Positions 1 through 55,171 of a stretch of 55,171 nt of DNA are shown one piece after another. This DNA is from a virus. Below the pieces are notes generated by a model. It had not been told where the DNA came from, ran no database searches, and was given only the letters and a program-made list of their open reading frames with translations. Numbering within the stretch: the first letter of the stretch is position 1; each line of letters starts with the position of its first letter. A program made the position numbers and the translations under genes. The stretch is taken from the IMG/VR virus record IMGVR_UViG_3300012971_000890; one strand, 5' to 3'.

Positions 1-210
1 CGCACTTGTCGAAGAACGCCTTGGCTTCCTGAATCTGGGCGAAGTCGTGGCGGTCCCAGGAGTAGCGTTTGTCGCCTTCTTTCTCGGTCATCACGCGGAA
101 ACAGCCGCAGCCGGCGGGCGCGGTGTTGTCGTGAAGTTCAGGGAGCGCCGTCTTGATGGCGACGACGCCCTTGCCGCCTTTGAACACTGGCAGTTCCAGC
201 ACGTTATCCA
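1..210 (-). CDS. hypothetical protein, C-terminal part cut by window start (MDNVLELPVFKGGKGVVAIKTALPELHDN...)
   Basis: Open minus-strand frame from ATG at 208-210 running off the window edge; start overlaps stop of the next gene. Confidence 0.4.
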
Positions 211-554
211 TCGCCTTGACCTCCACCGAAGTATTCAAACCACAGTTCGCGCATCCGCACGTCGCGGATGTGATCCGCAGATTCAATCACCGAGCCGTCG
301 CGGGCGTTTGCCTTGATCCTGCTGCTGAACGGCTCCTTGGAGTAGGCCGACTTGGGGACGTGGACTTCCTCCTCATACGACCCCTGGAGGCCGTCATTAT
401 ATTCCACGATCTGGCCGTCCTTGGTTGCGCGGGGGTGAGGATGCCCGCAGTTGGGGCAGCACATCTTGATCTTGATGTTGAGGGCCATGTCCAGCTTGAC
501 CCGGAAGTACCCGGAGCAGTCGTTGCAGTAGAATTCTTGCCAGATTTTAGCCAC
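204..554 (-). CDS. small zinc-ribbon protein (CxxC ... CPNCGH)
   Basis: 116-aa ORF with two Cys pairs; packed between neighbours. Confidence 0.5.
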   Translation of the reverse strand: MAKIWQEFYCNDCSGYFRVKLDMALNIKIKMCCPNCGHPHPRATKDGQIVEYNDGLQGSYEEEVHVPKSAYSKEPFSSRIKANARDGSVIESADHIRDVRMRELWFEYFGGGQGDG

Positions 555-834
555 AGCACTCTCCGTTGCCTTGCGCCAGGATGAGATGTTTCAGAAGCTC
601 GAAGTAGGTCCGAGCCAGGGGGTGGTTTTTCCGCTCACTGTACCTGGCGCGAAGCATGAACACGTCCAGGGGTTCGTGGTCGGTAAAGCGGAAGAACCGG
701 CGAGCGTTCAACTCGTCCGGCGCATCAGCGTCAAACGAACCGACCACAGGCGGGGGCGGCGACGGTGCCACCGACCGGGGCCGGTAGGCAGCACCGTAGT
801 AGAACACGCCGTCCTCGTAAACGCCGTCTGGCAT
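547..834 (-). CDS. hypothetical protein
   Basis: 95-aa ORF, overlaps neighbours by a few nt. Confidence 0.45.
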   Translation of the reverse strand: MPDGVYEDGVFYYGAAYRPRSVAPSPPPPVVGSFDADAPDELNARRFFRFTDHEPLDVFMLRARYSERKNHPLARTYFELLKHLILAQGNGECCG

Positions 835-835
835 G

Positions 836-1393
836 TCATCCCTTCTTGATGTTCAACATGCCCGTCAGCATCCGCCCGACGTGGACGGGCCGGAGTTGAG
901 CATAGCATTCCACCACGTTGCCGTCAAGATACGGCGTGAACGTGAGCAGGGTGTTGAACTTCTGGTCGAGGTAGTTGCAGACCTGGAGCATCTGGATTTG
1001 CCGCAGCAGGAAGTAGTAGTCGGCCACCGGGATGGCGGCTTTGAGCCGGTTGGCGTCGTCGTGGAAGTGGACTTCCGCCCCGCTCAGGTGGAAGCGGAGG
1101 GTCTGCTGGGCCGGAGCGCCAGCAGGCGGGGCAGGCGGCGGTTGCTCGGCCTGTTGTCCGGCGACCGGCGGGGAGGCCGTCGCCTGCTGCGCGGCCCCAG
1201 GGGGCTGCTGGATGATGGTTTCGCCGCCCTTGTCGCCGGGGCCTTGTTGCTGCACGGTCGATTCATACTGACCGCCCATGTTCTTGCTCCTTTTCTTCTT
1301 CTTGGGGTTAACCCGCGAATGAGCTTGCTTGCTCGTCTTCCGGGTACGGGTCTTGCTCGTCTTGCTGGTGCTGCTTTTCTTGGTCATGTTCAC
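836..1393 (-). CDS. hypothetical protein with Lys/Ser/Thr-rich basic N-terminus (likely ATG start at 1387)
   Basis: 185-aa ORF; track start is GTG, in-frame ATG 2 codons later; low-complexity basic N-term followed by a globular C-terminal region. Confidence 0.45.
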   Translation of the reverse strand: MNMTKKSSTSKTSKTRTRKTSKQAHSRVNPKKKKRSKNMGGQYESTVQQQGPGDKGGETIIQQPPGAAQQATASPPVAGQQAEQPPPAPPAGAPAQQTLRFHLSGAEVHFHDDANRLKAAIPVADYYFLLRQIQMLQVCNYLDQKFNTLLTFTPYLDGNVVECYAQLRPVHVGRMLTGMLNIKKG

Positions 1394-1635
1394 CCCGCGA
1401 ATGAGTCGTCTTGTTCGTCCTCCGGTTCAAAGCCAAAGCGTTTGGCCACGTCCGCGTCTTCGGTGACCAGCATCGCATAGTCATCATCGGCACCACCCTG
1501 GAGGGTCACCACGCCTGTGGCCCGCATCTCTACCAACTCGGTAGCCGCAGCCTGAAGGCCCTGGATCATATCGCCCAGGGTCTTCGCCTCCAGGGTAAGG
1601 AACTTGTTACGCCAGGTCCGGGTGTACCGCATCAT
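1390..1635 (-). CDS. hypothetical protein
   Basis: 81-aa ORF ending ...EDEQDDSFAG; stop abuts next start. Confidence 0.45.
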   Translation of the reverse strand: MMRYTRTWRNKFLTLEAKTLGDMIQGLQAAATELVEMRATGVVTLQGGADDDYAMLVTEDADVAKRFGFEPEDEQDDSFAG

Positions 1636-1865
1636 CGGTTTACTCCGTGGGAGGAATCGGGGGAATCTGCACCGGCAACTCCTCGCGGGCGTGTGTCACC
1701 CCTGGGATCGCCTGCACCTTGGCGAGCAGGTCCGGGCTGGGAATCTCGCAGGTGATGATGTTGAGGGCGTCCATGCTTTGGATATTGTCGCGCCCAGGTC
1801 CGTCAAGTGGGCTTCCACGAGGGCGGGTTCCATCGCGTCGTCCAGGGTCATGACGATTCCGGTCA

Positions 1866-2072
1866 TTACAGTGCCCTCCACAGATAATAGCCAGCGATTG
1901 CCAGCAACAGCAGTGCGAAGATAAAGACGTGGTATACTGCTACCACGATGAGAAGCGAGTAGGCGCTCCGAAGTGTAGCTTTCATGCCCTCCTTGAAAGG
2001 GGCGTCGTAGTCTCGTTCCCACCACAACGCCCGTTGAATGTGAAACCAGTACCAGGACCAGAACCGCTTCAT
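1866..2072 (-). CDS. small membrane protein (one C-terminal TM helix)
   Basis: Internal ATG at 2072 gives an ATGA overlap with the upstream gene stop at 2069; hydrophobic stretch LLIVVAVYHVFIFALLLLAIAGYYLW. Confidence 0.4.
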   Translation of the reverse strand: MKRFWSWYWFHIQRALWWERDYDAPFKEGMKATLRSAYSLLIVVAVYHVFIFALLLLAIAGYYLWRAL

Positions 2073-2272
2073 TGCTTTTGACGCTTGTGGTGACACACCG
2101 AACAATATGTGCTGATTTGGCGATATTTTTGCTTGTCGGAGTCCCACTCACGCAGGACATAACAGCAGCCGCAGTCTTTGCAGACACGCGGCGGCTCATT
2201 GGCACCGGGCGGCAGGGGCGGGAAAAGCTGGCGGGCGAGATCGGATTGCCAGAAGGTATCCACGTCAATCAT
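2069..2272 (-). CDS. small Cys-rich (zinc-binding) protein
   Basis: 67 aa with CKDCGCC ... CSVCHH. Confidence 0.4.
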   Translation of the reverse strand: MIDVDTFWQSDLARQLFPPLPPGANEPPRVCKDCGCCYVLREWDSDKQKYRQISTYCSVCHHKRQKQ

Positions 2273-2540
2273 GGTTGCTCCACGGTGGTTGCCCGGCGCA
2301 GAAGTTCCTCGACCTCCTTGGCGATGCGCTTCCGCTCCTCCGGGTCGTTGTTGTACTTTTCGAGAGCTTCCTCGGCTTCCAGAACAGCGTCAGGGCTGGG
2401 GGCTAAAAGTGAAGCCTCCAAGACCGCCTTGAAGTTGCGCCAGTGTTCCAGGGGGATGGTGACGACATCCCCTTCCTCCTTCGCCAACGCAAGGAGATAC
2501 ACGGCAGCACGAGCCACAGCTACGAGACTGGCTTCCATCA
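2269..2540 (-). CDS. hypothetical protein (start MEASLV...)
   Basis: ATG at 2540 forms an ATGA overlap with the stop of the 2538..3206 gene; a longer N-terminal extension would overlap that gene by 105 nt. Confidence 0.4.
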
Positions 2541-3206
2541 GATCGTCTCCCCAGGGCGCGGGTCCACGAAGGATTTCGATTCGTACCACAACTCTGGCGG
2601 CAGGGACAGGGTGCCGTTCGGGTATTCCTTCATGATCTGGCACTGGTACTCATTGGGCTGCCAGCCGGCCTCGACCTTCTCGATGGCGAATAGCGCCTCG
2701 GCCTCGAAGGCATAGGCGAGTTTCAGCGAGTCCACCGACAGCCGCCCGTTATAATAGTCCCGCGCCTGGCTGCTGGTGCAAACAACGCCGCCGAATTGCA
2801 TGATCGGGTCTTTGAGCAGTTGATCGAGCCAGTTGTCGGGGATCATAAAGCAGGCGTACTTGCCTTGCTCGATGGTCTTCTTTTCAAAATTCGCGCCACG
2901 GCCTTCCCCGACGAAGGAAATAGTGCCGGTCGGGGTGGGGCCGATGCAGGCGGGAATGACGCGATTGCCGACCAGGCCCCAGATGAGTTTGCCGAGATTT
3001 CGGACACGCTCGCTCAGGAACGGGGTGCGGCGCATCAGGTCCACGAAGGTGGTGAAGCTGTTGCCGGTGATGATGACTTTCTGCCGAAGGCGGGCCATCT
3101 TCGGCGTCGTGTCCGATTCCGGCATGTCTTCGATGTGCAACGGCTGGCCGAAAATCTTCCCGAATATCGTGCCCGCCGTCGAAACTTTCGGCTGTTTCGG
3201 GAACAT
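2538..3206 (-). CDS. hypothetical protein, 222 aa
   Basis: Long clean ORF; no motif recognised. Confidence 0.5.
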   Translation of the reverse strand: MFPKQPKVSTAGTIFGKIFGQPLHIEDMPESDTTPKMARLRQKVIITGNSFTTFVDLMRRTPFLSERVRNLGKLIWGLVGNRVIPACIGPTPTGTISFVGEGRGANFEKKTIEQGKYACFMIPDNWLDQLLKDPIMQFGGVVCTSSQARDYYNGRLSVDSLKLAYAFEAEALFAIEKVEAGWQPNEYQCQIMKEYPNGTLSLPPELWYESKSFVDPRPGETI

Positions 3207-3265
3207 GGTTCTTATTCCGCAAAGAAGGGGCCGGGGGCGCGAACGCCCCCGGCGTTAGGTGCGGT

Positions 3266-5314
3266 TTACTGACGCTGTTCCTCACCCCCGTTCTCACCGT
3301 CCACCCACGAGACGGTCAGGGCCTTGAGGGCTTCGGTCAGGGCGTTCTCTGCCTCCTTGACAGCTTTCTTCAGGGCCGGCACCTTCTCACGTTCGAGCGA
3401 GTGGATGTCCTTCTCGTTGGTGGCCAACTCCTGACGCCAGGTGTCCACCTGGGCACCACTCCCGCCCGATTTGACCAGTTCCAGCTTGCGGGCCTGTTCG
3501 CGGGAGAGAACCTGAACCTCCTGCTCCGCGTCACGGACCTTCTCGTTGGCCTCCGTGACCTTGTTGAACAGGTCGATGACGTTGGTGATCTTGCGGGACT
3601 TCACCAGCTTCTCCGGCGGGTTGTCCACTTCGAGGACCGAACGCAGGAACCACTGGAAGTTCTGAACCGGACTCTCATACAGGATGATGGTCTGGCTGAT
3701 CGGGTACGTCTCCTGCACCCGGACTTCCAGTTGGCCCTTGCCTGGCAGCTTGGCCGGGATGCGCAGGCCGTTCTCCAGGGCGGCGGTCGGGCCACTGTTG
3801 CCCTTGACCTGGAACGTGGTACGGGCGTCACCGATCTGGCGGGGATGCTCCACTTCCACGTTGAAGGTTTCGGGTTTGCTGTTGTTGAAGCGGTAGACCG
3901 TCTCGTGCGTATTCACATTGTCGATGACCACCGTGCCCTTGGTGATCTCGATGCGCACCCGACGATCACTGGTGCTGCCGCCGTTGGAGCCAGGCGGGTT
4001 CTTGAAGACGCGGACGCCGTTCTCGCGGGCGTGCGGCAGGGTGCGCTCCTCGCCGGGCTTGGTGGCCTCCAGCACGACCTGGCCCTGGTACACGTCGTCG
4101 GAATAAACCGTGCAGCTTCCCTTGCCGAGCGAGTATTCCGTGGTGTTTTTGAATTTCACCGCACGGTAGGGTCGCTTGGCGTCGGCCTGCTCCTTATAGA
4201 GCAGCAACACCTGGCCCTGGGCGTCCGCCTGGAACAGTGGGATGACCGCCGAACGCTTGCGCCCGATATTGACGGGGTTCTTGCTGGTGTAGATGGCGAA
4301 GTCGCCCACGTCGCTGACAACGGCACCGCCGCCCTCGGCGCGAGCCATTTCCGGCACTTCCGCGAACGCTGCCGCCGCCGGAGCCGCCATCGGGCGTGCC
4401 GCACCGAACGCCTGTGCTTTGGCCGTCCGGGCGGCACCGCCACGGGCGCGGACCCCGGAATCCTCCAACTCGGCCACTTCGTTGGACCATTGCGGCAGGG
4501 CGTCTTCCGCACCGACAGCGCCGGTCGCCATGTCGCTGATGATATTGACGCGCTGGCGACGGGGCTTGCGCACGTCGGCCAGGTCCGTCTCGAAGGTGTT
4601 GGGGTCGCCGGTGGCGCACGACACGATGTAGTCGTTCAGGTCTTCGTCGGTGGGGTTATCGACCTTGGCGCTGGCCTCGATCTCGCACTTGCCGTTCTTG
4701 AGACGGAGTTGGTAGACCATCTGCCAGGCCGAGAAGGGGATGGTCAACTGGTAGAGGACCGGCTCGTTGCCCTTGGCTTCGCCATCGGGGGCCAGACCGA
4801 TGCTGACCAGAGTGCTTTCGGGGTTGATGGTCGCGTAGTTGCGCTCCAGGGCCTTCTTGATCTCCTGCTGCACCACGTCATCGAGGAAGCGGAGCGACTT
4901 CACGTCGGCGTCGTTGTAGGTATAGCAGCGACCGTCTTCGCCGTAGACCGCCACGCGGTAGCGCTCGACCACCGCCTCGCCCACACGCTCCTCGTAGGGC
5001 TGGAGGCCGAGGAGGGTGCCCTTCATGCCCTCCCCGCCGCGTTCCTCGACCTGGACCTTGGCCCCGCTCAGCTTCGTGGCCAGGTCGCGGGTGACGTTGT
5101 TGGGGTCCACCGTCAACAGCTTCTCCGCGTCAGCCACGGGGTAGGAGGGCGGCTCGGTGATGCGGACGTTGCCGAACACCGCGAGGGTGGCCAGGGCGTC
5201 ACCGAGGCTGGTGCGCTTCACCGGGATTTGAACGGTGGTCTTCTCTTTCACCGCCGGGAGGCTCCGGGTGAAGTGGGCCATCCCGTTCGAGAAAATCGTC
5301 AAGTAATTACTCAT
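3266..5314 (-). CDS. large hypothetical protein (682 aa) with C-terminal coiled coil
   Basis: Longest ORF in the region; Ala/Gly-rich linker in the middle; heptad-like charged C-terminus (EKVRDAEQEVQVLSREQARKLE...). Confidence 0.55.
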   Translation of the reverse strand: MSNYLTIFSNGMAHFTRSLPAVKEKTTVQIPVKRTSLGDALATLAVFGNVRITEPPSYPVADAEKLLTVDPNNVTRDLATKLSGAKVQVEERGGEGMKGTLLGLQPYEERVGEAVVERYRVAVYGEDGRCYTYNDADVKSLRFLDDVVQQEIKKALERNYATINPESTLVSIGLAPDGEAKGNEPVLYQLTIPFSAWQMVYQLRLKNGKCEIEASAKVDNPTDEDLNDYIVSCATGDPNTFETDLADVRKPRRQRVNIISDMATGAVGAEDALPQWSNEVAELEDSGVRARGGAARTAKAQAFGAARPMAAPAAAAFAEVPEMARAEGGGAVVSDVGDFAIYTSKNPVNIGRKRSAVIPLFQADAQGQVLLLYKEQADAKRPYRAVKFKNTTEYSLGKGSCTVYSDDVYQGQVVLEATKPGEERTLPHARENGVRVFKNPPGSNGGSTSDRRVRIEITKGTVVIDNVNTHETVYRFNNSKPETFNVEVEHPRQIGDARTTFQVKGNSGPTAALENGLRIPAKLPGKGQLEVRVQETYPISQTIILYESPVQNFQWFLRSVLEVDNPPEKLVKSRKITNVIDLFNKVTEANEKVRDAEQEVQVLSREQARKLELVKSGGSGAQVDTWRQELATNEKDIHSLEREKVPALKKAVKEAENALTEALKALTVSWVDGENGGEEQRQ

Positions 5315-5335
5315 GCTTCCGTACTCCGAAAAGGT

Positions 5336-5941
5336 TCAGAAACTTCCATCATGGAGAATCACCGCCCCTGGCAAGCAAATGTCAAGCTCGTCAAGGTCGT
5401 ACTTCTTCTCCTCCCCCACCATCAGCCCCTTCTTGTCCAGCGCCGCGTCCACCAGCTTCCTTGCCTCCTTTCGGTTGTTGGCGACAACCACGGCGGTCAC
5501 ACCGACCGGCCACCTGCCGATGAAATTGGTAACGGTGAAAACCTTCAAGGGTTGCCTCTTGTAGTTGAAGGGGAACAACTCCAGCCCGTCGCAGAGCGGC
5601 TTGCCGACCGGGTGGAAGCTCCACCAGTAGCGTTTCTGTTTGTTGGGCACGATGACTTCAACGTGGGTCATGTCCATGATGACGATGTTGAAGCGACTTT
5701 TCTCGCCCTCGTACTGAAGGTCCAGAAGGCCGGTCGCGCCCTTCTTGATGATATTGTTGTTGAACCAAACGTCAACCTGTAACTCGCCGGTGGCCCGTAC
5801 TCCATCGTCGTAAGCCCCGGTGTCGTCCTCAGCCCACTCGTCGTCTTCCTTGGTCACCACTTCGAGTTGGACCTTTGCCTCGATCTGGCGGTGCGCCCCG
5901 ATAGTCAGCCCGCCCTTGTCGAACGTGTGGAAATCTCGCAC
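5336..5941 (-). CDS. hypothetical protein (GTG start, RBS AGAAAGGGG)
   Basis: 201-aa ORF directly downstream of a TTTACA promoter copy; strong Shine-Dalgarno before GTG. Confidence 0.5.
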   Translation of the reverse strand: MRDFHTFDKGGLTIGAHRQIEAKVQLEVVTKEDDEWAEDDTGAYDDGVRATGELQVDVWFNNNIIKKGATGLLDLQYEGEKSRFNIVIMDMTHVEVIVPNKQKRYWWSFHPVGKPLCDGLELFPFNYKRQPLKVFTVTNFIGRWPVGVTAVVVANNRKEARKLVDAALDKKGLMVGEEKKYDLDELDICLPGAVILHDGSF

Positions 5942-5969
5942 GGTAGCCCCTTTCTGTTGCCGCTACCGC

Positions 5970-5999
5970 ATTTTACTGACGGGTGGGACCGATTGTAAA
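5970..5999 (-). promoter_or_regulatory. phage promoter, TTTACA(AT)-N18-TAAAAT
   Basis: Minus-strand GAGTTTACAATCGG...TAAAAT about 30 nt upstream of the 5336..5941 gene. Confidence 0.6.
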
Positions 6000-6000
6000 C

Positions 6001-6414
6001 TCAGATCGTCTTCTTGTCAACGATCAGGGCGACCTGGGTGCGTTTACTCCAGCAGAAGCTCTGATAGAGGTACACCCGCTCGCGTTCCGGCTCGCGGCAA
6101 GCGGCGATGTCCCCCAGGTAGCTGCTGGGGTCGATGCGGATGTGGCGGATCGGCCCGCAGGGATACATCAGCAGGACCAGCCGCCACTTGCCGGTCTTGC
6201 TTTTGCTGTACCCCAGCACAGTCCCCTTCTTGTAGCGGTTATTGACGACCACGCCGATAACGTTTCCCGGCTGGAACAGGTCAAGGACGACCTCGATTTG
6301 GCACAACTCGCTGCGCCGCTCGCACTTGCCGGTGAGCAGGGTGTCGTCAATCTCCCCCTGGAGAACCCGCTTCGCTTCCTTCTGCGACATGAAGTCTGCC
6401 ACCTTCGTCTGCAT
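6001..6414 (-). CDS. hypothetical protein (start MQTKVADF...)
   Basis: ATG at 6414 preceded by GGAAGGAGGAGAGG; the track's longer N-terminal extension runs through an AT-rich intergenic region. Confidence 0.45.
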   Translation of the reverse strand: MQTKVADFMSQKEAKRVLQGEIDDTLLTGKCERRSELCQIEVVLDLFQPGNVIGVVVNNRYKKGTVLGYSKSKTGKWRLVLLMYPCGPIRHIRIDPSSYLGDIAACREPERERVYLYQSFCWSKRTQVALIVDKKTI

Positions 6415-6494
6415 ATCGCCTCTCCTCCTTCCGTTGCCCCTATCCATAAAGGGCGTCAAACCACGCCGCCGGTGCAGGAATTCTCGAATTTCTC

Positions 6495-6526
6495 CTAAAA
6501 AGAAGACGGGCGGCGTTCCACCCGTT
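6495..6526 (-). terminator. rho-independent terminator (minus strand)
   Basis: Hairpin ACGGGUGG-AACG-CCGCCCGU followed by CUUCUUUUU. Confidence 0.5.
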
Positions 6527-6683
6527 ACAGTTAATAGCCCTTGCCCCCGGAATTTTTCCCACCAACAGGAAACGCCTGAGAGGGCATTCCGGTGACAGAC
6601 AATATTCGTTTTTGGAGGAGATTTTTCCCGCCCAATAGTATACGGTCGCTGAGGATCGTTGTTTCTCCCTGGGGCGCAAGAAT

Positions 6684-6968
6684 TTAGCGCGGAGGCCCCT
6701 TGCCCTTGTCCTCGTCGTCCCGCTCCCAGGGCGGCGGCTCGCCCCGTAACCACCAGTGTTCCTTGTCGTCTACTTTGCTATCTGGGGGCTTGGGCACCGC
6801 GACCTTTACGAAGAAAACCATCAGGCCGAAGCAGACGCCGAACCCCAGGCCGAAGGCCAGGACAAGTCGGCTGGTGGATGCCTCCACCCCGGTAGCTGCT
6901 AGAAGTGAGCCGAGAAGCAATCCCAGCATAAAGCTGATCCATGCCTTAAATAAGACGTGCATTTCCAT
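6684..6968 (-). CDS. small two-TM membrane protein, holin-like topology
   Basis: Two hydrophobic helices then a charged C-terminal tail (DDKEHWWLRGEPPPWERDDEDKGKG); start at internal ATG (MEMHV). Confidence 0.4.
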   Translation of the reverse strand: MEMHVLFKAWISFMLGLLLGSLLAATGVEASTSRLVLAFGLGFGVCFGLMVFFVKVAVPKPPDSKVDDKEHWWLRGEPPPWERDDEDKGKGPPR

Positions 6969-6990
6969 GCACCTATATAGTGGCCGCAGC

Positions 6991-7032
6991 AAAAGACGAA
7001 AAAACCCCGGCAAGTTGTACACCTTGCCGGGG
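6991..7032 (-). terminator. rho-independent terminator (minus strand)
   Basis: 10-bp stem CCCCGGCAAG/CUUGCCGGGG followed by UUUUUUCGUCUUUU. Confidence 0.6.
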
Positions 7033-7191
7033 CACGGACATCAACTTTTGTCGGCGGTCCACGAACGAGGTTCATCGCCACGTTCGGTCTACAGACCTCC
7101 CAATAGCGTTCCTCCCCACAAGCAGGAGGCCGGCGCTATAGCTCCGCTCGAACGCTTCACCCCGCTTTCTAGGGTTGATGTCCTTTCCTAC

Positions 7192-7470
7192 TCAGTCGTC
7201 GGGCCAGTCGTTTTCTTTTGCCACGACGGCGTACACTTCGTCCAGTTTTAGTTTCAGGAGGCCGCACAGGCAGTTTGCCTTGATGAACGGGTACTCCTCG
7301 TTGTTACGCCCCCACAACCAGCCAAACGCGATCAGCAAAAACTCCCGCCCGTTCTTGGGCGAGTATTTATATTGCTCGCACAGCTTGCGGGATAACGCCT
7401 CCCAGCCCCGCTCCGGCCAGTCCAGGTAGTAGGCGTAGGCTTCGAGGAACGCCAGGATAAGCTCGTCCAT
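7192..7470 (-). CDS. hypothetical protein (start MDELILAF...)
   Basis: Internal ATG; the upstream part of the track ORF is an Arg/Ser-rich alternate frame of the neighbouring gene. Confidence 0.45.
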   Translation of the reverse strand: MDELILAFLEAYAYYLDWPERGWEALSRKLCEQYKYSPKNGREFLLIAFGWLWGRNNEEYPFIKANCLCGLLKLKLDEVYAVVAKENDWPDD

Positions 7471-7471
7471 G

Positions 7472-8047
7472 TTACACCCGATCAGCGACGGTGACCCAAT
7501 CCCGCCCATACGCGACGATCTCCCGCGCCTGGGTGATGGCCTGGTCCAGCGTGTAGCCGTTCTCCGGCTTGAAGGCGTTGTTACCTCCGGCGAGGTTGTG
7601 GACGAAGCGGTAGGCCGAGAGCGGCGGCTCCGGGCCGGCGCTGCCCAGGACAGCGACCACGATAAAGTCGAAGTCCTTGCAGCGCTCCACTTCGGCGGGG
7701 CTGCAATCGGGGTCGCTCGCATACGCCTGCTGCGTATAAACCACGACTTGCAACCTTTCGGTCTTGGTCGCGTACTTGCGGTCCACGAAAAGCGTCGGTC
7801 CCTCGCGGTACTCAACGATGTGGTAGCCCTCCAGGGGCACGTCCTGGCGGCGGGCCACCCCACAGATGACGGTGTGGAGTCCTTCGGGCACGTCCAACTT
7901 CATCTGACCGATGGCCGGGATGCACGTCGCGCCTTCAATGGCTTTGACCAAGTGACGCAGGAAGGCGTCCTGGGCACCGGCCACGATCTTGGAGCCGACG
8001 CACTTCTCCTGGGCGGCAGTGCAGATGTTGGAAAAGCCGATGTTCAT
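7472..8047 (-). CDS. hypothetical protein, 191 aa
   Basis: Clean ORF abutting 7470. Confidence 0.45.
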   Translation of the reverse strand: MNIGFSNICTAAQEKCVGSKIVAGAQDAFLRHLVKAIEGATCIPAIGQMKLDVPEGLHTVICGVARRQDVPLEGYHIVEYREGPTLFVDRKYATKTERLQVVVYTQQAYASDPDCSPAEVERCKDFDFIVVAVLGSAGPEPPLSAYRFVHNLAGGNNAFKPENGYTLDQAITQAREIVAYGRDWVTVADRV

Positions 8048-8304
8048 TCATTTTCTCCTTGGTAGGGCCGATATTGGTCGTCGGTTTCAAATGCCTGGGT
8101 CGTGGCTGCACCGAACTTCGCGTGTTCCGCCGAGGCTTTATTCGCCTCCTCGGCGCTGCTGTACGGCCCCATGTCGATCTCCTCCAGGTCCGCACGCAGA
8201 TACTTGTACCACCACTGCATCGAGACTCCTCCGTGGTCAGGTATTTCTCGCCCTCCGTCCTTCGTCGCCGGGGTGGCGTGGTTGCCGGGAGGGCCACTGG
8301 TCAA
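8044..8304 (-). CDS. small hypothetical protein (true start probably internal, about 8220)
   Basis: Overlaps the 3-prime end of 8237..8761 in another frame. Confidence 0.3.
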   Translation of the reverse strand: MTSGPPGNHATPATKDGGREIPDHGGVSMQWWYKYLRADLEEIDMGPYSSAEEANKASAEHAKFGAATTQAFETDDQYRPYQGENE

Positions 8305-8761
8305 GCACGCCTACAATCGCGTGGGTCACCCCCAACTGCCTGTCGGTGAACTTTGGCGCATTGTTCACCAACTCGGAAGTAATCCACAGGTTGTTCTCGC
8401 CATCGTATTTGTAGAAGTCGGTGTTATCGGCATCCGGCTCGCCCTCGTTCACCGACTCCGGGTAGGTGTCCTCGTAATTGCGGAGGGTCAGCACGACCAC
8501 ACCACGAGGGAAGGGCGTAAATTCCACCGTGTAGACCTGCTTGCCAACCAGACCAAACGGCAGGAAGGAGCAGTCCAGCCCCTCCTGGCGGTACTTGCCA
8601 CTTCGGACAGCCTCAACATTCTTGTCCCACTGGTCCACAGTCAGGCGCTCGACCGCGCCCCGGATAATGTGGATCAGGTGGTCGGCGTCACAGCCCAGCC
8701 GCCGGACAAAGTTCTTGGTCAGCAGCACTTTGTATTCGACTTCCGCGATCTTTTTGGGCAT
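8237..8761 (-). CDS. hypothetical protein
   Basis: 174-aa ORF. Confidence 0.45.
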   Translation of the reverse strand: MPKKIAEVEYKVLLTKNFVRRLGCDADHLIHIIRGAVERLTVDQWDKNVEAVRSGKYRQEGLDCSFLPFGLVGKQVYTVEFTPFPRGVVVLTLRNYEDTYPESVNEGEPDADNTDFYKYDGENNLWITSELVNNAPKFTDRQLGVTHAIVGVLDQWPSRQPRHPGDEGRRARNT

Positions 8762-8764
8762 GGG

Positions 8765-9298
8765 TCACCCCAGAATCTCGCACTCAATGTTGTTAACGTC
8801 CTGCAACCTTGCCCAGAAACGCCGATTAGGCATCTTGGCGTCCTTGCCGCCATAGCAGACCAAAGGACATTTCTCGACCTTGAAGGTGATCGAGTCAAAG
8901 GCTTCGGCACCTTGGCGGATGTAGTAACGGTCGATGGCCAGCACCGTGGTCGCCGGCAGGTTAACCTCGATATATGGCAATGGTACTTGCGTCAGGAAGG
9001 ATTTGTAAACCTCATCTTTCGGTTCTTTCGATTTTTCCGCCTTGTAGACGGTGAAACCTGCCGATTTGAAACTGGCAAGCAGTGTCTTCCACTCCTCGCG
9101 GCCCCGCTTGGACCAACCCGGCTCCTCGCCCTTGCCATACCACTTTTCCAGATGGCGGACCCAGGGGATGGTGACCTTCTTGCTGCCGTCCAGCACGGCG
9201 GCGAGGACGGTGGCGTTGCGGCTCTCGAAATATAGCCGGAAGTACCATTCTTCCTGTAAAGCGATCAACGCCCCCAGGGGCGGGATGCAGAGTCGCAT
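8765..9298 (-). CDS. hypothetical protein
   Basis: 177-aa ORF. Confidence 0.45.
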   Translation of the reverse strand: MRLCIPPLGALIALQEEWYFRLYFESRNATVLAAVLDGSKKVTIPWVRHLEKWYGKGEEPGWSKRGREEWKTLLASFKSAGFTVYKAEKSKEPKDEVYKSFLTQVPLPYIEVNLPATTVLAIDRYYIRQGAEAFDSITFKVEKCPLVCYGGKDAKMPNRRFWARLQDVNNIECEILG

Positions 9299-9299
9299 G

Positions 9300-9962
9300 T
9301 CACTCTCCGTACTGTTCCCAGCCGTCGCCCCAGCGCTTTTTTAATTCCGCGAGGTAGCTGTGAGTCTTGATTTTACGCATCCACAGGCGGTGGCCGGTGC
9401 CGCCCTTGGCGACTACCCCCTCGCAGACCGGGTAGCGACCCTCCCGCACGTCGAGGACGAACTTCTCGGTGAACGGACCCTGATAGATAACGGTGGCCAC
9501 CGGAAGATGTCCGAATACCCGGACAAATTCTTGCGGCTCCACCAGTCCTTTCTTGTGCAGGTTCACGTCGAGCAGCATCACGTCCTTCGGGTCGTTGTGC
9601 GGGGCCTGGATGACCATGTGGTTGGGGTCGTGCTGCCCGCTAAACGACACCGGCCCGAAGAATTCGCAATAGGCGATGGCATCGGTTATGCGGGGGTAGC
9701 GGTCGCGGAGAGTTTTTTCAATTGCCTCCGCATATTTTGCCTGGAATATCGGGATGGCGCAGCCATATTCCGGGTCAGCAAAGTCAAAAACGCGGCGGCG
9801 GGTGCCGAATTGCCACCAACCCTTCTTTTTATTCCACTCAAAGCGGAGGTTGGACCCGTCGTATTTGAAAAACGCCACGCATGGCTCGCCCAGGGGCGGC
9901 TTCACGCTCGCGCCGTCGATGCTCCAGTATTCCTTCATGTGCAGCCACCACTCGGCCTTCAC
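9300..9962 (-). CDS. ATP-dependent RNA ligase-like nucleotidyltransferase (minimal NTase domain)
   Basis: Motif I KYDGSN, motif IV CEGVVAKG, motif V MRKIKT in ligase order. Confidence 0.5.
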   Translation of the reverse strand: MKAEWWLHMKEYWSIDGASVKPPLGEPCVAFFKYDGSNLRFEWNKKKGWWQFGTRRRVFDFADPEYGCAIPIFQAKYAEAIEKTLRDRYPRITDAIAYCEFFGPVSFSGQHDPNHMVIQAPHNDPKDVMLLDVNLHKKGLVEPQEFVRVFGHLPVATVIYQGPFTEKFVLDVREGRYPVCEGVVAKGGTGHRLWMRKIKTHSYLAELKKRWGDGWEQYGE

Positions 9963-10463
9963 TTGACCACCTTTGTCACCATCACGTCGTTATTGACGGG
10001 GCCTAGCTTCTCCGTCGTCAGCGTTGTTTCCGGCACCAGAACCCGCACCGCCTCCAACGCCTTGTCCCACGTCTCGTACTTGTCCACCGTCCATTCCTTG
10101 GGGCTGGTTCGACGCCACACTACGAAGCACCCTTTCGTAGTAGTCGTCGTAGCGGCGGCAGGCTTCTCGACCTTCTTCCGTGATCGTCCAGCCATTCTCG
10201 TGTTTCTCCACCCACCCGTAGCGCTCCAGGTGGCTCATATAATAGCGCTTCAGCTTGGGGTAGCCGCAGTCAAGGGTGTCATAACCTTCGGGATTTAAGA
10301 AGGTTTCCAGTTGGGGCACCCTGAACCGCCAATATATTCGCTCCTGGTCGCTGTATTTGTTCCCTGGCAGGTGCGGCCACTTGCCGATAATTAGCTTCCG
10401 CCCCTCCGCGAGCCAGTGAAGGGTCTGGTGCTGGTTCCAGGTGGGAATGCGTGGTTTGGCCAT
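9959..10463 (-). pseudogene. hypothetical gene with an apparent frame change near 10130 (N-terminal frame 9990..10463, C-terminal frame 9959..10195)
   Basis: Two overlapping ORFs; each has a protein-like half and a low-complexity half that complement one another. Confidence 0.35.
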
Positions 10464-10470
10464 TGGTCGT

Positions 10471-10507
10471 TTCCAAAAGCTGGCCAGGTGCTAGGCACCT
10501 GGCCAGC
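10471..10507 (-). terminator. terminator-like hairpin GCUGGCCAGGUGC-loop-GCACCUGGCCAGC followed by UUUU (copy 1 of a repeated element)
   Basis: 13-bp perfect stem, directly upstream of the 10463 start codon. Confidence 0.5.
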
Positions 10508-10523
10508 CTGCTGGGCTGCCCCT

Positions 10524-10691
10524 TACTTCCTTCCCGGTCGTCCGGTCTTGCGCTGGTACTCCTCCGCGCTTAGCCACCGCCCTTCCGCCTTCTTCTGGCG
10601 GATGGCGCTTTCCTTGTAGGTCTGGGACGCCCGCTTGTTGAAGCTCGACACGTTCTCGCCCTTCTGGCGGAACAGTTTCCCGAAGAAACCC
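10524..10691 (-). CDS. small basic protein (56 aa, MGFFGKLFRQKGENVSSFNKRASQTYKESAIRQKKAEGRWLSAEEYQRKTGRPGRK)
   Basis: Not in the ORF track (below 60 aa); strong RBS AAAGGAGG 6 nt before ATG; followed by a terminator hairpin. Confidence 0.35.
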
Positions 10692-10747
10692 ATCTCAGCC
10701 TCCTTTCGGGCGATGGAAACAGGAACAGAACCACGCCACTTCTATAC

Positions 10748-11230
10748 TCATTGCCGCGCTCGCAGATAATTTCCGATCACTTCCATCGCCCGGTTGGAGG
10801 TGCCGAAGTACAGGTCGTGGCCATCCTCCAGCGACTCGATCCAACGCTCCTTGTTTTTGCACAGCTTCTCGTAAAAACCGATGCTGAGCCAGGCGACGTA
10901 CTCCGGCGGGGTGAAGTCCAATAGTTGGACCCCGGTGGTCCAGTTCCAATAAGTGACGGCGCGGCCCATAATGTCTTCGAGGCCGTCGTAGTCATGGTCT
11001 TCGGGGTCCACGCCTTCTGGGCAGGCCGTCTTGCGGCGCATCCAGTTGTCCCACTCGTGGCGGGTGTTGATGTCTCCGGTGTGCTGGACCGGGCTGAGCG
11101 GGTAGCCATCCATATCCACGGGGTAGGCTTCCACAAGCTCCCAATAACGGTGGGTGCGGCGGCGGTCCTCGTCGGGCGGGGCCTTGTACTGCCAGTAACA
11201 GATCACGCCATCCGGGATGCGCTCGCTCAT
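10748..11230 (-). CDS. hypothetical protein
   Basis: 160-aa ORF. Confidence 0.45.
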   Translation of the reverse strand: MSERIPDGVICYWQYKAPPDEDRRRTHRYWELVEAYPVDMDGYPLSPVQHTGDINTRHEWDNWMRRKTACPEGVDPEDHDYDGLEDIMGRAVTYWNWTTGVQLLDFTPPEYVAWLSIGFYEKLCKNKERWIESLEDGHDLYFGTSNRAMEVIGNYLRARQ

Positions 11231-11789
11231 AAATCCAGGTTCACCTTTCCTTTTTGGAGGGCCACGGAGTCCTCCACGATCTTCTCCACCCGGTTGCGCT
11301 CCTCGGTCAGCTTGTCTTTATAATTGGCGAGGGTCCACCCGTCAACGTTTTCGAGAGTCCAGCAGTTTTCGCCCTGCATCGGGAACCAGTATTCCTTGCC
11401 GTTGGCGAGCAGAAGAGGCACCCCGTCCGCAATGCGAAGGCCGCATTCCGCCGCCAAGCGCTCGGCGGTGGCGCGGTCCTCGATGGGAATGCCGACCACG
11501 AAGAACTGCATCGGGTCTTCCTGGGGCCAGTTGACGATGGTGAGCCGGTAGCGGGAATTCTTGGCCGTGCCGGGGCGGTAGTGTTCGTGTTCAAGGCGGG
11601 TGACGAACTCCGCAATACCGGGACGCACGGTGGCTCCGATGATATTGAACACGGTCTTGTCGGCAGCGAAGACTTCCAGGGGGATGTAATTGTTGACCGG
11701 CTCGGCATAGTTGTTGCCGTCCGGCCCTTCAAGCAACATCACCACCGGCGAAGTGTGGTAAATCGGTTCCAAGGGTTCGTCGCTCACGG
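11227..11789 (-). CDS. hypothetical protein (GTG start after RBS GCAGGAGAA)
   Basis: The track's N-terminal extension is the Arg-rich alternate frame of the Lys-rich small gene; a GTG with a good RBS lies at 11789. Confidence 0.45.
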
Positions 11790-11830
11790 GTTCTCCTGCG
11801 GGCAACTGCCCGCGCCTTTTATCAACGTCA

Positions 11831-11992
11831 GCCCCCTGGGTCGCACTTATAAATCGCCGCTCCCAGCGAATGAGAGCGGATGTCGGCCAAGTGCTGCTCC
11901 ATCGTCTTCTGCTCGAACTTGATGACTTTGACGCTTTTCTTGGCCTTCTTGGATTTCTTGGCCTTCTTGGATTTCTTGTCCTTCTTGGCCAT
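11831..11992 (-). CDS. small lysine-rich protein (MAKKDKKSKKAKKSKKAKKSVKV...), histone/H1-like basic N-terminal repeats
   Basis: ATG with GGAGGT RBS immediately after a hairpin; KKxKK repeats; 53 aa, not in track. Confidence 0.4.
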
Positions 11993-12014
11993 CGCTTAGA
12001 CCTCCATAATAGAA

Positions 12015-12041
12015 CTGGCCAGGTGTGGGCCACCTGGCCAG
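12015..12041 (-). terminator. terminator-like hairpin CUGGCCAGGUG-loop-CACCUGGCCAG (copy 2 of the repeated element)
   Basis: 11-bp stem between the 12070 gene stop and the RBS of the Lys-rich gene. Confidence 0.45.
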
Positions 12042-12069
12042 TGTCCCAGGAGTACCCGCAGGTTGGGAC

Positions 12070-12510
12070 TTAGTTCAACAACGGGTCAACCTTCTTTCGG
12101 TACTTCGGGCGGTTGACGATGCCGCCGACCACGCTCTGGCTGGCCGGAATGCAGGTCGGGACGATCTTCTTCCCTTCCTTCAACAGCACCACAAACAGGA
12201 CATCATCGTGGACCAGAAATGCGAAGCGTTCGTAGCCGTAGCGGTTATAAATCCGCTCCATGAAGACCGAGTTGTTGGTATAGGACCGTTCCTCGTGGGC
12301 TTTGAACAGGCGGGCGGCGAGGATGCAGTCCAGACGGTGACGGCCAACTTTGGCCTCTTCATGTAGATCGAACGCCAGGTCCACACAAGTTGGGCAGCTT
12401 TGTTTCCGGCAGAGTCGCAAATGGTCGTAGTGTTTCTTGTTTTCAAACCGTTCGACGTACCGTTCGCGCAGGTGGTTGGTCAGGATGAACTCAGGCTGTT
12501 TGCCCTCCAT
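12070..12510 (-). CDS. hypothetical protein
   Basis: 146-aa ORF followed by a terminator-like hairpin. Confidence 0.45.
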   Translation of the reverse strand: MEGKQPEFILTNHLRERYVERFENKKHYDHLRLCRKQSCPTCVDLAFDLHEEAKVGRHRLDCILAARLFKAHEERSYTNNSVFMERIYNRYGYERFAFLVHDDVLFVVLLKEGKKIVPTCIPASQSVVGGIVNRPKYRKKVDPLLN

Positions 12511-12538
12511 TTCAATGCCCTTCCTCCGTTAAGGGACC

Positions 12539-12575
12539 AGAAAAAAGCCCGCCCAGGCGCGGGGCCTGGGCGGGC
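12539..12575 (-). terminator. rho-independent terminator (minus strand)
   Basis: Stem GCCCGCCCAGGC/GCCUGGGCGGGC followed by UUUUUU. Confidence 0.65.
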
Positions 12576-12585
12576 GACACGACGC

Positions 12586-13512
12586 TCAGACATCACTGTT
12601 GCCGATGATGTCGCCGGCAATCCCCTTCAGCCGCTCGACCTTCTCGGCGGGCGTGTCATTCAGACCCAGCTTCGCCTTGCCGACGAAGTGGACCGGCGAG
12701 AACACGCGGAAGATGGCCTTGACGTGATCCAGGGCCTTGGCGTAGACCGGGACGCGACCAATGACGCCCTTCTTGACCGTGACCTGCGGGGTCGTCACCA
12801 GCACCAGCTTGCGCTCCTCCGGCGTCAACTCGTTCTGGACGAACCCCATGATCTTCTTGGCCACGGCCTTTTCCTCGTCGGTGGCCTCCTTGAAGTCCTT
12901 GCCTTCCTGGTGGCCGAACAGCAACTCGTTGAAGGCCCGCAGGCTCTTCACCGGGCGCATCTCGACCTCGTTGGCCAGGAACGCCTCGGCCTGCTCCTTG
13001 GGGACGCCCATCTCGGTCAGCAGGCGCACGGTCGCCGCCTGAATGGTTTCGCCCTCGGCGGGTTCGGGCATGTGGATGTTATTCTTGGTGAAGCGGTCCT
13101 GCACCTGGAACAACGCCTCCATGTCGCGCTTGCCGGGCTGGCCGTCCTTGTCGAGCTTGAGGGCGGGGTTAGTCGGCTGGGACTTGTACTTCCAAAGCGA
13201 CTCCTGCCAGAGATCGAACACGGCGCGGTCAACCTCGGCCTCGCTGTTCTCGGCACGCTTCAGGACGATCTCAGCCAGCACCTTGGAGCCGACGAAGCGC
13301 TTGAACGCCTCGACCACGGCGGGCGGCAGTGGAACTTCGGGCCGCTCGGCCTTCTTCCCTTTCTCCTTGACGGTGGCCGAACCGTCGTCGCCCAGGGCGT
13401 CGAACAGATCGTCACCGGCGGGAGCGCCACGGACGGCGGCGGGGATGGAGTGGGCGGGCTGGGAGCCGGTGGCGGGCTGGGAACCGGCGGGGGTGGAACG
13501 GGAACGAGCCAT
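12586..13512 (-). CDS. hypothetical protein, 308 aa
   Basis: Downstream of a TTTACA promoter copy (RBS GAGGAGGA) and followed by a terminator. Confidence 0.5.
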   Translation of the reverse strand: MARSRSTPAGSQPATGSQPAHSIPAAVRGAPAGDDLFDALGDDGSATVKEKGKKAERPEVPLPPAVVEAFKRFVGSKVLAEIVLKRAENSEAEVDRAVFDLWQESLWKYKSQPTNPALKLDKDGQPGKRDMEALFQVQDRFTKNNIHMPEPAEGETIQAATVRLLTEMGVPKEQAEAFLANEVEMRPVKSLRAFNELLFGHQEGKDFKEATDEEKAVAKKIMGFVQNELTPEERKLVLVTTPQVTVKKGVIGRVPVYAKALDHVKAIFRVFSPVHFVGKAKLGLNDTPAEKVERLKGIAGDIIGNSDV

Positions 13513-13600
13513 TGGTCAAATCCTCCTCGAAGCCGGCGACTGTAGGCCCCCAGCACTCGCGGCTGGTACAGGGCTTAGGGCACCGGAATCGAACAACTGC

Positions 13601-13629
13601 ATTTTACTGTGGCAATCGCGGGTTGTAAA
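13601..13629 (-). promoter_or_regulatory. phage promoter, CTTTACAAC-N17-TAAAAT
   Basis: Upstream of the 12586..13512 gene. Confidence 0.65.
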
Positions 13630-13664
13630 GCCGCGATTCCTTCTGACCATACCGCCCCTGACTT

Positions 13665-14009
13665 TCACTGGTGTTCACGATTTTCCTTCGACGCCTGGGA
13701 ATTTTCATCCTCATCCGGCTCCCCCAGGCGCTCGATGGCGCGGTCCTGCTGGAGCATGATGATCTTGGCCTTGAGCAGCGTGATCTTCTCACGCCGTATC
13801 TTCTTTTCCTTCTTGAGTTTGCTCTCCTGCTTGAGCATGTCCTGGCGAAACTCGGCGTAGGCGCGGTGGTGTTCCTCGCAGCGCGGTTCGGGGAGAATCT
13901 TGAGCAACTTCTCGATACCGGGGAGGAATTCGGCGTCCTTGCGCTCCATCTCATCGAGGGCGTCGAGGATGGTGTCCAGGTCGGCGTCGGTAAACTCAGG
14001 CTTGGCCAT
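13665..14009 (-). CDS. hypothetical coiled-coil protein
   Basis: 114-aa charged, helical-looking ORF. Confidence 0.45.
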   Translation of the reverse strand: MAKPEFTDADLDTILDALDEMERKDAEFLPGIEKLLKILPEPRCEEHHRAYAEFRQDMLKQESKLKKEKKIRREKITLLKAKIIMLQQDRAIERLGEPDEDENSQASKENREHQ

Positions 14010-14018
14010 GCTGCTCTC

Positions 14019-15047
14019 CTACTTGATGTTGAGGGAGTTGCAGAAACGGGTTGCCACGTCCAATACTACCTCCCGATCCTGCAAACCGTCTACCAGATTT
14101 CGGGGGAATATCGCCGGCCCGTGCAGGGCACCCAGCAGCGCCGCCAGCATGGAGCCGTTGGTGTCGGTATCCCCACCAGCCGACACGCAGTCAAACAGGG
14201 CGTCGATGGAGAGGGGGTTCTTCACGAAGAACATATAAGTGAAGGGCAGCGAGTTGAAAATATAGCAGTTGCCGCCCCCGAAGGCTTCGCTGATCTTGGC
14301 CGCGTCCTCATAGTCCTGGTGGTTGTAGAGCAGTTTGAGGGCGGCGTGCAGGTCGTCGTCGCCTTCGTCTTTACTTTTGGGGAATCGCTTGTCCTTGCCC
14401 ATCAAAGCGGCACCCACCACGCAATTTATAAAGGAATGGGTGCGGAAGTCCTGTGGGTCGCTGGTAAGGCATTTGAAAACGGCGAACGCCTGGCACAAGC
14501 CGCTTTGCACGGCCATGCGGGCGTCATGGGTCATACGGGAAAAGTAGTCGATGGTTTGGAGGCTTTCGGCCCAGGCCGGCTCCTTGCATTCGGGGTTGGT
14601 AACGGCCATTTGCGCCCCGATGGGGGCGATCTTCATGGGTATGCCGTTGCCAGTGCCGCGCTTCGGCTCAGTCGTCTTCCCCGACTTGTTCCACGGCACC
14701 CCGGTGGCAAGGCGGGCAACCGCTTCTCTGGTTGTTTTTCCCCAGCCGCGCACGCTCTTCTGATATTCAACAATGTGCCACGCGGCGATGGCGTTCATGT
14801 CCACGGTGCCGTAGGGCGACTCGATAATGCCTTCGGCGGTGGCCTTGGTCAGTTGCCAGTCGTCGGTGGTGGTCCCCCGTGAGTCGTGGTCGAAGTATTT
14901 GTGGCTGGCGCAGTCCTCATAGGAGGTAATGCGACCGTAGCGCTTCTGAATATTTTCCAGGCTCGCGCTCTCGGCGGGCTTACCCAGGGCGTCCCCAATG
15001 GCGATGCCCAGGAACATGCCGTTGATCCGGTCGCGGGTGATGGTCAT
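14019..15047 (-). CDS. ADP-ribosylglycohydrolase (DraG/ARH3 family)
   Basis: N-terminal GMFLGIAIGDALG, then GWGKTT, GNG and SAGGDTDTN in the family order; start taken at MTITRDRI. Confidence 0.75.
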   Translation of the reverse strand: MTITRDRINGMFLGIAIGDALGKPAESASLENIQKRYGRITSYEDCASHKYFDHDSRGTTTDDWQLTKATAEGIIESPYGTVDMNAIAAWHIVEYQKSVRGWGKTTREAVARLATGVPWNKSGKTTEPKRGTGNGIPMKIAPIGAQMAVTNPECKEPAWAESLQTIDYFSRMTHDARMAVQSGLCQAFAVFKCLTSDPQDFRTHSFINCVVGAALMGKDKRFPKSKDEGDDDLHAALKLLYNHQDYEDAAKISEAFGGGNCYIFNSLPFTYMFFVKNPLSIDALFDCVSAGGDTDTNGSMLAALLGALHGPAIFPRNLVDGLQDREVVLDVATRFCNSLNIK

Positions 15048-15453
15048 TGCGTTTCTCTCCGGGCAGGGGTTTGAAGGCGTCATCGCCTGTCGCCAGGTCC
15101 ACCATTTCGCGGGCGGAAAGCGCCTTGCGCCAGGCGGCGAGCTTGTTGGCGAACTCCCGCTCGCCGGCCTCGCACAGTTTCTTCCACTCCAGACTCAGGA
15201 AGGCGTCCACCTTGCCGACGATGAAATCCTTCCACTGATGCAGCTTCATCTCGTATTCATCGTAGAGGCGAAGCTCCAGGGTTGCACATTTATTGCGCTC
15301 GGCACGCAACATCCGGTAGGCTTCTTCGTACCCTTCTTCGAGGGCACGCTCCATTTCATTCTTCACGTCCGAGAGTTTTTGCTTATATTCTTCTTCCAAC
15401 TCGGCACGCACTTCGGCCTTAATCGCGGCCCGGTCCATCCAGTAGTTTTCCAT
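14980..15453 (-). CDS. hypothetical coiled-coil protein (3-prime end overlaps the ARH gene start)
   Basis: 157-aa ORF; the last ~25 residues look like an alternate frame of the ARH N-terminus. Confidence 0.4.
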   Translation of the reverse strand: MENYWMDRAAIKAEVRAELEEEYKQKLSDVKNEMERALEEGYEEAYRMLRAERNKCATLELRLYDEYEMKLHQWKDFIVGKVDAFLSLEWKKLCEAGEREFANKLAAWRKALSAREMVDLATGDDAFKPLPGEKRNDHHPRPDQRHVPGHRHWGRPG

Positions 15454-15465
15454 AACTTGGCATCC

Positions 15466-16032
15466 TTATATTTTGCCCAACTTCTTATACATGAGCAGTA
15501 CCGGCCAGGTCTTGGAGGAAATCTTGTTACGACTCACGCAGAGGGCGCAGACCTCGTTGAAGTCCATCAAGTGGACCTCGATCTCCTCGGTGGCCTCGTG
15601 GTGGTCGTGGGACACGGTGCCCTCGCACTCGCAGTATACCATGACCACCGACTCGTCAGAAAGGCCCGCCGATGAATAGAGCGGCGGGCTGATGTCGGTA
15701 ATGCCGGTCAGCGTCAGCCCGGTTTCCTCGTGTAACTCGCGCTTGGCGTCGGATACCGCGTCGGCTTCGGCAAGGCCGGCGGGAAAGGCATACTCGGTGT
15801 CGGCCAGGGGGATGCGGTATTCGCGGATCAGAACCAGCCTGCGGTTGCCGGCGGGGTCAACATGGACGGGAATCACGATCACAGCGTCAGGCTTGGGCTG
15901 GCCCTGGCTCACCGGGTTCTTCTTGCGGGAGGCGAAAATCCAATCACCTTCCTGGCCCCGGTTCTTCCAGTGAACCGAGAACAGGTTAAGCCAACGAAAG
16001 TCGGTGAGTTTCTTAGGCGGTGTTACCTGCAC
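15466..16032 (-). CDS. Nudix hydrolase (ADP-ribose pyrophosphatase-like)
   Basis: Nudix box GLAEADAVSDAKRELHEETGL (Gx5Ex7REUxEExGU). Confidence 0.75.
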   Translation of the reverse strand: MQVTPPKKLTDFRWLNLFSVHWKNRGQEGDWIFASRKKNPVSQGQPKPDAVIVIPVHVDPAGNRRLVLIREYRIPLADTEYAFPAGLAEADAVSDAKRELHEETGLTLTGITDISPPLYSSAGLSDESVVMVYCECEGTVSHDHHEATEEIEVHLMDFNEVCALCVSRNKISSKTWPVLLMYKKLGKI

Positions 16033-16276
16033 GTTTATCCCCCAGAAGTTTGAACTTGATCCCGTTCTCCTCCATCAAGACAATTGTGGAGAGGTAGATC
16101 AAGTCGTCGGTGTCCACCCCGCAGACCCCGACCAGGAAACCAAGGTGGATGTCCTCCTCGGTCTTTTTCAAAAGGCCGATGGCATCAACCGCCGCGCGCC
16201 TCGCGGATCGGCGGTTGATGCGGACGTTGAAATCCCCACTGCTCACTATAAATTCGGGCATGTTTTGCTCCTTCAA
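16013..16276 (-). CDS. hypothetical small protein
   Basis: 87-aa ORF. Confidence 0.35.
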   Translation of the reverse strand: MKEQNMPEFIVSSGDFNVRINRRSARRAAVDAIGLLKKTEEDIHLGFLVGVCGVDTDDLIYLSTIVLMEENGIKFKLLGDKRAGNTA

Positions 16277-16294
16277 ATAACAGAGTCCCTTCTG

Positions 16295-17383
16295 TTAGCC
16301 GTCGTCGTCCGACAAATCAGCGAACAGCCGGTTGGGGTACTTCAGCTTGTATCCCTCCAGCAGACGAGTTTTGATGCCCTCCTCGACACTGCGCTTGTCA
16401 AACGCCGTCATGAGCGACCCAAAAATCTGCGGGTACTCATTCTTGGCGAACCAGGCATAATCCTTGCGCAGTTTATCTGGCGGCGGGTCACCCACCCCCG
16501 CCACTAGCATTATAGACGCTGCGGTTTCGCGGACACGCTTGGTTTCGTGCAAAAGGTCAAGCTGGGCTTCGGTGTAAATCTCGCGCAGCTTTTCCTTGTG
16601 GCGGTCGGGGGCCTTGGCGATTAAGTCATCCATTAGGTCATCGAAAACGACCTCGTAGAGACGATAGGCCGGGCGCATCAAAGCGTCCACCGCACGGTGG
16701 CGCTCCAAATACCAGTTGCACTTCGCCTTCACCCAGAGGCCATTCTCAAGAACCACAACGTAGCCCTCAAACTCCTCCTTGTCAAGATGGCCAAACAGAT
16801 CGGCAAACGCGAAGTCGTACTGCTGCGCGGCGTCAGGATAGCGGGGGTAATAACTGTACTCGCCCGTGGCCCGGCACCGGGAATGCAGGTACACCAGGCG
16901 GGGGCGGGGATATTCCACCACGATCTGATTGTGAGGGGCGACAAATTCAAAAATCGGCGTGCAGCCCCTTCGCACATCCGCCACAATGTCGTCCACCATC
17001 CCCAGGCTGCGGGCCAACCGCATCGCCTGCTGCGCCTGCGGCGTCTCGCAAGACATTCGCGTGGACGCCCGCAGATCGCCCTTCCATTCAAAGAAGTGGA
17101 CCATCGAGCCGTCGAGCTTTTCGTAGACCCTGCCGTTCAGATGGCAGAGCTTGTGGTACTGCGTGTCTTCCGTCTGACCCACGTTGAAGAACTTGTGGAG
17201 AGGCAGGGAAACGATTTCCCCGGTGGCCTCGGCAAAAGTGATGCCACGGAATTCGCGGCGGATGCCGTCGAACGACCCTGGGAACTGGAGCAGGTAGTTG
17301 ATGCAAACCAAGCCATCGTACCGTTTTACGAGGAATTCCTCACGGCCTTCCAGGGCAACCAGGGCTTCGGGCAGCTTGAGCAT
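16295..17383 (-). CDS. RNA ligase, T4 Rnl1-like family
   Basis: 362 aa (T4 Rnl1 is 374 aa); motif I EKLDGS, motif IV EGYVVV, motif V LWVKAK; a TTTACA promoter copy lies immediately upstream. Confidence 0.65.
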   Translation of the reverse strand: MLKLPEALVALEGREEFLVKRYDGLVCINYLLQFPGSFDGIRREFRGITFAEATGEIVSLPLHKFFNVGQTEDTQYHKLCHLNGRVYEKLDGSMVHFFEWKGDLRASTRMSCETPQAQQAMRLARSLGMVDDIVADVRRGCTPIFEFVAPHNQIVVEYPRPRLVYLHSRCRATGEYSYYPRYPDAAQQYDFAFADLFGHLDKEEFEGYVVVLENGLWVKAKCNWYLERHRAVDALMRPAYRLYEVVFDDLMDDLIAKAPDRHKEKLREIYTEAQLDLLHETKRVRETAASIMLVAGVGDPPPDKLRKDYAWFAKNEYPQIFGSLMTAFDKRSVEEGIKTRLLEGYKLKYPNRLFADLSDDDG

Positions 17384-17388
17384 ATCAC

Positions 17389-17417
17389 ATTTTACTTCGG
17401 ATTGTGCGGGTTGTAAA
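17389..17417 (-). promoter_or_regulatory. phage promoter, GTTTACAAC-N17-TAAAAT, preceded by an A-rich UP-like tract
   Basis: 5 nt upstream of the Rnl1-like gene start. Confidence 0.65.
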
Positions 17418-17486
17418 CTTGGGTTTTTTGTTTTGCAACCCTATATAGGTGCGGAGGGAACCGTGAAAACGCCAAGGACTTGCAGC

Positions 17487-17515
17487 ATTATCGCATCTAC
17501 CCCGAATTGTATCAA
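17487..17515 (-). promoter_or_regulatory. second, canonical sigma-70-like promoter TTGATA-N17-GATAAT in tandem
   Basis: About 100 nt upstream of the Rnl1-like gene. Confidence 0.4.
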
Positions 17516-17522
17516 GGCCGGC

Positions 17523-18185
17523 TCACAGCCTGTTAGCCTGTTCTTCTAAAGCGGCTCTCACTCGCGTGGCGTCGGCCTTTCCTCCTAGCTCCTTCAAGAT
17601 CGGGCCGATAAGCGAGTTGAGAGCCTGCTTTTTTCCTTTCTTGTAATCCTCGATCACCTTGGGTTTTTCCGCCAGGTGCCGGGCCACCGTCGCCTCCAGC
17701 ACGTCCGCCTGCATCTCGTTGAGGATGTCCAACTGAAGGATCGCGGTCAAGGCGTCCACCCCGGTCCAGCACACCCCGAAGACTTCTTTGACCTGGGTGG
17801 CCGACAACACGCCCTTGTGGCGTAGGAACAGGAGTGCCGGAATGTCCTCGCGCAGCCAGGGAAAATAATCCACCATCTGCTCAAACGTCGTCTTGGTTTC
17901 CTCCAACTTGGCCAGCATGTCGTTGGTCAGGAAATTAAAAACCAGCTTGCACCAAATGGGCCACTCCGGTCTGGCCTGGCAGTTATAATGGGGCATTTTG
18001 CACAGCCAGAATATTGCCTTGCCGAGCTTATCGTTGCTTTTCTCCCAATGCTCCTCCTCGGCGGTTAGCCAGAAGTCCACGCCGTCACCCTGGGGGCAGC
18101 CGGCGGCTTCCCACTTGTAATATGCGGCTGTACGGACTTCATGAAGCATCTGGCAGTCTCCGTATGTGCAGCACTCGGAGGCCAA
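17523..18185 (-). CDS. protein with DUF2934-like N-terminus and GatB/YqeY-like C-terminal domain
   Basis: C-terminus IEDYKKGKKQALNSLIGPILKELGGKADATRVRAALEE resembles the GatB/YqeY domain. Confidence 0.45.
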   Translation of the reverse strand: MASECCTYGDCQMLHEVRTAAYYKWEAAGCPQGDGVDFWLTAEEEHWEKSNDKLGKAIFWLCKMPHYNCQARPEWPIWCKLVFNFLTNDMLAKLEETKTTFEQMVDYFPWLREDIPALLFLRHKGVLSATQVKEVFGVCWTGVDALTAILQLDILNEMQADVLEATVARHLAEKPKVIEDYKKGKKQALNSLIGPILKELGGKADATRVRAALEEQANRL

Positions 18186-18321
18186 GTTCTACGGCTTTAT
18201 GGACAAACTCGCGCCGTGCTTTTTCCTCGTCCGGCTCGTTAGTGCTGGCTGGGCACCACTCGCTCTCGCCCAAGTCGTTGAGAACAAGTATTTCGTAGCG
18301 ATATTGATAGCTACCGCTCAT
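18139..18321 (-). CDS. small hypothetical protein (start MSGSYQYRYE...)
   Basis: Internal ATG overlapping the upstream gene stop by 11 nt. Confidence 0.3.
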   Translation of the reverse strand: MSGSYQYRYEILVLNDLGESEWCPASTNEPDEEKARREFVHKAVELGLRVLHIRRLPDAS

Positions 18322-18508
18322 TCCGGGTGATCTCGAACTTGAGCGTAGACAGGTCGTAACCCCGCGCCACAAGCTCCTGTAACCCCTGCTCGCTGAGTAT
18401 GCTGGCGAGCAGGCGGCGGTCGGGACCATTGGGGCCATCGAATAGCAACTTCTTTTCCTTTTCAAATTGCAACTTGCCCCAATAAGCCCGCAGCTTGGTT
18501 TTTTTCAT
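18311..18508 (-). CDS. small hypothetical protein
   Basis: 65 aa; ATG directly after a terminator hairpin. Confidence 0.35.
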   Translation of the reverse strand: MKKTKLRAYWGKLQFEKEKKLLFDGPNGPDRRLLASILSEQGLQELVARGYDLSTLKFEITRNER

Positions 18509-18515
18509 GCGTCTC

Positions 18516-18558
18516 CAAATAAAAAAGGCTGCCGTGCGGCTGCAACCGCACGACAGCC
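18516..18558 (-). terminator. rho-independent terminator (minus strand)
   Basis: 13-bp stem GGCUGUCGUGCGG/CCGCACGGCAGCC followed by UUUUUUAUUU. Confidence 0.65.
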
Positions 18559-18580
18559 CGCACCTGGGAGGGGTGTACGG

Positions 18581-20299
18581 TTACGCCGCCGCGATGTCGG
18601 GACGCAGCTTCTCGATGTTCAGGCCACAACGGCTGAGGCCCTTGCGTTCGATGAAGTCGTCAATATCGAAACTGGCGTTCATGCTGACGTGGCTCAAGTA
18701 GGTCTGATGAACCGCAGCCCGGAAATCATCGACGCGGACGAAGGTGCCCTTGCCGGTCTTGGAGGCCATGTCGCGCTTGAGGGCGCAGGACGTGGCCAGG
18801 TCCACGATGCCGGCGATCATGGCCCCGGAGATGCAGTCCCCCAGGGTCATGTAGTGTTCCCGACCGTCGCCATTCGAGAACTTGTAGAGGACACGCTCCT
18901 GGGAGAAAATCTCGGCGGTAGTATGCGCGGCGATCTCGGCCAAATCGGCGGGGCCGGTCGGGATGTTGCGCAGGTGAATGCGGAAGTATTCAATGGCCGT
19001 GCGGGTGGTCGGACGCCCGATGCGAACGTGGCGGTCAATGCGGCCCTCGCGCACCACGGCGGGGTCCAGGCTGTTGGGCTGGTTGGTGGCCAGCACCACC
19101 ATCACCTTGCTCGTCTCCAGGCCGTCCATTTCGGACAGGAACATGGGGACGATGGTTTTTTCCACGTCGGAGGACTTGCCGGTGCCACGCTGCGGCATGA
19201 TGGCGTCGGCCTCGTCAATGAAAAGCAGCGCCGGGTAGCCGTGCTTTTCGTGGTGTTCACGGCCACGGTCGAACAGTTCACGGATTTGCCGCTCGCTCTC
19301 GCCCACCCACTTGCTGAGCAGTTCCGGTCCCTTGACGTAAATGAAACCGGACTGCATCTGTGGCTTTTCGTGGATTTTGGCGATACTGAAGGCAGCCGCC
19401 TTGGCGCACAGGGTCTTGCCGCAGCCCGGAGGGCCGAAAAGGAGGACGCCCTTGGGTGGCCGCTTGTTGTAGTGGCGGTACAGTTCTGGGAACTGGTACG
19501 GCAATTCGATGGCCTCGACCAGTTGCTCCTTGGCATCGCGGACCCCGGCGATGTCGTCCCAGGTGACCTGGGAATCTTCCAGCAGGTTGAAGCGGTCGTT
19601 GCCCTCGCGCTCCAGCAGCCGGACGATCACGGTGTCGGAAGGGTCCAGAACCACACGGTCGCCGGGCTTGAAGGTCACGTTGGTCAAACCGGCCAAAACC
19701 TGGCGGGGCCGACCGTCCACGTCCACTTCGGCGTGGTCCTTGTCGATCAGGCGGGTGATGCCACAGATCGTACCCCCGCCGGTCGTCTCGGCCTTGTCGT
19801 GAATCTGGTACGATTGCAAATCGACCTTCACAACCTCGGACGGGTGAAACTTCTTGCCGGGGACGCCGTGGACCTCGTACTGTTGGCCGTTGAACACGAT
19901 GACGCAGTTGGTGCCATCATCCTTGCCGAGCAGCTTGACCTGGACGGGGGCATCTTTCAGACCGATGGAGAACTTGTGGCAAGCCCCGTTGGGCAGGGCC
20001 AGCGTCACGTTGTCTTCCTTGTCCACGCCCTTGGAGGCGATCTTGCCGTAGCGCGGGCGCTTATCGTTCTTGCGCCATTCGCGGTCGATAATGAGCATCA
20101 GGTCGCCCTGCTCGAAGGCTTCCAGGTTGAACTCATTACGAGCCTTCACCACCGTGGCGTAGACCAGGGGAGCCGCGAGGAGACGAGCCACGAAGCACTC
20201 GTATTCCAGAATGGTCCCCTTGGCTTCCTCCAACAGCGCCATCATCTGTTCTTCGTTCATTGGAATCCTCGCATCCATTCTAGTTCTCCCCATAGTCAA
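18581..20299 (-). CDS. AAA+ ATPase, ARC/Mpa (proteasome-associated ATPase)-like: N-terminal coiled coil, OB-like middle region, single AAA domain
   Basis: Walker A GPPGCGKT, Walker B LLFIDEADA, second region of homology; the 572-aa length and domain order fit ARC/Mpa. Confidence 0.75.
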   Translation of the reverse strand: MTMGRTRMDARIPMNEEQMMALLEEAKGTILEYECFVARLLAAPLVYATVVKARNEFNLEAFEQGDLMLIIDREWRKNDKRPRYGKIASKGVDKEDNVTLALPNGACHKFSIGLKDAPVQVKLLGKDDGTNCVIVFNGQQYEVHGVPGKKFHPSEVVKVDLQSYQIHDKAETTGGGTICGITRLIDKDHAEVDVDGRPRQVLAGLTNVTFKPGDRVVLDPSDTVIVRLLEREGNDRFNLLEDSQVTWDDIAGVRDAKEQLVEAIELPYQFPELYRHYNKRPPKGVLLFGPPGCGKTLCAKAAAFSIAKIHEKPQMQSGFIYVKGPELLSKWVGESERQIRELFDRGREHHEKHGYPALLFIDEADAIMPQRGTGKSSDVEKTIVPMFLSEMDGLETSKVMVVLATNQPNSLDPAVVREGRIDRHVRIGRPTTRTAIEYFRIHLRNIPTGPADLAEIAAHTTAEIFSQERVLYKFSNGDGREHYMTLGDCISGAMIAGIVDLATSCALKRDMASKTGKGTFVRVDDFRAAVHQTYLSHVSMNASFDIDDFIERKGLSRCGLNIEKLRPDIAAA

Positions 20300-21057
20300 C
20301 GGGCCTTGACTAAGATTTCCTTGCCCGTGTCCTCAAAATCATAGCCGCCACTCGACGGGACGGCAATGGTCTTGAGCGGGGCCTTGGTAACGCGCACGTT
20401 GTTGTTAACGTCCACCGTGTAGCTGGCGAGCGGCTTGCCGGCGGTCTTCCCGGTGGGCGTGGGCTTCTGCACAACCAGAGTGGTGCCGTCCTTGGTCCAC
20501 ACGGCCACCTTGTCCTTCGGCTTGAAGCCGCAGGCGCGGAGGTACTTGGCGGGGATGCACACCGTCCCACGGGCGTCGGGCTTACGGCCCTTCTTGGCCG
20601 TCCCGGCGGCTAACTTCGGCAAACTGGAAGGTGGGGCGAGGCTCGCCGTACCGCCACCGCCAGAGCCGTTGTCACTGGACCCGTCGTCGGCATTGGGGTC
20701 AGCTTGGCCCTGGGCGTAAAAGCCACTGACCGCCGCCGCCACGTCCGCCGGATTCGAGTTGGCCGCAGGGCGAGGCTTGGAGTGCGGGTTGAACGTCGTC
20801 GGGTCATCGGTGTGGCGATGGTAGAGGAACGCCGGCATGGGCGCTCCCGCGATGGGGATGAGCGTCCGGGTGTAGTCCGGCCCCATCAACCCGCGACCGT
20901 AGTAGTCGTGGACCACCTGCTTGATGTTGTCGTGGCGTTCGCGGTGGCCCCGGTTCCTGACCTCCTTGGTCACGTCGTAGGCGGTGAACATCTCACCGTC
21001 TTGAACCTTGTCATTGACCACCGACTCGATCACGCTCTGAAGGGCTGCATCAACCAT
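20296..21057 (-). CDS. protein with C-terminal AbrB/SpoVT-type swapped-hairpin DNA-binding domain
   Basis: C-terminus TVCIPAKYLRACGFKPKDKVAVWTKDGTTLVVQK; Gly/Ser/Ala-rich linker; TTTACA promoter copy upstream. Confidence 0.5.
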   Translation of the reverse strand: MVDAALQSVIESVVNDKVQDGEMFTAYDVTKEVRNRGHRERHDNIKQVVHDYYGRGLMGPDYTRTLIPIAGAPMPAFLYHRHTDDPTTFNPHSKPRPAANSNPADVAAAVSGFYAQGQADPNADDGSSDNGSGGGGTASLAPPSSLPKLAAGTAKKGRKPDARGTVCIPAKYLRACGFKPKDKVAVWTKDGTTLVVQKPTPTGKTAGKPLASYTVDVNNNVRVTKAPLKTIAVPSSGGYDFEDTGKEILVKAR

Positions 21058-21080
21058 TGTTCGTTCCTTTCTGTTACGCT

Positions 21081-21109
21081 ACTTTACTGCGAGTCTTCGC
21101 CGTTGTAAA
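21081..21109 (-). promoter_or_regulatory. phage promoter, CTTTACAAC-N17-TAAAGT
   Basis: Upstream of the AbrB-domain gene. Confidence 0.6.
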
Positions 21110-21120
21110 GCAGAACTTTT

Positions 21121-21486
21121 TTAGTCGTCGTCATCAATGCTGCGGTGTCTTGGGACGCCTTGTGGGTATTTAGCCTTGAGCCGGCGCTCCAATATAACCC
21201 ACTCGATAGCTTCTTGCACATCGGGCCAATATATGGCGGGCTGATCCCATTCCCCCTCCGTGGTTTCGTCCAGGGACTTGAGGATGCGCGATTCAAAAAA
21301 CTCGCCGCCGTCCACATCTCGCTGGACCAAACGGCACATGGTCCAGAACAGGATGTCATTGGCTTCGTCAAGGGACCGGGCCGGGATGTCATACGGCCCG
21401 GTCCACTTGTAGTTTTTCTGCATCGTCTCCAGGTCGTAGACGACGTAGCAAAACTTCATCGGGAAGGTTTCAAGCTTGCGTCTCAT
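21121..21486 (-). CDS. hypothetical protein, translationally coupled to the PARP-like gene
   Basis: ATGA overlap at 21483-21486 with the PARP-like stop. Confidence 0.45.
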   Translation of the reverse strand: MRRKLETFPMKFCYVVYDLETMQKNYKWTGPYDIPARSLDEANDILFWTMCRLVQRDVDGGEFFESRILKSLDETTEGEWDQPAIYWPDVQEAIEWVILERRLKAKYPQGVPRHRSIDDDD

Positions 21487-23105
21487 GCCGCAAATTCCAC
21501 GAGGTAGCGAAGCTCGAACTGGTTGCGCTGGAACACGATCCACTCGTTGTTCTGGACCTGCGAGTGGCCTCCCTTTCCGAAGACGCAGTGGCAGCCAGCC
21601 GGCGGGGCGGTATAACCACGCGGACCTGGCGCGACGTGCGGACGGCCCAGCACCACGTCACCCGCGAACATGAAAGCTTCACGGCCCCGCACGGCACCGC
21701 CGCCGGACGACCAGTAGCTCCCCCGCAGGCTGGTGTAGCCGGCACTTTTCTTCCAGTCGTCGGCCCAATAAATGCCGGGGCCGAACATAGCGCCGGTGAT
21801 GACCACGCCGACCAACTGACTCGGCATACGCAGGTTCTCCCGCAGGATGCCGGTGACGTTGACCGAGCGGGTGCCGTGGAACAGCAGGCCGGTGTTGCTG
21901 TCACGGTAGCGGCGGATGTCGTCGCTATTTTGCAAATCCGCACGCTCCGGCGGCTGGAACAGGGGCCGCTCGTCAATGCGATGCTTGCCCTGGACGATGC
22001 CGGCCTGCGCCCCCACCACCAACTTGTGGTCGCCGTGGCGCTCGACCCGCCAGGCGTTCTTGATTTTCATGGCTCCCAGGTAGCCGTGCTTGTTGGCCGT
22101 AGCGCGGGGCCACCAGCCGTAAAGCCACTTGCCCACATCGCTCTTGGGGTCGATCCACTCCATCTCGATGGGCATACCACCGAACGGGTCGTGCTGATGC
22201 TTCACGTCGTCCACGTCCGCAGCGACCGCCAGAGCCGCCTCAAAGGCGTCCAGGTCCGCCTGCCAGCCCAGGATGTTGCTGGTGTTGAGAATCCAGTCCT
22301 GGGGCGGGCAGTGCAGCGGCTTCTTCTTGGGGATGCGACCGTACATGAGCGCGGTCAAGTGCTTCAGGTCGTCATCGGCCACCTGGGCGTCCACGCTGTC
22401 GCCCACCACCAGCAGGCGCTTCTGGGCTTCGGCCAGGAAGTCGCGGGCCTCCTCGATGGCCGCTTGGGTGGGGATGGAGGCATCGGCCATGCTGCCACGG
22501 GCGTACTGCACCGTCGCCACGTTCAGGTCGCGCATGAGCGAGAGCGTATTCTGGTCCGCCGCACGGGCCGGGGCCTTGATGACCTTCTTCTTGGCACCTT
22601 TTTTGTCGTCCGCCGGGGTGTCGTCGGGCTTGTCCTTCGGTTTCGCCCCGTCGTTGGCCTTGATGGTGCGGGCGTCCGGCAGGCCAGTGCTGCGGGTCGC
22701 CATCGCCCGGACGAGGTAGCAGTCCTTGCCGGCGCGGGCACGCAGCACCCGCTTGCTGGCCACCTGGACCCACTCGCCCCGCTTGTCGTTCTTGTCGTGG
22801 AGTTGCGAAGCGAATTCACGCTGGGCGTCCGCCTCGCCGGAGCAGACCACGAACTGGAAGTTGGGGTTTTTCGCCCCGGTGCGGCCCCACTCGAAGTAAA
22901 CGGCCCACTGGCCGCTCGTCTTATGCTTGACGACCGCCGCGTGGTAGTATTTGTTTGAGTCCTTGCCGTCCTGGGTGAAACACCCCATGTCGGCAATCTT
23001 GCAACTGTCGAAGTCCCCATCCGCGATGGCGGGTGGTCCGAAGCACTGCCAATCGTTGGGGCTGGACCCGTTCGGGTAACTGTTCTTCTCGATCTTCGAT
23101 CCCAT
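21483..23105 (-). CDS. poly(ADP-ribose) polymerase-like ADP-ribosyltransferase with N-terminal WGR domain
   Basis: WGR motif (WAVYFEWGRTG); catalytic H-Y-E triad context LLFHGTRS, GPGIYWADD, QNNEWIVFQ; RBS GGAGAG; TTTACA promoter copy upstream. Confidence 0.75.
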   Translation of the reverse strand: MGSKIEKNSYPNGSSPNDWQCFGPPAIADGDFDSCKIADMGCFTQDGKDSNKYYHAAVVKHKTSGQWAVYFEWGRTGAKNPNFQFVVCSGEADAQREFASQLHDKNDKRGEWVQVASKRVLRARAGKDCYLVRAMATRSTGLPDARTIKANDGAKPKDKPDDTPADDKKGAKKKVIKAPARAADQNTLSLMRDLNVATVQYARGSMADASIPTQAAIEEARDFLAEAQKRLLVVGDSVDAQVADDDLKHLTALMYGRIPKKKPLHCPPQDWILNTSNILGWQADLDAFEAALAVAADVDDVKHQHDPFGGMPIEMEWIDPKSDVGKWLYGWWPRATANKHGYLGAMKIKNAWRVERHGDHKLVVGAQAGIVQGKHRIDERPLFQPPERADLQNSDDIRRYRDSNTGLLFHGTRSVNVTGILRENLRMPSQLVGVVITGAMFGPGIYWADDWKKSAGYTSLRGSYWSSGGGAVRGREAFMFAGDVVLGRPHVAPGPRGYTAPPAGCHCVFGKGGHSQVQNNEWIVFQRNQFELRYLVEFAA

Positions 23106-23156
23106 GACGTTCTCTCCAGGGGTAAAGTAACATCCGTCTGCTGTTGATATTACATC

Positions 23157-23185
23157 GGCAGAAGCCGGTTGTAAATTAAGAAATC
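23157..23185 (-). promoter_or_regulatory. phage promoter, ATTTACAAC-N17-TAATAT
   Basis: Upstream of the PARP-like gene. Confidence 0.65.
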
Positions 23186-23189
23186 CGCG

Positions 23190-23465
23190 TTACTCCAGCC
23201 CCGCCCGTTCCCGCAAATGGCGCAGGCAATGGATGCACACCGGGCGAAGGAAATCCAGCATCTTGTCGTAGCCGCCCAGACGCTCGCGGCGGTCCTCGCA
23301 GTCCGGGCAGATGTAGTCGAAATCAACCTCCCGGTCGTCGTTGTTCTCGATAGGCAGCCACTCTGTTGTCTCTGGCCGCTCCATCAAGTGGATGCAGATG
23401 ATGGCCCAGGGTGCCCAGGTGTGATCGGCACACCGGATCAGGTTGGGGGCTTTGTTCTTGGCCAC
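23190..23465 (-). CDS. small Cys-rich protein
   Basis: 91 aa with CPDC ... CIHC. Confidence 0.45.
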   Translation of the reverse strand: MAKNKAPNLIRCADHTWAPWAIICIHLMERPETTEWLPIENNDDREVDFDYICPDCEDRRERLGGYDKMLDFLRPVCIHCLRHLRERAGLE

Positions 23466-23480
23466 GTTAGACTCCTTTCG

Positions 23481-23993
23481 TCACAACTCCACGTCTACTT
23501 TCTCTGTGTACAGGCCCGCCGCCATCCAAAGCGCCTTCATGGCAGTGTTATCCAGTCGGTCGTCCACGGTTTGTATCGGGGGCACGTCGGGAAATTCTCG
23601 CCACGCCTTTCGGGCGATCCTCGCCGCCTTTTGCACCGTCTCCGGTATCTTAGTTAAGTCGTGCGTATGGGCGTGATAACACACCTTATCACACGGTTGA
23701 CCATGCCACACCCATCGCTGGAACCAGATCGAATAGCCGTAGCGGGGTCGCCCTGTGTCAATATCGTTGCCCCAGCCCATGTAGGTGAGCCGGTCTTCAC
23801 TGATCCAGCCCAGCTTGGTCATCACCAGGCGAATCTTCACGGGGTCCGGTTTCCTCGGCATTTTCGGGGTCCGTGGAAAATAAAAGGGGCCAACAGTCAC
23901 GGCGCTGCTTCCCGGTCTTGCTGTGTCGGCGGTTGCATTCGGGGGCAGCTTCGTGAATGATCCGCATGGTGTCTCGAAATAAACCAACCACAC
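23481..23993 (-). CDS. hypothetical protein (true start probably internal)
   Basis: The N-terminal part of the track ORF overlaps the next gene. Confidence 0.4.
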   Translation of the reverse strand: MWLVYFETPCGSFTKLPPNATADTARPGSSAVTVGPFYFPRTPKMPRKPDPVKIRLVMTKLGWISEDRLTYMGWGNDIDTGRPRYGYSIWFQRWVWHGQPCDKVCYHAHTHDLTKIPETVQKAARIARKAWREFPDVPPIQTVDDRLDNTAMKALWMAAGLYTEKVDVEL

Positions 23994-24279
23994 AGCACCG
24001 AGCGTAACTGTATATCAAGGGCGGCAGCCACGCCCGTCCTTGTTCCAGCTTCTCCAACTTTTTATCGCGCACCAGCGTCAGGCAGTACATGAGCAGCGAG
24101 GGGTCGGCAGCCAGATGCTTCTTGAGGCGCAGGACAACATCCTTGCACTCGTTCCAAACCTTCATGACGAAGTGGGTAACTTTCTGGTCCTTCGCCTCCA
24201 TCAGCAGCTTGTTGAGAGTGACGTGGCTGGGGCGGCTGCCGATGGTGCCCACGTCAATATGTCCGCCATGCCGAGTCAT
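23797..24279 (-). CDS. hypothetical protein
   Basis: 160-aa ORF. Confidence 0.35.
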   Translation of the reverse strand: MTRHGGHIDVGTIGSRPSHVTLNKLLMEAKDQKVTHFVMKVWNECKDVVLRLKKHLAADPSLLMYCLTLVRDKKLEKLEQGRAWLPPLIYSYARCCVVGLFRDTMRIIHEAAPECNRRHSKTGKQRRDCWPLLFSTDPENAEETGPREDSPGDDQAGLDQ

Positions 24280-24602
24280 TGCTCACTCCCACTGTGACTA
24301 CTGATGCCCGTCAGCAGGCGGGTGTCCTGGGTGCAGGGCCGAATTTCTCCGGCTGGGGTGGTCCATGTCAAACGCCTGTATTCGTAGTACAGACGGTAGC
24401 GGTAGAAATAACCGCTATATTGAACGTGGTACTCCTCGATCTCGAACGACCCCTCGCGGTGCATGTCAAGCAACACCCCGTTGGACAGCACCCAGGACAC
24501 CGCCAGAAAGTCGTCCAGGTGGAGTGACATCTCACAGGTAGTTTCTCGTGAGAAACGCGATGACGCTGCGCATCCCCGCAGGAATATCAATTGCCACGGC
24601 AA
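24276..24602 (-). CDS. hypothetical protein (likely start MSLHLDD... at 24530)
   Basis: An internal ATG gives an ATGA overlap with the next gene. Confidence 0.35.
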   Translation of the reverse strand: MPWQLIFLRGCAASSRFSRETTCEMSLHLDDFLAVSWVLSNGVLLDMHREGSFEIEEYHVQYSGYFYRYRLYYEYRRLTWTTPAGEIRPCTQDTRLLTGISSHSGSEQ

Positions 24603-24720
24603 ACTCCTTGCCCTCCCGTTCGGCCTTTTCCTTCAAGACTTCCTCGACCCGGCACTCCAGCGCCAAACCGAGTTTTTGACATTCCTCGTCCGTGAGGGTA
24701 ACGTTTGCTTGAAATACCAC
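24532..24720 (-). CDS. small hypothetical protein (62 aa)
   Basis: Compact ORF between the macro-domain gene and 24276..24602. Confidence 0.35.
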   Translation of the reverse strand: MVFQANVTLTDEECQKLGLALECRVEEVLKEKAEREGKEFAVAIDIPAGMRSVIAFLTRNYL

Positions 24721-24730
24721 TTTCTGCTCC

Positions 24731-25243
24731 TTAGTTGGGAGGCGTCCAGCCCGGAGGAAGGAAGCGCCGGAGATAAAAGACCGTGACAGGCAGATCGTTC
24801 TCCAACCAGTGGCGGGCGATCAGTTCCTCGATTTTGTTCCAATCACCCCCGGCGATGCCTGAACCGAAAAGCGGGCAGCGAATTTCCACGTCGCGGCCCG
24901 CCTGGATATATTGTTTCGCCGTGGTGGCGACGGCCTTGAGGCACGCCTCCAGCGAGTCGTAAATCAAGGGCGGGTTATGCCCGAAGTGCTGCGCCACCAT
25001 GTTGGCAACCACCACGTTGCCGTCGTCGCTGGGGACGAACTGCGTTTGCCCCAAGGCCAGGTCATGATTGGCGAGGTAAAGGGTTTTGGCGACGGGAAAC
25101 TGCTCGGCCAGGGGCAGGACGAAACCGGCACCCCACACCTTCTCGTCATTAACGACGTGCGGGATGATGACCAGTTTCGGGTCGTGGGGGTCGAGCGAGG
25201 CGAACAGGTCGCCCTCGACGTAGGCGGGATGGGTCTTGGCCAC
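24731..25243 (-). CDS. macro-domain protein (ADP-ribose binding or hydrolysing)
   Basis: VVNDEKVWGAGFV ... CPLFGSGIAGGDWNKIEELI matches the macro-domain Gly-rich loops. Confidence 0.7.
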   Translation of the reverse strand: MAKTHPAYVEGDLFASLDPHDPKLVIIPHVVNDEKVWGAGFVLPLAEQFPVAKTLYLANHDLALGQTQFVPSDDGNVVVANMVAQHFGHNPPLIYDSLEACLKAVATTAKQYIQAGRDVEIRCPLFGSGIAGGDWNKIEELIARHWLENDLPVTVFYLRRFLPPGWTPPN

Positions 25244-25516
25244 AAGTCTCCCCAGCCAACGTGAGCCAGCCGGGGCTTCTCCTTTCTGAATGTAAGAGTG
25301 CGGTCTTCGGGGGCGGTTTTGGCCACTTGCCCGATACTCGGTTTCCCTTCAAGCGAGTGTCCCAGGGTGGCTTGCGGGCCAGTGCCCCGGTACTCGTCGG
25401 GAGCCAAAGAGCGCTCAGGCCGCAACCTTCGCGCTCCCGGTGGCAGTGCTGCCGGAGGCTCTAGGCTTCTTCACCCCAGCCGCCTCCCTAGCCGCCGCTC
25501 TTTCGGCCATGTCCAG

Positions 25517-25545
25517 ATTCTACAGACGGATTTTCCGGTTGTAAA
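25517..25545 (-). promoter_or_regulatory. phage promoter, CTTTACAAC-N17-TAGAAT
   Basis: About 270 nt upstream of the macro-domain gene. Confidence 0.6.
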
Positions 25546-25551
25546 GCAAAG

Positions 25552-25737
25552 TTATTCCTTCGCCGGCTCTTCTGCCTCGTGGGAGCAGTAGCCACAGCGA
25601 GCGCCGGTGAGAATGCCGCCGCAAGTGCAGCAGTAGCGAGTCAGGAAGTTCTGAATGAACTCCAGGCGGTCTTCCGGGCGGAAGTGCTTCTGCCGCTCCA
25701 GAAACGCCTCATATTCCTCCTTGGCGGACTGCAACAT
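25552..25737 (-). CDS. small zinc-ribbon protein
   Basis: CCTCGG ... CGYCSH. Confidence 0.4.
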   Translation of the reverse strand: MLQSAKEEYEAFLERQKHFRPEDRLEFIQNFLTRYCCTCGGILTGARCGYCSHEAEEPAKE

Positions 25738-26380
25738 CGACGCCTCCGATCAGGGTGTTTGGGGTGAGGGGCTGCTTCATCCAGTGCTGGGAGGTTTGGA
25801 CGTGTCGGGGCCGGACGTACTTGGCGACGTGCAGGCCGAAATCCTGGTAGGGAAAAGCATCACGGGTGCGAACGACGTAGCCTTCGCAAGTGTGTCCGAA
25901 CGCCGAGGCGCGGGGCCACAAGTCGCGGATGCGGTCCTCGTCCCAGATTCCCTCATATAAAACCGGCACCGTGGGCACGTCCAGCAGACAGGCCCACTCC
26001 TGGGTGTCGTCCCAGGAAAGACAGGTGTTTCCGTCGTCATAAATACCGATCAGGTAGAAATAAGCGGTCAGGCGGTCGTAGAAGATGCTGTGCTTGGCGT
26101 ACAGGTTTTCACCACATAATCGCCAGCCCTGCGGGATGTTATGGCGAATTGAAGCGTGGACTTGCTTGACCAAAGTGCGGGAAGGATGGCTGCCTGAACT
26201 GCGGGAACGGGCGTGGTAGTGGATCGGATACATGGACGTATTTTCACCGTCCAGCTTCTCGGTCATGATGACTTGCTTGCCGAGAAAATGGTTCACATCC
26301 CCCAGCACCCTGTCGTCCTGGTCGGACTTTCGGCTCCAGGGAAAGTGGGGCGTTCGCGGGTACTTGTAAAGCCCGTTCAT
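25709..26380 (-). CDS. ATP-dependent RNA ligase (PF09414/Rnl2-like minimal ligase)
   Basis: YKYPRTPHFPWS N-terminus; motif I TEKLDGEN; motif IV CEGYVVR; motif V HVAKYVRP. Confidence 0.6.
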   Translation of the reverse strand: MNGLYKYPRTPHFPWSRKSDQDDRVLGDVNHFLGKQVIMTEKLDGENTSMYPIHYHARSRSSGSHPSRTLVKQVHASIRHNIPQGWRLCGENLYAKHSIFYDRLTAYFYLIGIYDDGNTCLSWDDTQEWACLLDVPTVPVLYEGIWDEDRIRDLWPRASAFGHTCEGYVVRTRDAFPYQDFGLHVAKYVRPRHVQTSQHWMKQPLTPNTLIGGVDVAVRQGGI

Positions 26381-26421
26381 GGGAACCTCCTCGCCTATAG
26401 TACGTCGAGAAGGGCCAATTG

Positions 26422-27396
26422 TTAAGCCCAGCGCCCGTCATTTTTGTCGCGCTCGCGGACGATGGGGCGGTCCTGGTTCCAGTGTTCCGGCAAAAACTGC
26501 GGGTCCATCGTCTCCAAGAAATGCCCCCGCCACATCTTCACAAAGCTCTCCAGGTCCAGGTACGTTTCGCTGATCTTGGCGACGATGGTTTCCCCGTGCC
26601 GGGCGAAGTCCTCGGTCTGGATCATCGACTCCATCGCATCGGCCCGCTCCATGTCTTCCTCGGTAATATCATGCTTCTTGTAAAAATCTCGAAGGGTATC
26701 CAACAACTCCTCGCGGCGGGCCGGGGGAATGCCTTTCCAATGTTTGCGGAGGGCGTGGGCGTGCTTTTTTAATTTGATGATGGTTTTGTCGTGATGCCAG
26801 CCCGTGCCCATGAGCGGAATGCCGTACTCAAAGGCCAACTTTTCCTTGAGCCGATTAGCCTCCTCCTCGTACTTGTCATGGCAGGCCACGCACAGGAGGA
26901 GGATGTCATGGTAGCTGTGGTCCTTGACAATGGCAGGAAAATATTTCCGATAACACCAGGGGACGACGTGGTGACGGGTCAATTGCACTTTGCTGCCGCA
27001 GACCACGCACTCGTTGCGCTTGCTGGTGAGATAATAGTCGTCCCCCATGTGACCGGGGCCGTTCGGCTGGAATTTTAACTGGATCGTGGGCGGATCGTCC
27101 TTGACCTTCTCGGCCAGGCCCCGGCTCAAGTACCAGTTGATCTTGTCCTGGTTACAATGGAACATGACCTCGCCCTCTGGGTTGAGGACGTGACAGTTCC
27201 CATACAGTCGTGTCTTTAGCGGTCGCGTCATATTCTGTGCCGTCAGCCCCACTATTCTCGCTCTTATTATAGGGGGAGTTTTGCTCACCCACTCAGCCTG
27301 GCGGAAGTCCTCCACCATTCTGGCGGCGTGGTGCAGCGAGGCACAGAAAAGCACTTTGTTGCTGTCCTTGGCCAAAACTAGCACCGGCGTATTCAC
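26422..27396 (-). CDS. HNH-motif nuclease
   Basis: CVVCGSKVQLTRHHVVPWCY ... LLLCVACHDKY (a C..C/HH/C..C core). Confidence 0.55.
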   Translation of the reverse strand: MNTPVLVLAKDSNKVLFCASLHHAARMVEDFRQAEWVSKTPPIIRARIVGLTAQNMTRPLKTRLYGNCHVLNPEGEVMFHCNQDKINWYLSRGLAEKVKDDPPTIQLKFQPNGPGHMGDDYYLTSKRNECVVCGSKVQLTRHHVVPWCYRKYFPAIVKDHSYHDILLLCVACHDKYEEEANRLKEKLAFEYGIPLMGTGWHHDKTIIKLKKHAHALRKHWKGIPPARREELLDTLRDFYKKHDITEEDMERADAMESMIQTEDFARHGETIVAKISETYLDLESFVKMWRGHFLETMDPQFLPEHWNQDRPIVRERDKNDGRWA

Positions 27397-28394
27397 TAGA
27401 CACTCCGCTTCCGAGCCGCGTTGAGCCAGGACAAGTAGAACGCCTCCATGTGTATGTCAATAAAGGCGTCCTCCGGGCCACCCTCCACCTTCCGGTACGG
27501 CAGGAAGACTTCCTCCCACATTGCCTCACTCTCGTCGCAATAGAGCGCCAGGAAACGTTTGTCCTGGCACTGTTCCATATCGCGCAGGTTGCAAGAACGG
27601 TCGAAGAACTTGATGACCTTGGCTTCCCAAGACACGGTTTTCAAATGGTCGCGGTCCATCTTTTTCCGCTCGGCCCGTGGAAGCTTCCAACCCTTGCTGG
27701 GATTGGTCAACTCCAGCACCAAACGGTACACGTCCTCACCCGCCGTGGAAATAATGGCGGTATAGGGGGTGTTGGGGCAGTCCTCGATAACGTCATGCAG
27801 CCACGCCGCCTTGGCCATTCGGAGCCACTGGCCCATCGGAAGGTCACGTCGCCACCAGTTGATGCGGTCGAACACCTGCGAGGGGTGGGTGATATAGGCC
27901 GCGTCAACGTATTTGCGCTTTTGACCTTCGTGGGCACAGTGCGCCAACAGGATGGTATTCTGGAGGCCCTGATCCATAAACATGCCGTGAACGAACATAC
28001 GGCAGTTCACGCAGGTGCCGTCACCGCTCAGGTTCCAACAGGTGTTGCGCCAGTCATGCGGGCAGTTCAATATCTGTTGGAGACGATTGTGGGCCATTTC
28101 CTCAGCCGCAATCCAGCCGCCGGCTTTTTCACCGCTCGCGCCGCCGGTCACCCCGAACTGGCTACGATGAATGGCGTGGTCGTGCCAGTAATCCAGGGCG
28201 GGCAGATGCAACGGCACCGGGAGGACGACGGCGAAGCTACAACTTGGTTCTTCGGGATTCTCGCTGAGAATATAATCCAAACCGAGCTTGCGATTATACG
28301 AGCAGCGAATATCAGCGTCCTCCGGCCAATCCAATTGGCACTGGTACTTACCACCGGGGGGAGGGCCGTTGACGATGGGCACGAGGGGTTTCAC
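27396..28394 (-). CDS. HD-domain (p)ppGpp hydrolase, SpoT/Mesh1-like small alarmone hydrolase, with Cys-rich N-terminal extension
   Basis: HCAHEGQKRKYVDAAYITHP ... AAWLHDVIEDCPNT ... KFFDRSCNLRDM parallel the SpoT HD-domain motifs. Confidence 0.65.
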   Translation of the reverse strand: MKPLVPIVNGPPPGGKYQCQLDWPEDADIRCSYNRKLGLDYILSENPEEPSCSFAVVLPVPLHLPALDYWHDHAIHRSQFGVTGGASGEKAGGWIAAEEMAHNRLQQILNCPHDWRNTCWNLSGDGTCVNCRMFVHGMFMDQGLQNTILLAHCAHEGQKRKYVDAAYITHPSQVFDRINWWRRDLPMGQWLRMAKAAWLHDVIEDCPNTPYTAIISTAGEDVYRLVLELTNPSKGWKLPRAERKKMDRDHLKTVSWEAKVIKFFDRSCNLRDMEQCQDKRFLALYCDESEAMWEEVFLPYRKVEGGPEDAFIDIHMEAFYLSWLNAARKRSV

Positions 28395-28813
28395 TTGTCC
28401 TCCTTCCAGGTCTTGAGAATGCGCTTGACGGCCTGAACACAGTTGCCAGGCATCAGCACAGTCAACACCGGGACATCAGAAGGCATCCGTAGGGTTGAGT
28501 GGATGTCCACCGCGTAATCGGCGGTAGAGGCAAACGGCGGGCAGGCCAGCACGATATGCGGGGTGTTGGCGGCGACCATACCGGACAGAGCGTTGGACCT
28601 CCCTGCCACCGTCACGAAAATGACCCGGCTCTCGTTTTCAAAACGGTTGAGCAGGTCGAGAAGCTGCCGGGGGTTCTTGTGGGCCGAGCAGACGTGCTTC
28701 TCGACCTCCAGCCAATCGTAGCCGCGACTTCCCACCAGGGCGCTTAGCGGTCCCCACAGTTGTTCGACGTGATCGTTGTCCTTCTCGGAGCCGGCAATGA
28801 TAATGACTTTCAT
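28391..28813 (-). CDS. purE: PurE-like (N5-CAIR mutase / AIR carboxylase family)
   Basis: MKVIIIAGSEKD ... CSAHKNP ... VAGRSNALSGMVAANTPHIVLACPP. Confidence 0.65.
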   Translation of the reverse strand: MKVIIIAGSEKDNDHVEQLWGPLSALVGSRGYDWLEVEKHVCSAHKNPRQLLDLLNRFENESRVIFVTVAGRSNALSGMVAANTPHIVLACPPFASTADYAVDIHSTLRMPSDVPVLTVLMPGNCVQAVKRILKTWKEDK

Positions 28814-29049
28814 TTTATCAGGTCCAAAATAAATTCGGGTGTGTATAGAGTAATATCGAAGCCCTTCCCGCTCATTTCCATCAAGACCAGTCGCATGGTC
28901 TGTGCCCGCTTCGGACTGTCGCTCATGATTTTGCGGACGAGGGCCTTGGCCTCGTCGTCCACTTCCTGCTCCGAGAAGAACGGGCCGTGCTTGGAGCAGG
29001 AGAAGACCTCCACCACCAGCAACCAGTATTCGGTGAGTTTTTTGGGCAT
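28810..29049 (-). CDS. hypothetical small protein
   Basis: 79 aa. Confidence 0.4.
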   Translation of the reverse strand: MPKKLTEYWLLVVEVFSCSKHGPFFSEQEVDDEAKALVRKIMSDSPKRAQTMRLVLMEMSGKGFDITLYTPEFILDLIK

Positions 29050-29540
29050 CAGAATTTCAAAAGCTCCTGGGGAATCTCGTCGTAATTCACCACCAGGCGA
29101 TTTTCTTTGGTGAGCCGCCGGATGTCTTCAAGTTTATACTTCTGGCGCTCGCCCATCGTGCGCAGGTCCAATCCTGCGTCAAGAAACTTGCCGAGCGCGT
29201 AATCCTCAACCGCCTGTTTCCACCGCCAGTAGTACCGGATTGCCTCGTGGACGCTGGCATAGCGGCAACGTTCGTAGAAGTCGTCGCGTCGTTCGCTGGG
29301 CATGGATTCGTGTTCCCATTCCCCCAGCTTGTTGAGGCAGCCAAATGTGCCTTTGATGGCCCAGCGATCCGGGGCTTCTCGGTCGGGATTGCCCACGTTC
29401 TTGACGAAAACGCCATGCAAGCGCACGTCGTCAGAGAAGAACTCCCACCAGAATGGGGTGCCGCACAGCAGAGGCTCCGGCCCCAGATAAAATTCCGAGG
29501 CGAGGCTCAGCAAGTCATTGTCACTGATCCGCTCGCTCAT
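29049..29540 (-). CDS. hypothetical protein
   Basis: 163 aa. Confidence 0.45.
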   Translation of the reverse strand: MSERISDNDLLSLASEFYLGPEPLLCGTPFWWEFFSDDVRLHGVFVKNVGNPDREAPDRWAIKGTFGCLNKLGEWEHESMPSERRDDFYERCRYASVHEAIRYYWRWKQAVEDYALGKFLDAGLDLRTMGERQKYKLEDIRRLTKENRLVVNYDEIPQELLKF

Positions 29541-29575
29541 TTTGTTTCTCCAGGGCCAAAAGCAGCCGGTTGCCC

Positions 29576-30547
29576 CTAATCGAGTTTGACATCTCCGGCC
29601 TTCAACCTTTCCCGAATGCGGTCCAGCCCCCGCTCACGCAGTTGCCGAACACGTTCCTTGGTCAGTCCCAAATCCGCACTGATTTCCTTGAGGGTGCGTT
29701 TGCTGCCGTCGCAATCATGCAGCCCAAACCATTCCTCGATGACGAAGCGCTTGCGCTCGTCCTCCTCGCGGTCCAGCAGGCTTAGAAGGCGGGAGACATT
29801 TCTCTGCGTAAGCTCCTTGGCTTCCTCGTGGTCACGGCAATCCTCGTCGCTGGTGTCGAGGCGGGTGTCATATATTCCGTCATCGAAGCCGGTGACGAAC
29901 CGCTCGTTGAAGTTGCGTTCACCGGCGAGATCGCGGGTGAAGTTGTTGAGCAAGACCCAGGTGCCGTAGGTGGAGAATTTGAAACCACGGGTCCAGTCAA
30001 AACAATCCACCGCCTTGACGATATTCAGGTAGGCGTCGGAGAGCAGGTCGTTCACCAGGCTGTGCGCCCGATAAAAGTCCGTGCGTTTGCGAAGCACCTG
30101 AGCGGCCAACCGGGTGTTGGAACACACAAGTTGGTGCTTTACCGTCTCGGCCAGTTTCAAATAGTCCTCCACCTTCTGGAGCTTCTTTTTCATTCGATCA
30201 TATTGATCCCTGGTGGTCGGCTCCTTCTGCCGCAGGGTGCGGGCCAGCCTTTTTGCCCGATACTTGAAATAGTTGAACTTGCGAAACAGGTGATATTCTT
30301 GCTCCTTGTCCAGCAGGGGTTCCTGGTACAATGGAATCAACTCGGTCGGTATATTTTGGCCCTTGAGCTTCGTGACCTCGTTGCGCTTCTCGTTGAATTC
30401 CGCCAGCCGGGGCATGTCGCCAACGATAACGACTTCCTTAGTGCGGTCATCAAAGTCGGGATGGTTGAAAATCTTGAATTTCTTGTTGGTGACGAACGCC
30501 TTGAGTCGTTTGGCCTTCTGCGTAACGTCGTCCTTAACTGCCAGCAT
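29576..30547 (-). CDS. sigma-70 family RNA polymerase sigma factor
   Basis: Region 2 FSTYGTWVLLNNFTRDLA; region 4 HTH KRTLKEISADLGLTKERVRQLRERGLDRIRERL; sits behind the promoter copy with a perfect TATAAT. Confidence 0.75.
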   Translation of the reverse strand: MLAVKDDVTQKAKRLKAFVTNKKFKIFNHPDFDDRTKEVVIVGDMPRLAEFNEKRNEVTKLKGQNIPTELIPLYQEPLLDKEQEYHLFRKFNYFKYRAKRLARTLRQKEPTTRDQYDRMKKKLQKVEDYLKLAETVKHQLVCSNTRLAAQVLRKRTDFYRAHSLVNDLLSDAYLNIVKAVDCFDWTRGFKFSTYGTWVLLNNFTRDLAGERNFNERFVTGFDDGIYDTRLDTSDEDCRDHEEAKELTQRNVSRLLSLLDREEDERKRFVIEEWFGLHDCDGSKRTLKEISADLGLTKERVRQLRERGLDRIRERLKAGDVKLD

Positions 30548-30582
30548 GGCTGCGCCTCCTTTCGGCAGTCCTACGCAGTCTG

Positions 30583-30611
30583 ATTATAGACCAAACCTGG
30601 CCAGTTGTAAA
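30583..30611 (-). promoter_or_regulatory. phage promoter, CTTTACAAC-N17-TATAAT
   Basis: About 36 nt upstream of the sigma-factor gene. Confidence 0.7.
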
Positions 30612-30638
30612 GTGCGTTTGTCCAGGTAGGGATAAGAT

Positions 30639-31043
30639 TTACGGAAGCGGCACGAGAAATGCGTTAAGTGCCTTGACGATCTTCCGCACCCGATACCCGT
30701 TGGGGTGGTCCACAACAACCGTAATTTCCTTGTCAGCCACCGCCCAGGGTTTGCCGGCGGCGTTTTGTTCGATGATGACGTAGATGCAGGTGTTGTGGGT
30801 GTAGCGGCGGCTGTAACCGTGCGTGTCCCAAAGCTCCTTGTCTTGCGGCGTTTGGAAAATAAAAAACTCGTTGCGATCAAGTGCTTGGCGAAGTCGCCGG
30901 CTGGGAGCGCCGTGGGGCGGGTCGTCGTACTCAACGACCAGCCCTGGCCACTCCCGCCGGCAAATACCGAGGACGCCTTTCTCAACCTGGGCGTAGGTCT
31001 TCCCCTCCGGCCACTCATAAAGCAGATCGTAACCGCCGATCAT
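30639..31043 (-). CDS. hypothetical protein (start MIGGYDLLYE...)
   Basis: ATGA overlap with the histidine-kinase stop at 31040. Confidence 0.4.
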   Translation of the reverse strand: MIGGYDLLYEWPEGKTYAQVEKGVLGICRREWPGLVVEYDDPPHGAPSRRLRQALDRNEFFIFQTPQDKELWDTHGYSRRYTHNTCIYVIIEQNAAGKPWAVADKEITVVVDHPNGYRVRKIVKALNAFLVPLP

Positions 31044-33283
31044 CCGATCTCCACCTTGGAGTGTTTCCTGAACAAGTCCTCCAGCACGCCGGGGATCACC
31101 GGCTTGACGAGATATTCGTGGAAGCCCGCCTCGCTCGCTAACATGCGGTGTTTCTCGGAAGCCAAGCCGGTGACCGCGATAATCACCGCTTGCGGCACCA
31201 GACGGCGCAGTTCTCTGCACACCTTGAAGCCGTCCATGTAGGGCAAGCCGATGTCGAGCAGCACCACGTCGGGATCGAACTCATTGGCACTTTTGATAGC
31301 CGCCGGCCCGTCATTGGCCACCCACACGTCGTAGCCCTGCATACGCAGCATGGCCACGAAGCTGTCCGCCGCGTCCACGTTGTCATCCACCACCAGGATG
31401 CGGCAGTCCTTGCTGGGGGCGGTGGGCACGGTAGCCGGCTCTTCGCGGGTGCGACGTGGAGTGATGGGTTCCGGCATGGCCACCCGCTCCTCGCGCCCGT
31501 TGATGACAGGCAGTTTGACGGTGAAGGTGCTGCCAAGGTTCAAACCAGGACTGTGGGCATTGACGCTGCCGGCGTGCATCTCCACGATCTGCTTGACCAG
31601 GCTCAGGCCCACGCCCAACCCGCCCATGCTTCCGGTGACATGGTTCTGGCCGCGCCGTTCCGCCTGAGCGAACAGGTCGAAAACCTTCCCCAGCATTTGC
31701 TCCGAGATGCCGATGCCCGTGTCGGTGATGCTGACGATGGCCTCGCGCTCGTCGCTCTCCATGTCAATGCGAATCTTGCCGCACGCCTCGGTATATTTCG
31801 CGGCATTATTGAGGAGGTTGGTGAAAACCTGCTCCAGACGGGCCAGGTCGCCTTCCACCCACACCGCCATGACCGGGACGTTGATGGTCAGGGCATGATA
31901 ACGCATATCCAGGTTGGGGCGAGACTGCTCGATGGCACGGGCAATCGCCTGCTGGAGTTGGACCGGCTTGCGCTGCAATTGGAGCTTACCCCGGCTGATG
32001 CGAGCAACGTCCAGCAGGTCGTCCAGCAAACGCGAAATGTGCTGGACCTGGCGCTCGATGAGTTGGCGGTGGTCGCGCACCACCGGATCGCAGTCGCCGT
32101 CACGCATCCGCGTCACTTGCAAGCTGGACAGGATGGGTGCCAAGGGGTTGCGCAGTTCGTGGGACAGGATAGCCAGGAACTCGTCCTTGCGGCGGTCGGC
32201 CTCGGAAAGCTCCTCTACCAGTTGGCGGTGTTCGGTCAGGTCGAGGCACAAGGACACCCAGCCGTCCTTGACGGGCGTATAGAGGCCATTCACCCACCGC
32301 TTGCCGATGCCGGGGATGTCCAGTTCGTCCTCGTAGTTGACATGCTCACCGGCAAGGACTTTTTGAAACTTGGGCAGCAACTTGTCGAAGATTTCCTGGC
32401 CGAAGACTTCGATGATGGACTTGCCGATAATGTCCTCGACGGGCCGTTTCAGCCAGCACCCGTAGGGTTTGCTGCACCACAGGACTTTGAAATCACGGCT
32501 GAAGTGGATCACACACGCCGCCATGCCGTCCACGACGGTGTGCAATTGCGCCGTGACCTCGGCCAACTGGTCGGCCTCGTGCTTACGCTCCGTGAAATCC
32601 TGAAGCACCGCGACCCAACCCTCCTTGGTGGGGGTGTACCGGCCCACCACCCAGCGCGGGCCGATGTTGGCGATGTTAATTTCCTGCTCGTATTCGACCT
32701 GCTCCCCGTGGATCGCCTTTTCCCAGAGGGGCCGCAGGATATTGAACGCCTCATCTCCGATAATATCACGGATCGGGCGACCGATAACCTCCTCCGGGGA
32801 CTTCCGCAGCCAATCGCAATACGGCTTGCTGGCCCAGAGGTATTTGTAGTCCCGGTCCAGGTGGCAGACGGCTGCGGCCATGCCGTCCACTACGCTGTGC
32901 AATTGGGTCGTCACACGCGCCAGACGTTCTTCGTGTTTTTTTCGCTCGGTGATGTCGCGGACGACCGCCACAAATCCCATCTCGCAGGGCGAAATCGTCA
33001 TCTCGATGGGAAACTCCTCGCCGTTGAGGCGCTTCGCCCGTGTCTCCACGAGAGAGCCTATCATCGGCCCCCGCCCCGTGGCCTTGTAAGTGTCCAGACC
33101 GGCGCGGACCTGCGGCACCATTCGTTCCGGCACGAACAATTCGTGAACGGATTTTCCCACCAGATTATCCGCCGGGCAGCCGAACATTCGTTCCGCCGCC
33201 GGGTTGAACGTGGTGATGGTCAGGTCTTTATCGGTGAGGATGATTGCGTCCTGCGCGGCTTCCAGAACGGCGTTCAGCATCAT
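31040..33283 (-). CDS. hybrid sensor histidine kinase/response regulator with about four PAS domains
   Basis: H-box HELRNPLAPI; N/G boxes (NLLNNAAKYT, DTGIGI, GGLGVGLS); C-terminal receiver domain (ILVVDDN ... LLDIGLP ... LVKP). Confidence 0.85.
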   Translation of the reverse strand: MMLNAVLEAAQDAIILTDKDLTITTFNPAAERMFGCPADNLVGKSVHELFVPERMVPQVRAGLDTYKATGRGPMIGSLVETRAKRLNGEEFPIEMTISPCEMGFVAVVRDITERKKHEERLARVTTQLHSVVDGMAAAVCHLDRDYKYLWASKPYCDWLRKSPEEVIGRPIRDIIGDEAFNILRPLWEKAIHGEQVEYEQEINIANIGPRWVVGRYTPTKEGWVAVLQDFTERKHEADQLAEVTAQLHTVVDGMAACVIHFSRDFKVLWCSKPYGCWLKRPVEDIIGKSIIEVFGQEIFDKLLPKFQKVLAGEHVNYEDELDIPGIGKRWVNGLYTPVKDGWVSLCLDLTEHRQLVEELSEADRRKDEFLAILSHELRNPLAPILSSLQVTRMRDGDCDPVVRDHRQLIERQVQHISRLLDDLLDVARISRGKLQLQRKPVQLQQAIARAIEQSRPNLDMRYHALTINVPVMAVWVEGDLARLEQVFTNLLNNAAKYTEACGKIRIDMESDEREAIVSITDTGIGISEQMLGKVFDLFAQAERRGQNHVTGSMGGLGVGLSLVKQIVEMHAGSVNAHSPGLNLGSTFTVKLPVINGREERVAMPEPITPRRTREEPATVPTAPSKDCRILVVDDNVDAADSFVAMLRMQGYDVWVANDGPAAIKSANEFDPDVVLLDIGLPYMDGFKVCRELRRLVPQAVIIAVTGLASEKHRMLASEAGFHEYLVKPVIPGVLEDLFRKHSKVEIG

Positions 33284-33308
33284 GGCCTTCCCCTGTCCTG
33301 GGCGATGC

Positions 33309-33701
33309 CTACTCTTCCGGTGGCATTTCCAAAAAGATGTCTGCTTGTCCGACCCCCTGGCCGCTCTGTTTGGCCGCTAGTTTATGAGCCAACTTGAGAA
33401 GCCCCAAAGCGATGTGAGGCGGCAGGTTGTGAACCTCCATGTCCAGGTCCATACCCAACGGCTCGAATTTGGGCAGGAGCAAGACGAAAGGCGGCTGCGG
33501 CCTTTTGCGCAGTTCACCCAGGATTTGGTCTGTTGTAGCCAACTCCAGGTCGAGTTGCAACGGGTCTTTCTCCAGCACGGCATTTAGTTGGTCTTGCAAC
33601 CGCCGTGCCATCAGCTTGTATCGGAGCAGAGAAAAGCCCAGCAACCCCACCAGGACCGTCACGAGGAGGGCGATGACGCCGCCGAGGATGATGTTAACCA
33701 T
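33309..33701 (-). CDS. membrane-anchored hypothetical protein (N-terminal TM)
   Basis: MVNIILGGVIALLVTVLVGLLGFSLL. Confidence 0.45.
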   Translation of the reverse strand: MVNIILGGVIALLVTVLVGLLGFSLLRYKLMARRLQDQLNAVLEKDPLQLDLELATTDQILGELRKRPQPPFVLLLPKFEPLGMDLDMEVHNLPPHIALGLLKLAHKLAAKQSGQGVGQADIFLEMPPEE

Positions 33702-33990
33702 CTGTACCTTCCTTGTAGATCATGCAGTTGGCATACCGTTCGCCGTCCAGGCACCACAGTTGGAGGGAGGCGGTGTCGCAAACCAGCCGCCGCCAGTCAT
33801 CCGGGGGCACGGTTCCAGGGCTGATTATATCACCTGCCCCCATTAAAAATCCATGAGTGGATGGGCAGCGACAGAAGCAACCCTTCTCATCCGCCGCAAT
33901 GTGTGGACACACCCGCGTGCCCTGGCTCTCAGCCCACAACTCGCGCCACAGTTCCATGCCAATCCCCCTACAGGCGACGGAGGGTTTCAC
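33694..33990 (-). CDS. small Cys-rich hypothetical protein
   Basis: 98 aa. Confidence 0.35.
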   Translation of the reverse strand: MKPSVACRGIGMELWRELWAESQGTRVCPHIAADEKGCFCRCPSTHGFLMGAGDIISPGTVPPDDWRRLVCDTASLQLWCLDGERYANCMIYKEGTDG

Positions 33991-34519
33991 TGATGAGCTT
34001 GTCCCGCCACGCGAATATAGTCCAATCGGGTGCTACTTCATACGAATCGTCCGCAGGAAATGCACCGTATCTTACCACAACACCATCGCATGTCAACAAC
34101 AAAGGTTCATTACCGGACAGGAACGCGGGGTTCACGGGGACCACAAACGGTTCGAGGACCAGCCCGTGCTGCGGTCGGCTGGCCTGGCCGATGGTCAGGT
34201 CAAGCATCTGGCCTTTTGAAATCACCACCAGATGCCCCGACCACTTCCCCTCAGTATAACCATATCCCAGGCCGACGCTATAGGAACCGTCCTCCGCGAA
34301 CGCTTTTTCGAGTTCCTGCATGGTGCGCGGCGTCCGGCGCTCGCGCATCCGCTTCGCCAGTGGGGCATTATAAATAATGGCCTTCACCGAGAGGGCGTTG
34401 GCGGGAATTTTGAAAAGGTGCAGCACGTCCAGGGCCAGACGGGTCGCCAGGATGCAACAGTCCGGGCGGTGGTTGCACAGCACTTCGGGCAGCACCTTGC
34501 AGAGCTTTTCGAGCATCAT
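33968..34519 (-). CDS. hypothetical protein
   Basis: 183 aa. Confidence 0.45.
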   Translation of the reverse strand: MMLEKLCKVLPEVLCNHRPDCCILATRLALDVLHLFKIPANALSVKAIIYNAPLAKRMRERRTPRTMQELEKAFAEDGSYSVGLGYGYTEGKWSGHLVVISKGQMLDLTIGQASRPQHGLVLEPFVVPVNPAFLSGNEPLLLTCDGVVVRYGAFPADDSYEVAPDWTIFAWRDKLISETLRRL

Positions 34520-34926
34520 TTACACCAAAAGGGTCCACAGTCTTTGGCACCTTCGACGCTTTTCTTGTAGATGTAGGCTTCCGCCCGCTTGGCCTGATAA
34601 TCCTCGAATACCTTCGGGTCGGTGGGCAGGAAGGCCAGGTTTATTTCCGCGAAGGAAATCAACTTTCGCTCGTAAAGTCCGTGGGCGACGGCCTCCACCA
34701 CGTCAAGCTGTTTCAGGCACTCCTCGTCCACTTCATACAACTCACCATGAACGTGACTGCCCTCGTCGCTAGGTTCCACGAGAGCCGGGTGACCGGACAA
34801 CTGGTGCATCCGGTAGCTGGGCGTGGTCACGCCGATGCCCAGGTAGCGTTGGCCCACCAAATAACGATAACGAGAGTGGGCTTGCTTGAGGGTGCCATAA
34901 ACGAACATTAGATATTTTCTCGGCAT
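34516..34926 (-). CDS. gamma-glutamyl cyclotransferase (AIG2/GGCT-like)
   Basis: YLMFVYGTLKQ N-terminal signature; start taken at MPRKYLMF. Confidence 0.55.
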   Translation of the reverse strand: MPRKYLMFVYGTLKQAHSRYRYLVGQRYLGIGVTTPSYRMHQLSGHPALVEPSDEGSHVHGELYEVDEECLKQLDVVEAVAHGLYERKLISFAEINLAFLPTDPKVFEDYQAKRAEAYIYKKSVEGAKDCGPFWCK

Positions 34927-35015
34927 ATTGCTCCTTTTAGCAGAAAAGCCACCGCGACCCACTAACCACCTGGCGGTAGAGGGTCGGGTGGCTTTCGGCG
35001 CGGTTGCGGCGTCCG

Positions 35016-35330
35016 CTAGGTATTATACTGACGCACGAAGAATTCGTGCATCATGAAGAATACTTTCGTCTTCGAGTCGGCGGGGGCAGGCTTCTTGCGG
35101 CGCTGGTACAGGACATCCAGTCGCAACAAGGCTTCAGCCATATCCGTCTCCCCCTCGCCTTCGATGCCGAAGTGCCGCAGGGTGTTGTTGAGTGCGTTCA
35201 GTCGCTTCTTCGCCTTCCGGTCATGGGCAGCAGCCTCCCGCAACTTCTCGTAGAAGCTTGAGCCGGTCGGCAGCAATTGCAGGTTCATCAACACAGTCAG
35301 ACCCCCTTGTGAAAGGTGCCACCTACTCAT
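35016..35330 (-). CDS. hypothetical protein
   Basis: 104 aa. Confidence 0.35.
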   Translation of the reverse strand: MSRWHLSQGGLTVLMNLQLLPTGSSFYEKLREAAAHDRKAKKRLNALNNTLRHFGIEGEGETDMAEALLRLDVLYQRRKKPAPADSKTKVFFMMHEFFVRQYNT

Positions 35331-35941
35331 ATTACTGCCGTGGAGCCGTCAAACGTAACAGCAAACAGGTTGAGAATCAGATTTTCCAACCCCACCGCCC
35401 GGCGCTCCACGATGCCGGACTCGACGGAGTACCTATACAGCCCCCAGAAAAGCTCCCACAGCCCGGACGGGCCACAAACCCAGGAAGCACTCATTGGGTC
35501 GCCGTACTTCTTGATGACCTTCTCCTCGACCAAGGCGCTTACCTTGACGCGGTTCTCGATGCTGACCACCGGGAACACCAGGAAGAAGGGTTGCAACGTG
35601 TGGGATTTGCAAACGAGCTTCCGTTCACCAAGCTTGAAAAGGTTCCTGGTATCGCTCGTAAGCGCGAAATCCGGCGGGCACAGGAGCCAAACCCCCGGAG
35701 GGATGCCGTTTCCTATAACACTGTCGTAGCGGTCGATAGCACGGGAGTTGTAGGTGCTGCGTCCAGGGACGCAACTCAGCCCCAACTCCGCAATTGTTTC
35801 CTTGCCCTCTGGAGGGATTCCAAAGTCAAGGGCCACTCCTGGCAGGGCGAGGTTCTTCAACGATCTGGCCCACTTGACCCCGCTCGTTCCCCACGTTTTC
35901 TTGTCGAAATCGGTAATAACGACGTGGTTTATTTCATCCAT
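35327..35941 (-). CDS. hypothetical protein (start MDEINHVV...), possible nucleotide-sugar transferase-like
   Basis: Internal ATG overlapping the upstream stop; the track's N-terminal extension is an alternate frame. Confidence 0.4.
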   Translation of the reverse strand: MDEINHVVITDFDKKTWGTSGVKWARSLKNLALPGVALDFGIPPEGKETIAELGLSCVPGRSTYNSRAIDRYDSVIGNGIPPGVWLLCPPDFALTSDTRNLFKLGERKLVCKSHTLQPFFLVFPVVSIENRVKVSALVEEKVIKKYGDPMSASWVCGPSGLWELFWGLYRYSVESGIVERRAVGLENLILNLFAVTFDGSTAVI

Positions 35942-36596
35942 CATTCTCCTTCTGTTGGCCGTTGAGTTCAAACACCGTTGGGGCGTGGACGAGGCGATAT
36001 TTCCCGTCCACCACCGTGACGTTGGCCACGATGGTGCCGTCCATTTCCCACTGACCGCGCCCTTCATGGATGTGGCCAAAAACCATCAGCTTGGGTTTTA
36101 TTTCCTTGAGCCTGGCGAGCAGGCCGGGCGATCCCACCTTCTCACTGTCCCGCCCCCGTGGGGCCTCGTCGCCATAGCCGCGAGGCGGGCTGTGGGCGAC
36201 GAGGATATTGATGTCGTTGGGTATCAGCGCCCACTTCTTGACCAGATCGGGTTCGTAGAGATTGAACGCCCAATCAAAGAAATAAAGCTGCCAGGGCGTG
36301 CCCCAAATTTTGAAGCCTTCAAATTCCGTGCCACTGTCCTGAAGGTAAGTCCAGGGAAGGTCCGGCACCCGATGCGGCGCATTTTGAAATATCAGATCGT
36401 GGTTGCCCGCGACCCCAATTATCTTGCGGGCGGGAACCAACTTCAGCCAATAACGGAAATCCGTGTTGAGCCAATGCTCCTGGTACTCCACCCGATGGTT
36501 GATGGTGGGACAAATATCCCCCGCGATCAACAGGAGATCGCAAGGCGGGATGTCGGGCAAATACCCATGCAAATCACTGACGGCGACGACCTTCAC
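35934..36596 (-). CDS. calcineurin-like metallophosphoesterase
   Basis: DLHG, GDIC, GNHD and GHIHEG motifs in order. Confidence 0.8.
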   Translation of the reverse strand: MKVVAVSDLHGYLPDIPPCDLLLIAGDICPTINHRVEYQEHWLNTDFRYWLKLVPARKIIGVAGNHDLIFQNAPHRVPDLPWTYLQDSGTEFEGFKIWGTPWQLYFFDWAFNLYEPDLVKKWALIPNDINILVAHSPPRGYGDEAPRGRDSEKVGSPGLLARLKEIKPKLMVFGHIHEGRGQWEMDGTIVANVTVVDGKYRLVHAPTVFELNGQQKENDG

Positions 36597-37033
36597 TTCT
36601 CACTCCCTCGCAGCTTCAAGATGCTCCCCTCAAAGAACCGGATGATCTCGGCCTCCATCAAATCACGCCAGTAGTCATTGTCCCAATCAATGTCCTTCCA
36701 GACGCGCGGCTCATATTGGTATTCTAGGACGCCGTAATGCCAACCCTCCACATCAAAGTGGAAGACGGTCAGCACGTCGTTATGTTCGAGGCCCTGCTCC
36801 TCCTTGTTGGTAACATAGCGGTCCAGCCCGAAAACGATCTCCTTGGCACCCTTACAGAGCAGGCAGTTCAGTGCAAACTTGATAACGTCGTCGGGGCTGA
36901 TGTCCAGCATCCCGACGTACACCATCTCCCCGCACTCGGTCTGCCAGACGCACTGGTTCGGATATACGCCCTTCTCCTGCAACGCCCGCTCGCACTGCTC
37001 GGTAAAGATGTCAAGGAGATTTTCGTCGCTCAT
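36593..37033 (-). CDS. hypothetical protein
   Basis: 146 aa. Confidence 0.45.
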   Translation of the reverse strand: MSDENLLDIFTEQCERALQEKGVYPNQCVWQTECGEMVYVGMLDISPDDVIKFALNCLLCKGAKEIVFGLDRYVTNKEEQGLEHNDVLTVFHFDVEGWHYGVLEYQYEPRVWKDIDWDNDYWRDLMEAEIIRFFEGSILKLRGSEK

Positions 37034-38136
37034 CTGCGCCCCCTACGACCGCCGCCACACCTGAAGCCTCGCGGCCCGCCATAGTAGGCGGGCATGGAGT
37101 AGTAATACCCAGACGACGGTGGGTAGTAATACGGCGCGGGATAGAAGGCCGGCGAGTACACGGGGGGCGACGAATAGACCGGCGGGGGACTCACGTTCCG
37201 CGTGTCGGGCTGGATGGAAATGACATAAGTGCCGCCGGGGGTACATTCGGTGAGAATAACCTCCGACGAACCCACTACCTGACTCCGCACCGTACCGGCG
37301 GGGACTTCCACCCGCACCGTTTTGCCCGCCTTCACCGGGTACTTCCTGCCGTTGACCACGATGGTCGTGTCATGTTCGATCTTGCTATTCAGGACCAGAG
37401 TGCCGGTTTTCTTGGCCGGGGCGGGTTCGGGCTTGGGTTCCGGCTCCGGCTTGGGTTCTTCGGGTTCCACCGGCTTCTCATTCGGCCTGGGAGTTTTATC
37501 CTCGGTCGAGCGGACCACGATTCGGTAGTTCTCCCCAGCCTTGATAGTCCGGGTAATCTTGTTCGTGATCCCCTCAATCTGGTAGGTAAACTGCCCTGGA
37601 TCAACCTTGAAAGACTTTGTTTCCTGGGCGGGAACCTTGTGCTTCTGGTCATTCAACAACAGGGTCACGTCGTTGGTCCAGGTGTTTTTTACTTCCACCA
37701 CGGTGTCCTTCGCGGCTGGGGCGGGGCCTGGGGCTTGCTCCTTTCCCTGCGCCACGAATACTTCATTGCCAACCTCGCAGCTTTCCTCAACCTGGGTCTT
37801 GCCTTCGCGGCCCGCGAAGGTGTGGTATTCGCGCACGGCGGGCGGACGGGAAACCTTTTGCTTGGCGGATTCCGTGCCCTCGGCGGTCACCGGGTTCGTC
37901 AGAGCTTCTTCGATCCCGTCCACCCGGCGTTTCAGGCTGTCCAGGTCAGTGCGCACGGCCTTGTAGTCGCTGCGCATCTCCTCCAGAATCTTGATGATCT
38001 GGTCGATTTTCTCATCCTTGGTTTCCCCCTTGGGCCGGGACTGCGCTGAGGCGGGCGCAGTCACCGGCATCGTTGGGAGGAATACGAGCGGGAGGGCGAG
38101 TCCCGCGAAGGCGACCAGTCCCATATAGCGTGCCAT
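37030..38136 (-). CDS. secreted repeat protein (signal peptide, two internal beta-rich repeats, Pro-rich linker, Tyr-rich C-terminus)
   Basis: MARYMGLVAFAGLALPLVFLPTMPVTAPASA signal peptide; PEPKPEPEPKPEP linker; YY-rich tail. Confidence 0.5.
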   Translation of the reverse strand: MARYMGLVAFAGLALPLVFLPTMPVTAPASAQSRPKGETKDEKIDQIIKILEEMRSDYKAVRTDLDSLKRRVDGIEEALTNPVTAEGTESAKQKVSRPPAVREYHTFAGREGKTQVEESCEVGNEVFVAQGKEQAPGPAPAAKDTVVEVKNTWTNDVTLLLNDQKHKVPAQETKSFKVDPGQFTYQIEGITNKITRTIKAGENYRIVVRSTEDKTPRPNEKPVEPEEPKPEPEPKPEPAPAKKTGTLVLNSKIEHDTTIVVNGRKYPVKAGKTVRVEVPAGTVRSQVVGSSEVILTECTPGGTYVISIQPDTRNVSPPPVYSSPPVYSPAFYPAPYYYPPSSGYYYSMPAYYGGPRGFRCGGGRRGRR

Positions 38137-38147
38137 CGTTACTCCTT

Positions 38148-39440
38148 TTAGGCGGCTTTTACGGGGTACAACTTGGCCTCACCCCGGACCACTTCCGGCG
38201 TGACGACGTACTTGCCTCCCTGGTGTTCCGGCAGTTCGTACATGATGTCGAGCATGATCTCCTCGACCACGCCCCGCAACGCACGGGCACCCGTGTCGCG
38301 CTCGATGGCCCGCTTGGCGACTTCCTTGATGGCATCCGGCGTAAATTCCAGGGTCGCGCCGTCCATCTTGAAAATCTTCATGTACTGCTTGAGTAGGGCG
38401 TCCTTCGGCTCGGTCAGAATCTTGCAGAGGAATTCCTCGTTCAACTCGCTGAGGGTGGTTACGACCGGCAGCCGGCCCACGAACTCCGGGATCATCCCGA
38501 ACTCAATCAGATCGTCGCTGGTCACCTTGCCCATGATGGCGTCGTTCTGCTCTTGCTCAGTGCCCTCGTCACGCGATACGCCGAAGCCGATGCTGCGTCG
38601 GCCCGTCCGGCGAGCGATGATCTCCTTCAGGCCGGTGAAGGTTCCCCCGCAGATGAACAGGATGTTCGTCGTGTCCACCTGGATGTATTGCTGCTCCGGG
38701 TGCTTGCGCCCGCCCTGGGGCGGGACGTTGGCGAGCGTGCCCTCAAGCATCTTCAGGAGAGCCTGTTGCACGCCTTCGCCGGAAACGTCGCGGGTGATGG
38801 AAATATTCTGCGTGGTCTTCCCGATCTTGTCGATCTCGTCAATGTAAATGATGCCGCACTGCGCGGCCTCGATGTTAAAGTCCGCCGAGCGGAGAAGACG
38901 CAGGATCAGGTTTTCCACGTCCTCTCCGACGTAACCGGCCTCGGTTAGCGTGGTGGCGTCCCCAATGGCAAAGGGGACATCCAGTTTCTTGGCCAGGGTG
39001 CGGGCCAGAAGGGTCTTGCCCGACCCGGTGGGACCGACCAGCAGAATGTTGCTCTTGTCGATCACCACGTCCGCCAACGGGTCTTCCTCCTCCTTGTTCT
39101 GGTTGGTGGTGTCCTTCAGACGCTTGTAATGGTTGGCGACGGCGACGGCCAGAATCTTCTTCGCCCGTTCCTGGCCCACAACGTACTGGTCCATGTGGGC
39201 GACCAGTTCCTTGGGCGAAGGGATGTGCTGGGGCAGGTGCTTGTCGATGAGTTCGCGTTTCAGGTTTTGCTTCTTGATGATCTCCTGGCAAATCTCCACG
39301 CAGGTGGGGCAAATGAAGACCTTATCCTCGTCCGGCTTTCTGCCGTTGGCGAGGGCACCTGGCCCCTCAATCAACGGTCCCACAACCTTGTGAGACTGCT
39401 TGCAGAAGTCACAGTGCTGCTCACGCTTTTTCCTCGTCAT
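38148..39440 (-). CDS. clpX: ATP-dependent Clp protease ATP-binding subunit ClpX
   Basis: N-terminal C4 zinc-binding domain; [47 protein letters not shown] is near-identical to the ClpX consensus. Confidence 0.9.
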
Positions 39441-39479
39441 GCTGTCCTCGTTGGGTGTAAAGGATCGCGTTTCCAACCT

Positions 39480-39508
39480 AGTATACTTACCGAGGAGCCG
39501 ACTGTAAA
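39480..39508 (-). promoter_or_regulatory. phage promoter, CTTTACAGT-N17-TATACT
   Basis: Upstream of clpX. Confidence 0.6.
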
Positions 39509-39512
39509 GTGA

Positions 39513-40589
39513 CTACTCGCAAGAACTTGCTGCCTTTTCACGCGCCTCGCTAAGTGCCTGTTTGCAACGCGCCTTAAAGTCTTGATCCGTCATGGCCTCC
39601 ACGATTCGCTCGATCTCCTCGATGGGCTTGTTGGCCTCAACAGCATTCAACACCGCGTCGAGGTCATGGTTTTGCCTCCGCAGGCAGGCCAGTTCCAACC
39701 CGCCAATCTCCGTGGCCACCAGATGGGGGTCGGGGTACGCCCGGCCCAGCACCGCCAGAAGGGGTCCAAAGTCCGCCCCCGGCGTGTTTTTGCAAATTTC
39801 CAGCGTCCGCAGCAGGTTGACGTGGAGGGACGCTTTCGTGGCGGGAACGGCGGCTTCCGCCTCCGCATACCTCCCCAAGCTCGCCAACACAAAGACCTTG
39901 CGCAACCTGCGGAATTCGGCATGATTCTCGACCCGGTTGATCTCAGACTGTGCCAGCAACGCCACCAGGGGCATGATGAGGGCCATCATCCACAGCCCCG
40001 TGGCCAAAGCATACAGGAACAGGAGCAGGCAGGTCACCTGGCCGACCCGCACGGCCCACCAATTGGCCTTCTGGTAGTCCATGAACCGGCCCAAGATGGA
40101 GCGAAAGATGCGGCCTCCGTCCATCGGATAAGCCGGTGCCAAATTGAAAACGAACAGCATGACGTTGATGTAGGCAAACCAGAACGCCACCTGAGCCGCA
40201 ACCATCCAATTCAGTTCGACAAATACCAGCACCAAGCCGCTACACAGTACCGCCAGGACAACATTCACCATCGGCCCCATAACGGTGACGATAAACTCCT
40301 TGCGCGGGTCGTCCGGGCCAATCTCGATGGCGGCAACCCCGCCGATAGGATAAAGGACCACCCGATCCACCTGGATGCCCTGGCTCTTGGCGGCGAGGAT
40401 GTGTCCGTATTCGTGCATTACCACGAACAGGAACACAGCCAGGAACAGCGCGGTGGCCAAGGGGTTAAGGAACAGCATCATCACCATCATCATGACCCAC
40501 GACCAGTGGGCATAAAGGGGCACCCCAAAGTAAGTACCCAGGTGCGGGTTAACTATTTTCTGCAAAAGCTCCGTGCTGTTCATATTCAT
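39513..40589 (-). CDS. site-2 protease family (M50) membrane metalloprotease
   Basis: HEYGH and NLAPAYPMDGGR motifs; several TM segments. Confidence 0.75.
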   Translation of the reverse strand: MNMNSTELLQKIVNPHLGTYFGVPLYAHWSWVMMMVMMLFLNPLATALFLAVFLFVVMHEYGHILAAKSQGIQVDRVVLYPIGGVAAIEIGPDDPRKEFIVTVMGPMVNVVLAVLCSGLVLVFVELNWMVAAQVAFWFAYINVMLFVFNLAPAYPMDGGRIFRSILGRFMDYQKANWWAVRVGQVTCLLLFLYALATGLWMMALIMPLVALLAQSEINRVENHAEFRRLRKVFVLASLGRYAEAEAAVPATKASLHVNLLRTLEICKNTPGADFGPLLAVLGRAYPDPHLVATEIGGLELACLRRQNHDLDAVLNAVEANKPIEEIERIVEAMTDQDFKARCKQALSEAREKAASSCE

Positions 40590-40635
40590 CCTTGGGGTGG
40601 GGGCTACATAAATATTATAGGGAAAAGGAGCCAAT

Positions 40636-41211
40636 TTGAGACTCGACCATATAGCATACCGCGTCCGCGACCGCCACACCACCGCGAAATTCTTTCGGGA
40701 AGCATTCGGCTACAAAGTCCAGACCGAATTTGACATCGACTTCGGCGGCGGCAAGTGTGCCAAGTGCCTCGCCCTGGAGCCGCCGGAGCGTCAAAATGCC
40801 CCCCGACATCTTATCCCCTGGGTGGCCGGGGAAGCAATATACATTCCGTGCCCGGACGGCGGGATGCAGAATGTGGTGCAGGATTACCACCTGGCCCCGG
40901 AGATTTTCGTCTCCGATGGTTCGCCAGGAAGCATTGTGGGGGATTGGGTTGCGGCCCGTGGAGGGGTCGGTGGCATTCACCACCTGGCATATCAGGTCGA
41001 AGATGTGGCGGCAACAATGAAGGAGTGGCGGGACAGAGGCTACGCGGAATTTACATCAGAAGAACCCATGCGATGTCCCGGACTGACCCAGGTGTTTACC
41101 AAACCCTCCTCGCTAACGGGCGTGATTTACGAGTTCATCGAGCGCCAGGAATTCGGCTTCTGCAAAGACAACGTGCGCCAGTTGATGCTCTCGACCCAGG
41201 AGGAAAAATGA
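40636..41211 (+). CDS. VOC/glyoxalase-family protein (TTG start)
   Basis: MRLDHIAYRVRD...FFREAFGY glyoxalase-fold N-terminus; RBS AAGGAG. Confidence 0.6.
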   Translation: MRLDHIAYRVRDRHTTAKFFREAFGYKVQTEFDIDFGGGKCAKCLALEPPERQNAPRHLIPWVAGEAIYIPCPDGGMQNVVQDYHLAPEIFVSDGSPGSIVGDWVAARGGVGGIHHLAYQVEDVAATMKEWRDRGYAEFTSEEPMRCPGLTQVFTKPSSLTGVIYEFIERQEFGFCKDNVRQLMLSTQEEK

Positions 41212-41717
41212 AGATTTGTTCTAAGTGCGGGGCTACCCAAGAAATCGGTAACTTTGCCGTTCGGTCCAAGACTACCGGGCGTCGTCATTCTTGGTGCAAT
41301 GCCTGCCTTAAACAATATAAGGCCGACTACTATGCCAAGCACCAGGATAAATTCCGAGAATACAAAAAGGTGTGGTATCCGGCCAACCAAGACCAGCAGC
41401 GTGCGAAATGCCGCGAGCGGTACGACAAGTGCGACAAGGACCAGCACGCTCAGGTTGTATGGAAAAATAAAATCCTCCGAGAATTTGGTCTTACCGTAGA
41501 GGAATACAACCTTCGACTGACAGAACAAAAAGGGGTGTGCGCCATCTGTGGCAAAGCAGATAGTCAACGGCTCGCTGTTGACCACTGCCATAAAACAGGT
41601 ATGATCCGTGGACTCCTTTGCCGGCGATGCAACGTGGCCATTGGTATCTTCGAGGACGATCCAGAACTGTTGGAAAAAGCCCTTGCGTATCTCAAGTCGG
41701 CTTGTCTTCGGGCGTAA
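41208..41717 (+). CDS. recombination endonuclease VII (T4 Endo VII family)
   Basis: GVCAICGK ... LAVDHCHKTGMIRGLLCRRCNVAIG; ATGA overlap with the VOC gene. Confidence 0.7.
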   Translation: MKICSKCGATQEIGNFAVRSKTTGRRHSWCNACLKQYKADYYAKHQDKFREYKKVWYPANQDQQRAKCRERYDKCDKDQHAQVVWKNKILREFGLTVEEYNLRLTEQKGVCAICGKADSQRLAVDHCHKTGMIRGLLCRRCNVAIGIFEDDPELLEKALAYLKSACLRA

Positions 41718-41982
41718 TCTCGAACGCCAGCCCCGCGATGAAACCTTCAAGAAACTGCGGCGTGCTTTGCAGCCGAATCGCCACGTCAAACAACCAATCC
41801 CCGGTGCAGTCTTCCGCACCAATTAACACCGTTTCCAACAGATTGCACTCGCCCGGCTTCAGCAGCCGATAGTTTTGAGCGACTTCATCCCATGTCATGC
41901 CGGCATTCTTATGGTGCCGGTTGATCTTGTAGCCCATCTTAAAGGCCACGGCATATGAGTTAATAAGGGCCTGTCGATTCAT
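41692..41982 (-). CDS. hypothetical protein
   Basis: ATGA overlap with the upstream gene; convergent with Endo VII. Confidence 0.35.
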   Translation of the reverse strand: MNRQALINSYAVAFKMGYKINRHHKNAGMTWDEVAQNYRLLKPGECNLLETVLIGAEDCTGDWLFDVAIRLQSTPQFLEGFIAGLAFEITPEDKPT

Positions 41983-42857
41983 GCCGCACTTCCTTCCAGG
42001 CAACGGAGCCAGCGAGCGAACCCTGAAAGGGTCGCCGCCTCCCCGTAATCAAAGGGGTCGGGCAACCCGGCCTGCCGTGCCGCCAACCGCCAGTGGCCTC
42101 GTTTCCACGGGTACGTTTCGATTTCCTCTGGTGACATCTCGGAGGTATCCGGGTAGGTCAACTTCCCCTGCCCGAATCCGTACTTCTTCTTGAGCGCTTC
42201 CTTCTCGGCCCCGGTTGCCCTGTGGTATTGGGACAACATCCGAATGCGTTCCATGTCCTGGTCAGCCGGGGCCAATGCTTTTTTTGAGGCTTTAGCCTCG
42301 TTATACTTCTCCTTGAATTTCCACACCGGACCAAGCTCGCTGCCGACGTTGACGATGCGGGCGTCCTTGCCGACTTGCAACTCGTCAATCAGGTCGTTGA
42401 GCAAGTCCCAACCACCTTGGGGCGGGATGCTCCAGAGCATCAACGCCTCGATGCCCTTGATATATCCATGCCTCCCGATCAGGTTGTCCTTCATCGCAAG
42501 CTCGCGCACCTTCCAGTGGTCGTAAGACCGCTCGGTGCCCATCTCCCGGTAACCGCCGGTGTCCGGGTCGCGTTCGGAACTGTAGAGAGTGCGAGTGTAG
42601 CCGATCTCCGGCTCGATCTTGTCGAGATTGGGTCCGAAGAAACCCCGGAGAATATTGGGGTCGGTAATGTGTTGCTCGTGCCCGACGCCCGCCCCGAAGG
42701 CGTGCAGCCGCTTCCCTTGGTCGTCGGGATAGCGGGTGAAAAAGAACGCGGTTTGACCGCGACCGTAGCGGGCGTTCATCGAACTAGGTCGCAGTACGTC
42801 CGGCCCACGACCCAGGGCGATTGGGGGCAACAAGTTTTGCCCGTCGCTGAAGTCCAT
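41979..42857 (-). CDS. hypothetical protein, 292 aa
   Basis: Clean ORF followed by a terminator. Confidence 0.45.
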   Translation of the reverse strand: MDFSDGQNLLPPIALGRGPDVLRPSSMNARYGRGQTAFFFTRYPDDQGKRLHAFGAGVGHEQHITDPNILRGFFGPNLDKIEPEIGYTRTLYSSERDPDTGGYREMGTERSYDHWKVRELAMKDNLIGRHGYIKGIEALMLWSIPPQGGWDLLNDLIDELQVGKDARIVNVGSELGPVWKFKEKYNEAKASKKALAPADQDMERIRMLSQYHRATGAEKEALKKKYGFGQGKLTYPDTSEMSPEEIETYPWKRGHWRLAARQAGLPDPFDYGEAATLSGFARWLRCLEGSAA

Positions 42858-42880
42858 ACGCTATTTAGCCCTCCCTTCTT

Positions 42881-42918
42881 GCAAAATAAAAGCCCTGGGC
42901 TGGCAGGCCCCAGGGCTT
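42881..42918 (-). terminator. rho-independent terminator (minus strand)
   Basis: Stem AGCCCUGGG/CCCAGGGCU followed by UUUAUUUUG. Confidence 0.6.
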
Positions 42919-42922
42919 CCGG

Positions 42923-43369
42923 TCAACTGGTCAGGCCCCGCAGGAATTCGGCCAGGACGATGAGGTTGTCGTAGCCGCCGACCTCGGCGGCGACTTCCTT
43001 GACGCGCTTCGCTTTCAAAGTAAAACCATGCAGGTCCACCTTGGCCTGGTCCACCGGCCTGTTGGCGGGGTCCGGCTGAAGAAGCGCGGCTGCTTGATCG
43101 GGAGTGACGACGGACGTGGCAGGAGGGGCAACGGGCGGGGCTGGGACCGGGGTGTTGTGAGGCTGCGGCGGGCGTGAGTTACCTCGCCGGCGCTCGGCAG
43201 CCTCCTCCTCCCGGATTTTCTTCCGCTCCGCATAGACGAGCGACGAGTGGCAGGTCTGGCGGTAACGCCGCTCCATCTCGTCAATCACCTTCTGGGCATC
43301 TGTGTCCGCACCCAGGTCGGCCAAGATCGTTCGGACCATCTGGGTACGGGTCTGCGTCTGCACTGCCAT
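42923..43369 (-). CDS. hypothetical protein
   Basis: 148 aa, downstream of a TTTACA promoter copy. Confidence 0.45.
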   Translation of the reverse strand: MAVQTQTRTQMVRTILADLGADTDAQKVIDEMERRYRQTCHSSLVYAERKKIREEEAAERRRGNSRPPQPHNTPVPAPPVAPPATSVVTPDQAAALLQPDPANRPVDQAKVDLHGFTLKAKRVKEVAAEVGGYDNLIVLAEFLRGLTS

Positions 43370-43413
43370 CGAAGTGGTTCTCCTTTGGTGGGTACTGTCT
43401 CAATGCCAAGGAT

Positions 43414-43443
43414 ATAGTACGGCACCCGGTTGTGGGTTGTAAA
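43414..43443 (-). promoter_or_regulatory. phage promoter, CTTTACAAC-N18-TACTAT
   Basis: Upstream of the 42923..43369 gene. Confidence 0.6.
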
Positions 43444-43444
43444 G

Positions 43445-43479
43445 CCAAAAAAATTGCCCGGCCTGTTAGAACCGGGCAA
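43445..43479 (-). terminator. rho-independent terminator (minus strand)
   Basis: Stem UUGCCCGG/CCGGGCAA followed by UUUUUUU; lies between a promoter and the upstream gene stop. Confidence 0.6.
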
Positions 43480-43504
43480 TTTATCCGCCAGGCCAGAAGA
43501 AGGT

Positions 43505-44011
43505 TTAGGCGGCTTCTCCCTTGAAGTAGCGCATGGAGTCGTTGTCGCGGACCAGCACCTTCTTCTTCATCATGCGCCCCACCGCCTGCTGGACCATATT
43601 GTGGAAGTTCTTGCTGGTGGACTTGTAACCCGCCTTGAGGGCCTGGGTCACCATCTCGTCCAGGGCCAGGCCGTTCCTCGACTTCTCAACCAGTTCGAGG
43701 AGCAGTTCCTCCAGGGGCGGCTGCTTCCCCTCCACGCCCAACTCGGCCTTGGACGGACGCCCTCGGCCCCGCTTCTGCCCATTCGCCGCCGGCTTCCGGG
43801 CCTGCCGGGTCGCACGGGGGCCACTTTGCTTGGGCGGCTGCCGGCCCACGGTCACGGTCGGGGTGGGCTTGATGGCAGCGCCATCCTCACTTTTGAAGGA
43901 CCACCCAAGCTCCGCGAGCTTGGCGTCGATTTCCTTCAGTTCCTCCCTCAGTTCTTCTTCCTTCGCGGCCCTCTGCTGAAGTAGCTCGATGGCCTGCTTC
44001 GTGTCGGACAT
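43505..44011 (-). CDS. DNA-binding protein with AT-hook (KRGRGRPSK) and N-terminal coiled coil
   Basis: RGRP AT-hook motif; basic middle region. Confidence 0.45.
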   Translation of the reverse strand: MSDTKQAIELLQQRAAKEEELREELKEIDAKLAELGWSFKSEDGAAIKPTPTVTVGRQPPKQSGPRATRQARKPAANGQKRGRGRPSKAELGVEGKQPPLEELLLELVEKSRNGLALDEMVTQALKAGYKSTSKNFHNMVQQAVGRMMKKKVLVRDNDSMRYFKGEAA

Positions 44012-44097
44012 TGAGAAGTCTCCTGTCCCATTCTTATTTTCACACCGCCGGTTCAGGAGGGACTTCCCCGACGCACGGCGGTCCTGGCCTCTACTCT

Positions 44098-44125
44098 ACT
44101 ATACGGGCCATATTATGGCTGTAAA
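44098..44125 (-). promoter_or_regulatory. phage promoter, CTTTACAGC-N16-TATAGT
   Basis: Upstream of the 43505..44011 gene, divergent from csrA. Confidence 0.55.
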
Positions 44126-44207
44126 GCAGGAGAAAGCGATTTTCCAAAAATAGTCGGGGCTTACTCGCTTAAACCAGCACAGAAGGATTATCAGAAAGGA
44201 AACACTC

Positions 44208-44396
44208 ATGCTCGTGCTATCCAGAAAGAAGGACGAAACCATCATCCTGAAAGGCCCCGACATGCACGAAATCCGAATCACGGTGGTGCGGATCGACAAT
44301 CGCAATAAGGTCCGCCTGGGTATCGAAGCCAATAAGGATGTCACGGTCCTTCGTTCGGAACTTACCAACGGCACCGGCCACGAGGGCGAAGCCTAA
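44208..44396 (+). CDS. csrA: carbon storage regulator CsrA homolog
   Basis: MLVLSRKKDETIIL...VRLGIEANKDVTVLRSEL matches the CsrA fold sequence; RBS AAAGGAAAC. Confidence 0.75.
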   Translation: MLVLSRKKDETIILKGPDMHEIRITVVRIDNRNKVRLGIEANKDVTVLRSELTNGTGHEGEA

Positions 44397-44848
44397 CTGT
44401 ACTCCGGTACATGGAGGGCTTTATTTATCACGCCCACTACGCGGCGATATTCCTGGCTGTTGATGTCCCAAAAATAACGTGCGAAATAGCAGACCGCCTC
44501 CGGGGCGTAGTCCTGCCCCTTATCCCAGCCCGCCGCACGAACCTGCTCGGCCCAGCTTGCGATGTCCTCGTCAGTAACCTGCACCCCAGCATCCCAGGGA
44601 TGCCCCTTGGGCTTGCAAGGTGGCTTTCCTGCGGGGATGACCACCCGCGACCGCCCACTGGTGACCACACTCGGCTGGGGTTCGGGGGCCGGCGGCTCGG
44701 CGGGGGCACCGCCAATAACTCCAGCCGCCGTGGCCGGCGTATCGGCCAGCTTCACCGGCGGCGAGAACTGGTGGCCGCACTCGCATCGCTGCGTCCGCAA
44801 ACCCACCGACTTGTGGCACTTCGGGCATTCCTTCAAACCACGGGGCAT
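44393..44848 (-). CDS. zinc-ribbon hypothetical protein
   Basis: CPKCH ... CECGH near the N-terminus; downstream of a TTTACA promoter copy. Confidence 0.45.
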   Translation of the reverse strand: MPRGLKECPKCHKSVGLRTQRCECGHQFSPPVKLADTPATAAGVIGGAPAEPPAPEPQPSVVTSGRSRVVIPAGKPPCKPKGHPWDAGVQVTDEDIASWAEQVRAAGWDKGQDYAPEAVCYFARYFWDINSQEYRRVVGVINKALHVPEYS

Positions 44849-44870
44849 CGGTCGTCCTCCTCTCGCGCTT

Positions 44871-44899
44871 ATTCTATCGCCCACTTTTCCGGTTGTAAA
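44871..44899 (-). promoter_or_regulatory. phage promoter, CTTTACAAC-N17-TAGAAT
   Basis: Upstream of the 44393..44848 gene. Confidence 0.65.
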
Positions 44900-44913
44900 G
44901 CCGAAATATATGC

Positions 44914-45903
44914 TTAGGAGAGCAGGTCGCTGATCGAGTCCTCCTGGTGGATGCGCCGGATGGCCTGCGCAAACAGATTCGTGGTGTCAATAATCTTCAG
45001 GTTCTTCTGAAGGGCGGGCTGGACGCGAAAGGGTCGGATCGAGTCGGTGATGACCGTGCGTTCGATGCCCGCCAGGTTCTCGTTGGCCCTGCCGACGAAC
45101 AGGCCGTGGGCGGCACAACAGCCCCAAACCTGTCCGCCGTCACGCTCCACCGCTTGCCGGGCCTCCAGCATGGTCTTGGCACTGGCAATCATATCGTCAT
45201 ATATTACCACAAGCTTGCCACGAACATCGCCGCCTATCTTGTGCCCCTTGATGGTCCGTCCCGCGTGTTCCTTATCCAGCACCGCCACTTCGATGTCCAC
45301 CCCTAGAATCTGGCTGAGTTTGTTGCGGAAGTAGCGCGAGCGTGGCCCGCCCCCCGCGTCCGGGGCCAGCACACAGAGCCGCTTGGGGTCGTGGCAGTTC
45401 TCGGCCACATAGCGGGCAATAAGGTTCTTCGCCTCCAGATGGTCGGTGGGGACATCAAACGTACACTGGAAGGCCGCGAGGTTGTGTACATCCATCGTAA
45501 GGATGCGGTCCACCCCCACGCTCTGAAACAGGTACTTGATGTACTTTTGGGTAATAGGGGCACGGCTTTCCGTCTTCCGGTCTTGCCGTCCATAGCAGAG
45601 GTAGGGGACGACCGCAGTGACTCGCCGGGCACTGGCGTCCTTGAGACTGCCGATGAAAAACAGCAGCTTTAGCAGTTTATCGGAAACGGACTCGTGGGTG
45701 CAAGAGTAAAGGGACTGGATTACAAACACGTCCCACCCCCGCACGTTGACGTTGGACCGGAGGTAATACTCCTGGTCATCGAAGCAGGTTTCCTCGTGCC
45801 GGCACAGCGAACCGTCCGTCTCGCACTGGCCCGCCAGGTGGCCGGCGACCTTGGCGGCGAAGTCCTTGCTGGCGTCCAGACCGAAAAGGCGAATCCCGTT
45901 CAT
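44914..45903 (-). CDS. ribose-phosphate pyrophosphokinase homolog (PRPP synthetase / possible ADP-ribose pyrophosphokinase)
   Basis: RVTAVVPYLCYGRQDRK and VVIYDDMIASAKT in Prs positions. Confidence 0.75.
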   Translation of the reverse strand: MNGIRLFGLDASKDFAAKVAGHLAGQCETDGSLCRHEETCFDDQEYYLRSNVNVRGWDVFVIQSLYSCTHESVSDKLLKLLFFIGSLKDASARRVTAVVPYLCYGRQDRKTESRAPITQKYIKYLFQSVGVDRILTMDVHNLAAFQCTFDVPTDHLEAKNLIARYVAENCHDPKRLCVLAPDAGGGPRSRYFRNKLSQILGVDIEVAVLDKEHAGRTIKGHKIGGDVRGKLVVIYDDMIASAKTMLEARQAVERDGGQVWGCCAAHGLFVGRANENLAGIERTVITDSIRPFRVQPALQKNLKIIDTTNLFAQAIRRIHQEDSISDLLS

Positions 45904-46783
45904 CGTTGAACCTGCTCCTTTGCTGCCTCCAGTGTGTTCCGCAGCAGCATGGTCACGGTCATCGGGCCGACCCCGCCCGGCACCGGGCTGATCGCCTCCA
46001 CTATTTTAGACACCGCCGCGAAATCCACGTCCCCTACCAGCTTCTTCCCTCCTAGACGGTTTACCCCCACGTCCACGACCACCTGACCCGCCCGCACCAT
46101 ATCGGCGGTGAGGAATCCCGGAATCCCCACCGCCACCACAATGATGTCGGCGGCGCGGGTTATCTCCTTCAGCAATGCCGGCGGCGTCCGGTTGTGGCAG
46201 ACGGTCACCGTCGCGTTGGCGTACTCGTCGTTGTCCTGTAGCAACATGCTCGACAGGGGCTTGCCCACGACATCACTACGGTTGATAACAACCACCTTCT
46301 TCCCCGCAATCCCGATGCCACTGCGCCGCAGCATCTCCTGAATGCCGTGCGGGGTGCAGGGCTTCAGCCGGGGCCGACCCTGGACCAGCAGGCCGACGTT
46401 TAACGGATTGAAAACGTCCACGTCTTTGTCGGGATTGATGAGGTCGAATATCGTATATTGATTCACCGGGCTGGGGAGCGGCAACTGAACAAGTATCCCG
46501 TGGCACCAGGGTTCCTCATTCAAATAACAGAGAATGCCCTCCAGCGTCTTCTGACCCTCCGAGAACCCGATGTACGGCTGGTACAGTTCGCTTCGGATGC
46601 CCACCCGTGCGCAGGCGTCCCGTTTGCGTTGGACATACACCGCGCTGGCCGGGTCGCTGCCCGCCAACAATACCACCAGGCAGGGGGTAACGCCTGTGTC
46701 CGCCTGAAAGTCCTGTACCTCGGCGGCTATTTCTTTCTGAAGTTCTTGCGCTATTTTCGACCCATCAATAATGTGCGCCACCC
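45900..46783 (-). CDS. folD: bifunctional methylene-THF dehydrogenase / methenyl-THF cyclohydrolase FolD
   Basis: Collinear FolD motifs; GTG start after AGGAGGGA. Confidence 0.85.
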
Positions 46784-46792
46784 GCGTCCCTC

Positions 46793-47092
46793 CTAGAGCG
46801 TGCCGTGGCAGGCGAGGCCCGGCCACTGAATCTTGACGGCGTTCGGGTCCGCAGGCTTCTCCTGCCAGCCCAGCGCCCTGATGAAACACAGTTTGCAGAA
46901 GGCGACCTCGCGGATTAAGTCGGTCATGGCCATGACGGACTCCCGGTCGATGGCCGAGAAGTTGTCCCCGATCAGGGGCAGCCGCTCGTTCAGACTAGCC
47001 CGGTAAATATTGCCCTGGACGATCACGCCGCATTCGGGCTTCAAAATCGGCTGGTCGCAACTTTCGCAGACCAGCACCTTGACCGTTTTCAA
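46793..47092 (-). CDS. hypothetical Cys-containing protein
   Basis: 99 aa. Confidence 0.4.
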   Translation of the reverse strand: MKTVKVLVCESCDQPILKPECGVIVQGNIYRASLNERLPLIGDNFSAIDRESVMAMTDLIREVAFCKLCFIRALGWQEKPADPNAVKIQWPGLACHGTL

Positions 47093-47616
47093 AATATCAC
47101 CTTTCCTTCCCCAATTTCCTGCCAGGAAACCGGGTGAATGGCCTCAAAGCCTTCCTCCAGGGAAGGCGCGATGAACAGTGCGTTGTGCGTGTTGGCCACC
47201 TTGAGCCAGTAGGCGTAGTCGTGGCCACGCAGGTCGTTGTCGGCCCGCCGCCGGGCGTGAACGCTCGGCCCCTCATTCTTAAAAAGCAACGCCTCGCAGG
47301 GCACATCGAAGCTGCGGGCCAGGGCCAGCCAGCGTTTCCGCCCGGTGACGCTGACGTTGAGGCCCCGGTCCACGATGACGGTGCGGCCCAGAGCCAGGGC
47401 GGTGCCGATGACTTGGTTCTCCACCGTCTTATAAAGCACCTTCAGGGCCTTGTCATATAAAGTGTAGTCGTCGCCGTGCAGCATGTTGACGATGGCATCG
47501 TCGTTGACGCACAGTGCGCCTGCGCGGGCCGCGTTCTTGCAGTAGGTGGACTTCCCCGACGCGATCATTCCGACCAGGACTTGCAGTTTCGGCATCATGC
47601 CCGACCTCCGTGCCAT
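47089..47616 (-). CDS. P-loop kinase (polynucleotide kinase-like)
   Basis: Walker A GMIASGKST near the N-terminus; 175 aa. Confidence 0.55.
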   Translation of the reverse strand: MARRSGMMPKLQVLVGMIASGKSTYCKNAARAGALCVNDDAIVNMLHGDDYTLYDKALKVLYKTVENQVIGTALALGRTVIVDRGLNVSVTGRKRWLALARSFDVPCEALLFKNEGPSVHARRRADNDLRGHDYAYWLKVANTHNALFIAPSLEEGFEAIHPVSWQEIGEGKVIF

Positions 47617-47653
47617 ATTCTAATGGCTGATATAGCGGCACGGAAGGGGAATA

Positions 47654-47965
47654 TCACGCCGACACCTGGATGAATATTTTCGAGGGGATGCCCAACTCCC
47701 GCAGCGCCCTCTGGAATTCGTCCACCGAGTAGCAGTTGTCGGCCACAAACGTGTGTACGAGCAGGGCTTCGGCGTCGGACAGGCCGGAGTGAAATTTGAA
47801 TTTTTCGAGGCTGATGTTCGGGTCGTGCTTTATGATCCAGAACCCGGAGAGAAGTCGATTATATACACAACTGTCGAAAACGCGGTTGCAGTGGCCGCAG
47901 GCGGTAATACCATCAATGAGTTGACGATTCAGTTGATGTCCGCAGAAGGGGCAGACGTAAATCAT
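47654..47965 (-). CDS. zinc-ribbon hypothetical protein (start MIYVCPFCGH)
   Basis: CPFCGH ... CGHCN. Confidence 0.4.
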   Translation of the reverse strand: MIYVCPFCGHQLNRQLIDGITACGHCNRVFDSCVYNRLLSGFWIIKHDPNISLEKFKFHSGLSDAEALLVHTFVADNCYSVDEFQRALRELGIPSKIFIQVSA

Positions 47966-48002
47966 TACTGTATGTATGCACATCCGCCAGGAAATTTGGG
48001 GT

Positions 48003-48032
48003 TGACAACCCGAACTCATCCGGTAGACTTCT
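48003..48032 (+). promoter_or_regulatory. sigma-70-like promoter TTGACA-N17-TAGACT followed by the 8-bp palindrome GCAACGTG-cgat-CACGTTGC (48041-48060)
   Basis: Upstream of the plus-strand secreted-protein gene. Confidence 0.45.
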
Positions 48033-48088
48033 CCCCGGATTGCAACGTGCGATCACGTTGCATTTTTCGTTTCACTGTCTAGGAGGAC

Positions 48089-48490
48089 GTGATGATGCGG
48101 AAGTCGATCTTCGTGGGAATGGTGGCCCTGATCGCTCTGGTGGCGATGGCCGACACGGCGATGGCTCGCGGACGGCGCGGGGGCTGCGGCGGCGGGGGTG
48201 GCTGTGGCGGTTGCTACTACGGCGGCTATGTCACCTACGGCGGCGGCTGTGGCAGTTACGGCGGCAACGGCTACGGCGGCTACTACAACGGCAACGGCTA
48301 CGCGGCGGGCAGCTACGGCACGCCCGTCACCTACGGTGCCCCCGTGTACAGCACGCCGGGGCCGGTGATCGTGGACCAGCCCCAGGAGGGCACCCAGAGC
48401 AGTGGCGCGATTCAAGTCCGTGACCAGCAGGGTCGTATCTTCTATCTGGTCCCGGAGGGCCAGTACAAGAAGATGCAGCAGCCGAAGTAA
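48089..48490 (+). CDS. secreted Gly/Tyr/Cys-rich protein
   Basis: Signal peptide MMMRKSIFVGMVALIALVAMADTAMA; GGCGGGGGCGGCYYGGY low-complexity region; RBS AGGAGG; a sigma-70-like promoter upstream and a terminator downstream. Confidence 0.55.
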   Translation: MMMRKSIFVGMVALIALVAMADTAMARGRRGGCGGGGGCGGCYYGGYVTYGGGCGSYGGNGYGGYYNGNGYAAGSYGTPVTYGAPVYSTPGPVIVDQPQEGTQSSGAIQVRDQQGRIFYLVPEGQYKKMQQPK

Positions 48491-48496
48491 CGGCGC

Positions 48497-48545
48497 AAGA
48501 AAAGGCCCCGGCGGTTCGCTCACCGCCGGGGCCTTCCTTCTTTTT
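48497..48545. terminator. bidirectional rho-independent terminator
   Basis: 11-bp GC stem GGCCCCGGCGG/CCGCCGGGGCC flanked by T-runs on both strands; serves the plus-strand secreted-protein gene and the minus-strand ParB-like gene. Confidence 0.65.
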
Positions 48546-49789
48546 CACTTCTCCTCGACGGCCTGGAGCTTCTTGCCCCACTTGCGGAAAATCTTCATCG
48601 GCTCGGTTTCGCCGTCGTGGATGCCCTTGGCCACCGCCATCCCGAACTTCAGCACTTCCACCGGGGCGAGGAACTGGCCTTCCGGGTCGTTGCCGTCGTT
48701 CTTGATGGCCGTCTCCAGCGTCTCCATGTAGTGCTTCTTGATCTTGGGGCCGCGAAGCGACTGCGTGGACTGGCCCCCGGCATCCCGCAGGCCGGCGCGG
48801 GCGTGCTTGGCCTTGACAACGGGCTTGACTTCGCCCTTCTGCTGGGTCTTCTCCTCCACCCGCTTCTGGGCGGCATCGTGTTCTTGGCCCGCCTCCTTCT
48901 TGCCCTGGTCGTCATCGGAGAATTCGGCCTCGGCCTGCTTCGCCTTGGCGACCTCCACATCCTCCTTGGCCTTGATGATGGACTTTTCGAGCTTCTGAAC
49001 CTTCTTCTTGGCGTCCTCACCCGCGTACTCGGTGGCCTTTTCCAGCCCCTCGTGGCGGATGCCCAGGTCTTCGACCTCCGCGAAGGCCAACGCCGCCGCC
49101 TTGTTGATGTCCCCCTTGAAGAAGGCGGTCAGGGTGTCCTGATCGTCGGACAGCTTCTCGATCAGACGGTCCATGTCCCGCAACCACTCCGGGCGGTTGC
49201 CGGTGACTTCGAGGATTTCGTCGTCGCTCCAGCCCTTGGAGCGCAGTTCGCGCACCAAGTTGATGTCAGCCTCGTCACCGAAGTCCACGCGGCAGGTGCC
49301 CGACTTGTACGCCAGCTTGAGGGCGTCCTTGTCGGTCGGGGCGTCGTAGACCTGGCACAAGATCGACCCGTACAGTTCCTTGGCCGGGACGTACTTGCCG
49401 GTAGCAGGGTCTTTGCACTTCTCGTTCTTGCGCACCAGGAAGTCGATGTTGCGCAGGCGGCGCTCGCCGTCCACCAGTTGGACCGTGCGCATTTCGTCCT
49501 GGCTGATCCACCGGCAGATGAGCGGATAGTGCAACCCCTCGTCGCGGATGGACTCACGCAGGCGGGTCATGCTGGGTTTGTCGAAGCCGCGCCCCGCCTC
49601 CCCCTCCTCGGTCGTGAGGTAGCGGAGGTTGCTCCACTTGTACTCACCCCCTTCCGGGGCGTCCGGGTCGGGCTTGTCGGCCACCGTGATGGCCGCAAAC
49701 TTGACCTTGAACAACGTGCCCTCGATCCCTACGATTCCATCAGCCAACGGCTCGCCGTTGTCCGGGGCGCTGCTTTCCTTGTCCGCCAT
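48545..49789 (-). CDS. ParB/Srx-domain protein with long charged coiled-coil C-terminus
   Basis: GLHYPLICRW...VQLVDGERRLRNIDFL ParB N-terminal-domain motif. Confidence 0.6.
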   Translation of the reverse strand: MADKESSAPDNGEPLADGIVGIEGTLFKVKFAAITVADKPDPDAPEGGEYKWSNLRYLTTEEGEAGRGFDKPSMTRLRESIRDEGLHYPLICRWISQDEMRTVQLVDGERRLRNIDFLVRKNEKCKDPATGKYVPAKELYGSILCQVYDAPTDKDALKLAYKSGTCRVDFGDEADINLVRELRSKGWSDDEILEVTGNRPEWLRDMDRLIEKLSDDQDTLTAFFKGDINKAAALAFAEVEDLGIRHEGLEKATEYAGEDAKKKVQKLEKSIIKAKEDVEVAKAKQAEAEFSDDDQGKKEAGQEHDAAQKRVEEKTQQKGEVKPVVKAKHARAGLRDAGGQSTQSLRGPKIKKHYMETLETAIKNDGNDPEGQFLAPVEVLKFGMAVAKGIHDGETEPMKIFRKWGKKLQAVEEK

Positions 49790-49825
49790 AAAATTCGCTC
49801 CTTTTCTCTTGGTGGGGTGGAACCC

Positions 49826-49854
49826 AGGCAGGCCGACTGTACTGAAAAATTCCG
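49826..49854 (-). promoter_or_regulatory. canonical sigma-70-like promoter TTGACA-N18-TACAGT (coordinates approximate)
   Basis: Minus strand CTTGACAAATCCCGGAATTTTTCAGTACAGT about 35 nt upstream of the ParB-like gene. Confidence 0.45.
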
Positions 49855-49889
49855 GGATTTGTCAAGTTCGGTCGTAAGTCCCGTCAGAA

Positions 49890-50540
49890 CTAGAAGTTGT
49901 AGTTCTTGTGGGCCTTGCGGCAGCGAATCTGCCAGTCGGTTTCGTACTCCACCTTCCCGAAACTGTCCAGTACCGAGTCCTTACGACGAAGGACCAGGCC
50001 CTCGATCAAATCGACGCTCTCCGCTTCCTTGAAGCGGTCTACAAAATGTTCGGTGAAAGTTTCGGCCAGCCAGAGGTTGGGGCTGATCTTGAGCGCAAGG
50101 CCCGCCATCTGGTCGGTCGCGGGATCGCCGGTGCCCGTGGGGTTGCCGCAAATGTCGAACAGGATTTCCAGGCGCTTCATCTGGTCGGGCGAGCAGAAGA
50201 AATAGCGGCCCGCCTCCAGAATGTCGAAAAACACCAGACAGTTGGGGCCGTCCTTGGTCTTGTTCATCACGCCGCCGTCGATCCAGTAGGTCTTGTTGGG
50301 GTCCAGCTTGAGGTTGGCCTTGATCTCCTCGGCCAAAGCGCTGGTAAGCGAGAAGCGGACGTGCTTGCCCCCGTGGCGGTTCCACACGCTCAACTCCCGG
50401 CCCAGGTCCACGCGGAGCAAGGTGCGGCTGTCGTTGAACTTGCGCTGGGCGATCCACAGCCCCGTCTCCTCGTAGTACGACAGGTCGGACGGGCTGATCT
50501 TGCCGCGTGGCCGAGGCGGGTAGATGGGCTTCTTTATCAT
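49890..50540 (-). CDS. hypothetical protein with degenerate covalent-nucleotidyltransferase (ligase-like) motifs
   Basis: KFNDSR (motif I-like, lacks Gly), FFDIL, EGLVLRRKDS, WQIRCRK. Confidence 0.4.
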   Translation of the reverse strand: MIKKPIYPPRPRGKISPSDLSYYEETGLWIAQRKFNDSRTLLRVDLGRELSVWNRHGGKHVRFSLTSALAEEIKANLKLDPNKTYWIDGGVMNKTKDGPNCLVFFDILEAGRYFFCSPDQMKRLEILFDICGNPTGTGDPATDQMAGLALKISPNLWLAETFTEHFVDRFKEAESVDLIEGLVLRRKDSVLDSFGKVEYETDWQIRCRKAHKNYNF

Positions 50541-50561
50541 TGCGTCGTTCCTCCTGCAATG

Positions 50562-50591
50562 ATATTACCGCCCGGAGCGGGCAGTTGTAAA
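50562..50591 (-). promoter_or_regulatory. phage promoter, CTTTACAAC-N18-TAATAT
   Basis: Upstream of the 49890..50540 gene. Confidence 0.6.
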
Positions 50592-50606
50592 GCGCGGATT
50601 TCAAAA

Positions 50607-50822
50607 TCACCGCTCCTCGCGGTGGACCACGATCTCGTTCTGAAGCTGGATCGGGCAGTTCTTATTTCGCAGAACCGCCATCGCCCGCTCGGTGGCGATC
50701 TGCTTCAGGTAGTAGCTCCGCACCGTGCCACGCAACACGATGGCGGTGGGCGTCTCGATCACGACGATGCCGAGCCGGCCAACATGACAATCCTGGGCGA
50801 TGGCGTCCTTGATGCTACCCAG
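50607..50822 (-). CDS. small BON-like domain protein (GTG start overlapping the SprT stop)
   Basis: GIVVIETPTAIVLRGTVRSYYLKQIATERA resembles BON. Confidence 0.3.
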   Translation of the reverse strand: MGSIKDAIAQDCHVGRLGIVVIETPTAIVLRGTVRSYYLKQIATERAMAVLRNKNCPIQLQNEIVVHREER

Positions 50823-51489
50823 CACTGGTCTTCTCCGTGACACAGACGAATAGAGAACCACACTGTTCACATCGGATGCGAAGCGGATTGGCTCCGTCCG
50901 GGCGTCGGCCACTGCGGATCGAATTGTGCGGCGGCGGGCACTTGCAGACGTATTTCAAAAAGCACGGCTTGGGGGGACGGGCACGACCGGCCTTGTCCGC
51001 GATATTATTCTTGGCCTCCCGAAATATCTGCTTGTCGATATTGACCTCGTTAAAGGTCTTAACCCGCCTCTGGATGGCCGGCTTCTCCGGCACCCGCACC
51101 AGTTCCCCGTCCACCCCGCCCTTGGGGATATTCGTGCCGGTGATACCCCAGCCCTGGGTCTTGTGCTTCTTGACCACCAGGCCCACTTCCAGGGCCTTGA
51201 CCAAGAACTTCTTGTTATGGTACTGGTTGGCGGTGCAATCGACCACCCCTTCCTGGTGGTTGCCAATATGGATCATCTCGTGGAGCAGGACCAGGAGAAC
51301 GTCGTGGTAGTCGATGTTGATGAACTCCACCCCGATCACCAAGTTTTCCGACTGGTAACGGATGGAGAGCTTCTTCTTGGTGTCGATGACCACGGGCGGC
51401 ATTTTCAAGGTGCCGCCGAAAAGTTTAATGTTGAGGGTGGAGAAGGCCCGCTCCAACTCCCCGACGATAGGCGGCTTTGCCTTGTGCAT
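50815..51489 (-). CDS. SprT-like zinc metalloprotease with C-terminal zinc ribbon
   Basis: LLHEMIH (HExxH) in SprT context; CKCPPPH ... CEQCG. Confidence 0.6.
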   Translation of the reverse strand: MHKAKPPIVGELERAFSTLNIKLFGGTLKMPPVVIDTKKKLSIRYQSENLVIGVEFINIDYHDVLLVLLHEMIHIGNHQEGVVDCTANQYHNKKFLVKALEVGLVVKKHKTQGWGITGTNIPKGGVDGELVRVPEKPAIQRRVKTFNEVNIDKQIFREAKNNIADKAGRARPPKPCFLKYVCKCPPPHNSIRSGRRPDGANPLRIRCEQCGSLFVCVTEKTSAG

Positions 51490-51491
51490 GG

Positions 51492-51740
51492 CTAATCTTC
51501 CGTGTCCATGTGTGTTTCGGGGAAAGGAGGGTTATAGGTGGGAAGCGCCGCCAGGCTGCCAATCCGGTAGTTGTGACGCGAGCGCACCACGGTCCCGATC
51601 TCGGCCTCCGCACCAGGGTCCGTGGGGTAGATGACCTTGCGACAGGAGCCGCACACCATGTTTAATTTGGCGTCGAAATAAAAACCCCTGTCAACCGGGA
51701 CGGGTTTGAGACAGTGGGGGCAAAGACGGGCCTTGTTCAT
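51492..51740 (-). CDS. zinc-ribbon small protein
   Basis: CPHC ... CGSC. Confidence 0.4.
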   Translation of the reverse strand: MNKARLCPHCLKPVPVDRGFYFDAKLNMVCGSCRKVIYPTDPGAEAEIGTVVRSRHNYRIGSLAALPTYNPPFPETHMDTED

Positions 51741-51836
51741 ACGATGATAATAAGGGGGAGGCCAAATAAAAGCAAGGTGAAAAGGAAAAAAACAGCCCGG
51801 TGGGAGCCGGGCTGTGGACCGCGCTGGCGGCGCAAA

Positions 51837-52547
51837 TCAAATGGCCTCGTTCATCTTATATTCGCGGAACAAGTCGTCACGGAGATTGACGTGGCTCAGG
51901 TCAACGAACCGGCTGGCCTCCTTCATCAGAATGGAGGAGCAGCCGACGCTGCTGAAAAAAGCGACCTCAACGCTGAGGCCCGTTTCGCTCCGAATGCGCC
52001 GGACGGTACGGGCGTAATCCTCGTCGCCAGCCACCAGGACGAAGGTGTTGTACCGGCCTGCGCGGGACAGAATGGCCATGTCGTAGACGATTTCGCAATC
52101 CAGCCCCTTCTCCACCGGCACCTGTACGGGCGCACCGTTTTCGTTGATGGTCCGCTCGCGCAACGGCAATTCTACCATGTGGTAGCCCAGGTTGGAACCC
52201 AAGAAGTCGTAGAACTTGTTGCGCTTGGCCTGGCGCAGCCGGTCCTCTGTAACAAGGTTGCCCAGGTCGGGAGAACTGTAGTAAAATCGCACGGTAGCTG
52301 TCCGACCGTCAGCCAGCACGTCCCGCAGCTTGATGTAGTCGAGGCGGCGGTTGCCCAGGTTCATGCTTTTCAGCGCGTGGAAAAGGTTGGAGTTGTCGAT
52401 GAACAGGCACACCTTCTCCTGGGAGCGGATCAGGCGGTTCATCTCACTCAGATACTCCACCATGTCCGCCGTCTGCGTGGCAGGGGGCACCGGAAACTCG
52501 ATGGTCCGGTCGTTCCTAACAGGTTCGCCGTTCTTGACTGCGTGCAT
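51837..52547 (-). CDS. NYN/LabA-like (PIN-fold) putative RNase
   Basis: VCLFIDNSNLFHALKS ... FVLVAGDEDYARTVRRIR pattern of PF01936. Confidence 0.6.
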   Translation of the reverse strand: MHAVKNGEPVRNDRTIEFPVPPATQTADMVEYLSEMNRLIRSQEKVCLFIDNSNLFHALKSMNLGNRRLDYIKLRDVLADGRTATVRFYYSSPDLGNLVTEDRLRQAKRNKFYDFLGSNLGYHMVELPLRERTINENGAPVQVPVEKGLDCEIVYDMAILSRAGRYNTFVLVAGDEDYARTVRRIRSETGLSVEVAFFSSVGCSSILMKEASRFVDLSHVNLRDDLFREYKMNEAI

Positions 52548-52598
52548 TTTGGACCTCGTAATTCGAGACTTCGTGCATTTTAGTCGGGCGCTTGCCGC

Positions 52599-52628
52599 TT
52601 TGGCAATAAGGGAAACTGTTTTTTACTC
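52599..52628 (+). promoter_or_regulatory. putative plus-strand promoter TTTACT-N16-TATACT, with palindrome TTGCC-n5-GGCAA just upstream
   Basis: Divergent region before the CinA-NMNAT gene. Confidence 0.35.
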
Positions 52629-52676
52629 ATGAGGGTTTCCCCGTATACTATGCTTAGGAGGCCCACGAGAGGATAT

Positions 52677-53783
52677 ATGCTTACAGAACTGGTCCGAAAA
52701 ATTCATGATTCGGCTCCGATGGGCGTGCTGGCCATCACCGGCGGCGGCACAGAAGCTATCGGGGAACTCCTGCGCCACGGCAACGGAAGTAAAACCCTGC
52801 TGGAAGCCTTTGTCCCATATGCAAACGCATCCTTCGCCGGTTTCCTGGGCGGGAAACCGGACCAATATTGTTCGGAGGCCGCAGCCCGCCAATTGGCGAT
52901 GGCCGCGTTCCAGCGAGCAAAGGCTCTGACCGAGAGCAACGTCGCCCTTTTCGGCGTGAGCGCAACCTGTTCTCTGATGAAGGAAAACGAACGCCGAGGA
53001 CGGGAACACCGCGTCTTCGTGGGTCTTCAAACGGTTGTGAAAACCGTTTCTATCAGCGTCCGTCTGACCGCCCGGCGAGAGCGGGAGAATGAGGAACAAG
53101 TGGCCTGCCACCTGATCCTTAATGCGGTGGCGGAAGCATGTGGTATTCCTGACCGACTTCCCGCTACCGACGACCCCCTCATGAGGCGTGAGGCTGAATG
53201 CACCCCGGAGCAGTATAAACTTCTCACCGGGGAAGTCAAGCAGTTTTTCCTCCCGTTTCACTCGCCTTTGCCAACAACGCCGGTAATTTTCCCTGGCTCG
53301 TTTCATCCCGTCCACGACGGGCACCGAGCCATTGTGTCACACGCCTGTCAACTTACCGGCAAGCCGGTGGTGGCGGAAATCTCCGTAAATACAGTGGATA
53401 AGCCCGCGCTTGACTTTTTTGAAATGAACAGCCGCCGCGAGGCTCTGGAGCGGGAGTCGTGCTTTCATGGCGTTTATTTTACCAACGCGGCAACTTTTAT
53501 CAACAAGTGCGCTTTGTTCCCCGGACACACATTCCTGGTCGGCTTCGACACCCTGCTCCGCATGGCCGATCCCAAGTTTGCCTCCGTCCAGGGAACCATC
53601 AACGCCCTGGCCAGCAATGACATCCGAATCCTGGCCTACCCGCGTCCCAACCCGGACGGCAGCCTGCCGCCCCAAGGCGAATTCGACGCCCTGCCCGATG
53701 GCCTGAAGGCGCGCACCACGCTGGTTGCGAATTTTACGCCGGTGGCCGTGGCGTCCAGGGACATTCGCAAGGCGGCACCCTAA
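52677..53783 (+). CDS. CinA C-terminal (PncC-like) domain fused to an NMN/NaMN adenylyltransferase (NadD-like) domain
   Basis: N-terminus GVLAITGGGTEAIGELL ... FVPYANASFAGF (CinA_C-like); C-terminus FPGSFHPVHDGH (HxGH motif) and VAVASRDIRK (ISSTxIR-like); start chosen at the third ATG, which has a GAGAGGA RBS. Confidence 0.65.
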   Translation: MLTELVRKIHDSAPMGVLAITGGGTEAIGELLRHGNGSKTLLEAFVPYANASFAGFLGGKPDQYCSEAAARQLAMAAFQRAKALTESNVALFGVSATCSLMKENERRGREHRVFVGLQTVVKTVSISVRLTARRERENEEQVACHLILNAVAEACGIPDRLPATDDPLMRREAECTPEQYKLLTGEVKQFFLPFHSPLPTTPVIFPGSFHPVHDGHRAIVSHACQLTGKPVVAEISVNTVDKPALDFFEMNSRREALERESCFHGVYFTNAATFINKCALFPGHTFLVGFDTLLRMADPKFASVQGTINALASNDIRILAYPRPNPDGSLPPQGEFDALPDGLKARTTLVANFTPVAVASRDIRKAAP

Positions 53784-53856
53784 ATATGCAGTGCCCGTTC
53801 TCCAACGACTACTGGAATATTGCCCAGGTTGCCGCCTGAACTTCTACTACCCTACT

Positions 53857-54012
53857 ATGTTCATGGACGAAAGCGGACAGGTGACCGCCATCGGCCAGCC
53901 CCTCGACAAGTGCCCGACGTGCGGACACTGCGGGGACTGCCACCCCAACGGACACTGCCCAAATTTTGAAAATGCGAAGGACTTCCTCAACCCTCCCCGC
54001 CAATATCCGTGA
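53857..54012 (+). CDS. small Cys/His-rich protein (51 aa)
   Basis: CPTCGHCGDCHPNGHCP. Confidence 0.3.
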   Translation: MFMDESGQVTAIGQPLDKCPTCGHCGDCHPNGHCPNFENAKDFLNPPRQYP

Positions 54013-54238
54013 AGTAGGTATCGAGGAGAAAAACGTATACCTCATGGTCCAGCTTCTCCAGGGCCTTTGCCGGCGGATCGGGAAGCGACATCAGGTGGAT
54101 GCGGAGCTTTCGTAGTTTCTCAGCCTTGCGGTGGCCGTTGGGAAAGACCGCCAATGCCTCCTCCAGCCAGTCCTCAACCATATGTACTCCTTTCCGAAAG
54201 GGATGGTGGAGTCTATCAGACGAGGATGATGGAGTCAA
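53987..54238 (-). CDS. hypothetical small protein
   Basis: 83 aa. Confidence 0.3.
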   Translation of the reverse strand: MTPSSSSDRLHHPFRKGVHMVEDWLEEALAVFPNGHRKAEKLRKLRIHLMSLPDPPAKALEKLDHEVYVFLLDTYFTDIGGEG

Positions 54239-54289
54239 CCAAACGAAGCAGGCGTTGCAAGTGCAACGCCTGTTTCATCTTACGCCGCC

Positions 54290-54499
54290 TTAAAACAACC
54301 GTTGGTTGCAGACGGTCACGGCAGCAACGAATGCGCCGTGGGTCGAGCTACAAATCTGGTTGGGGTTGATCTTCGGGCACTGCGGGAAGAAAAGTCGCCA
54401 CGTCACGCAAGTCACGTTGTCAGCCTGGATGCTGGCGTTGTAATACTTGCAGGCCATGATCGGCGCGGGTGATGTCGGGCTTTGCGCACACTTGCTCAT
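54290..54499 (-). CDS. small Cys-rich protein
   Basis: 69 aa. Confidence 0.3.
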   Translation of the reverse strand: MSKCAQSPTSPAPIMACKYYNASIQADNVTCVTWRLFFPQCPKINPNQICSSTHGAFVAAVTVCNQRLF

Positions 54500-54544
54500 A
54501 TTGGTCCTCCACGTTGGTTATAACCAGTCAGTGTATGTAGGCCC

Positions 54545-55171
54545 TTACTTGTATTTTTTGATGTCCGAGATACATTTTTCCCGGTTGCCCTCCATGACCT
54601 GCCGCAAGTACGGTTTCTTTTGCAACAAGGTATTGATGGTCACCCCGCCCTCGTGGCGAACCCAGCTTTTGCCGCATATACCCTGCTTGAACTTAAAATA
54701 ACGCATCCGGTGGGCTAGTTCCTCGTCCTCGTACATGGCGTAGGGGTAACTTTTTATAAAGCCGCCGATGCGGTTGAACAACTCCCGGTGACACATCGCA
54801 CAAAATAAGGGAATGGCTCCGTCCTCCAATACCACGTCCTCCCCTAGTTCCCCTTTCCTGCCCACCAATCGCTCGTCCCCTGGGTTATTGGAACGTGCGG
54901 ACATTAGCCGGACATTTTTCTGCCGCAGCGCCAGCAGCGACTCTCCCAGCCGCAACATCCAGCCGCCGTCCTCCGGCACCACGTCGGAATGCACGAACAA
55001 CACCCACGGTTGCTGGGTGGCCCGGAACCCGGCCTCCAGTGCGCCACCGAAGCCCACCTGCTCGTTGAGCCGAATGGGCAACACCTGCGGTATCTTCTTG
55101 GCCTGTTCGATGAAGTCCTTGTTGGGCGAGGCGTCGTCCACCAGGCAAATTTGGTATGGGTTGCTCCGGGT
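54545..55171 (-). CDS. family-2 glycosyltransferase, N-terminus beyond window end
   Basis: Open frame continues to the window edge (..QICLVDDASPNKD = DDxS motif); C-terminal part fits the GT2 pattern. Confidence 0.6.
   Translation of the reverse strand, partial: TRSNPYQICLVDDASPNKDFIEQAKKIPQVLPIRLNEQVGFGGALEAGFRATQQPWVLFVHSDVVPEDGGWMLRLGESLLALRQKNVRLMSARSNNPGDERLVGRKGELGEDVVLEDGAIPLFCAMCHRELFNRIGGFIKSYPYAMYEDEELAHRMRYFKFKQGICGKSWVRHEGGVTINTLLQKKPYLRQVMEGNREKCISDIKKYK

Follow-up and report, generated by a model that had tools for sequence, protein, structure and literature searches.

A huge-phage clade carries a gene for an M50 site-2 protease (S2P) directly upstream of clpX, on the same strand, at 12 distinct loci whose GC content ranges from 39 to 59%. 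Neither clpX nor clpP lies within 5 kb of the M50 gene at any of 80 cellular M50 loci, and the conserved pair, which was not seen in the cellular genomes sampled, appears to be new. It is described here from the IMG/VR virus record IMGVR_UViG_3300012971_000890, a stretch of 55,171 nucleotides from tropical forest soil that is referred to in its entirety as the window. The other IMG/VR copies of the M50 gene were found through their ClpX loci, as a scan with a two-sequence M50 alignment, whose patterns were too narrow, gave none. The pair and its immediate surroundings comprise the following features.

37030..38136, minus strand: gene for a 368-aa protein, directly downstream of clpX after an 11-bp gap
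38148..39440, minus strand: clpX, encoding an AAA+ unfoldase of 430 aa whose C4 zinc-binding domain has a clade-specific 12-residue insertion
39441..39512, minus strand: 72-bp spacer between the M50 gene and clpX, with a GAGGA Shine–Dalgarno sequence before the clpX ATG
39513..40589, minus strand: M50 site-2 protease of 358 aa, with a six-helix core of the mjS2P/SpoIVFB type and a helical C-terminal domain
40636..41211, plus strand: divergently oriented glyoxalase/VOC-family gene, the clade-wide conserved upstream neighbour of the M50–clpX slot

Positional conservation of the M50–clpX pair

Whenever the M50 gene is present, its place is the slot immediately preceding clpX, and the two genes remain adjacent in three loci (L040, L036, and L044) despite little other synteny with the window. 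The region as a whole is collinear across the clade, which partly explains the adjacency. The clpX gene is universal in the clade and persists in lineages whose upstream slot is empty or occupied by a different gene (L033–L035, L037, L038, and L192), indicating that ClpX does not require M50. On the other side of clpX, the gene for the 368-aa protein, which begins with a signal or anchor segment and ends in a Pro/Tyr-rich tail, keeps its position only in the closest relatives. The 72-bp spacer contains no terminator-like hairpin, which favors the reading of the pair as an operon. Since the spacer holds one sigma-70-like promoter match (TTTACA-17-TATACT, with matches of this kind no more numerous than expected from shuffling), clpX may also be transcribed alone.

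A minimal site-2 protease core with a helical C-terminal domain

The first-pass annotation described a polytopic M50 metalloprotease with HEYGH and LDG motifs. The family and the HEYGH motif are correct, while the supposed LDG reads MDG and forms part of NLAPAYPMDGG. The protein scores 84 bits against Pfam PF02163 (cut-off 27) and matches mjS2P over the whole core (PDB 3B4R, E = 2e-27), with five to six hydrophobic helices predicted. Its structure model, with a pLDDT of 94, superimposes on 3B4R with a TM-score of 0.83. The group III enzymes SpoIVFB of B. subtilis and MJ0392/mjS2P are the best sequence and fold matches to the core and possess identical catalytic motifs. The HExxH and NxxPxxPxDGG motifs are invariant in 11 phage M50 proteins that are 29–58% identical overall and, judged by these motifs, the window enzyme is predicted to be catalytically intact.

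The core is followed by an all-helical C-terminal domain of approximately 120 residues (about residues 240–357), which stands in place of a CBS or PDZ domain and yielded no significant structural match. It is shared with no more than five or six closely related metagenomic sequences and is missing from the more distant phage copies. A Pfam search detected no PDZ domain in the protein, the RseP model scoring 24.5 bits against a cut-off of 148. It likewise gave no CBS match, whereas the cellular homologs mostly carry PF00571, as is characteristic of group III. The combination of a minimal SpoIVFB/mjS2P-type core with a novel helical C-terminal domain appears to be new, and a literature search found no papers describing phage-encoded site-2 proteases.

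A phage ClpX clade with an altered zinc-binding domain

The window ClpX matches the NCBIfam equivalog NF003745 over its full length with 590 bits (cut-off 359) and TIGR00382 with 574 bits (cut-off 371), and its top ClpX match in the PDB has an E-value of 4e-140. The previously assigned start is supported by the GAGGA sequence, located 4 nt ahead of the ATG at 39440. Sequence identity of the protein is 54% with the ClpX of E. coli and 66% with that of Gemmataceae. Its initial description as a near-consensus ClpX with a zinc-binding N-domain holds for the identity of the protein, but "near-consensus" is a slight overstatement in view of the 54% identity to the E. coli protein and the 12-residue insertion in the zinc-binding domain. 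Both halves of the CDFC...CPTC signature are present, the spacer between them is lengthened by the 12 residues, and the Pfam zf-C4_ClpX match falls into two pieces. The Walker A and B motifs, the GYVG pore-1 loop, pore-2, RKH, the arginine finger, and sensor-II are all intact, being identical to those of E. coli or conservatively substituted. The ClpP-docking IGF loop is also intact (SIGFG), and the loop and all of the other motifs are retained in each of the six confirmed M50-linked copies that the ClpX alignment contains. The phage ClpX would hence appear to keep everything needed for unfolding and for docking on a ClpP ring.

An insertion of 11–12 residues in the zinc-binding domain is common to the phage ClpX clade and occurs in no cellular ClpX examined in the alignment. 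In a distance-based tree, with taxa taken from the top hits only, the phage clade has 84% bootstrap support, its sister is a Planctomycetota clade with 100% support, and it is separate from the ClpX proteins of phage G, Lak, and Phosso. The presence of ClpX in huge phages is already known, the carriers including phage G (gp258, beside ClpP gp257), the Lak megaphages, and the Sinorhizobium phages Phosso and AP-J-162. The window clade resembles these jumbo and huge phages in possessing a ClpX of full length that includes both the zinc-binding domain and the IGF/LGF loop, and in genome sizes above 450 kb. In contrast, the ClpX proteins of the other phages lack the insertion, and that of the window clade represents a separate acquisition in the tree. 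In addition, phage G pairs ClpX with ClpP, whereas the upstream partner in the window is M50, and no canonical ClpP was found. A distinct ClpX clade with a zinc-domain insertion, sister to Planctomycetota, appears to be new. The tree and the alignment are consistent with a single acquisition of clpX from a Planctomycetota-like ClpX, which may then have diverged in the zinc domain that binds substrates and adaptors.

Possible function of the pair

Two further genes of the window bear on the function of the pair.

29576..30547, minus strand: phage sigma factor with sigma-70 regions 2 and 4, in the same conserved backbone block
31040..33283: PAS hybrid histidine kinase, upstream of the sigma gene

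In bacterial regulated intramembrane proteolysis (RIP), the DegS–RseP–ClpXP pathway of E. coli acts on RseA/sigma-E, and RasP–ClpXP of B. subtilis acts on RsiW. An S2P cut exposes a degron, and ClpXP degradation follows (PMC10202637). The phage pair comprises the two enzyme classes of these pathways in the order in which they act there, S2P and then ClpX, and the conserved block that holds the pair also includes a sigma-factor gene at a distance of 9 kb. By analogy with RseA/sigma-E, this likeness suggests that an S2P cut followed by the action of ClpX, or ClpXP, is a reasonable scheme for the phage proteins. The two systems also differ. The bacterial genes are not adjacent, as seen at the 80 cellular loci, and both RseP and RasP belong to the PDZ-bearing group I, whereas the window M50 is devoid of PDZ. 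Among the window proteins examined, neither a substrate nor an anti-sigma factor, a site-1 protease, or an SspB-like adaptor was recognized. Hydrophobic segments are present in only four other window proteins, none of which resembles an anti-sigma factor. The first-pass annotation suggested that the site-2 protease could cleave membrane anti-sigma factors and so be linked to the phage sigma factor. Near the sigma gene, no membrane anti-sigma factor was found; the product of the small gene upstream of it (30639..31043) was considered for this role and rejected, as it has no hydrophobic segment. SpoIVFB, one of the closest counterparts of the protease core, processes a sigma-factor precursor directly, whereas the phage sigma factor has no hydrophobic pro-sequence.

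Considering these findings, we give about an even chance to the following explanation as a whole: in a phage that probably infects a planctomycete, and whose clpX was acquired once, the site-2 protease cuts first and ClpX then acts on the fragment. During infection, M50 would cut the transmembrane segment of a membrane-anchored host or phage protein, and the phage ClpX would take up the cytoplasmic fragment thus freed, or further proteins selected through its altered N-domain. ClpX may feed these targets to the host ClpP or to a divergent ClpP-fold protease from another part of the phage genome, or may simply unfold them. Such a scheme would mirror the RseP-to-ClpXP and RasP-to-ClpXP steps by which bacterial sigma factors are freed. 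A more specific form of this proposal is a two-step cassette, in which the minimal site-2 protease cuts a membrane-tethered regulator and ClpX, by means of its re-tooled zinc-binding domain, recognizes the newly made terminus and destroys the fragment via the host ClpP. We regard this form as rather doubtful; the regulator could be a host anti-sigma factor, or a membrane-bound defense or stress sensor.

Alternatively, M50 and ClpX may act independently and be neighbors only through the collinearity of the backbone, a credible reading although not one that we consider probable. ClpX without a peptidase would then serve as a remodeling or assembly chaperone, in the disassembly of replication complexes or in virion assembly, while M50 would separately process a membrane protein of the phage or the host, with roles such as the timing of lysis, superinfection exclusion, or the manipulation of envelope stress. 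Such a separation agrees with the universal presence of ClpX in the clade and the dispensability of M50, with the possible internal promoter ahead of clpX, and with the 68 of 80 viral ClpX loci that have neither clpP nor M50 nearby. Furthermore, jumbo-phage ClpX has been proposed to be a translocase or an assembly factor (PMC7824862), and ClpX has been detected in phage G virions (PMC12484599). However, collinearity of the backbone does not readily account for the constant slot of M50 upstream of clpX, which is maintained even in loci with little synteny, and the strictly conserved IGF loop argues for a peptidase partner over a stand-alone chaperone.

Candidate ClpP partners

Queries with phage G gp257 and an Acinetobacter ClpP (tblastn) gave a best E-value of 0.2 in the window, compared with ≤1e-125 for the ClpX control, confirming the initial observation that the window contains no clpP. 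The first-pass annotation further proposed that a virus-encoded ClpX might use a ClpP of the host and that clpP be sought in the rest of the genome. The use of a ClpP is plausible for the phage ClpX, as its ClpP-docking IGF loop is kept. Beyond the window, the search covered a complete relative, the 595-kb phage genome LR756511, which likewise yielded no canonical clpP but encodes a divergent ClpP-fold protease. This is one full-length S14 protein of 202 aa, with a Pfam CLP_protease score of 77 bits, in which a Ser/His/Asp triad appears to be present by manual sequence inspection. The distant protease of this relative, the M50–clpX pairing, and the clade-specific ClpX insertion had all escaped the first-pass annotation.

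A ClpP-fold protease encoded elsewhere in the phage genome could form an autonomous phage ClpXP with the phage ClpX, with no hijacking of the host enzyme. The full length of the S14 protein in LR756511, the location of its gene away from the virion genes, and the adjacent ClpP and ClpX of phage G are in line with this idea. Nevertheless, we consider it unlikely: the S14 protein scores best against the head-maturation-protease families of PHROG (1e-19, compared with 4e-10 for ATP-dependent protease), it is only 24–28% identical to true ClpPs, about 390 kb separate its gene from clpX in the linear record, and nothing comparable is found in the window. The S14 protein could be assigned neither to the prohead proteases nor to ClpP.

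Other protease- and unfoldase-like genes of the window

The first-pass annotation grouped ClpX and M50 with two more distant genes, which are listed here together with a gene that overlaps one of them.

18581..20299, minus strand: AAA+ ATPase of the ARC/Mpa-like, single-ring type, with its start placed at MNEEQ (about position 20260) in public gene calls
20296..21057, minus strand: 253-aa gene, overlapping the start of the AAA+ gene by 4 bp
50815..51489, minus strand: SprT-type zincin with LLHEMIH, an invariant downstream His, and a C-terminal C4 zinc ribbon

The likeness of the AAA+ protein to the proteasome-associated ARC/Mpa ATPases of Actinobacteria is real. It aligns end to end with the proteasome-ATPase model TIGR03689 (pup_AAA) at 316 bits, below the family cut-off of 505; the alignment spans residues 12–549, and the match to Mpa in the PDB begins at residue 191. 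The two are alike in overall length, in the alignment, which extends from the N-terminal region through the AAA+ domain, in the pore loop (KWVG), and in the intact Walker A and B motifs. Mpa/ARC structures are its longest single-domain PDB matches, and its high scores against VAT/p97 reflect a single query domain matching D1 as well as D2. Its C-terminus, however, reads ...RPDIAAA, and the GQYL/HbYX proteasome-docking motif is present neither in this protein nor in 70 relatives, which end variably in ...VEKLxxAK/AA. In three genomes, the gene is set in an ADP-ribosylation and RNA-repair block, with PARP/WGR, an AbrB-like protein, RNA ligases, NUDIX, and an ADP-ribosylglycohydrolase (ARH) as neighbors, and never beside 20S, Pup, Dop, or PafA. 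Given the missing docking motif and the missing proteasome neighbors, the protein is not a proteasome activator. The phage origin and the plausible use of a ClpP in the first-pass reading hold, whereas the proteasome-associated ATPase does not. That the AAA+ protein nevertheless activates a proteasome and forms one proteostasis system with ClpX, M50, and SprT is very improbable, since, in addition to the sub-threshold score, tail, and neighbors described above, the gene lies 18 kb from clpX and is absent from LR756511, which keeps M50–ClpX.

The 253-aa product encoded at 20296..21057 contains an acidic linker, and its C-terminus carries an AbrB/SpoVT-like motif. The protein was dropped as a candidate partner peptidase or proteasome subunit, as it has no Pfam or PADLOC match and its profile matches AbrB-like proteins only weakly; its single-sequence AlphaFold model (pLDDT 43) is unusable. 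A defense role for the AAA+ protein or ClpX was likewise rejected, PADLOC giving only generic AAA+ similarity.

The SprT-like assignment of 50815..51489 is genuine but weaker than those of ClpX and M50. The protein alone scores 18.3 bits against the Pfam SprT-like family (PF10263), below the cut-off of 25.6. The profile of its family, which consists of proteins of about 215 aa, has a single match in the PDB, to the SprT domain of human Spartan (6MDX, E = 1.3e-4) through LLHEMIH, and Pfam SprT-like is matched by 13 of the 48 members of the family (E ≤ 0.01; best 1e-5). It resembles Spartan/SprT as an HExxH zincin that matches through the active-site helix, and differs in being a remote match with a C-terminal C4 zinc ribbon of its own. 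SprT-like genes have already been noted in jumbo phages. The Mpa-like AAA+ protein and the SprT-like zincin each represent a separate gene conserved in the clade, and they do not form part of one proteostasis system.

Origin of the window

The window is best read as belonging to the non-structural part of the genome of a huge tailed phage, and it is not bacterial chromosomal DNA, in agreement with its initial description as a phage-like element. A 41-kb stretch of LR756511 is collinear with 19 window genes, and 27 window genes have matches anywhere in that genome, which encodes TerL (E = 1e-41), a portal protein (1e-72), and a baseplate wedge protein (2e-31). No virion or packaging hallmark gene is present in the window itself. 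On the basis of its sequence, the window's phage is a member of the clade of LR756511, an accession under which no literature was found. The IMG/VR relatives are on contigs of 235–533 kb, and all relatives found range from 235 to 673 kb. A search of IMG/VR for the exact DNA of the window gave no match, while an identical ClpX is encoded on a 76.6-kb ENA contig (ERZ27275469) and on another listed at 151 kb. Although the window has no virion gene and its ClpX is 64–66% identical to Gemmataceae/Planctomycetota ClpX, the notion that it is ordinary chromosomal DNA or a mis-binned MAG fragment with a housekeeping clpX is refuted by this synteny and retains virtually no probability: clpP, tig, and lon, the neighbors named by the first-pass annotation as marking a chromosomal clpX, are all missing from the window, genuine Gemmataceae clpX has quite different, chromosomal neighbors, nearly all window genes are packed on one strand with many ORFans (in the first 12 kb, none of the 10 genes that were tested matches Pfam), and the zinc-binding-domain insertion is foreign to every cellular ClpX examined.

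The host of the window's phage is probably a planctomycete, as indicated by the sister relationship of its ClpX to that of Planctomycetota and by the occurrence of Planctomycetota among the nearest cellular homologs of M50.

Implications

Phages are known to carry Clp components, whereas the targets of these are not known. The conserved S2P–ClpX pair provides a testable hypothesis on the targets of huge-phage ClpX, namely fragments released from the membrane, and the clade-specific insertion marks the ClpX surface where the choice of substrate or adaptor has probably changed. The affinities of ClpX and M50 point to planctomycete hosts, for which very few phages are known. If the cassette form of the proposal were true, the phage would switch the host or phage transcription program from inside the membrane, and the pair would constitute the first virus-encoded RIP-to-ClpXP pathway. 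Coupling of the site-2 protease to ClpX would extend regulated intramembrane proteolysis to viruses.

Phage origin of the window

The window has a GC content of 59% and carries approximately 80 genes at high density, almost all of them on the minus strand; a tRNA search of it found none. The exact ClpX protein encoded here is present on several metagenome contigs from tropical forest soil (21–77 kb) with identical neighbours, and a 151-kb contig is recorded as bearing it as well. Among deposited phages, the top ClpX match (61%) belongs to LR756511, an "uncultured phage" of 595 kb, whose genome was fetched whole for comparison. A 41-kb stretch of LR756511 is collinear with 19 window genes, and genome-wide matches exist for 27, despite GC contents of 42% in LR756511 and 59% in the window. 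LR756511 is a genuine tailed phage, since PHROG comparisons identified a tail protein as well as the large terminase (E = 1e-41), portal (1e-72), and baseplate wedge protein (2e-31). Further relatives in IMG/VR are contigs of 235–533 kb, and the same gene blocks occur on other public contigs of 346, 670, and 673 kb.

The first-pass annotation had proposed a phage-like element without clpP, to be refuted by a chromosomal context of clpX beside clpP, tig, and lon. None of these three genes was found in the window, and a tblastn search with two ClpPs as queries gave a best E of 0.2, versus 1e-125 or better for the ClpX control. A real Gemmataceae clpX is flanked by pyrH, frr, and typical planctomycete genes, unlike the window. 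Together with the collinearity with LR756511, these results favour the phage assignment.

The first part of the window (1..12033) is a dense ORFan run, in which all ten genes tested had no Pfam match; a 682-aa ORF at 3266..5314 matches neither Pfam nor PHROG. The other end of the window contains the following genes.

51837..52547, NYN-domain RNase-like protein
52629..53783, plus strand, cytidylyltransferase-like protein
54545..55171, GT2 glycosyltransferase, cut by the window end

ClpX and its ancestry

38148..39440, minus strand, clpX, 430 aa (NCBIfam equivalogs, structures, motifs)

The annotated ClpX scores 590 and 574 bits against two NCBIfam ClpX equivalogs (cut-offs 359 and 371) and can be aligned over its full length with ClpX structures in the PDB (E = 4e-140). 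The Walker A/B motifs, GYVG pore-1 loop, pore-2 loop, RKH loop, arginine finger, sensor-II, and ClpP-docking IGF tripeptide are all intact. The zinc-binding N-domain was likewise correctly recognized, and its C4 site bears a 12-residue insertion between the two CxxC pairs. The proposed start at ATG 39440 is backed by a GAGGA ribosome-binding site 4 nt ahead.

Database matches to this ClpX comprise a few close relatives (at 89%, followed by 73–75%) and a plateau at 62–65% that includes Gemmataceae and other Planctomycetota. In a neighbour-joining tree (408 columns, 200 bootstraps), the M50-linked proteins and the other insertion-bearing ClpX proteins form one clade with 84% support, sister to a Planctomycetota clade with 100% support. 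The two together are separated, with 100% support, from proteobacterial and firmicute ClpX and from those of phage G, Phosso, and Lak. We treat the sister relationship as provisional, since the tree is distance-based and its taxa were drawn from top matches. The CxxC–CxxC spacer measures 24–31 residues in the phage clade versus 18–19 in canonical ClpX, and the insertion is common to this clade and absent in every cellular ClpX examined. The clade support and the shared insertion thus indicate a single old acquisition, independent of those in other megaphages, after which the substrate- and adaptor-binding domain diverged.

A ClpX on a 1.7-kb ENA contig (P0125) shares 73% identity with the window protein and is near-identical around the IGF loop, but its zinc-binding domain is canonical, without the clade insertion; recombination or a chimeric assembly may explain this.

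The M50 site-2 protease

39513..40589, minus strand, M50 site-2 protease (S2P), 358 aa (Pfam, 3B4R, SpoIVFB, AlphaFold)

The M50 protein scores 84 bits against Pfam (cut-off 27) and aligns over the full six-helix core of the archaeal S2P MJ0392 (3B4R, E = 2e-27), as well as to SpoIVFB. The first-pass identification as an M50 metalloprotease with an HEYGH motif holds, while its "LDG" reads MDG in the actual sequence (NLAPAYPMDGG). An AlphaFold model built from 48 sequences is very confident (pLDDT 94.3); it can be superposed on 3B4R (TM-score 0.83) and also on the SpoIVFB:pro-sigma-K complex. Residues ~240–357 are predicted to fold into an all-helical domain that resembles no known structure significantly; in cellular relatives this place is usually taken by CBS domains. 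Eleven clade M50 proteins are 29–58% identical overall, and H59, E60, H63, N149, P152, P155, D157, G158, and G159 are invariant. This conservation at such divergence argues for selection on an active protease.

Pairing of the M50 gene with clpX

LR756511 has an M50 homologue (34% identical) immediately upstream of its clpX, in the same orientation. This arrangement recurs on the contigs of the M50 relatives P0003 (58%), P0004 (58%, 670-kb contig), and P0007 (40%, 158 kb), at the loci of the ClpX relatives P0208 and P0124, and on five IMG/VR contigs. The pair thus occurs at 12 distinct loci, including the window and LR756511, with GC contents of 39–59%. Among the 80 best cellular M50 loci, sampled as one representative genome per species and led by Pirellulales and other Planctomycetota, none has clpX or clpP within 5 kb.

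The clade shares a backbone order of ParB-like, kinase, FolD, PRPP synthase, CsrA, glyoxalase, a slot, ClpX, GGACT, sigma, HD/HNH, and PARP genes. ClpX is universal in it; the slot directly upstream is filled by M50 in some lineages and is elsewhere occupied by another gene or empty. Since the whole region is a conserved backbone with a variable slot, the adjacency is partly inherited synteny, and ClpX does not need M50. Pure synteny is weakened by three clade loci (L040, L036, and L044), in which the pair is still adjacent with little or no other detectable similarity to the window. Where present, M50 is always in the slot and never elsewhere. The 72-bp spacer between the two genes contains no terminator-like hairpin; it has one sigma-70-like promoter match, from which clpX may also be transcribed by itself, although the match count is not above shuffled expectation.

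Near the pair, a small plus-strand island at 40636..41717 (glyoxalase/VOC and endonuclease VII) interrupts the otherwise minus-strand window; at 40–42 kb, local GC falls to 0.545 and the AT skew changes sign. Directly after clpX, 37030..38136 (minus strand) encodes a 368-aa protein with a signal-like N-terminus, a coiled-coil-like region, PEPK-type repeats, and a Pro/Tyr-rich, Arg-rich tail. No family match was obtained for it, and only the closest relatives keep it beside clpX.

Candidate ClpP partners

The complete relative LR756511 contains no canonical ClpP. Its one full-length S14-family protein (202 aa; Pfam CLP_protease, 77 bits) is encoded far from clpX, at a distance of ~390 kb on the linear record.

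LR756511 584579..585187 (45579..46187 in the stretch L018), free-standing ClpP-fold S14 protein

This protein is 24–28% identical to true ClpPs, and a Ser/His/Asp triad is apparently present on inspection by eye. It matches PHROG head-maturation-protease families better (1e-19) than ATP-dependent protease (4e-10); around it lie genes for a CCA-adding enzyme, a DNA methyltransferase, and a polynucleotide kinase, none of them virion genes. Prohead protease and ClpX partner are both candidate roles. Among 80 IMG/VR ClpX loci, clpP lies within 10 kb in seven (adjacent in three) and M50 is adjacent in five. Since the remaining 68 have neither, a clpX without clpP or M50 nearby is the usual state in viruses.

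The AAA+ and SprT-like genes

18581..20299, minus strand, Mpa-like AAA+ protein (TIGR03689, PDB)
50815..51489, minus strand, SprT-like protein (family profile, PDB)

Their distances to clpX are 18 kb and 11 kb, respectively, and nothing ties either gene to it. The resemblance of the AAA+ protein to proteasome-associated ARC/Mpa ATPases is borne out by a full-length alignment to TIGR03689 and by its longest single-domain PDB matches, which are to Mpa/ARC; the higher scores of p97/VAT come from a single query domain that matches both p97/VAT domains. Functional membership finds no such backing: the score is 316 bits against a cut-off of 505, the C-terminus reads PDIAAA, a conserved GQYL or Hb-Tyr-X tail is absent from 70 relatives, and proteasome or pupylation genes never occur nearby across the genomes examined. 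The protein probably works like a substrate-threading unfoldase, but it is not an Mpa family member in the functional sense. Its gene is conserved in the phage clade but absent in LR756511, and its position is constant, with a PARP/WGR gene on one side and genes for RNA ligase, NUDIX, and ADP-ribosylglycohydrolase on the other. The gene that overlaps the start of the AAA+ gene was ruled out as a peptidase and has an AbrB/SpoVT-like motif instead.

The surrounding ADP-ribosylation and RNA-repair block (14019..28394, minus strand) looks like a counter-defence or RNA-damage-repair region. It is conserved in the same order on the 346-kb and 673-kb contigs, which also carry SmpB.

14019..15083, minus strand, ADP-ribosylglycohydrolase
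15466..16032, minus strand, NUDIX
16295..17383, minus strand, T4 Rnl1-type RNA ligase
17523..18185, minus strand, GatB/Yqey-domain protein
21483..23105, minus strand, PARP+WGR
25709..26380, minus strand, second RNA ligase
26422..27396, minus strand, HNH endonuclease
27396..28394, minus strand, HD phosphohydrolase

The SprT-like reading stands at the level of the family (72 representatives at E <= 1e-30), while the protein by itself falls below the Pfam threshold. In the PDB, the family profile has the Spartan SprT domain as its sole match (E = 1.3e-4), via the LLHEMxH helix, and 13 of 48 members reach Pfam SprT-like. The protein also has a C-terminal C4 zinc ribbon. SprT-like peptidases have already been recorded in jumbo phages.

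A nucleotide and one-carbon metabolism set (44208..47616 and 28391..28813) is also conserved across the clade.

28391..28813, PurE/AIRC
44208..44396, opposite strand to the rest of the set, CsrA homologue
44914..45903, PRPP synthetase
45900..46889, FolD
47089..47616, AAA_33 kinase

Possible coupling of M50 and ClpX

In bacteria, S2P cleavage of an anti-sigma factor exposes a degron, and ClpXP degrades the fragment to free the sigma factor (PMC10202637). The phage M50 would likewise cut first and ClpX act on the product; this sequential order is the best-supported reading, which we infer from the hairpin-free spacer, the two intact enzymes, and the presence of both a sigma factor and a PAS hybrid histidine kinase in the backbone that the clade shares. 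SpoIVFB, the closest structural relative of M50, acts on a sigma precursor directly. The window proteins examined include no recognisable membrane anti-sigma factor, site-1 protease, or adaptor; the small gene lying upstream of sigma encodes a soluble protein, and the sigma factor itself has no hydrophobic pro-sequence. The main rival is that each of the two enzymes has a function of its own and that ClpX serves as a stand-alone unfoldase or as an assembly factor, roles of the kind proposed for jumbo phages (PMC7824862; PMC12484599).

At 29576..33283 (minus strand), a 747-aa PAS-PAS hybrid histidine kinase with a receiver domain lies just upstream of the sigma factor (regions 2 and 4), a pairing kept in relatives. 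A virus bearing its own sensor kinase beside its own sigma factor is unusual.

The literature already describes phage-borne ClpX, ClpP, ClpS, and SprT-like genes, but neither a phage-encoded site-2 protease nor an S2P–ClpX pairing turned up in our searches of it; the huge-phage paper mentions neither Clp nor proteases. Host-like proteolysis genes in huge phages are therefore a known theme, to which the S2P–ClpX pairing adds one specific, testable hypothesis. Demonstrated coupling, together with a regulatory substrate, would raise its significance substantially.

Follow-up and report, generated by a model that had tools for sequence, protein, structure and literature searches.

A CsrA-Family Gene of a Distinctive Subfamily on a Huge-Phage Genome Fragment, with a Two-GGA Leader That Fits Autoregulation

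A CsrA-Family Gene under Purifying Selection

The stretch of viral DNA analyzed here (IMG/VR record IMGVR_UViG_3300012971_000890; 55,171 nt, referred to as the window) carries a csrA-family gene that is real and under selection. CsrA proteins borne by phages are already documented, and the gene in the window is a new, somewhat unusual member that belongs to a distinctive subfamily. On balance, the features of the protein and of its mRNA leader favor a role as a GGA-binding translational repressor, which would limit its own synthesis through a leader with two GGA motifs and would act on other leaders during infection.

44208..44396, plus strand: csrA-family coding sequence, an ATG-to-TAA open reading frame of 62 aa plus the TAA stop codon, with a match to PF02599

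The 62-aa product, MLVLSRKKDETIILKGPDMHEIRITVVRIDNRNKVRLGIEANKDVTVLRSELTNGTGHEGEA, had been proposed in a first-pass annotation to be a homologue of CsrA/RsmA, and the search with the Pfam CsrA profile that was recommended there bears this out. PF02599 matched residues 1-54 over profile positions 1-49 of 53 with 60.1 bits (E = 2e-16), well over its gathering score of 27 bits, and the residues of strands β1 and β5 are kept. In addition, PHROG 9500 ("CsrA-like regulator") matched the protein at 1.4e-9; the best PDB match of the single sequence was E. coli CsrA (1Y00, 1.4e-3), and a profile of 48 homologues matched RsmE from P. fluorescens (2JPP) at 2.1e-7. The scores obtained with the NCBIfam csrA equivalog models TIGR00202 and NF002469 were below both cut-offs (47.7 bits versus 73, and 45.9 bits versus 70.1, respectively), and judged by these profiles the protein is a member of the CsrA family, not an equivalog of the housekeeping CsrA. 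When the gene was compared with nine relatives, codon position 2 was 87-100% identical and position 3 only 21-65%. This pattern indicates that the plus-strand csrA frame is under purifying selection, and the overlapping minus-strand open reading frame at 44099..44374 was therefore rejected as a gene and is regarded as spurious. No second csrA copy was found in the window, and LR756511.1, the closest complete genome, likewise holds one copy only.

RNA-Contact Strands Are Kept, the Canonical Helix Motif Is Not

The RNA-binding residues of E. coli CsrA, as defined by published alanine scanning, are L2, L4, R6, R7, V40, V42, R44, and I47. Compared with E. coli CsrA and RsmE, the window protein has kept L2, L4, R6, K7 (R7), V45 (V40), V47 (V42), R49 (R44), E51 (E46), and L52 (I47), and a check for missing RNA-binding residues found both the R44 equivalent, R49, and the entire β5 stretch V45-T-V47-L-R49-S-E-L52 in place. 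Throughout the 48 homologues the RNA-contact residues of β1 and β5 are invariant, except for V45 (I or V) and conservative changes of the L52 type; the alignment has 29 invariant columns within the first 52 residues, followed by a hypervariable tail.

The protein falls into the same length class as CsrA, RsmA, and RsmE (PF02599; 1Y00, 2JPP), has five predicted β-strands, and shares with them the β1 motif MLxLxR(R/K) and the β5 motif VxVxRxE(I/L), the R44 equivalent included. However, it is only about 38-40% identical to E. coli CsrA, from which it differs by four additional residues between β2 and β3 (GPDM in the window copy), an insertion that marks the subfamily, by a β3-β4 turn that is longer by one residue, by A-N-K in place of the canonical A-P-K, and by a leucine in place of H43. 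Furthermore, the helix motif of canonical CsrA (EEIYxxI, or "VHRxEVYxxI") is absent, and RSEL is followed by a short, Gly-rich tail, which is variable and predicted to be disordered. An AlphaFold (AF2) model of the monomer, of moderate confidence (pLDDT 69.6), placed strands at residues 2-5, 10-15, 22-28, 34-41, and 46-51, contained no helix, and left the tail (residues 55-62) disordered. A Foldseek search of the PDB with this model gave no significant match, a result that is uninformative because CsrA protomers fold only as intertwined dimers and a monomer cannot reproduce the domain-swapped dimer. The lack of the canonical C-terminal helix, together with the scores below the equivalog cut-offs, suggests that the RNA specificity of the window protein may differ from that of CsrA.

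Two further observations concern the subfamily and its metagenomic relatives. The tails of 80 out of 120 proteins end in A, L, V, or I, often after a [QL][IL]S motif, and such ends could act as a degradation or docking tag. In addition, some metagenomic representatives (P0154, P0155, P0157, P0164, P0170, P0189, and P0204) contain two or three CsrA domains per chain connected by Gly-rich linkers and are apparent single-chain CsrA "dimers".

The Window Is a Piece of a Huge-Phage Genome

Public gene calls on identical contigs list 85 genes in the window and leave about 2 kb of it uncovered (33.1-34.2 kb and 54.4-55.2 kb). Eighty of these genes lie on the minus strand and five on the plus strand (starts at 40636, 41208, 44208, 48092, and 52677), in agreement with the earlier statement that csrA is one of only five plus-strand genes, and most of the 85 are without a family match. 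A close CsrA homologue was found in a single one of 50,697 GenBank phage records, LR756511.1, which represents an uncultured 595-kb phage. This genome contains homologues of 28 of the 85 window proteins, and 38 kb of the window (12.5-50.5 kb) are collinear with its region from 180.7 to 203.0 kb. CsrA is the best conserved of the 28 shared proteins, with 78.8% identity compared with at most 62% for the others. The shared block comprises genes for a ClpX-like ATPase, an M50 peptidase, a glyoxalase, endonuclease VII, a small DNA-binding protein, CsrA, Prs, FolD, a kinase, and a ParB-like protein, and the same block recurs on a metagenomic contig of 670 kb as well as on viral contigs in IMG/VR that reach 532 kb. 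When 14 kb of the window were compared with GenBank phages by megablast, no match was obtained, so that the relatedness is visible at the protein level only. The collinearity with the curated 595-kb phage genome and with the IMG/VR contigs confirms the viral setting that had been assumed for the gene, and gene content and synteny indicate that the window is part of a very large phage genome.

The alternative that the window represents a chromosomal or misassembled fragment with an ordinary bacterial csrA would draw on the fact that CsrA is common in bacteria and on the lack of capsid, portal, or terminase genes among the window genes scanned. In view of the collinear 38 kb in a deposited phage genome, the recurrence of the block on viral contigs and on the 670-kb contig, the location of 80 of 85 genes, most of them without family match, on one strand, and the bacterial CsrA proteins, which are at most 60% identical and do not have the insertion, we consider this origin extremely improbable.

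The window also holds several genes that are of interest in their own right. It encodes a protein with PARP catalytic and WGR domains (62% identity with its counterpart in LR756511.1), an ADP-ribosylglycohydrolase, a NUDIX hydrolase, and two RNA ligases, a combination that suggests an ADP-ribosylation and RNA-repair set. A ClpX-like unfoldase, which shares 61% identity with its LR756511.1 counterpart, is encoded beside a homologue of M50 site-2 proteases, 5 kb from csrA. In addition, the gene of a sigma-70-family factor adjoins that of a 747-aa hybrid sensor kinase (31040-33283, minus strand) in which PAS domains are combined with HisKA/HATPase and a receiver domain; phages do not usually carry a full sensor kinase.

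21483-23105, 14019-15017, 15466-16032, 16295-17383, and 25709-26380, minus strand: ADP-ribosylation and RNA-repair gene set
38148-39476 and 39513-40682, minus strand: ClpX-like unfoldase and M50 site-2 protease homologue

Distribution of the Subfamily and Its Cellular Relatives

A word-indexed search returned 869 CsrA relatives, the best 120 of which were 69-100% identical to the window protein, and IMG/VR contributed 30 loci with 60-87% identity, whose genomes span 32-59% G+C. In a set of 185,579 species-representative genomes, the sole comparably close match (76%) was located on a 13.7-kb contig (L076; RXKI01000134.1) of 33% G+C that had been binned with a Neisseriaceae MAG. Since this contig shows the same csrA-Prs synteny as the phages, it is almost certainly a mis-binned fragment of a huge phage. 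All other cellular matches were at most 60% identical and came nearly exclusively from Planctomycetota, in a scan that was biased by its search word, VLSRKKDE. When 1.84 billion cluster representatives were searched exhaustively with HMMER, a continuum of "helix-less" relatives emerged, in which proteins of 67% and 49% identity are encoded in the same lone-strand arrangement on phage-like contigs, and one relative that does not have the insertion is surrounded by housekeeping genes of bacteria. Within the searches made here, the subfamily was found only in phage-type contexts.

The helix-less CsrA proteins of Planctomycetota (L077, L078, Isosphaeraceae MAGs; P0229) share MLVLSRK, the RITVVRIDRNQVRLGI core, and ILR(Q/E)EL in β5 with the window protein and, similarly, are missing the VHRxEVY helix motif. 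With up to 57-60% identity they are the closest cellular sequences, a ranking that is provisional because the scan was biased towards the VLSRKKDE word. In contrast to the phage subfamily, they have no β2-β3 insertion, have kept A-P-P/K, possess long Pro/Ala-rich tails, and are surrounded by housekeeping genes. Planctomycetota genomes contain two CsrA types, a canonical one and another (RITVVRIDRNQVRLGI...ILRQEL) that resembles the phage subfamily, and this resemblance provides a weak hint at the origin or the host of the phages.

In several of the related huge phages the subfamily copy is accompanied, at a distance of 2-8 kb, by a second csrA of the canonical type with the VHRxEVY motif.

L042, L063, and L058 (on the same contigs as L008, L011, and L037): second, canonical csrA loci
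L014-L016 and L021, at about 5244-5393, minus strand: second, canonical csrA loci

The presence of a subfamily copy and a canonical copy in one phage suggests that the two types do different jobs, and where the second copy lies 5-8 kb away it lends some weight to the idea that the subfamily protein is a decoy or antagonist, which soaks up sponge RNAs or FliW-type antagonists of the host Csr/Rsm system or poisons the host CsrA by heterodimer formation. Such heterodimers are conceivable, as the MLVLSRKKDE N-terminus and the RIDxN...LRxEL residues resemble one of the Planctomycetota CsrA types. However, FliW contacts the C-terminal helix and extension of Bacillus-type CsrA, which are absent or hypervariable in the phage subfamily, and the window did not provide any sign of the antagonists of a Csr/Rsm system, in which a sponge sRNA or FliW is encoded alongside CsrA. 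No FliW was found among the precomputed Pfam matches of the 85 called genes, and an Rfam search of the window gave no match and hence no sponge RNA of the CsrB/RsmY/RsmZ type. Likewise, GGA-dense non-coding stretches were found neither in the window, where GGA density peaks inside coding regions, nor in 40 related loci or the complete 595-kb LR756511.1. The missing FliW-contact region and the lack of FliW and of sponge-like RNAs in these searches make a decoy role less likely, and we consider it very unlikely overall; an antagonist encoded by the host is possible. A segment on the plus strand of one related locus (L029, 5200-5390) with 25 GGA in 150 nt was considered as a sponge RNA and rejected, as it codes for an Asp/Glu/Gly repeat. 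Its 190 nt consist of a run of GAC/GAG/GAT/GGG codons for (DEDEDG)n, which forms the end of a 540-aa open reading frame downstream of csrA.

A Conserved Lone-Strand Arrangement

The position of csrA relative to its neighbors is conserved together with the protein. In most subfamily loci csrA is the sole gene on its strand, with a divergent gene of approximately 150-180 aa at a distance of 180-290 nt and a convergent gene whose end lies at -24 to +70 nt from the end of csrA; in the window the two stop codons overlap by 4 nt. This end-to-end or overlapping convergent arrangement recurs in most csrA relatives, and the lone-strand arrangement persists in relatives with only 49-67% identity.

43505..44011, minus strand: divergent partner of 168 aa; coiled coil at the N-terminus, AT-hook-like KRGRGRP, winged-helix-like domain at the C-terminus
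44393..44848, minus strand: convergent gene of 151 aa in the public calls, Cys-rich with CPKC...CEC, its stop overlapping the csrA stop

Most subfamily loci have kept the divergent partner upstream of csrA, and its product is probably a small DNA-binding protein. One of its homologues matched HARE-HTH at 1.4e-5; the window copy itself gave only a sub-threshold match to AT_hook. Its C-terminal domain contains an invariant Y and an invariant Q in GYKS..K.F.NMVYQA (alignment A3). The partner gene was also considered as a conserved target of CsrA and rejected, since its leaders mostly have a single GGAG. The convergent gene had been described earlier as a zinc-ribbon gene ending at 44393. Its end is correct and CPKC...CEC is present, but none of the zinc-ribbon matches in Pfam reached threshold. 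The start at 44848 in the public call is consistent with a promoter at 44899..44871.

Promoters, Terminator, and Antisense Transcription

44098..44125, minus strand: TTTACA-16-TATAGT promoter of the divergent gene (motif scan)
44871..44899, minus strand: TTTACA-17-TAGAAT promoter of the convergent gene, directed towards csrA (motif scan)
5999, 9009, 13629, 17417, 21109, 23175, 25545, 30611, 39508, 43443, 44125, 44899, and 50591, minus strand: TTTACA-class sites, consensus cTTTACAAC-N-gTAnAAT
44139..44174, plus strand: conserved element ATTTTCCAAAAATAG...CTTACTCGCTTAAAC, candidate csrA promoter of a non-TTTACA class (13-locus alignment)
44389..44428, plus strand: terminator-like hairpin (44389-44421) over the csrA stop, followed by the U-rich tail UUUAUUUAU (folding)

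The TTTACA-class promoter that had been noted as divergent from csrA was recovered as TTTACA-16-TATAGT at 44125..44098 on the minus strand, and TGTAAA together with a TATAC-like box is kept at its position in most related loci. Sites of the form TTTACA-N15-18-TAnnnT occur 13 times in the window compared with 0.21 expected, every one of them on the minus strand and a short way upstream of a gene, and no TTTACA-type site was found on the plus strand of the whole window. The TGTAAA box adjoining csrA is also conserved across related phages of 32-59% G+C. A palindrome in the spacer of the divergent promoter, GCCATATTATGGC (GCCATA-T-TATGGC, 44107-44119), was rejected as an operator because the nearest relative, L005, has not conserved it.

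Upstream of csrA itself lies the candidate promoter, which is composed of an A-tract and (C)TTACTCnnTTAA, and the alignment of 13 diverged loci (A1) shows an invariant ACT together with the A-tract and TTAA. Its core TAGTCGGGGCTTACTCGCTT (44151-44170, plus strand) resembles TAGTCGGGCGCTTGCCGCTT (52581-52601, plus strand), located upstream of the plus-strand gene that starts at 52677, and this likeness could mean that plus-strand genes share a promoter or operator. The phage encodes its own sigma-70-family factor with regions 2 and 4 (29576-30547, minus strand).

At the other end of the gene, the hairpin spanning the csrA stop has a minimum free energy of -24 kcal/mol (z = -2.5), which was equaled in 2 of 200 shuffled sequences; a simple terminator scan also flagged 44402-44416, and the hairpin is conserved in some but not all of the csrA relatives. 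A convincing terminator on the minus strand was sought between 44393 and 44125 and none was found, which makes antisense read-through from the convergent gene across csrA likely. In the mechanism that we favor, the expression of csrA would be separated from that of its TTTACA-driven neighbors by its different promoter and by this head-on transcription from the convergent gene.

The csrA Leader and Possible Autoregulation

44183..44192, plus strand: upstream AAGGATTATC, with GGA at 44185-44187 (-23; 13 nt before the Shine-Dalgarno GGA), proposed CsrA site 1
44195..44203, plus strand: Shine-Dalgarno AAAGGAAAC, with GGA at 44198-44200 (-10; 8 nt before the ATG), proposed CsrA site 2
Two-GGA csrA leader segment: 5'-CAGAAGGAUUAUCAGAAAGGAAAC-3'

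The first-pass annotation had pointed out two GGA motifs in the csrA leader and a possible autoregulation. Both motifs were located: AAGGATTATC contains the upstream one (44185-44187) and AAAGGAAAC the one in the Shine-Dalgarno sequence (44198-44200). In E. coli, CsrA acts as a repressor of its own translation, and one CsrA dimer can bridge two GGA sites that are at least 10 nt apart. As in autoregulated csrA genes, the leader in the window contains one GGA overlapping the Shine-Dalgarno sequence (-10) and a second one at bridging distance (-23), and the spacing of approximately 13 nt is compatible with a single dimer bridging both sites.

The comparison with relatives lends support to the idea of autoregulation. 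Each of the 28 distinct subfamily leaders has a Shine-Dalgarno GGA at -8 to -11 (mostly -9/-10), usually as GAAAGGAA. In 15 of them another GGA lies at -28 to -19, compared with 4.3 +/- 1.9 in dinucleotide shuffles (maximum 12 in 1000), for an interval that was picked after the data had been inspected and for leaders that are related to one another. Among neighboring genes with a Shine-Dalgarno GGA only 11 of 86 (13%) have a second GGA in the same interval. In the wider interval from -50 to -17, 21 of the 28 leaders have a second GGA, compared with 13.3 +/- 2.3 in shuffles. The two-GGA leader thus appears to be commoner in the csrA relatives than in shuffles or in neighboring genes and fits autoregulation. 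Within the G+C-rich window it is not unusual, as it occurs in 17 of 85 genes, and the csrA leader of LR756511.1 has the Shine-Dalgarno GGA only and no second site. Hairpins presenting GGA in a loop were also sought, and the csrA leaders fold no better than shuffles (z about 0). Codons 1-5 and the part of the leader that lies 5' of the first GGA seemed to pair over a long range, with apparent covariation (AGCAC:GUGCU versus AGUAC:GUACU); this pairing was rejected, as its duplex energies had a mean z of -0.18 relative to shuffles in the 28 leaders.

In summary, these data are consistent with a mechanism in which the phage would make its own CsrA-family protein, small, presumably dimeric, and RNA-binding, which would recognize GGA in mRNA leaders and block ribosome binding. 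By binding the two GGA sites at -23 and -10 in its own leader, CsrA would limit its own translation, similar to E. coli CsrA, and other mRNAs with GGA-containing leaders, from the host and/or the phage, would be repressed or re-tuned during infection. Since 72 of the 85 window genes carry GGA in their Shine-Dalgarno sequence, this mechanism leaves the target selectivity of CsrA unexplained. The AAAGGAA form of the Shine-Dalgarno sequence, which is the usual one in the subfamily leaders, is used by only 2 of the 85 genes, among which GGAG dominates.

It is possible, albeit with distinctly lower probability, that CsrA regulates only the phage's own program, for example a translational switch from early to late genes, and has no meaningful targets in the host. 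The extreme conservation of CsrA across phages of 32-59% G+C, and hence probably across different hosts, suggests a partner that travels with the phage, and the fixed position and orientation of csrA inside the phage core block as well as the GGA-containing Shine-Dalgarno sequences of most window genes would agree with such a role. However, a search for a conserved two-GGA leader on the conserved divergent partner gene found none, and no class of sites stood out as enriched among the window genes. Moreover, GGA is a near-universal element of bacterial Shine-Dalgarno sequences, so that conservation cannot separate host from phage targets, and we continue to favor a self-limiting repressor that would also act on other leaders from either source.

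Relation to CsrA of Other Phages and Mobile Elements

Genes for CsrA have been described earlier in Pseudomonas phages F116/H66 ("RsmM" type), in Bcep22-like phages, and as gp28 in the E. coli phage PTXU04 (PMC7366521, PMC11879866), and a survey from 2020 found csrA in 30 of 2517 phage genomes (PMC7366521). Knock-down of the csrA homologue of PTXU04 resulted in smaller plaques (PMC11879866), and a function of phage CsrA has been proposed but not established (PMC7366521, PMC11879866). Like the window gene, these genes (PHROG 9500/5527) place the CsrA family on tailed phages. However, they encode canonical-type proteins in 40-75-kb phages of Proteobacteria, whereas the subfamily described here occurs on contigs of up to 670 kb, matches PHROG 9500 only at the 1.4e-9 given above, and is set apart by a signature of its own and by a fixed arrangement in the genome. 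Other CsrA paralogues on mobile elements include CsrT of Legionella ICEs and plasmid-borne RsmE-like genes (PMC7366521). There, too, the element brings its own CsrA, which presumably tunes the expression of the host or the element, but the type of element and the subfamily are different, and nothing found in this analysis connects the window csrA with conjugation or integration functions. As csrA has already been documented on phages and on other mobile elements, the gene in the window does not by itself reveal a new mechanism.

A search of the literature on CsrA in combination with huge or jumbo phages yielded no paper that connects the two and none on this subfamily, and CsrA is not mentioned in the founding huge-phage paper. 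We may also consider a bolder and rather unlikely scenario, in which the helix-less, loop-extended CsrA would be a hallmark of one clade of huge phages, possibly infecting Planctomycetota or descended from phages of Planctomycetota, and would serve as the post-transcriptional arm of host take-over. It would be expressed from its own class of promoter on the antisense strand, shut off by head-on, TTTACA-driven transcription from the neighboring gene and by binding to its own two-GGA leader, and have an RNA specificity or a partner unlike those of cellular CsrA. If this were true, the differing specificity or partner would explain why some of these phages have kept a second, canonical csrA.

The finding bears on the question of how huge phages, whose genomes contain numerous genes related to translation, bias protein synthesis. 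Of the proteins that the window shares with LR756511.1, none is as well conserved as CsrA (79% versus at most 62% identity), which is also present in hundreds of metagenomic variants. Its gene therefore represents a concrete and readily testable candidate for the control of translation initiation by a phage, and the subfamily, with 52 conserved residues and no helix, offers a natural minimal CsrA for structure-function work.
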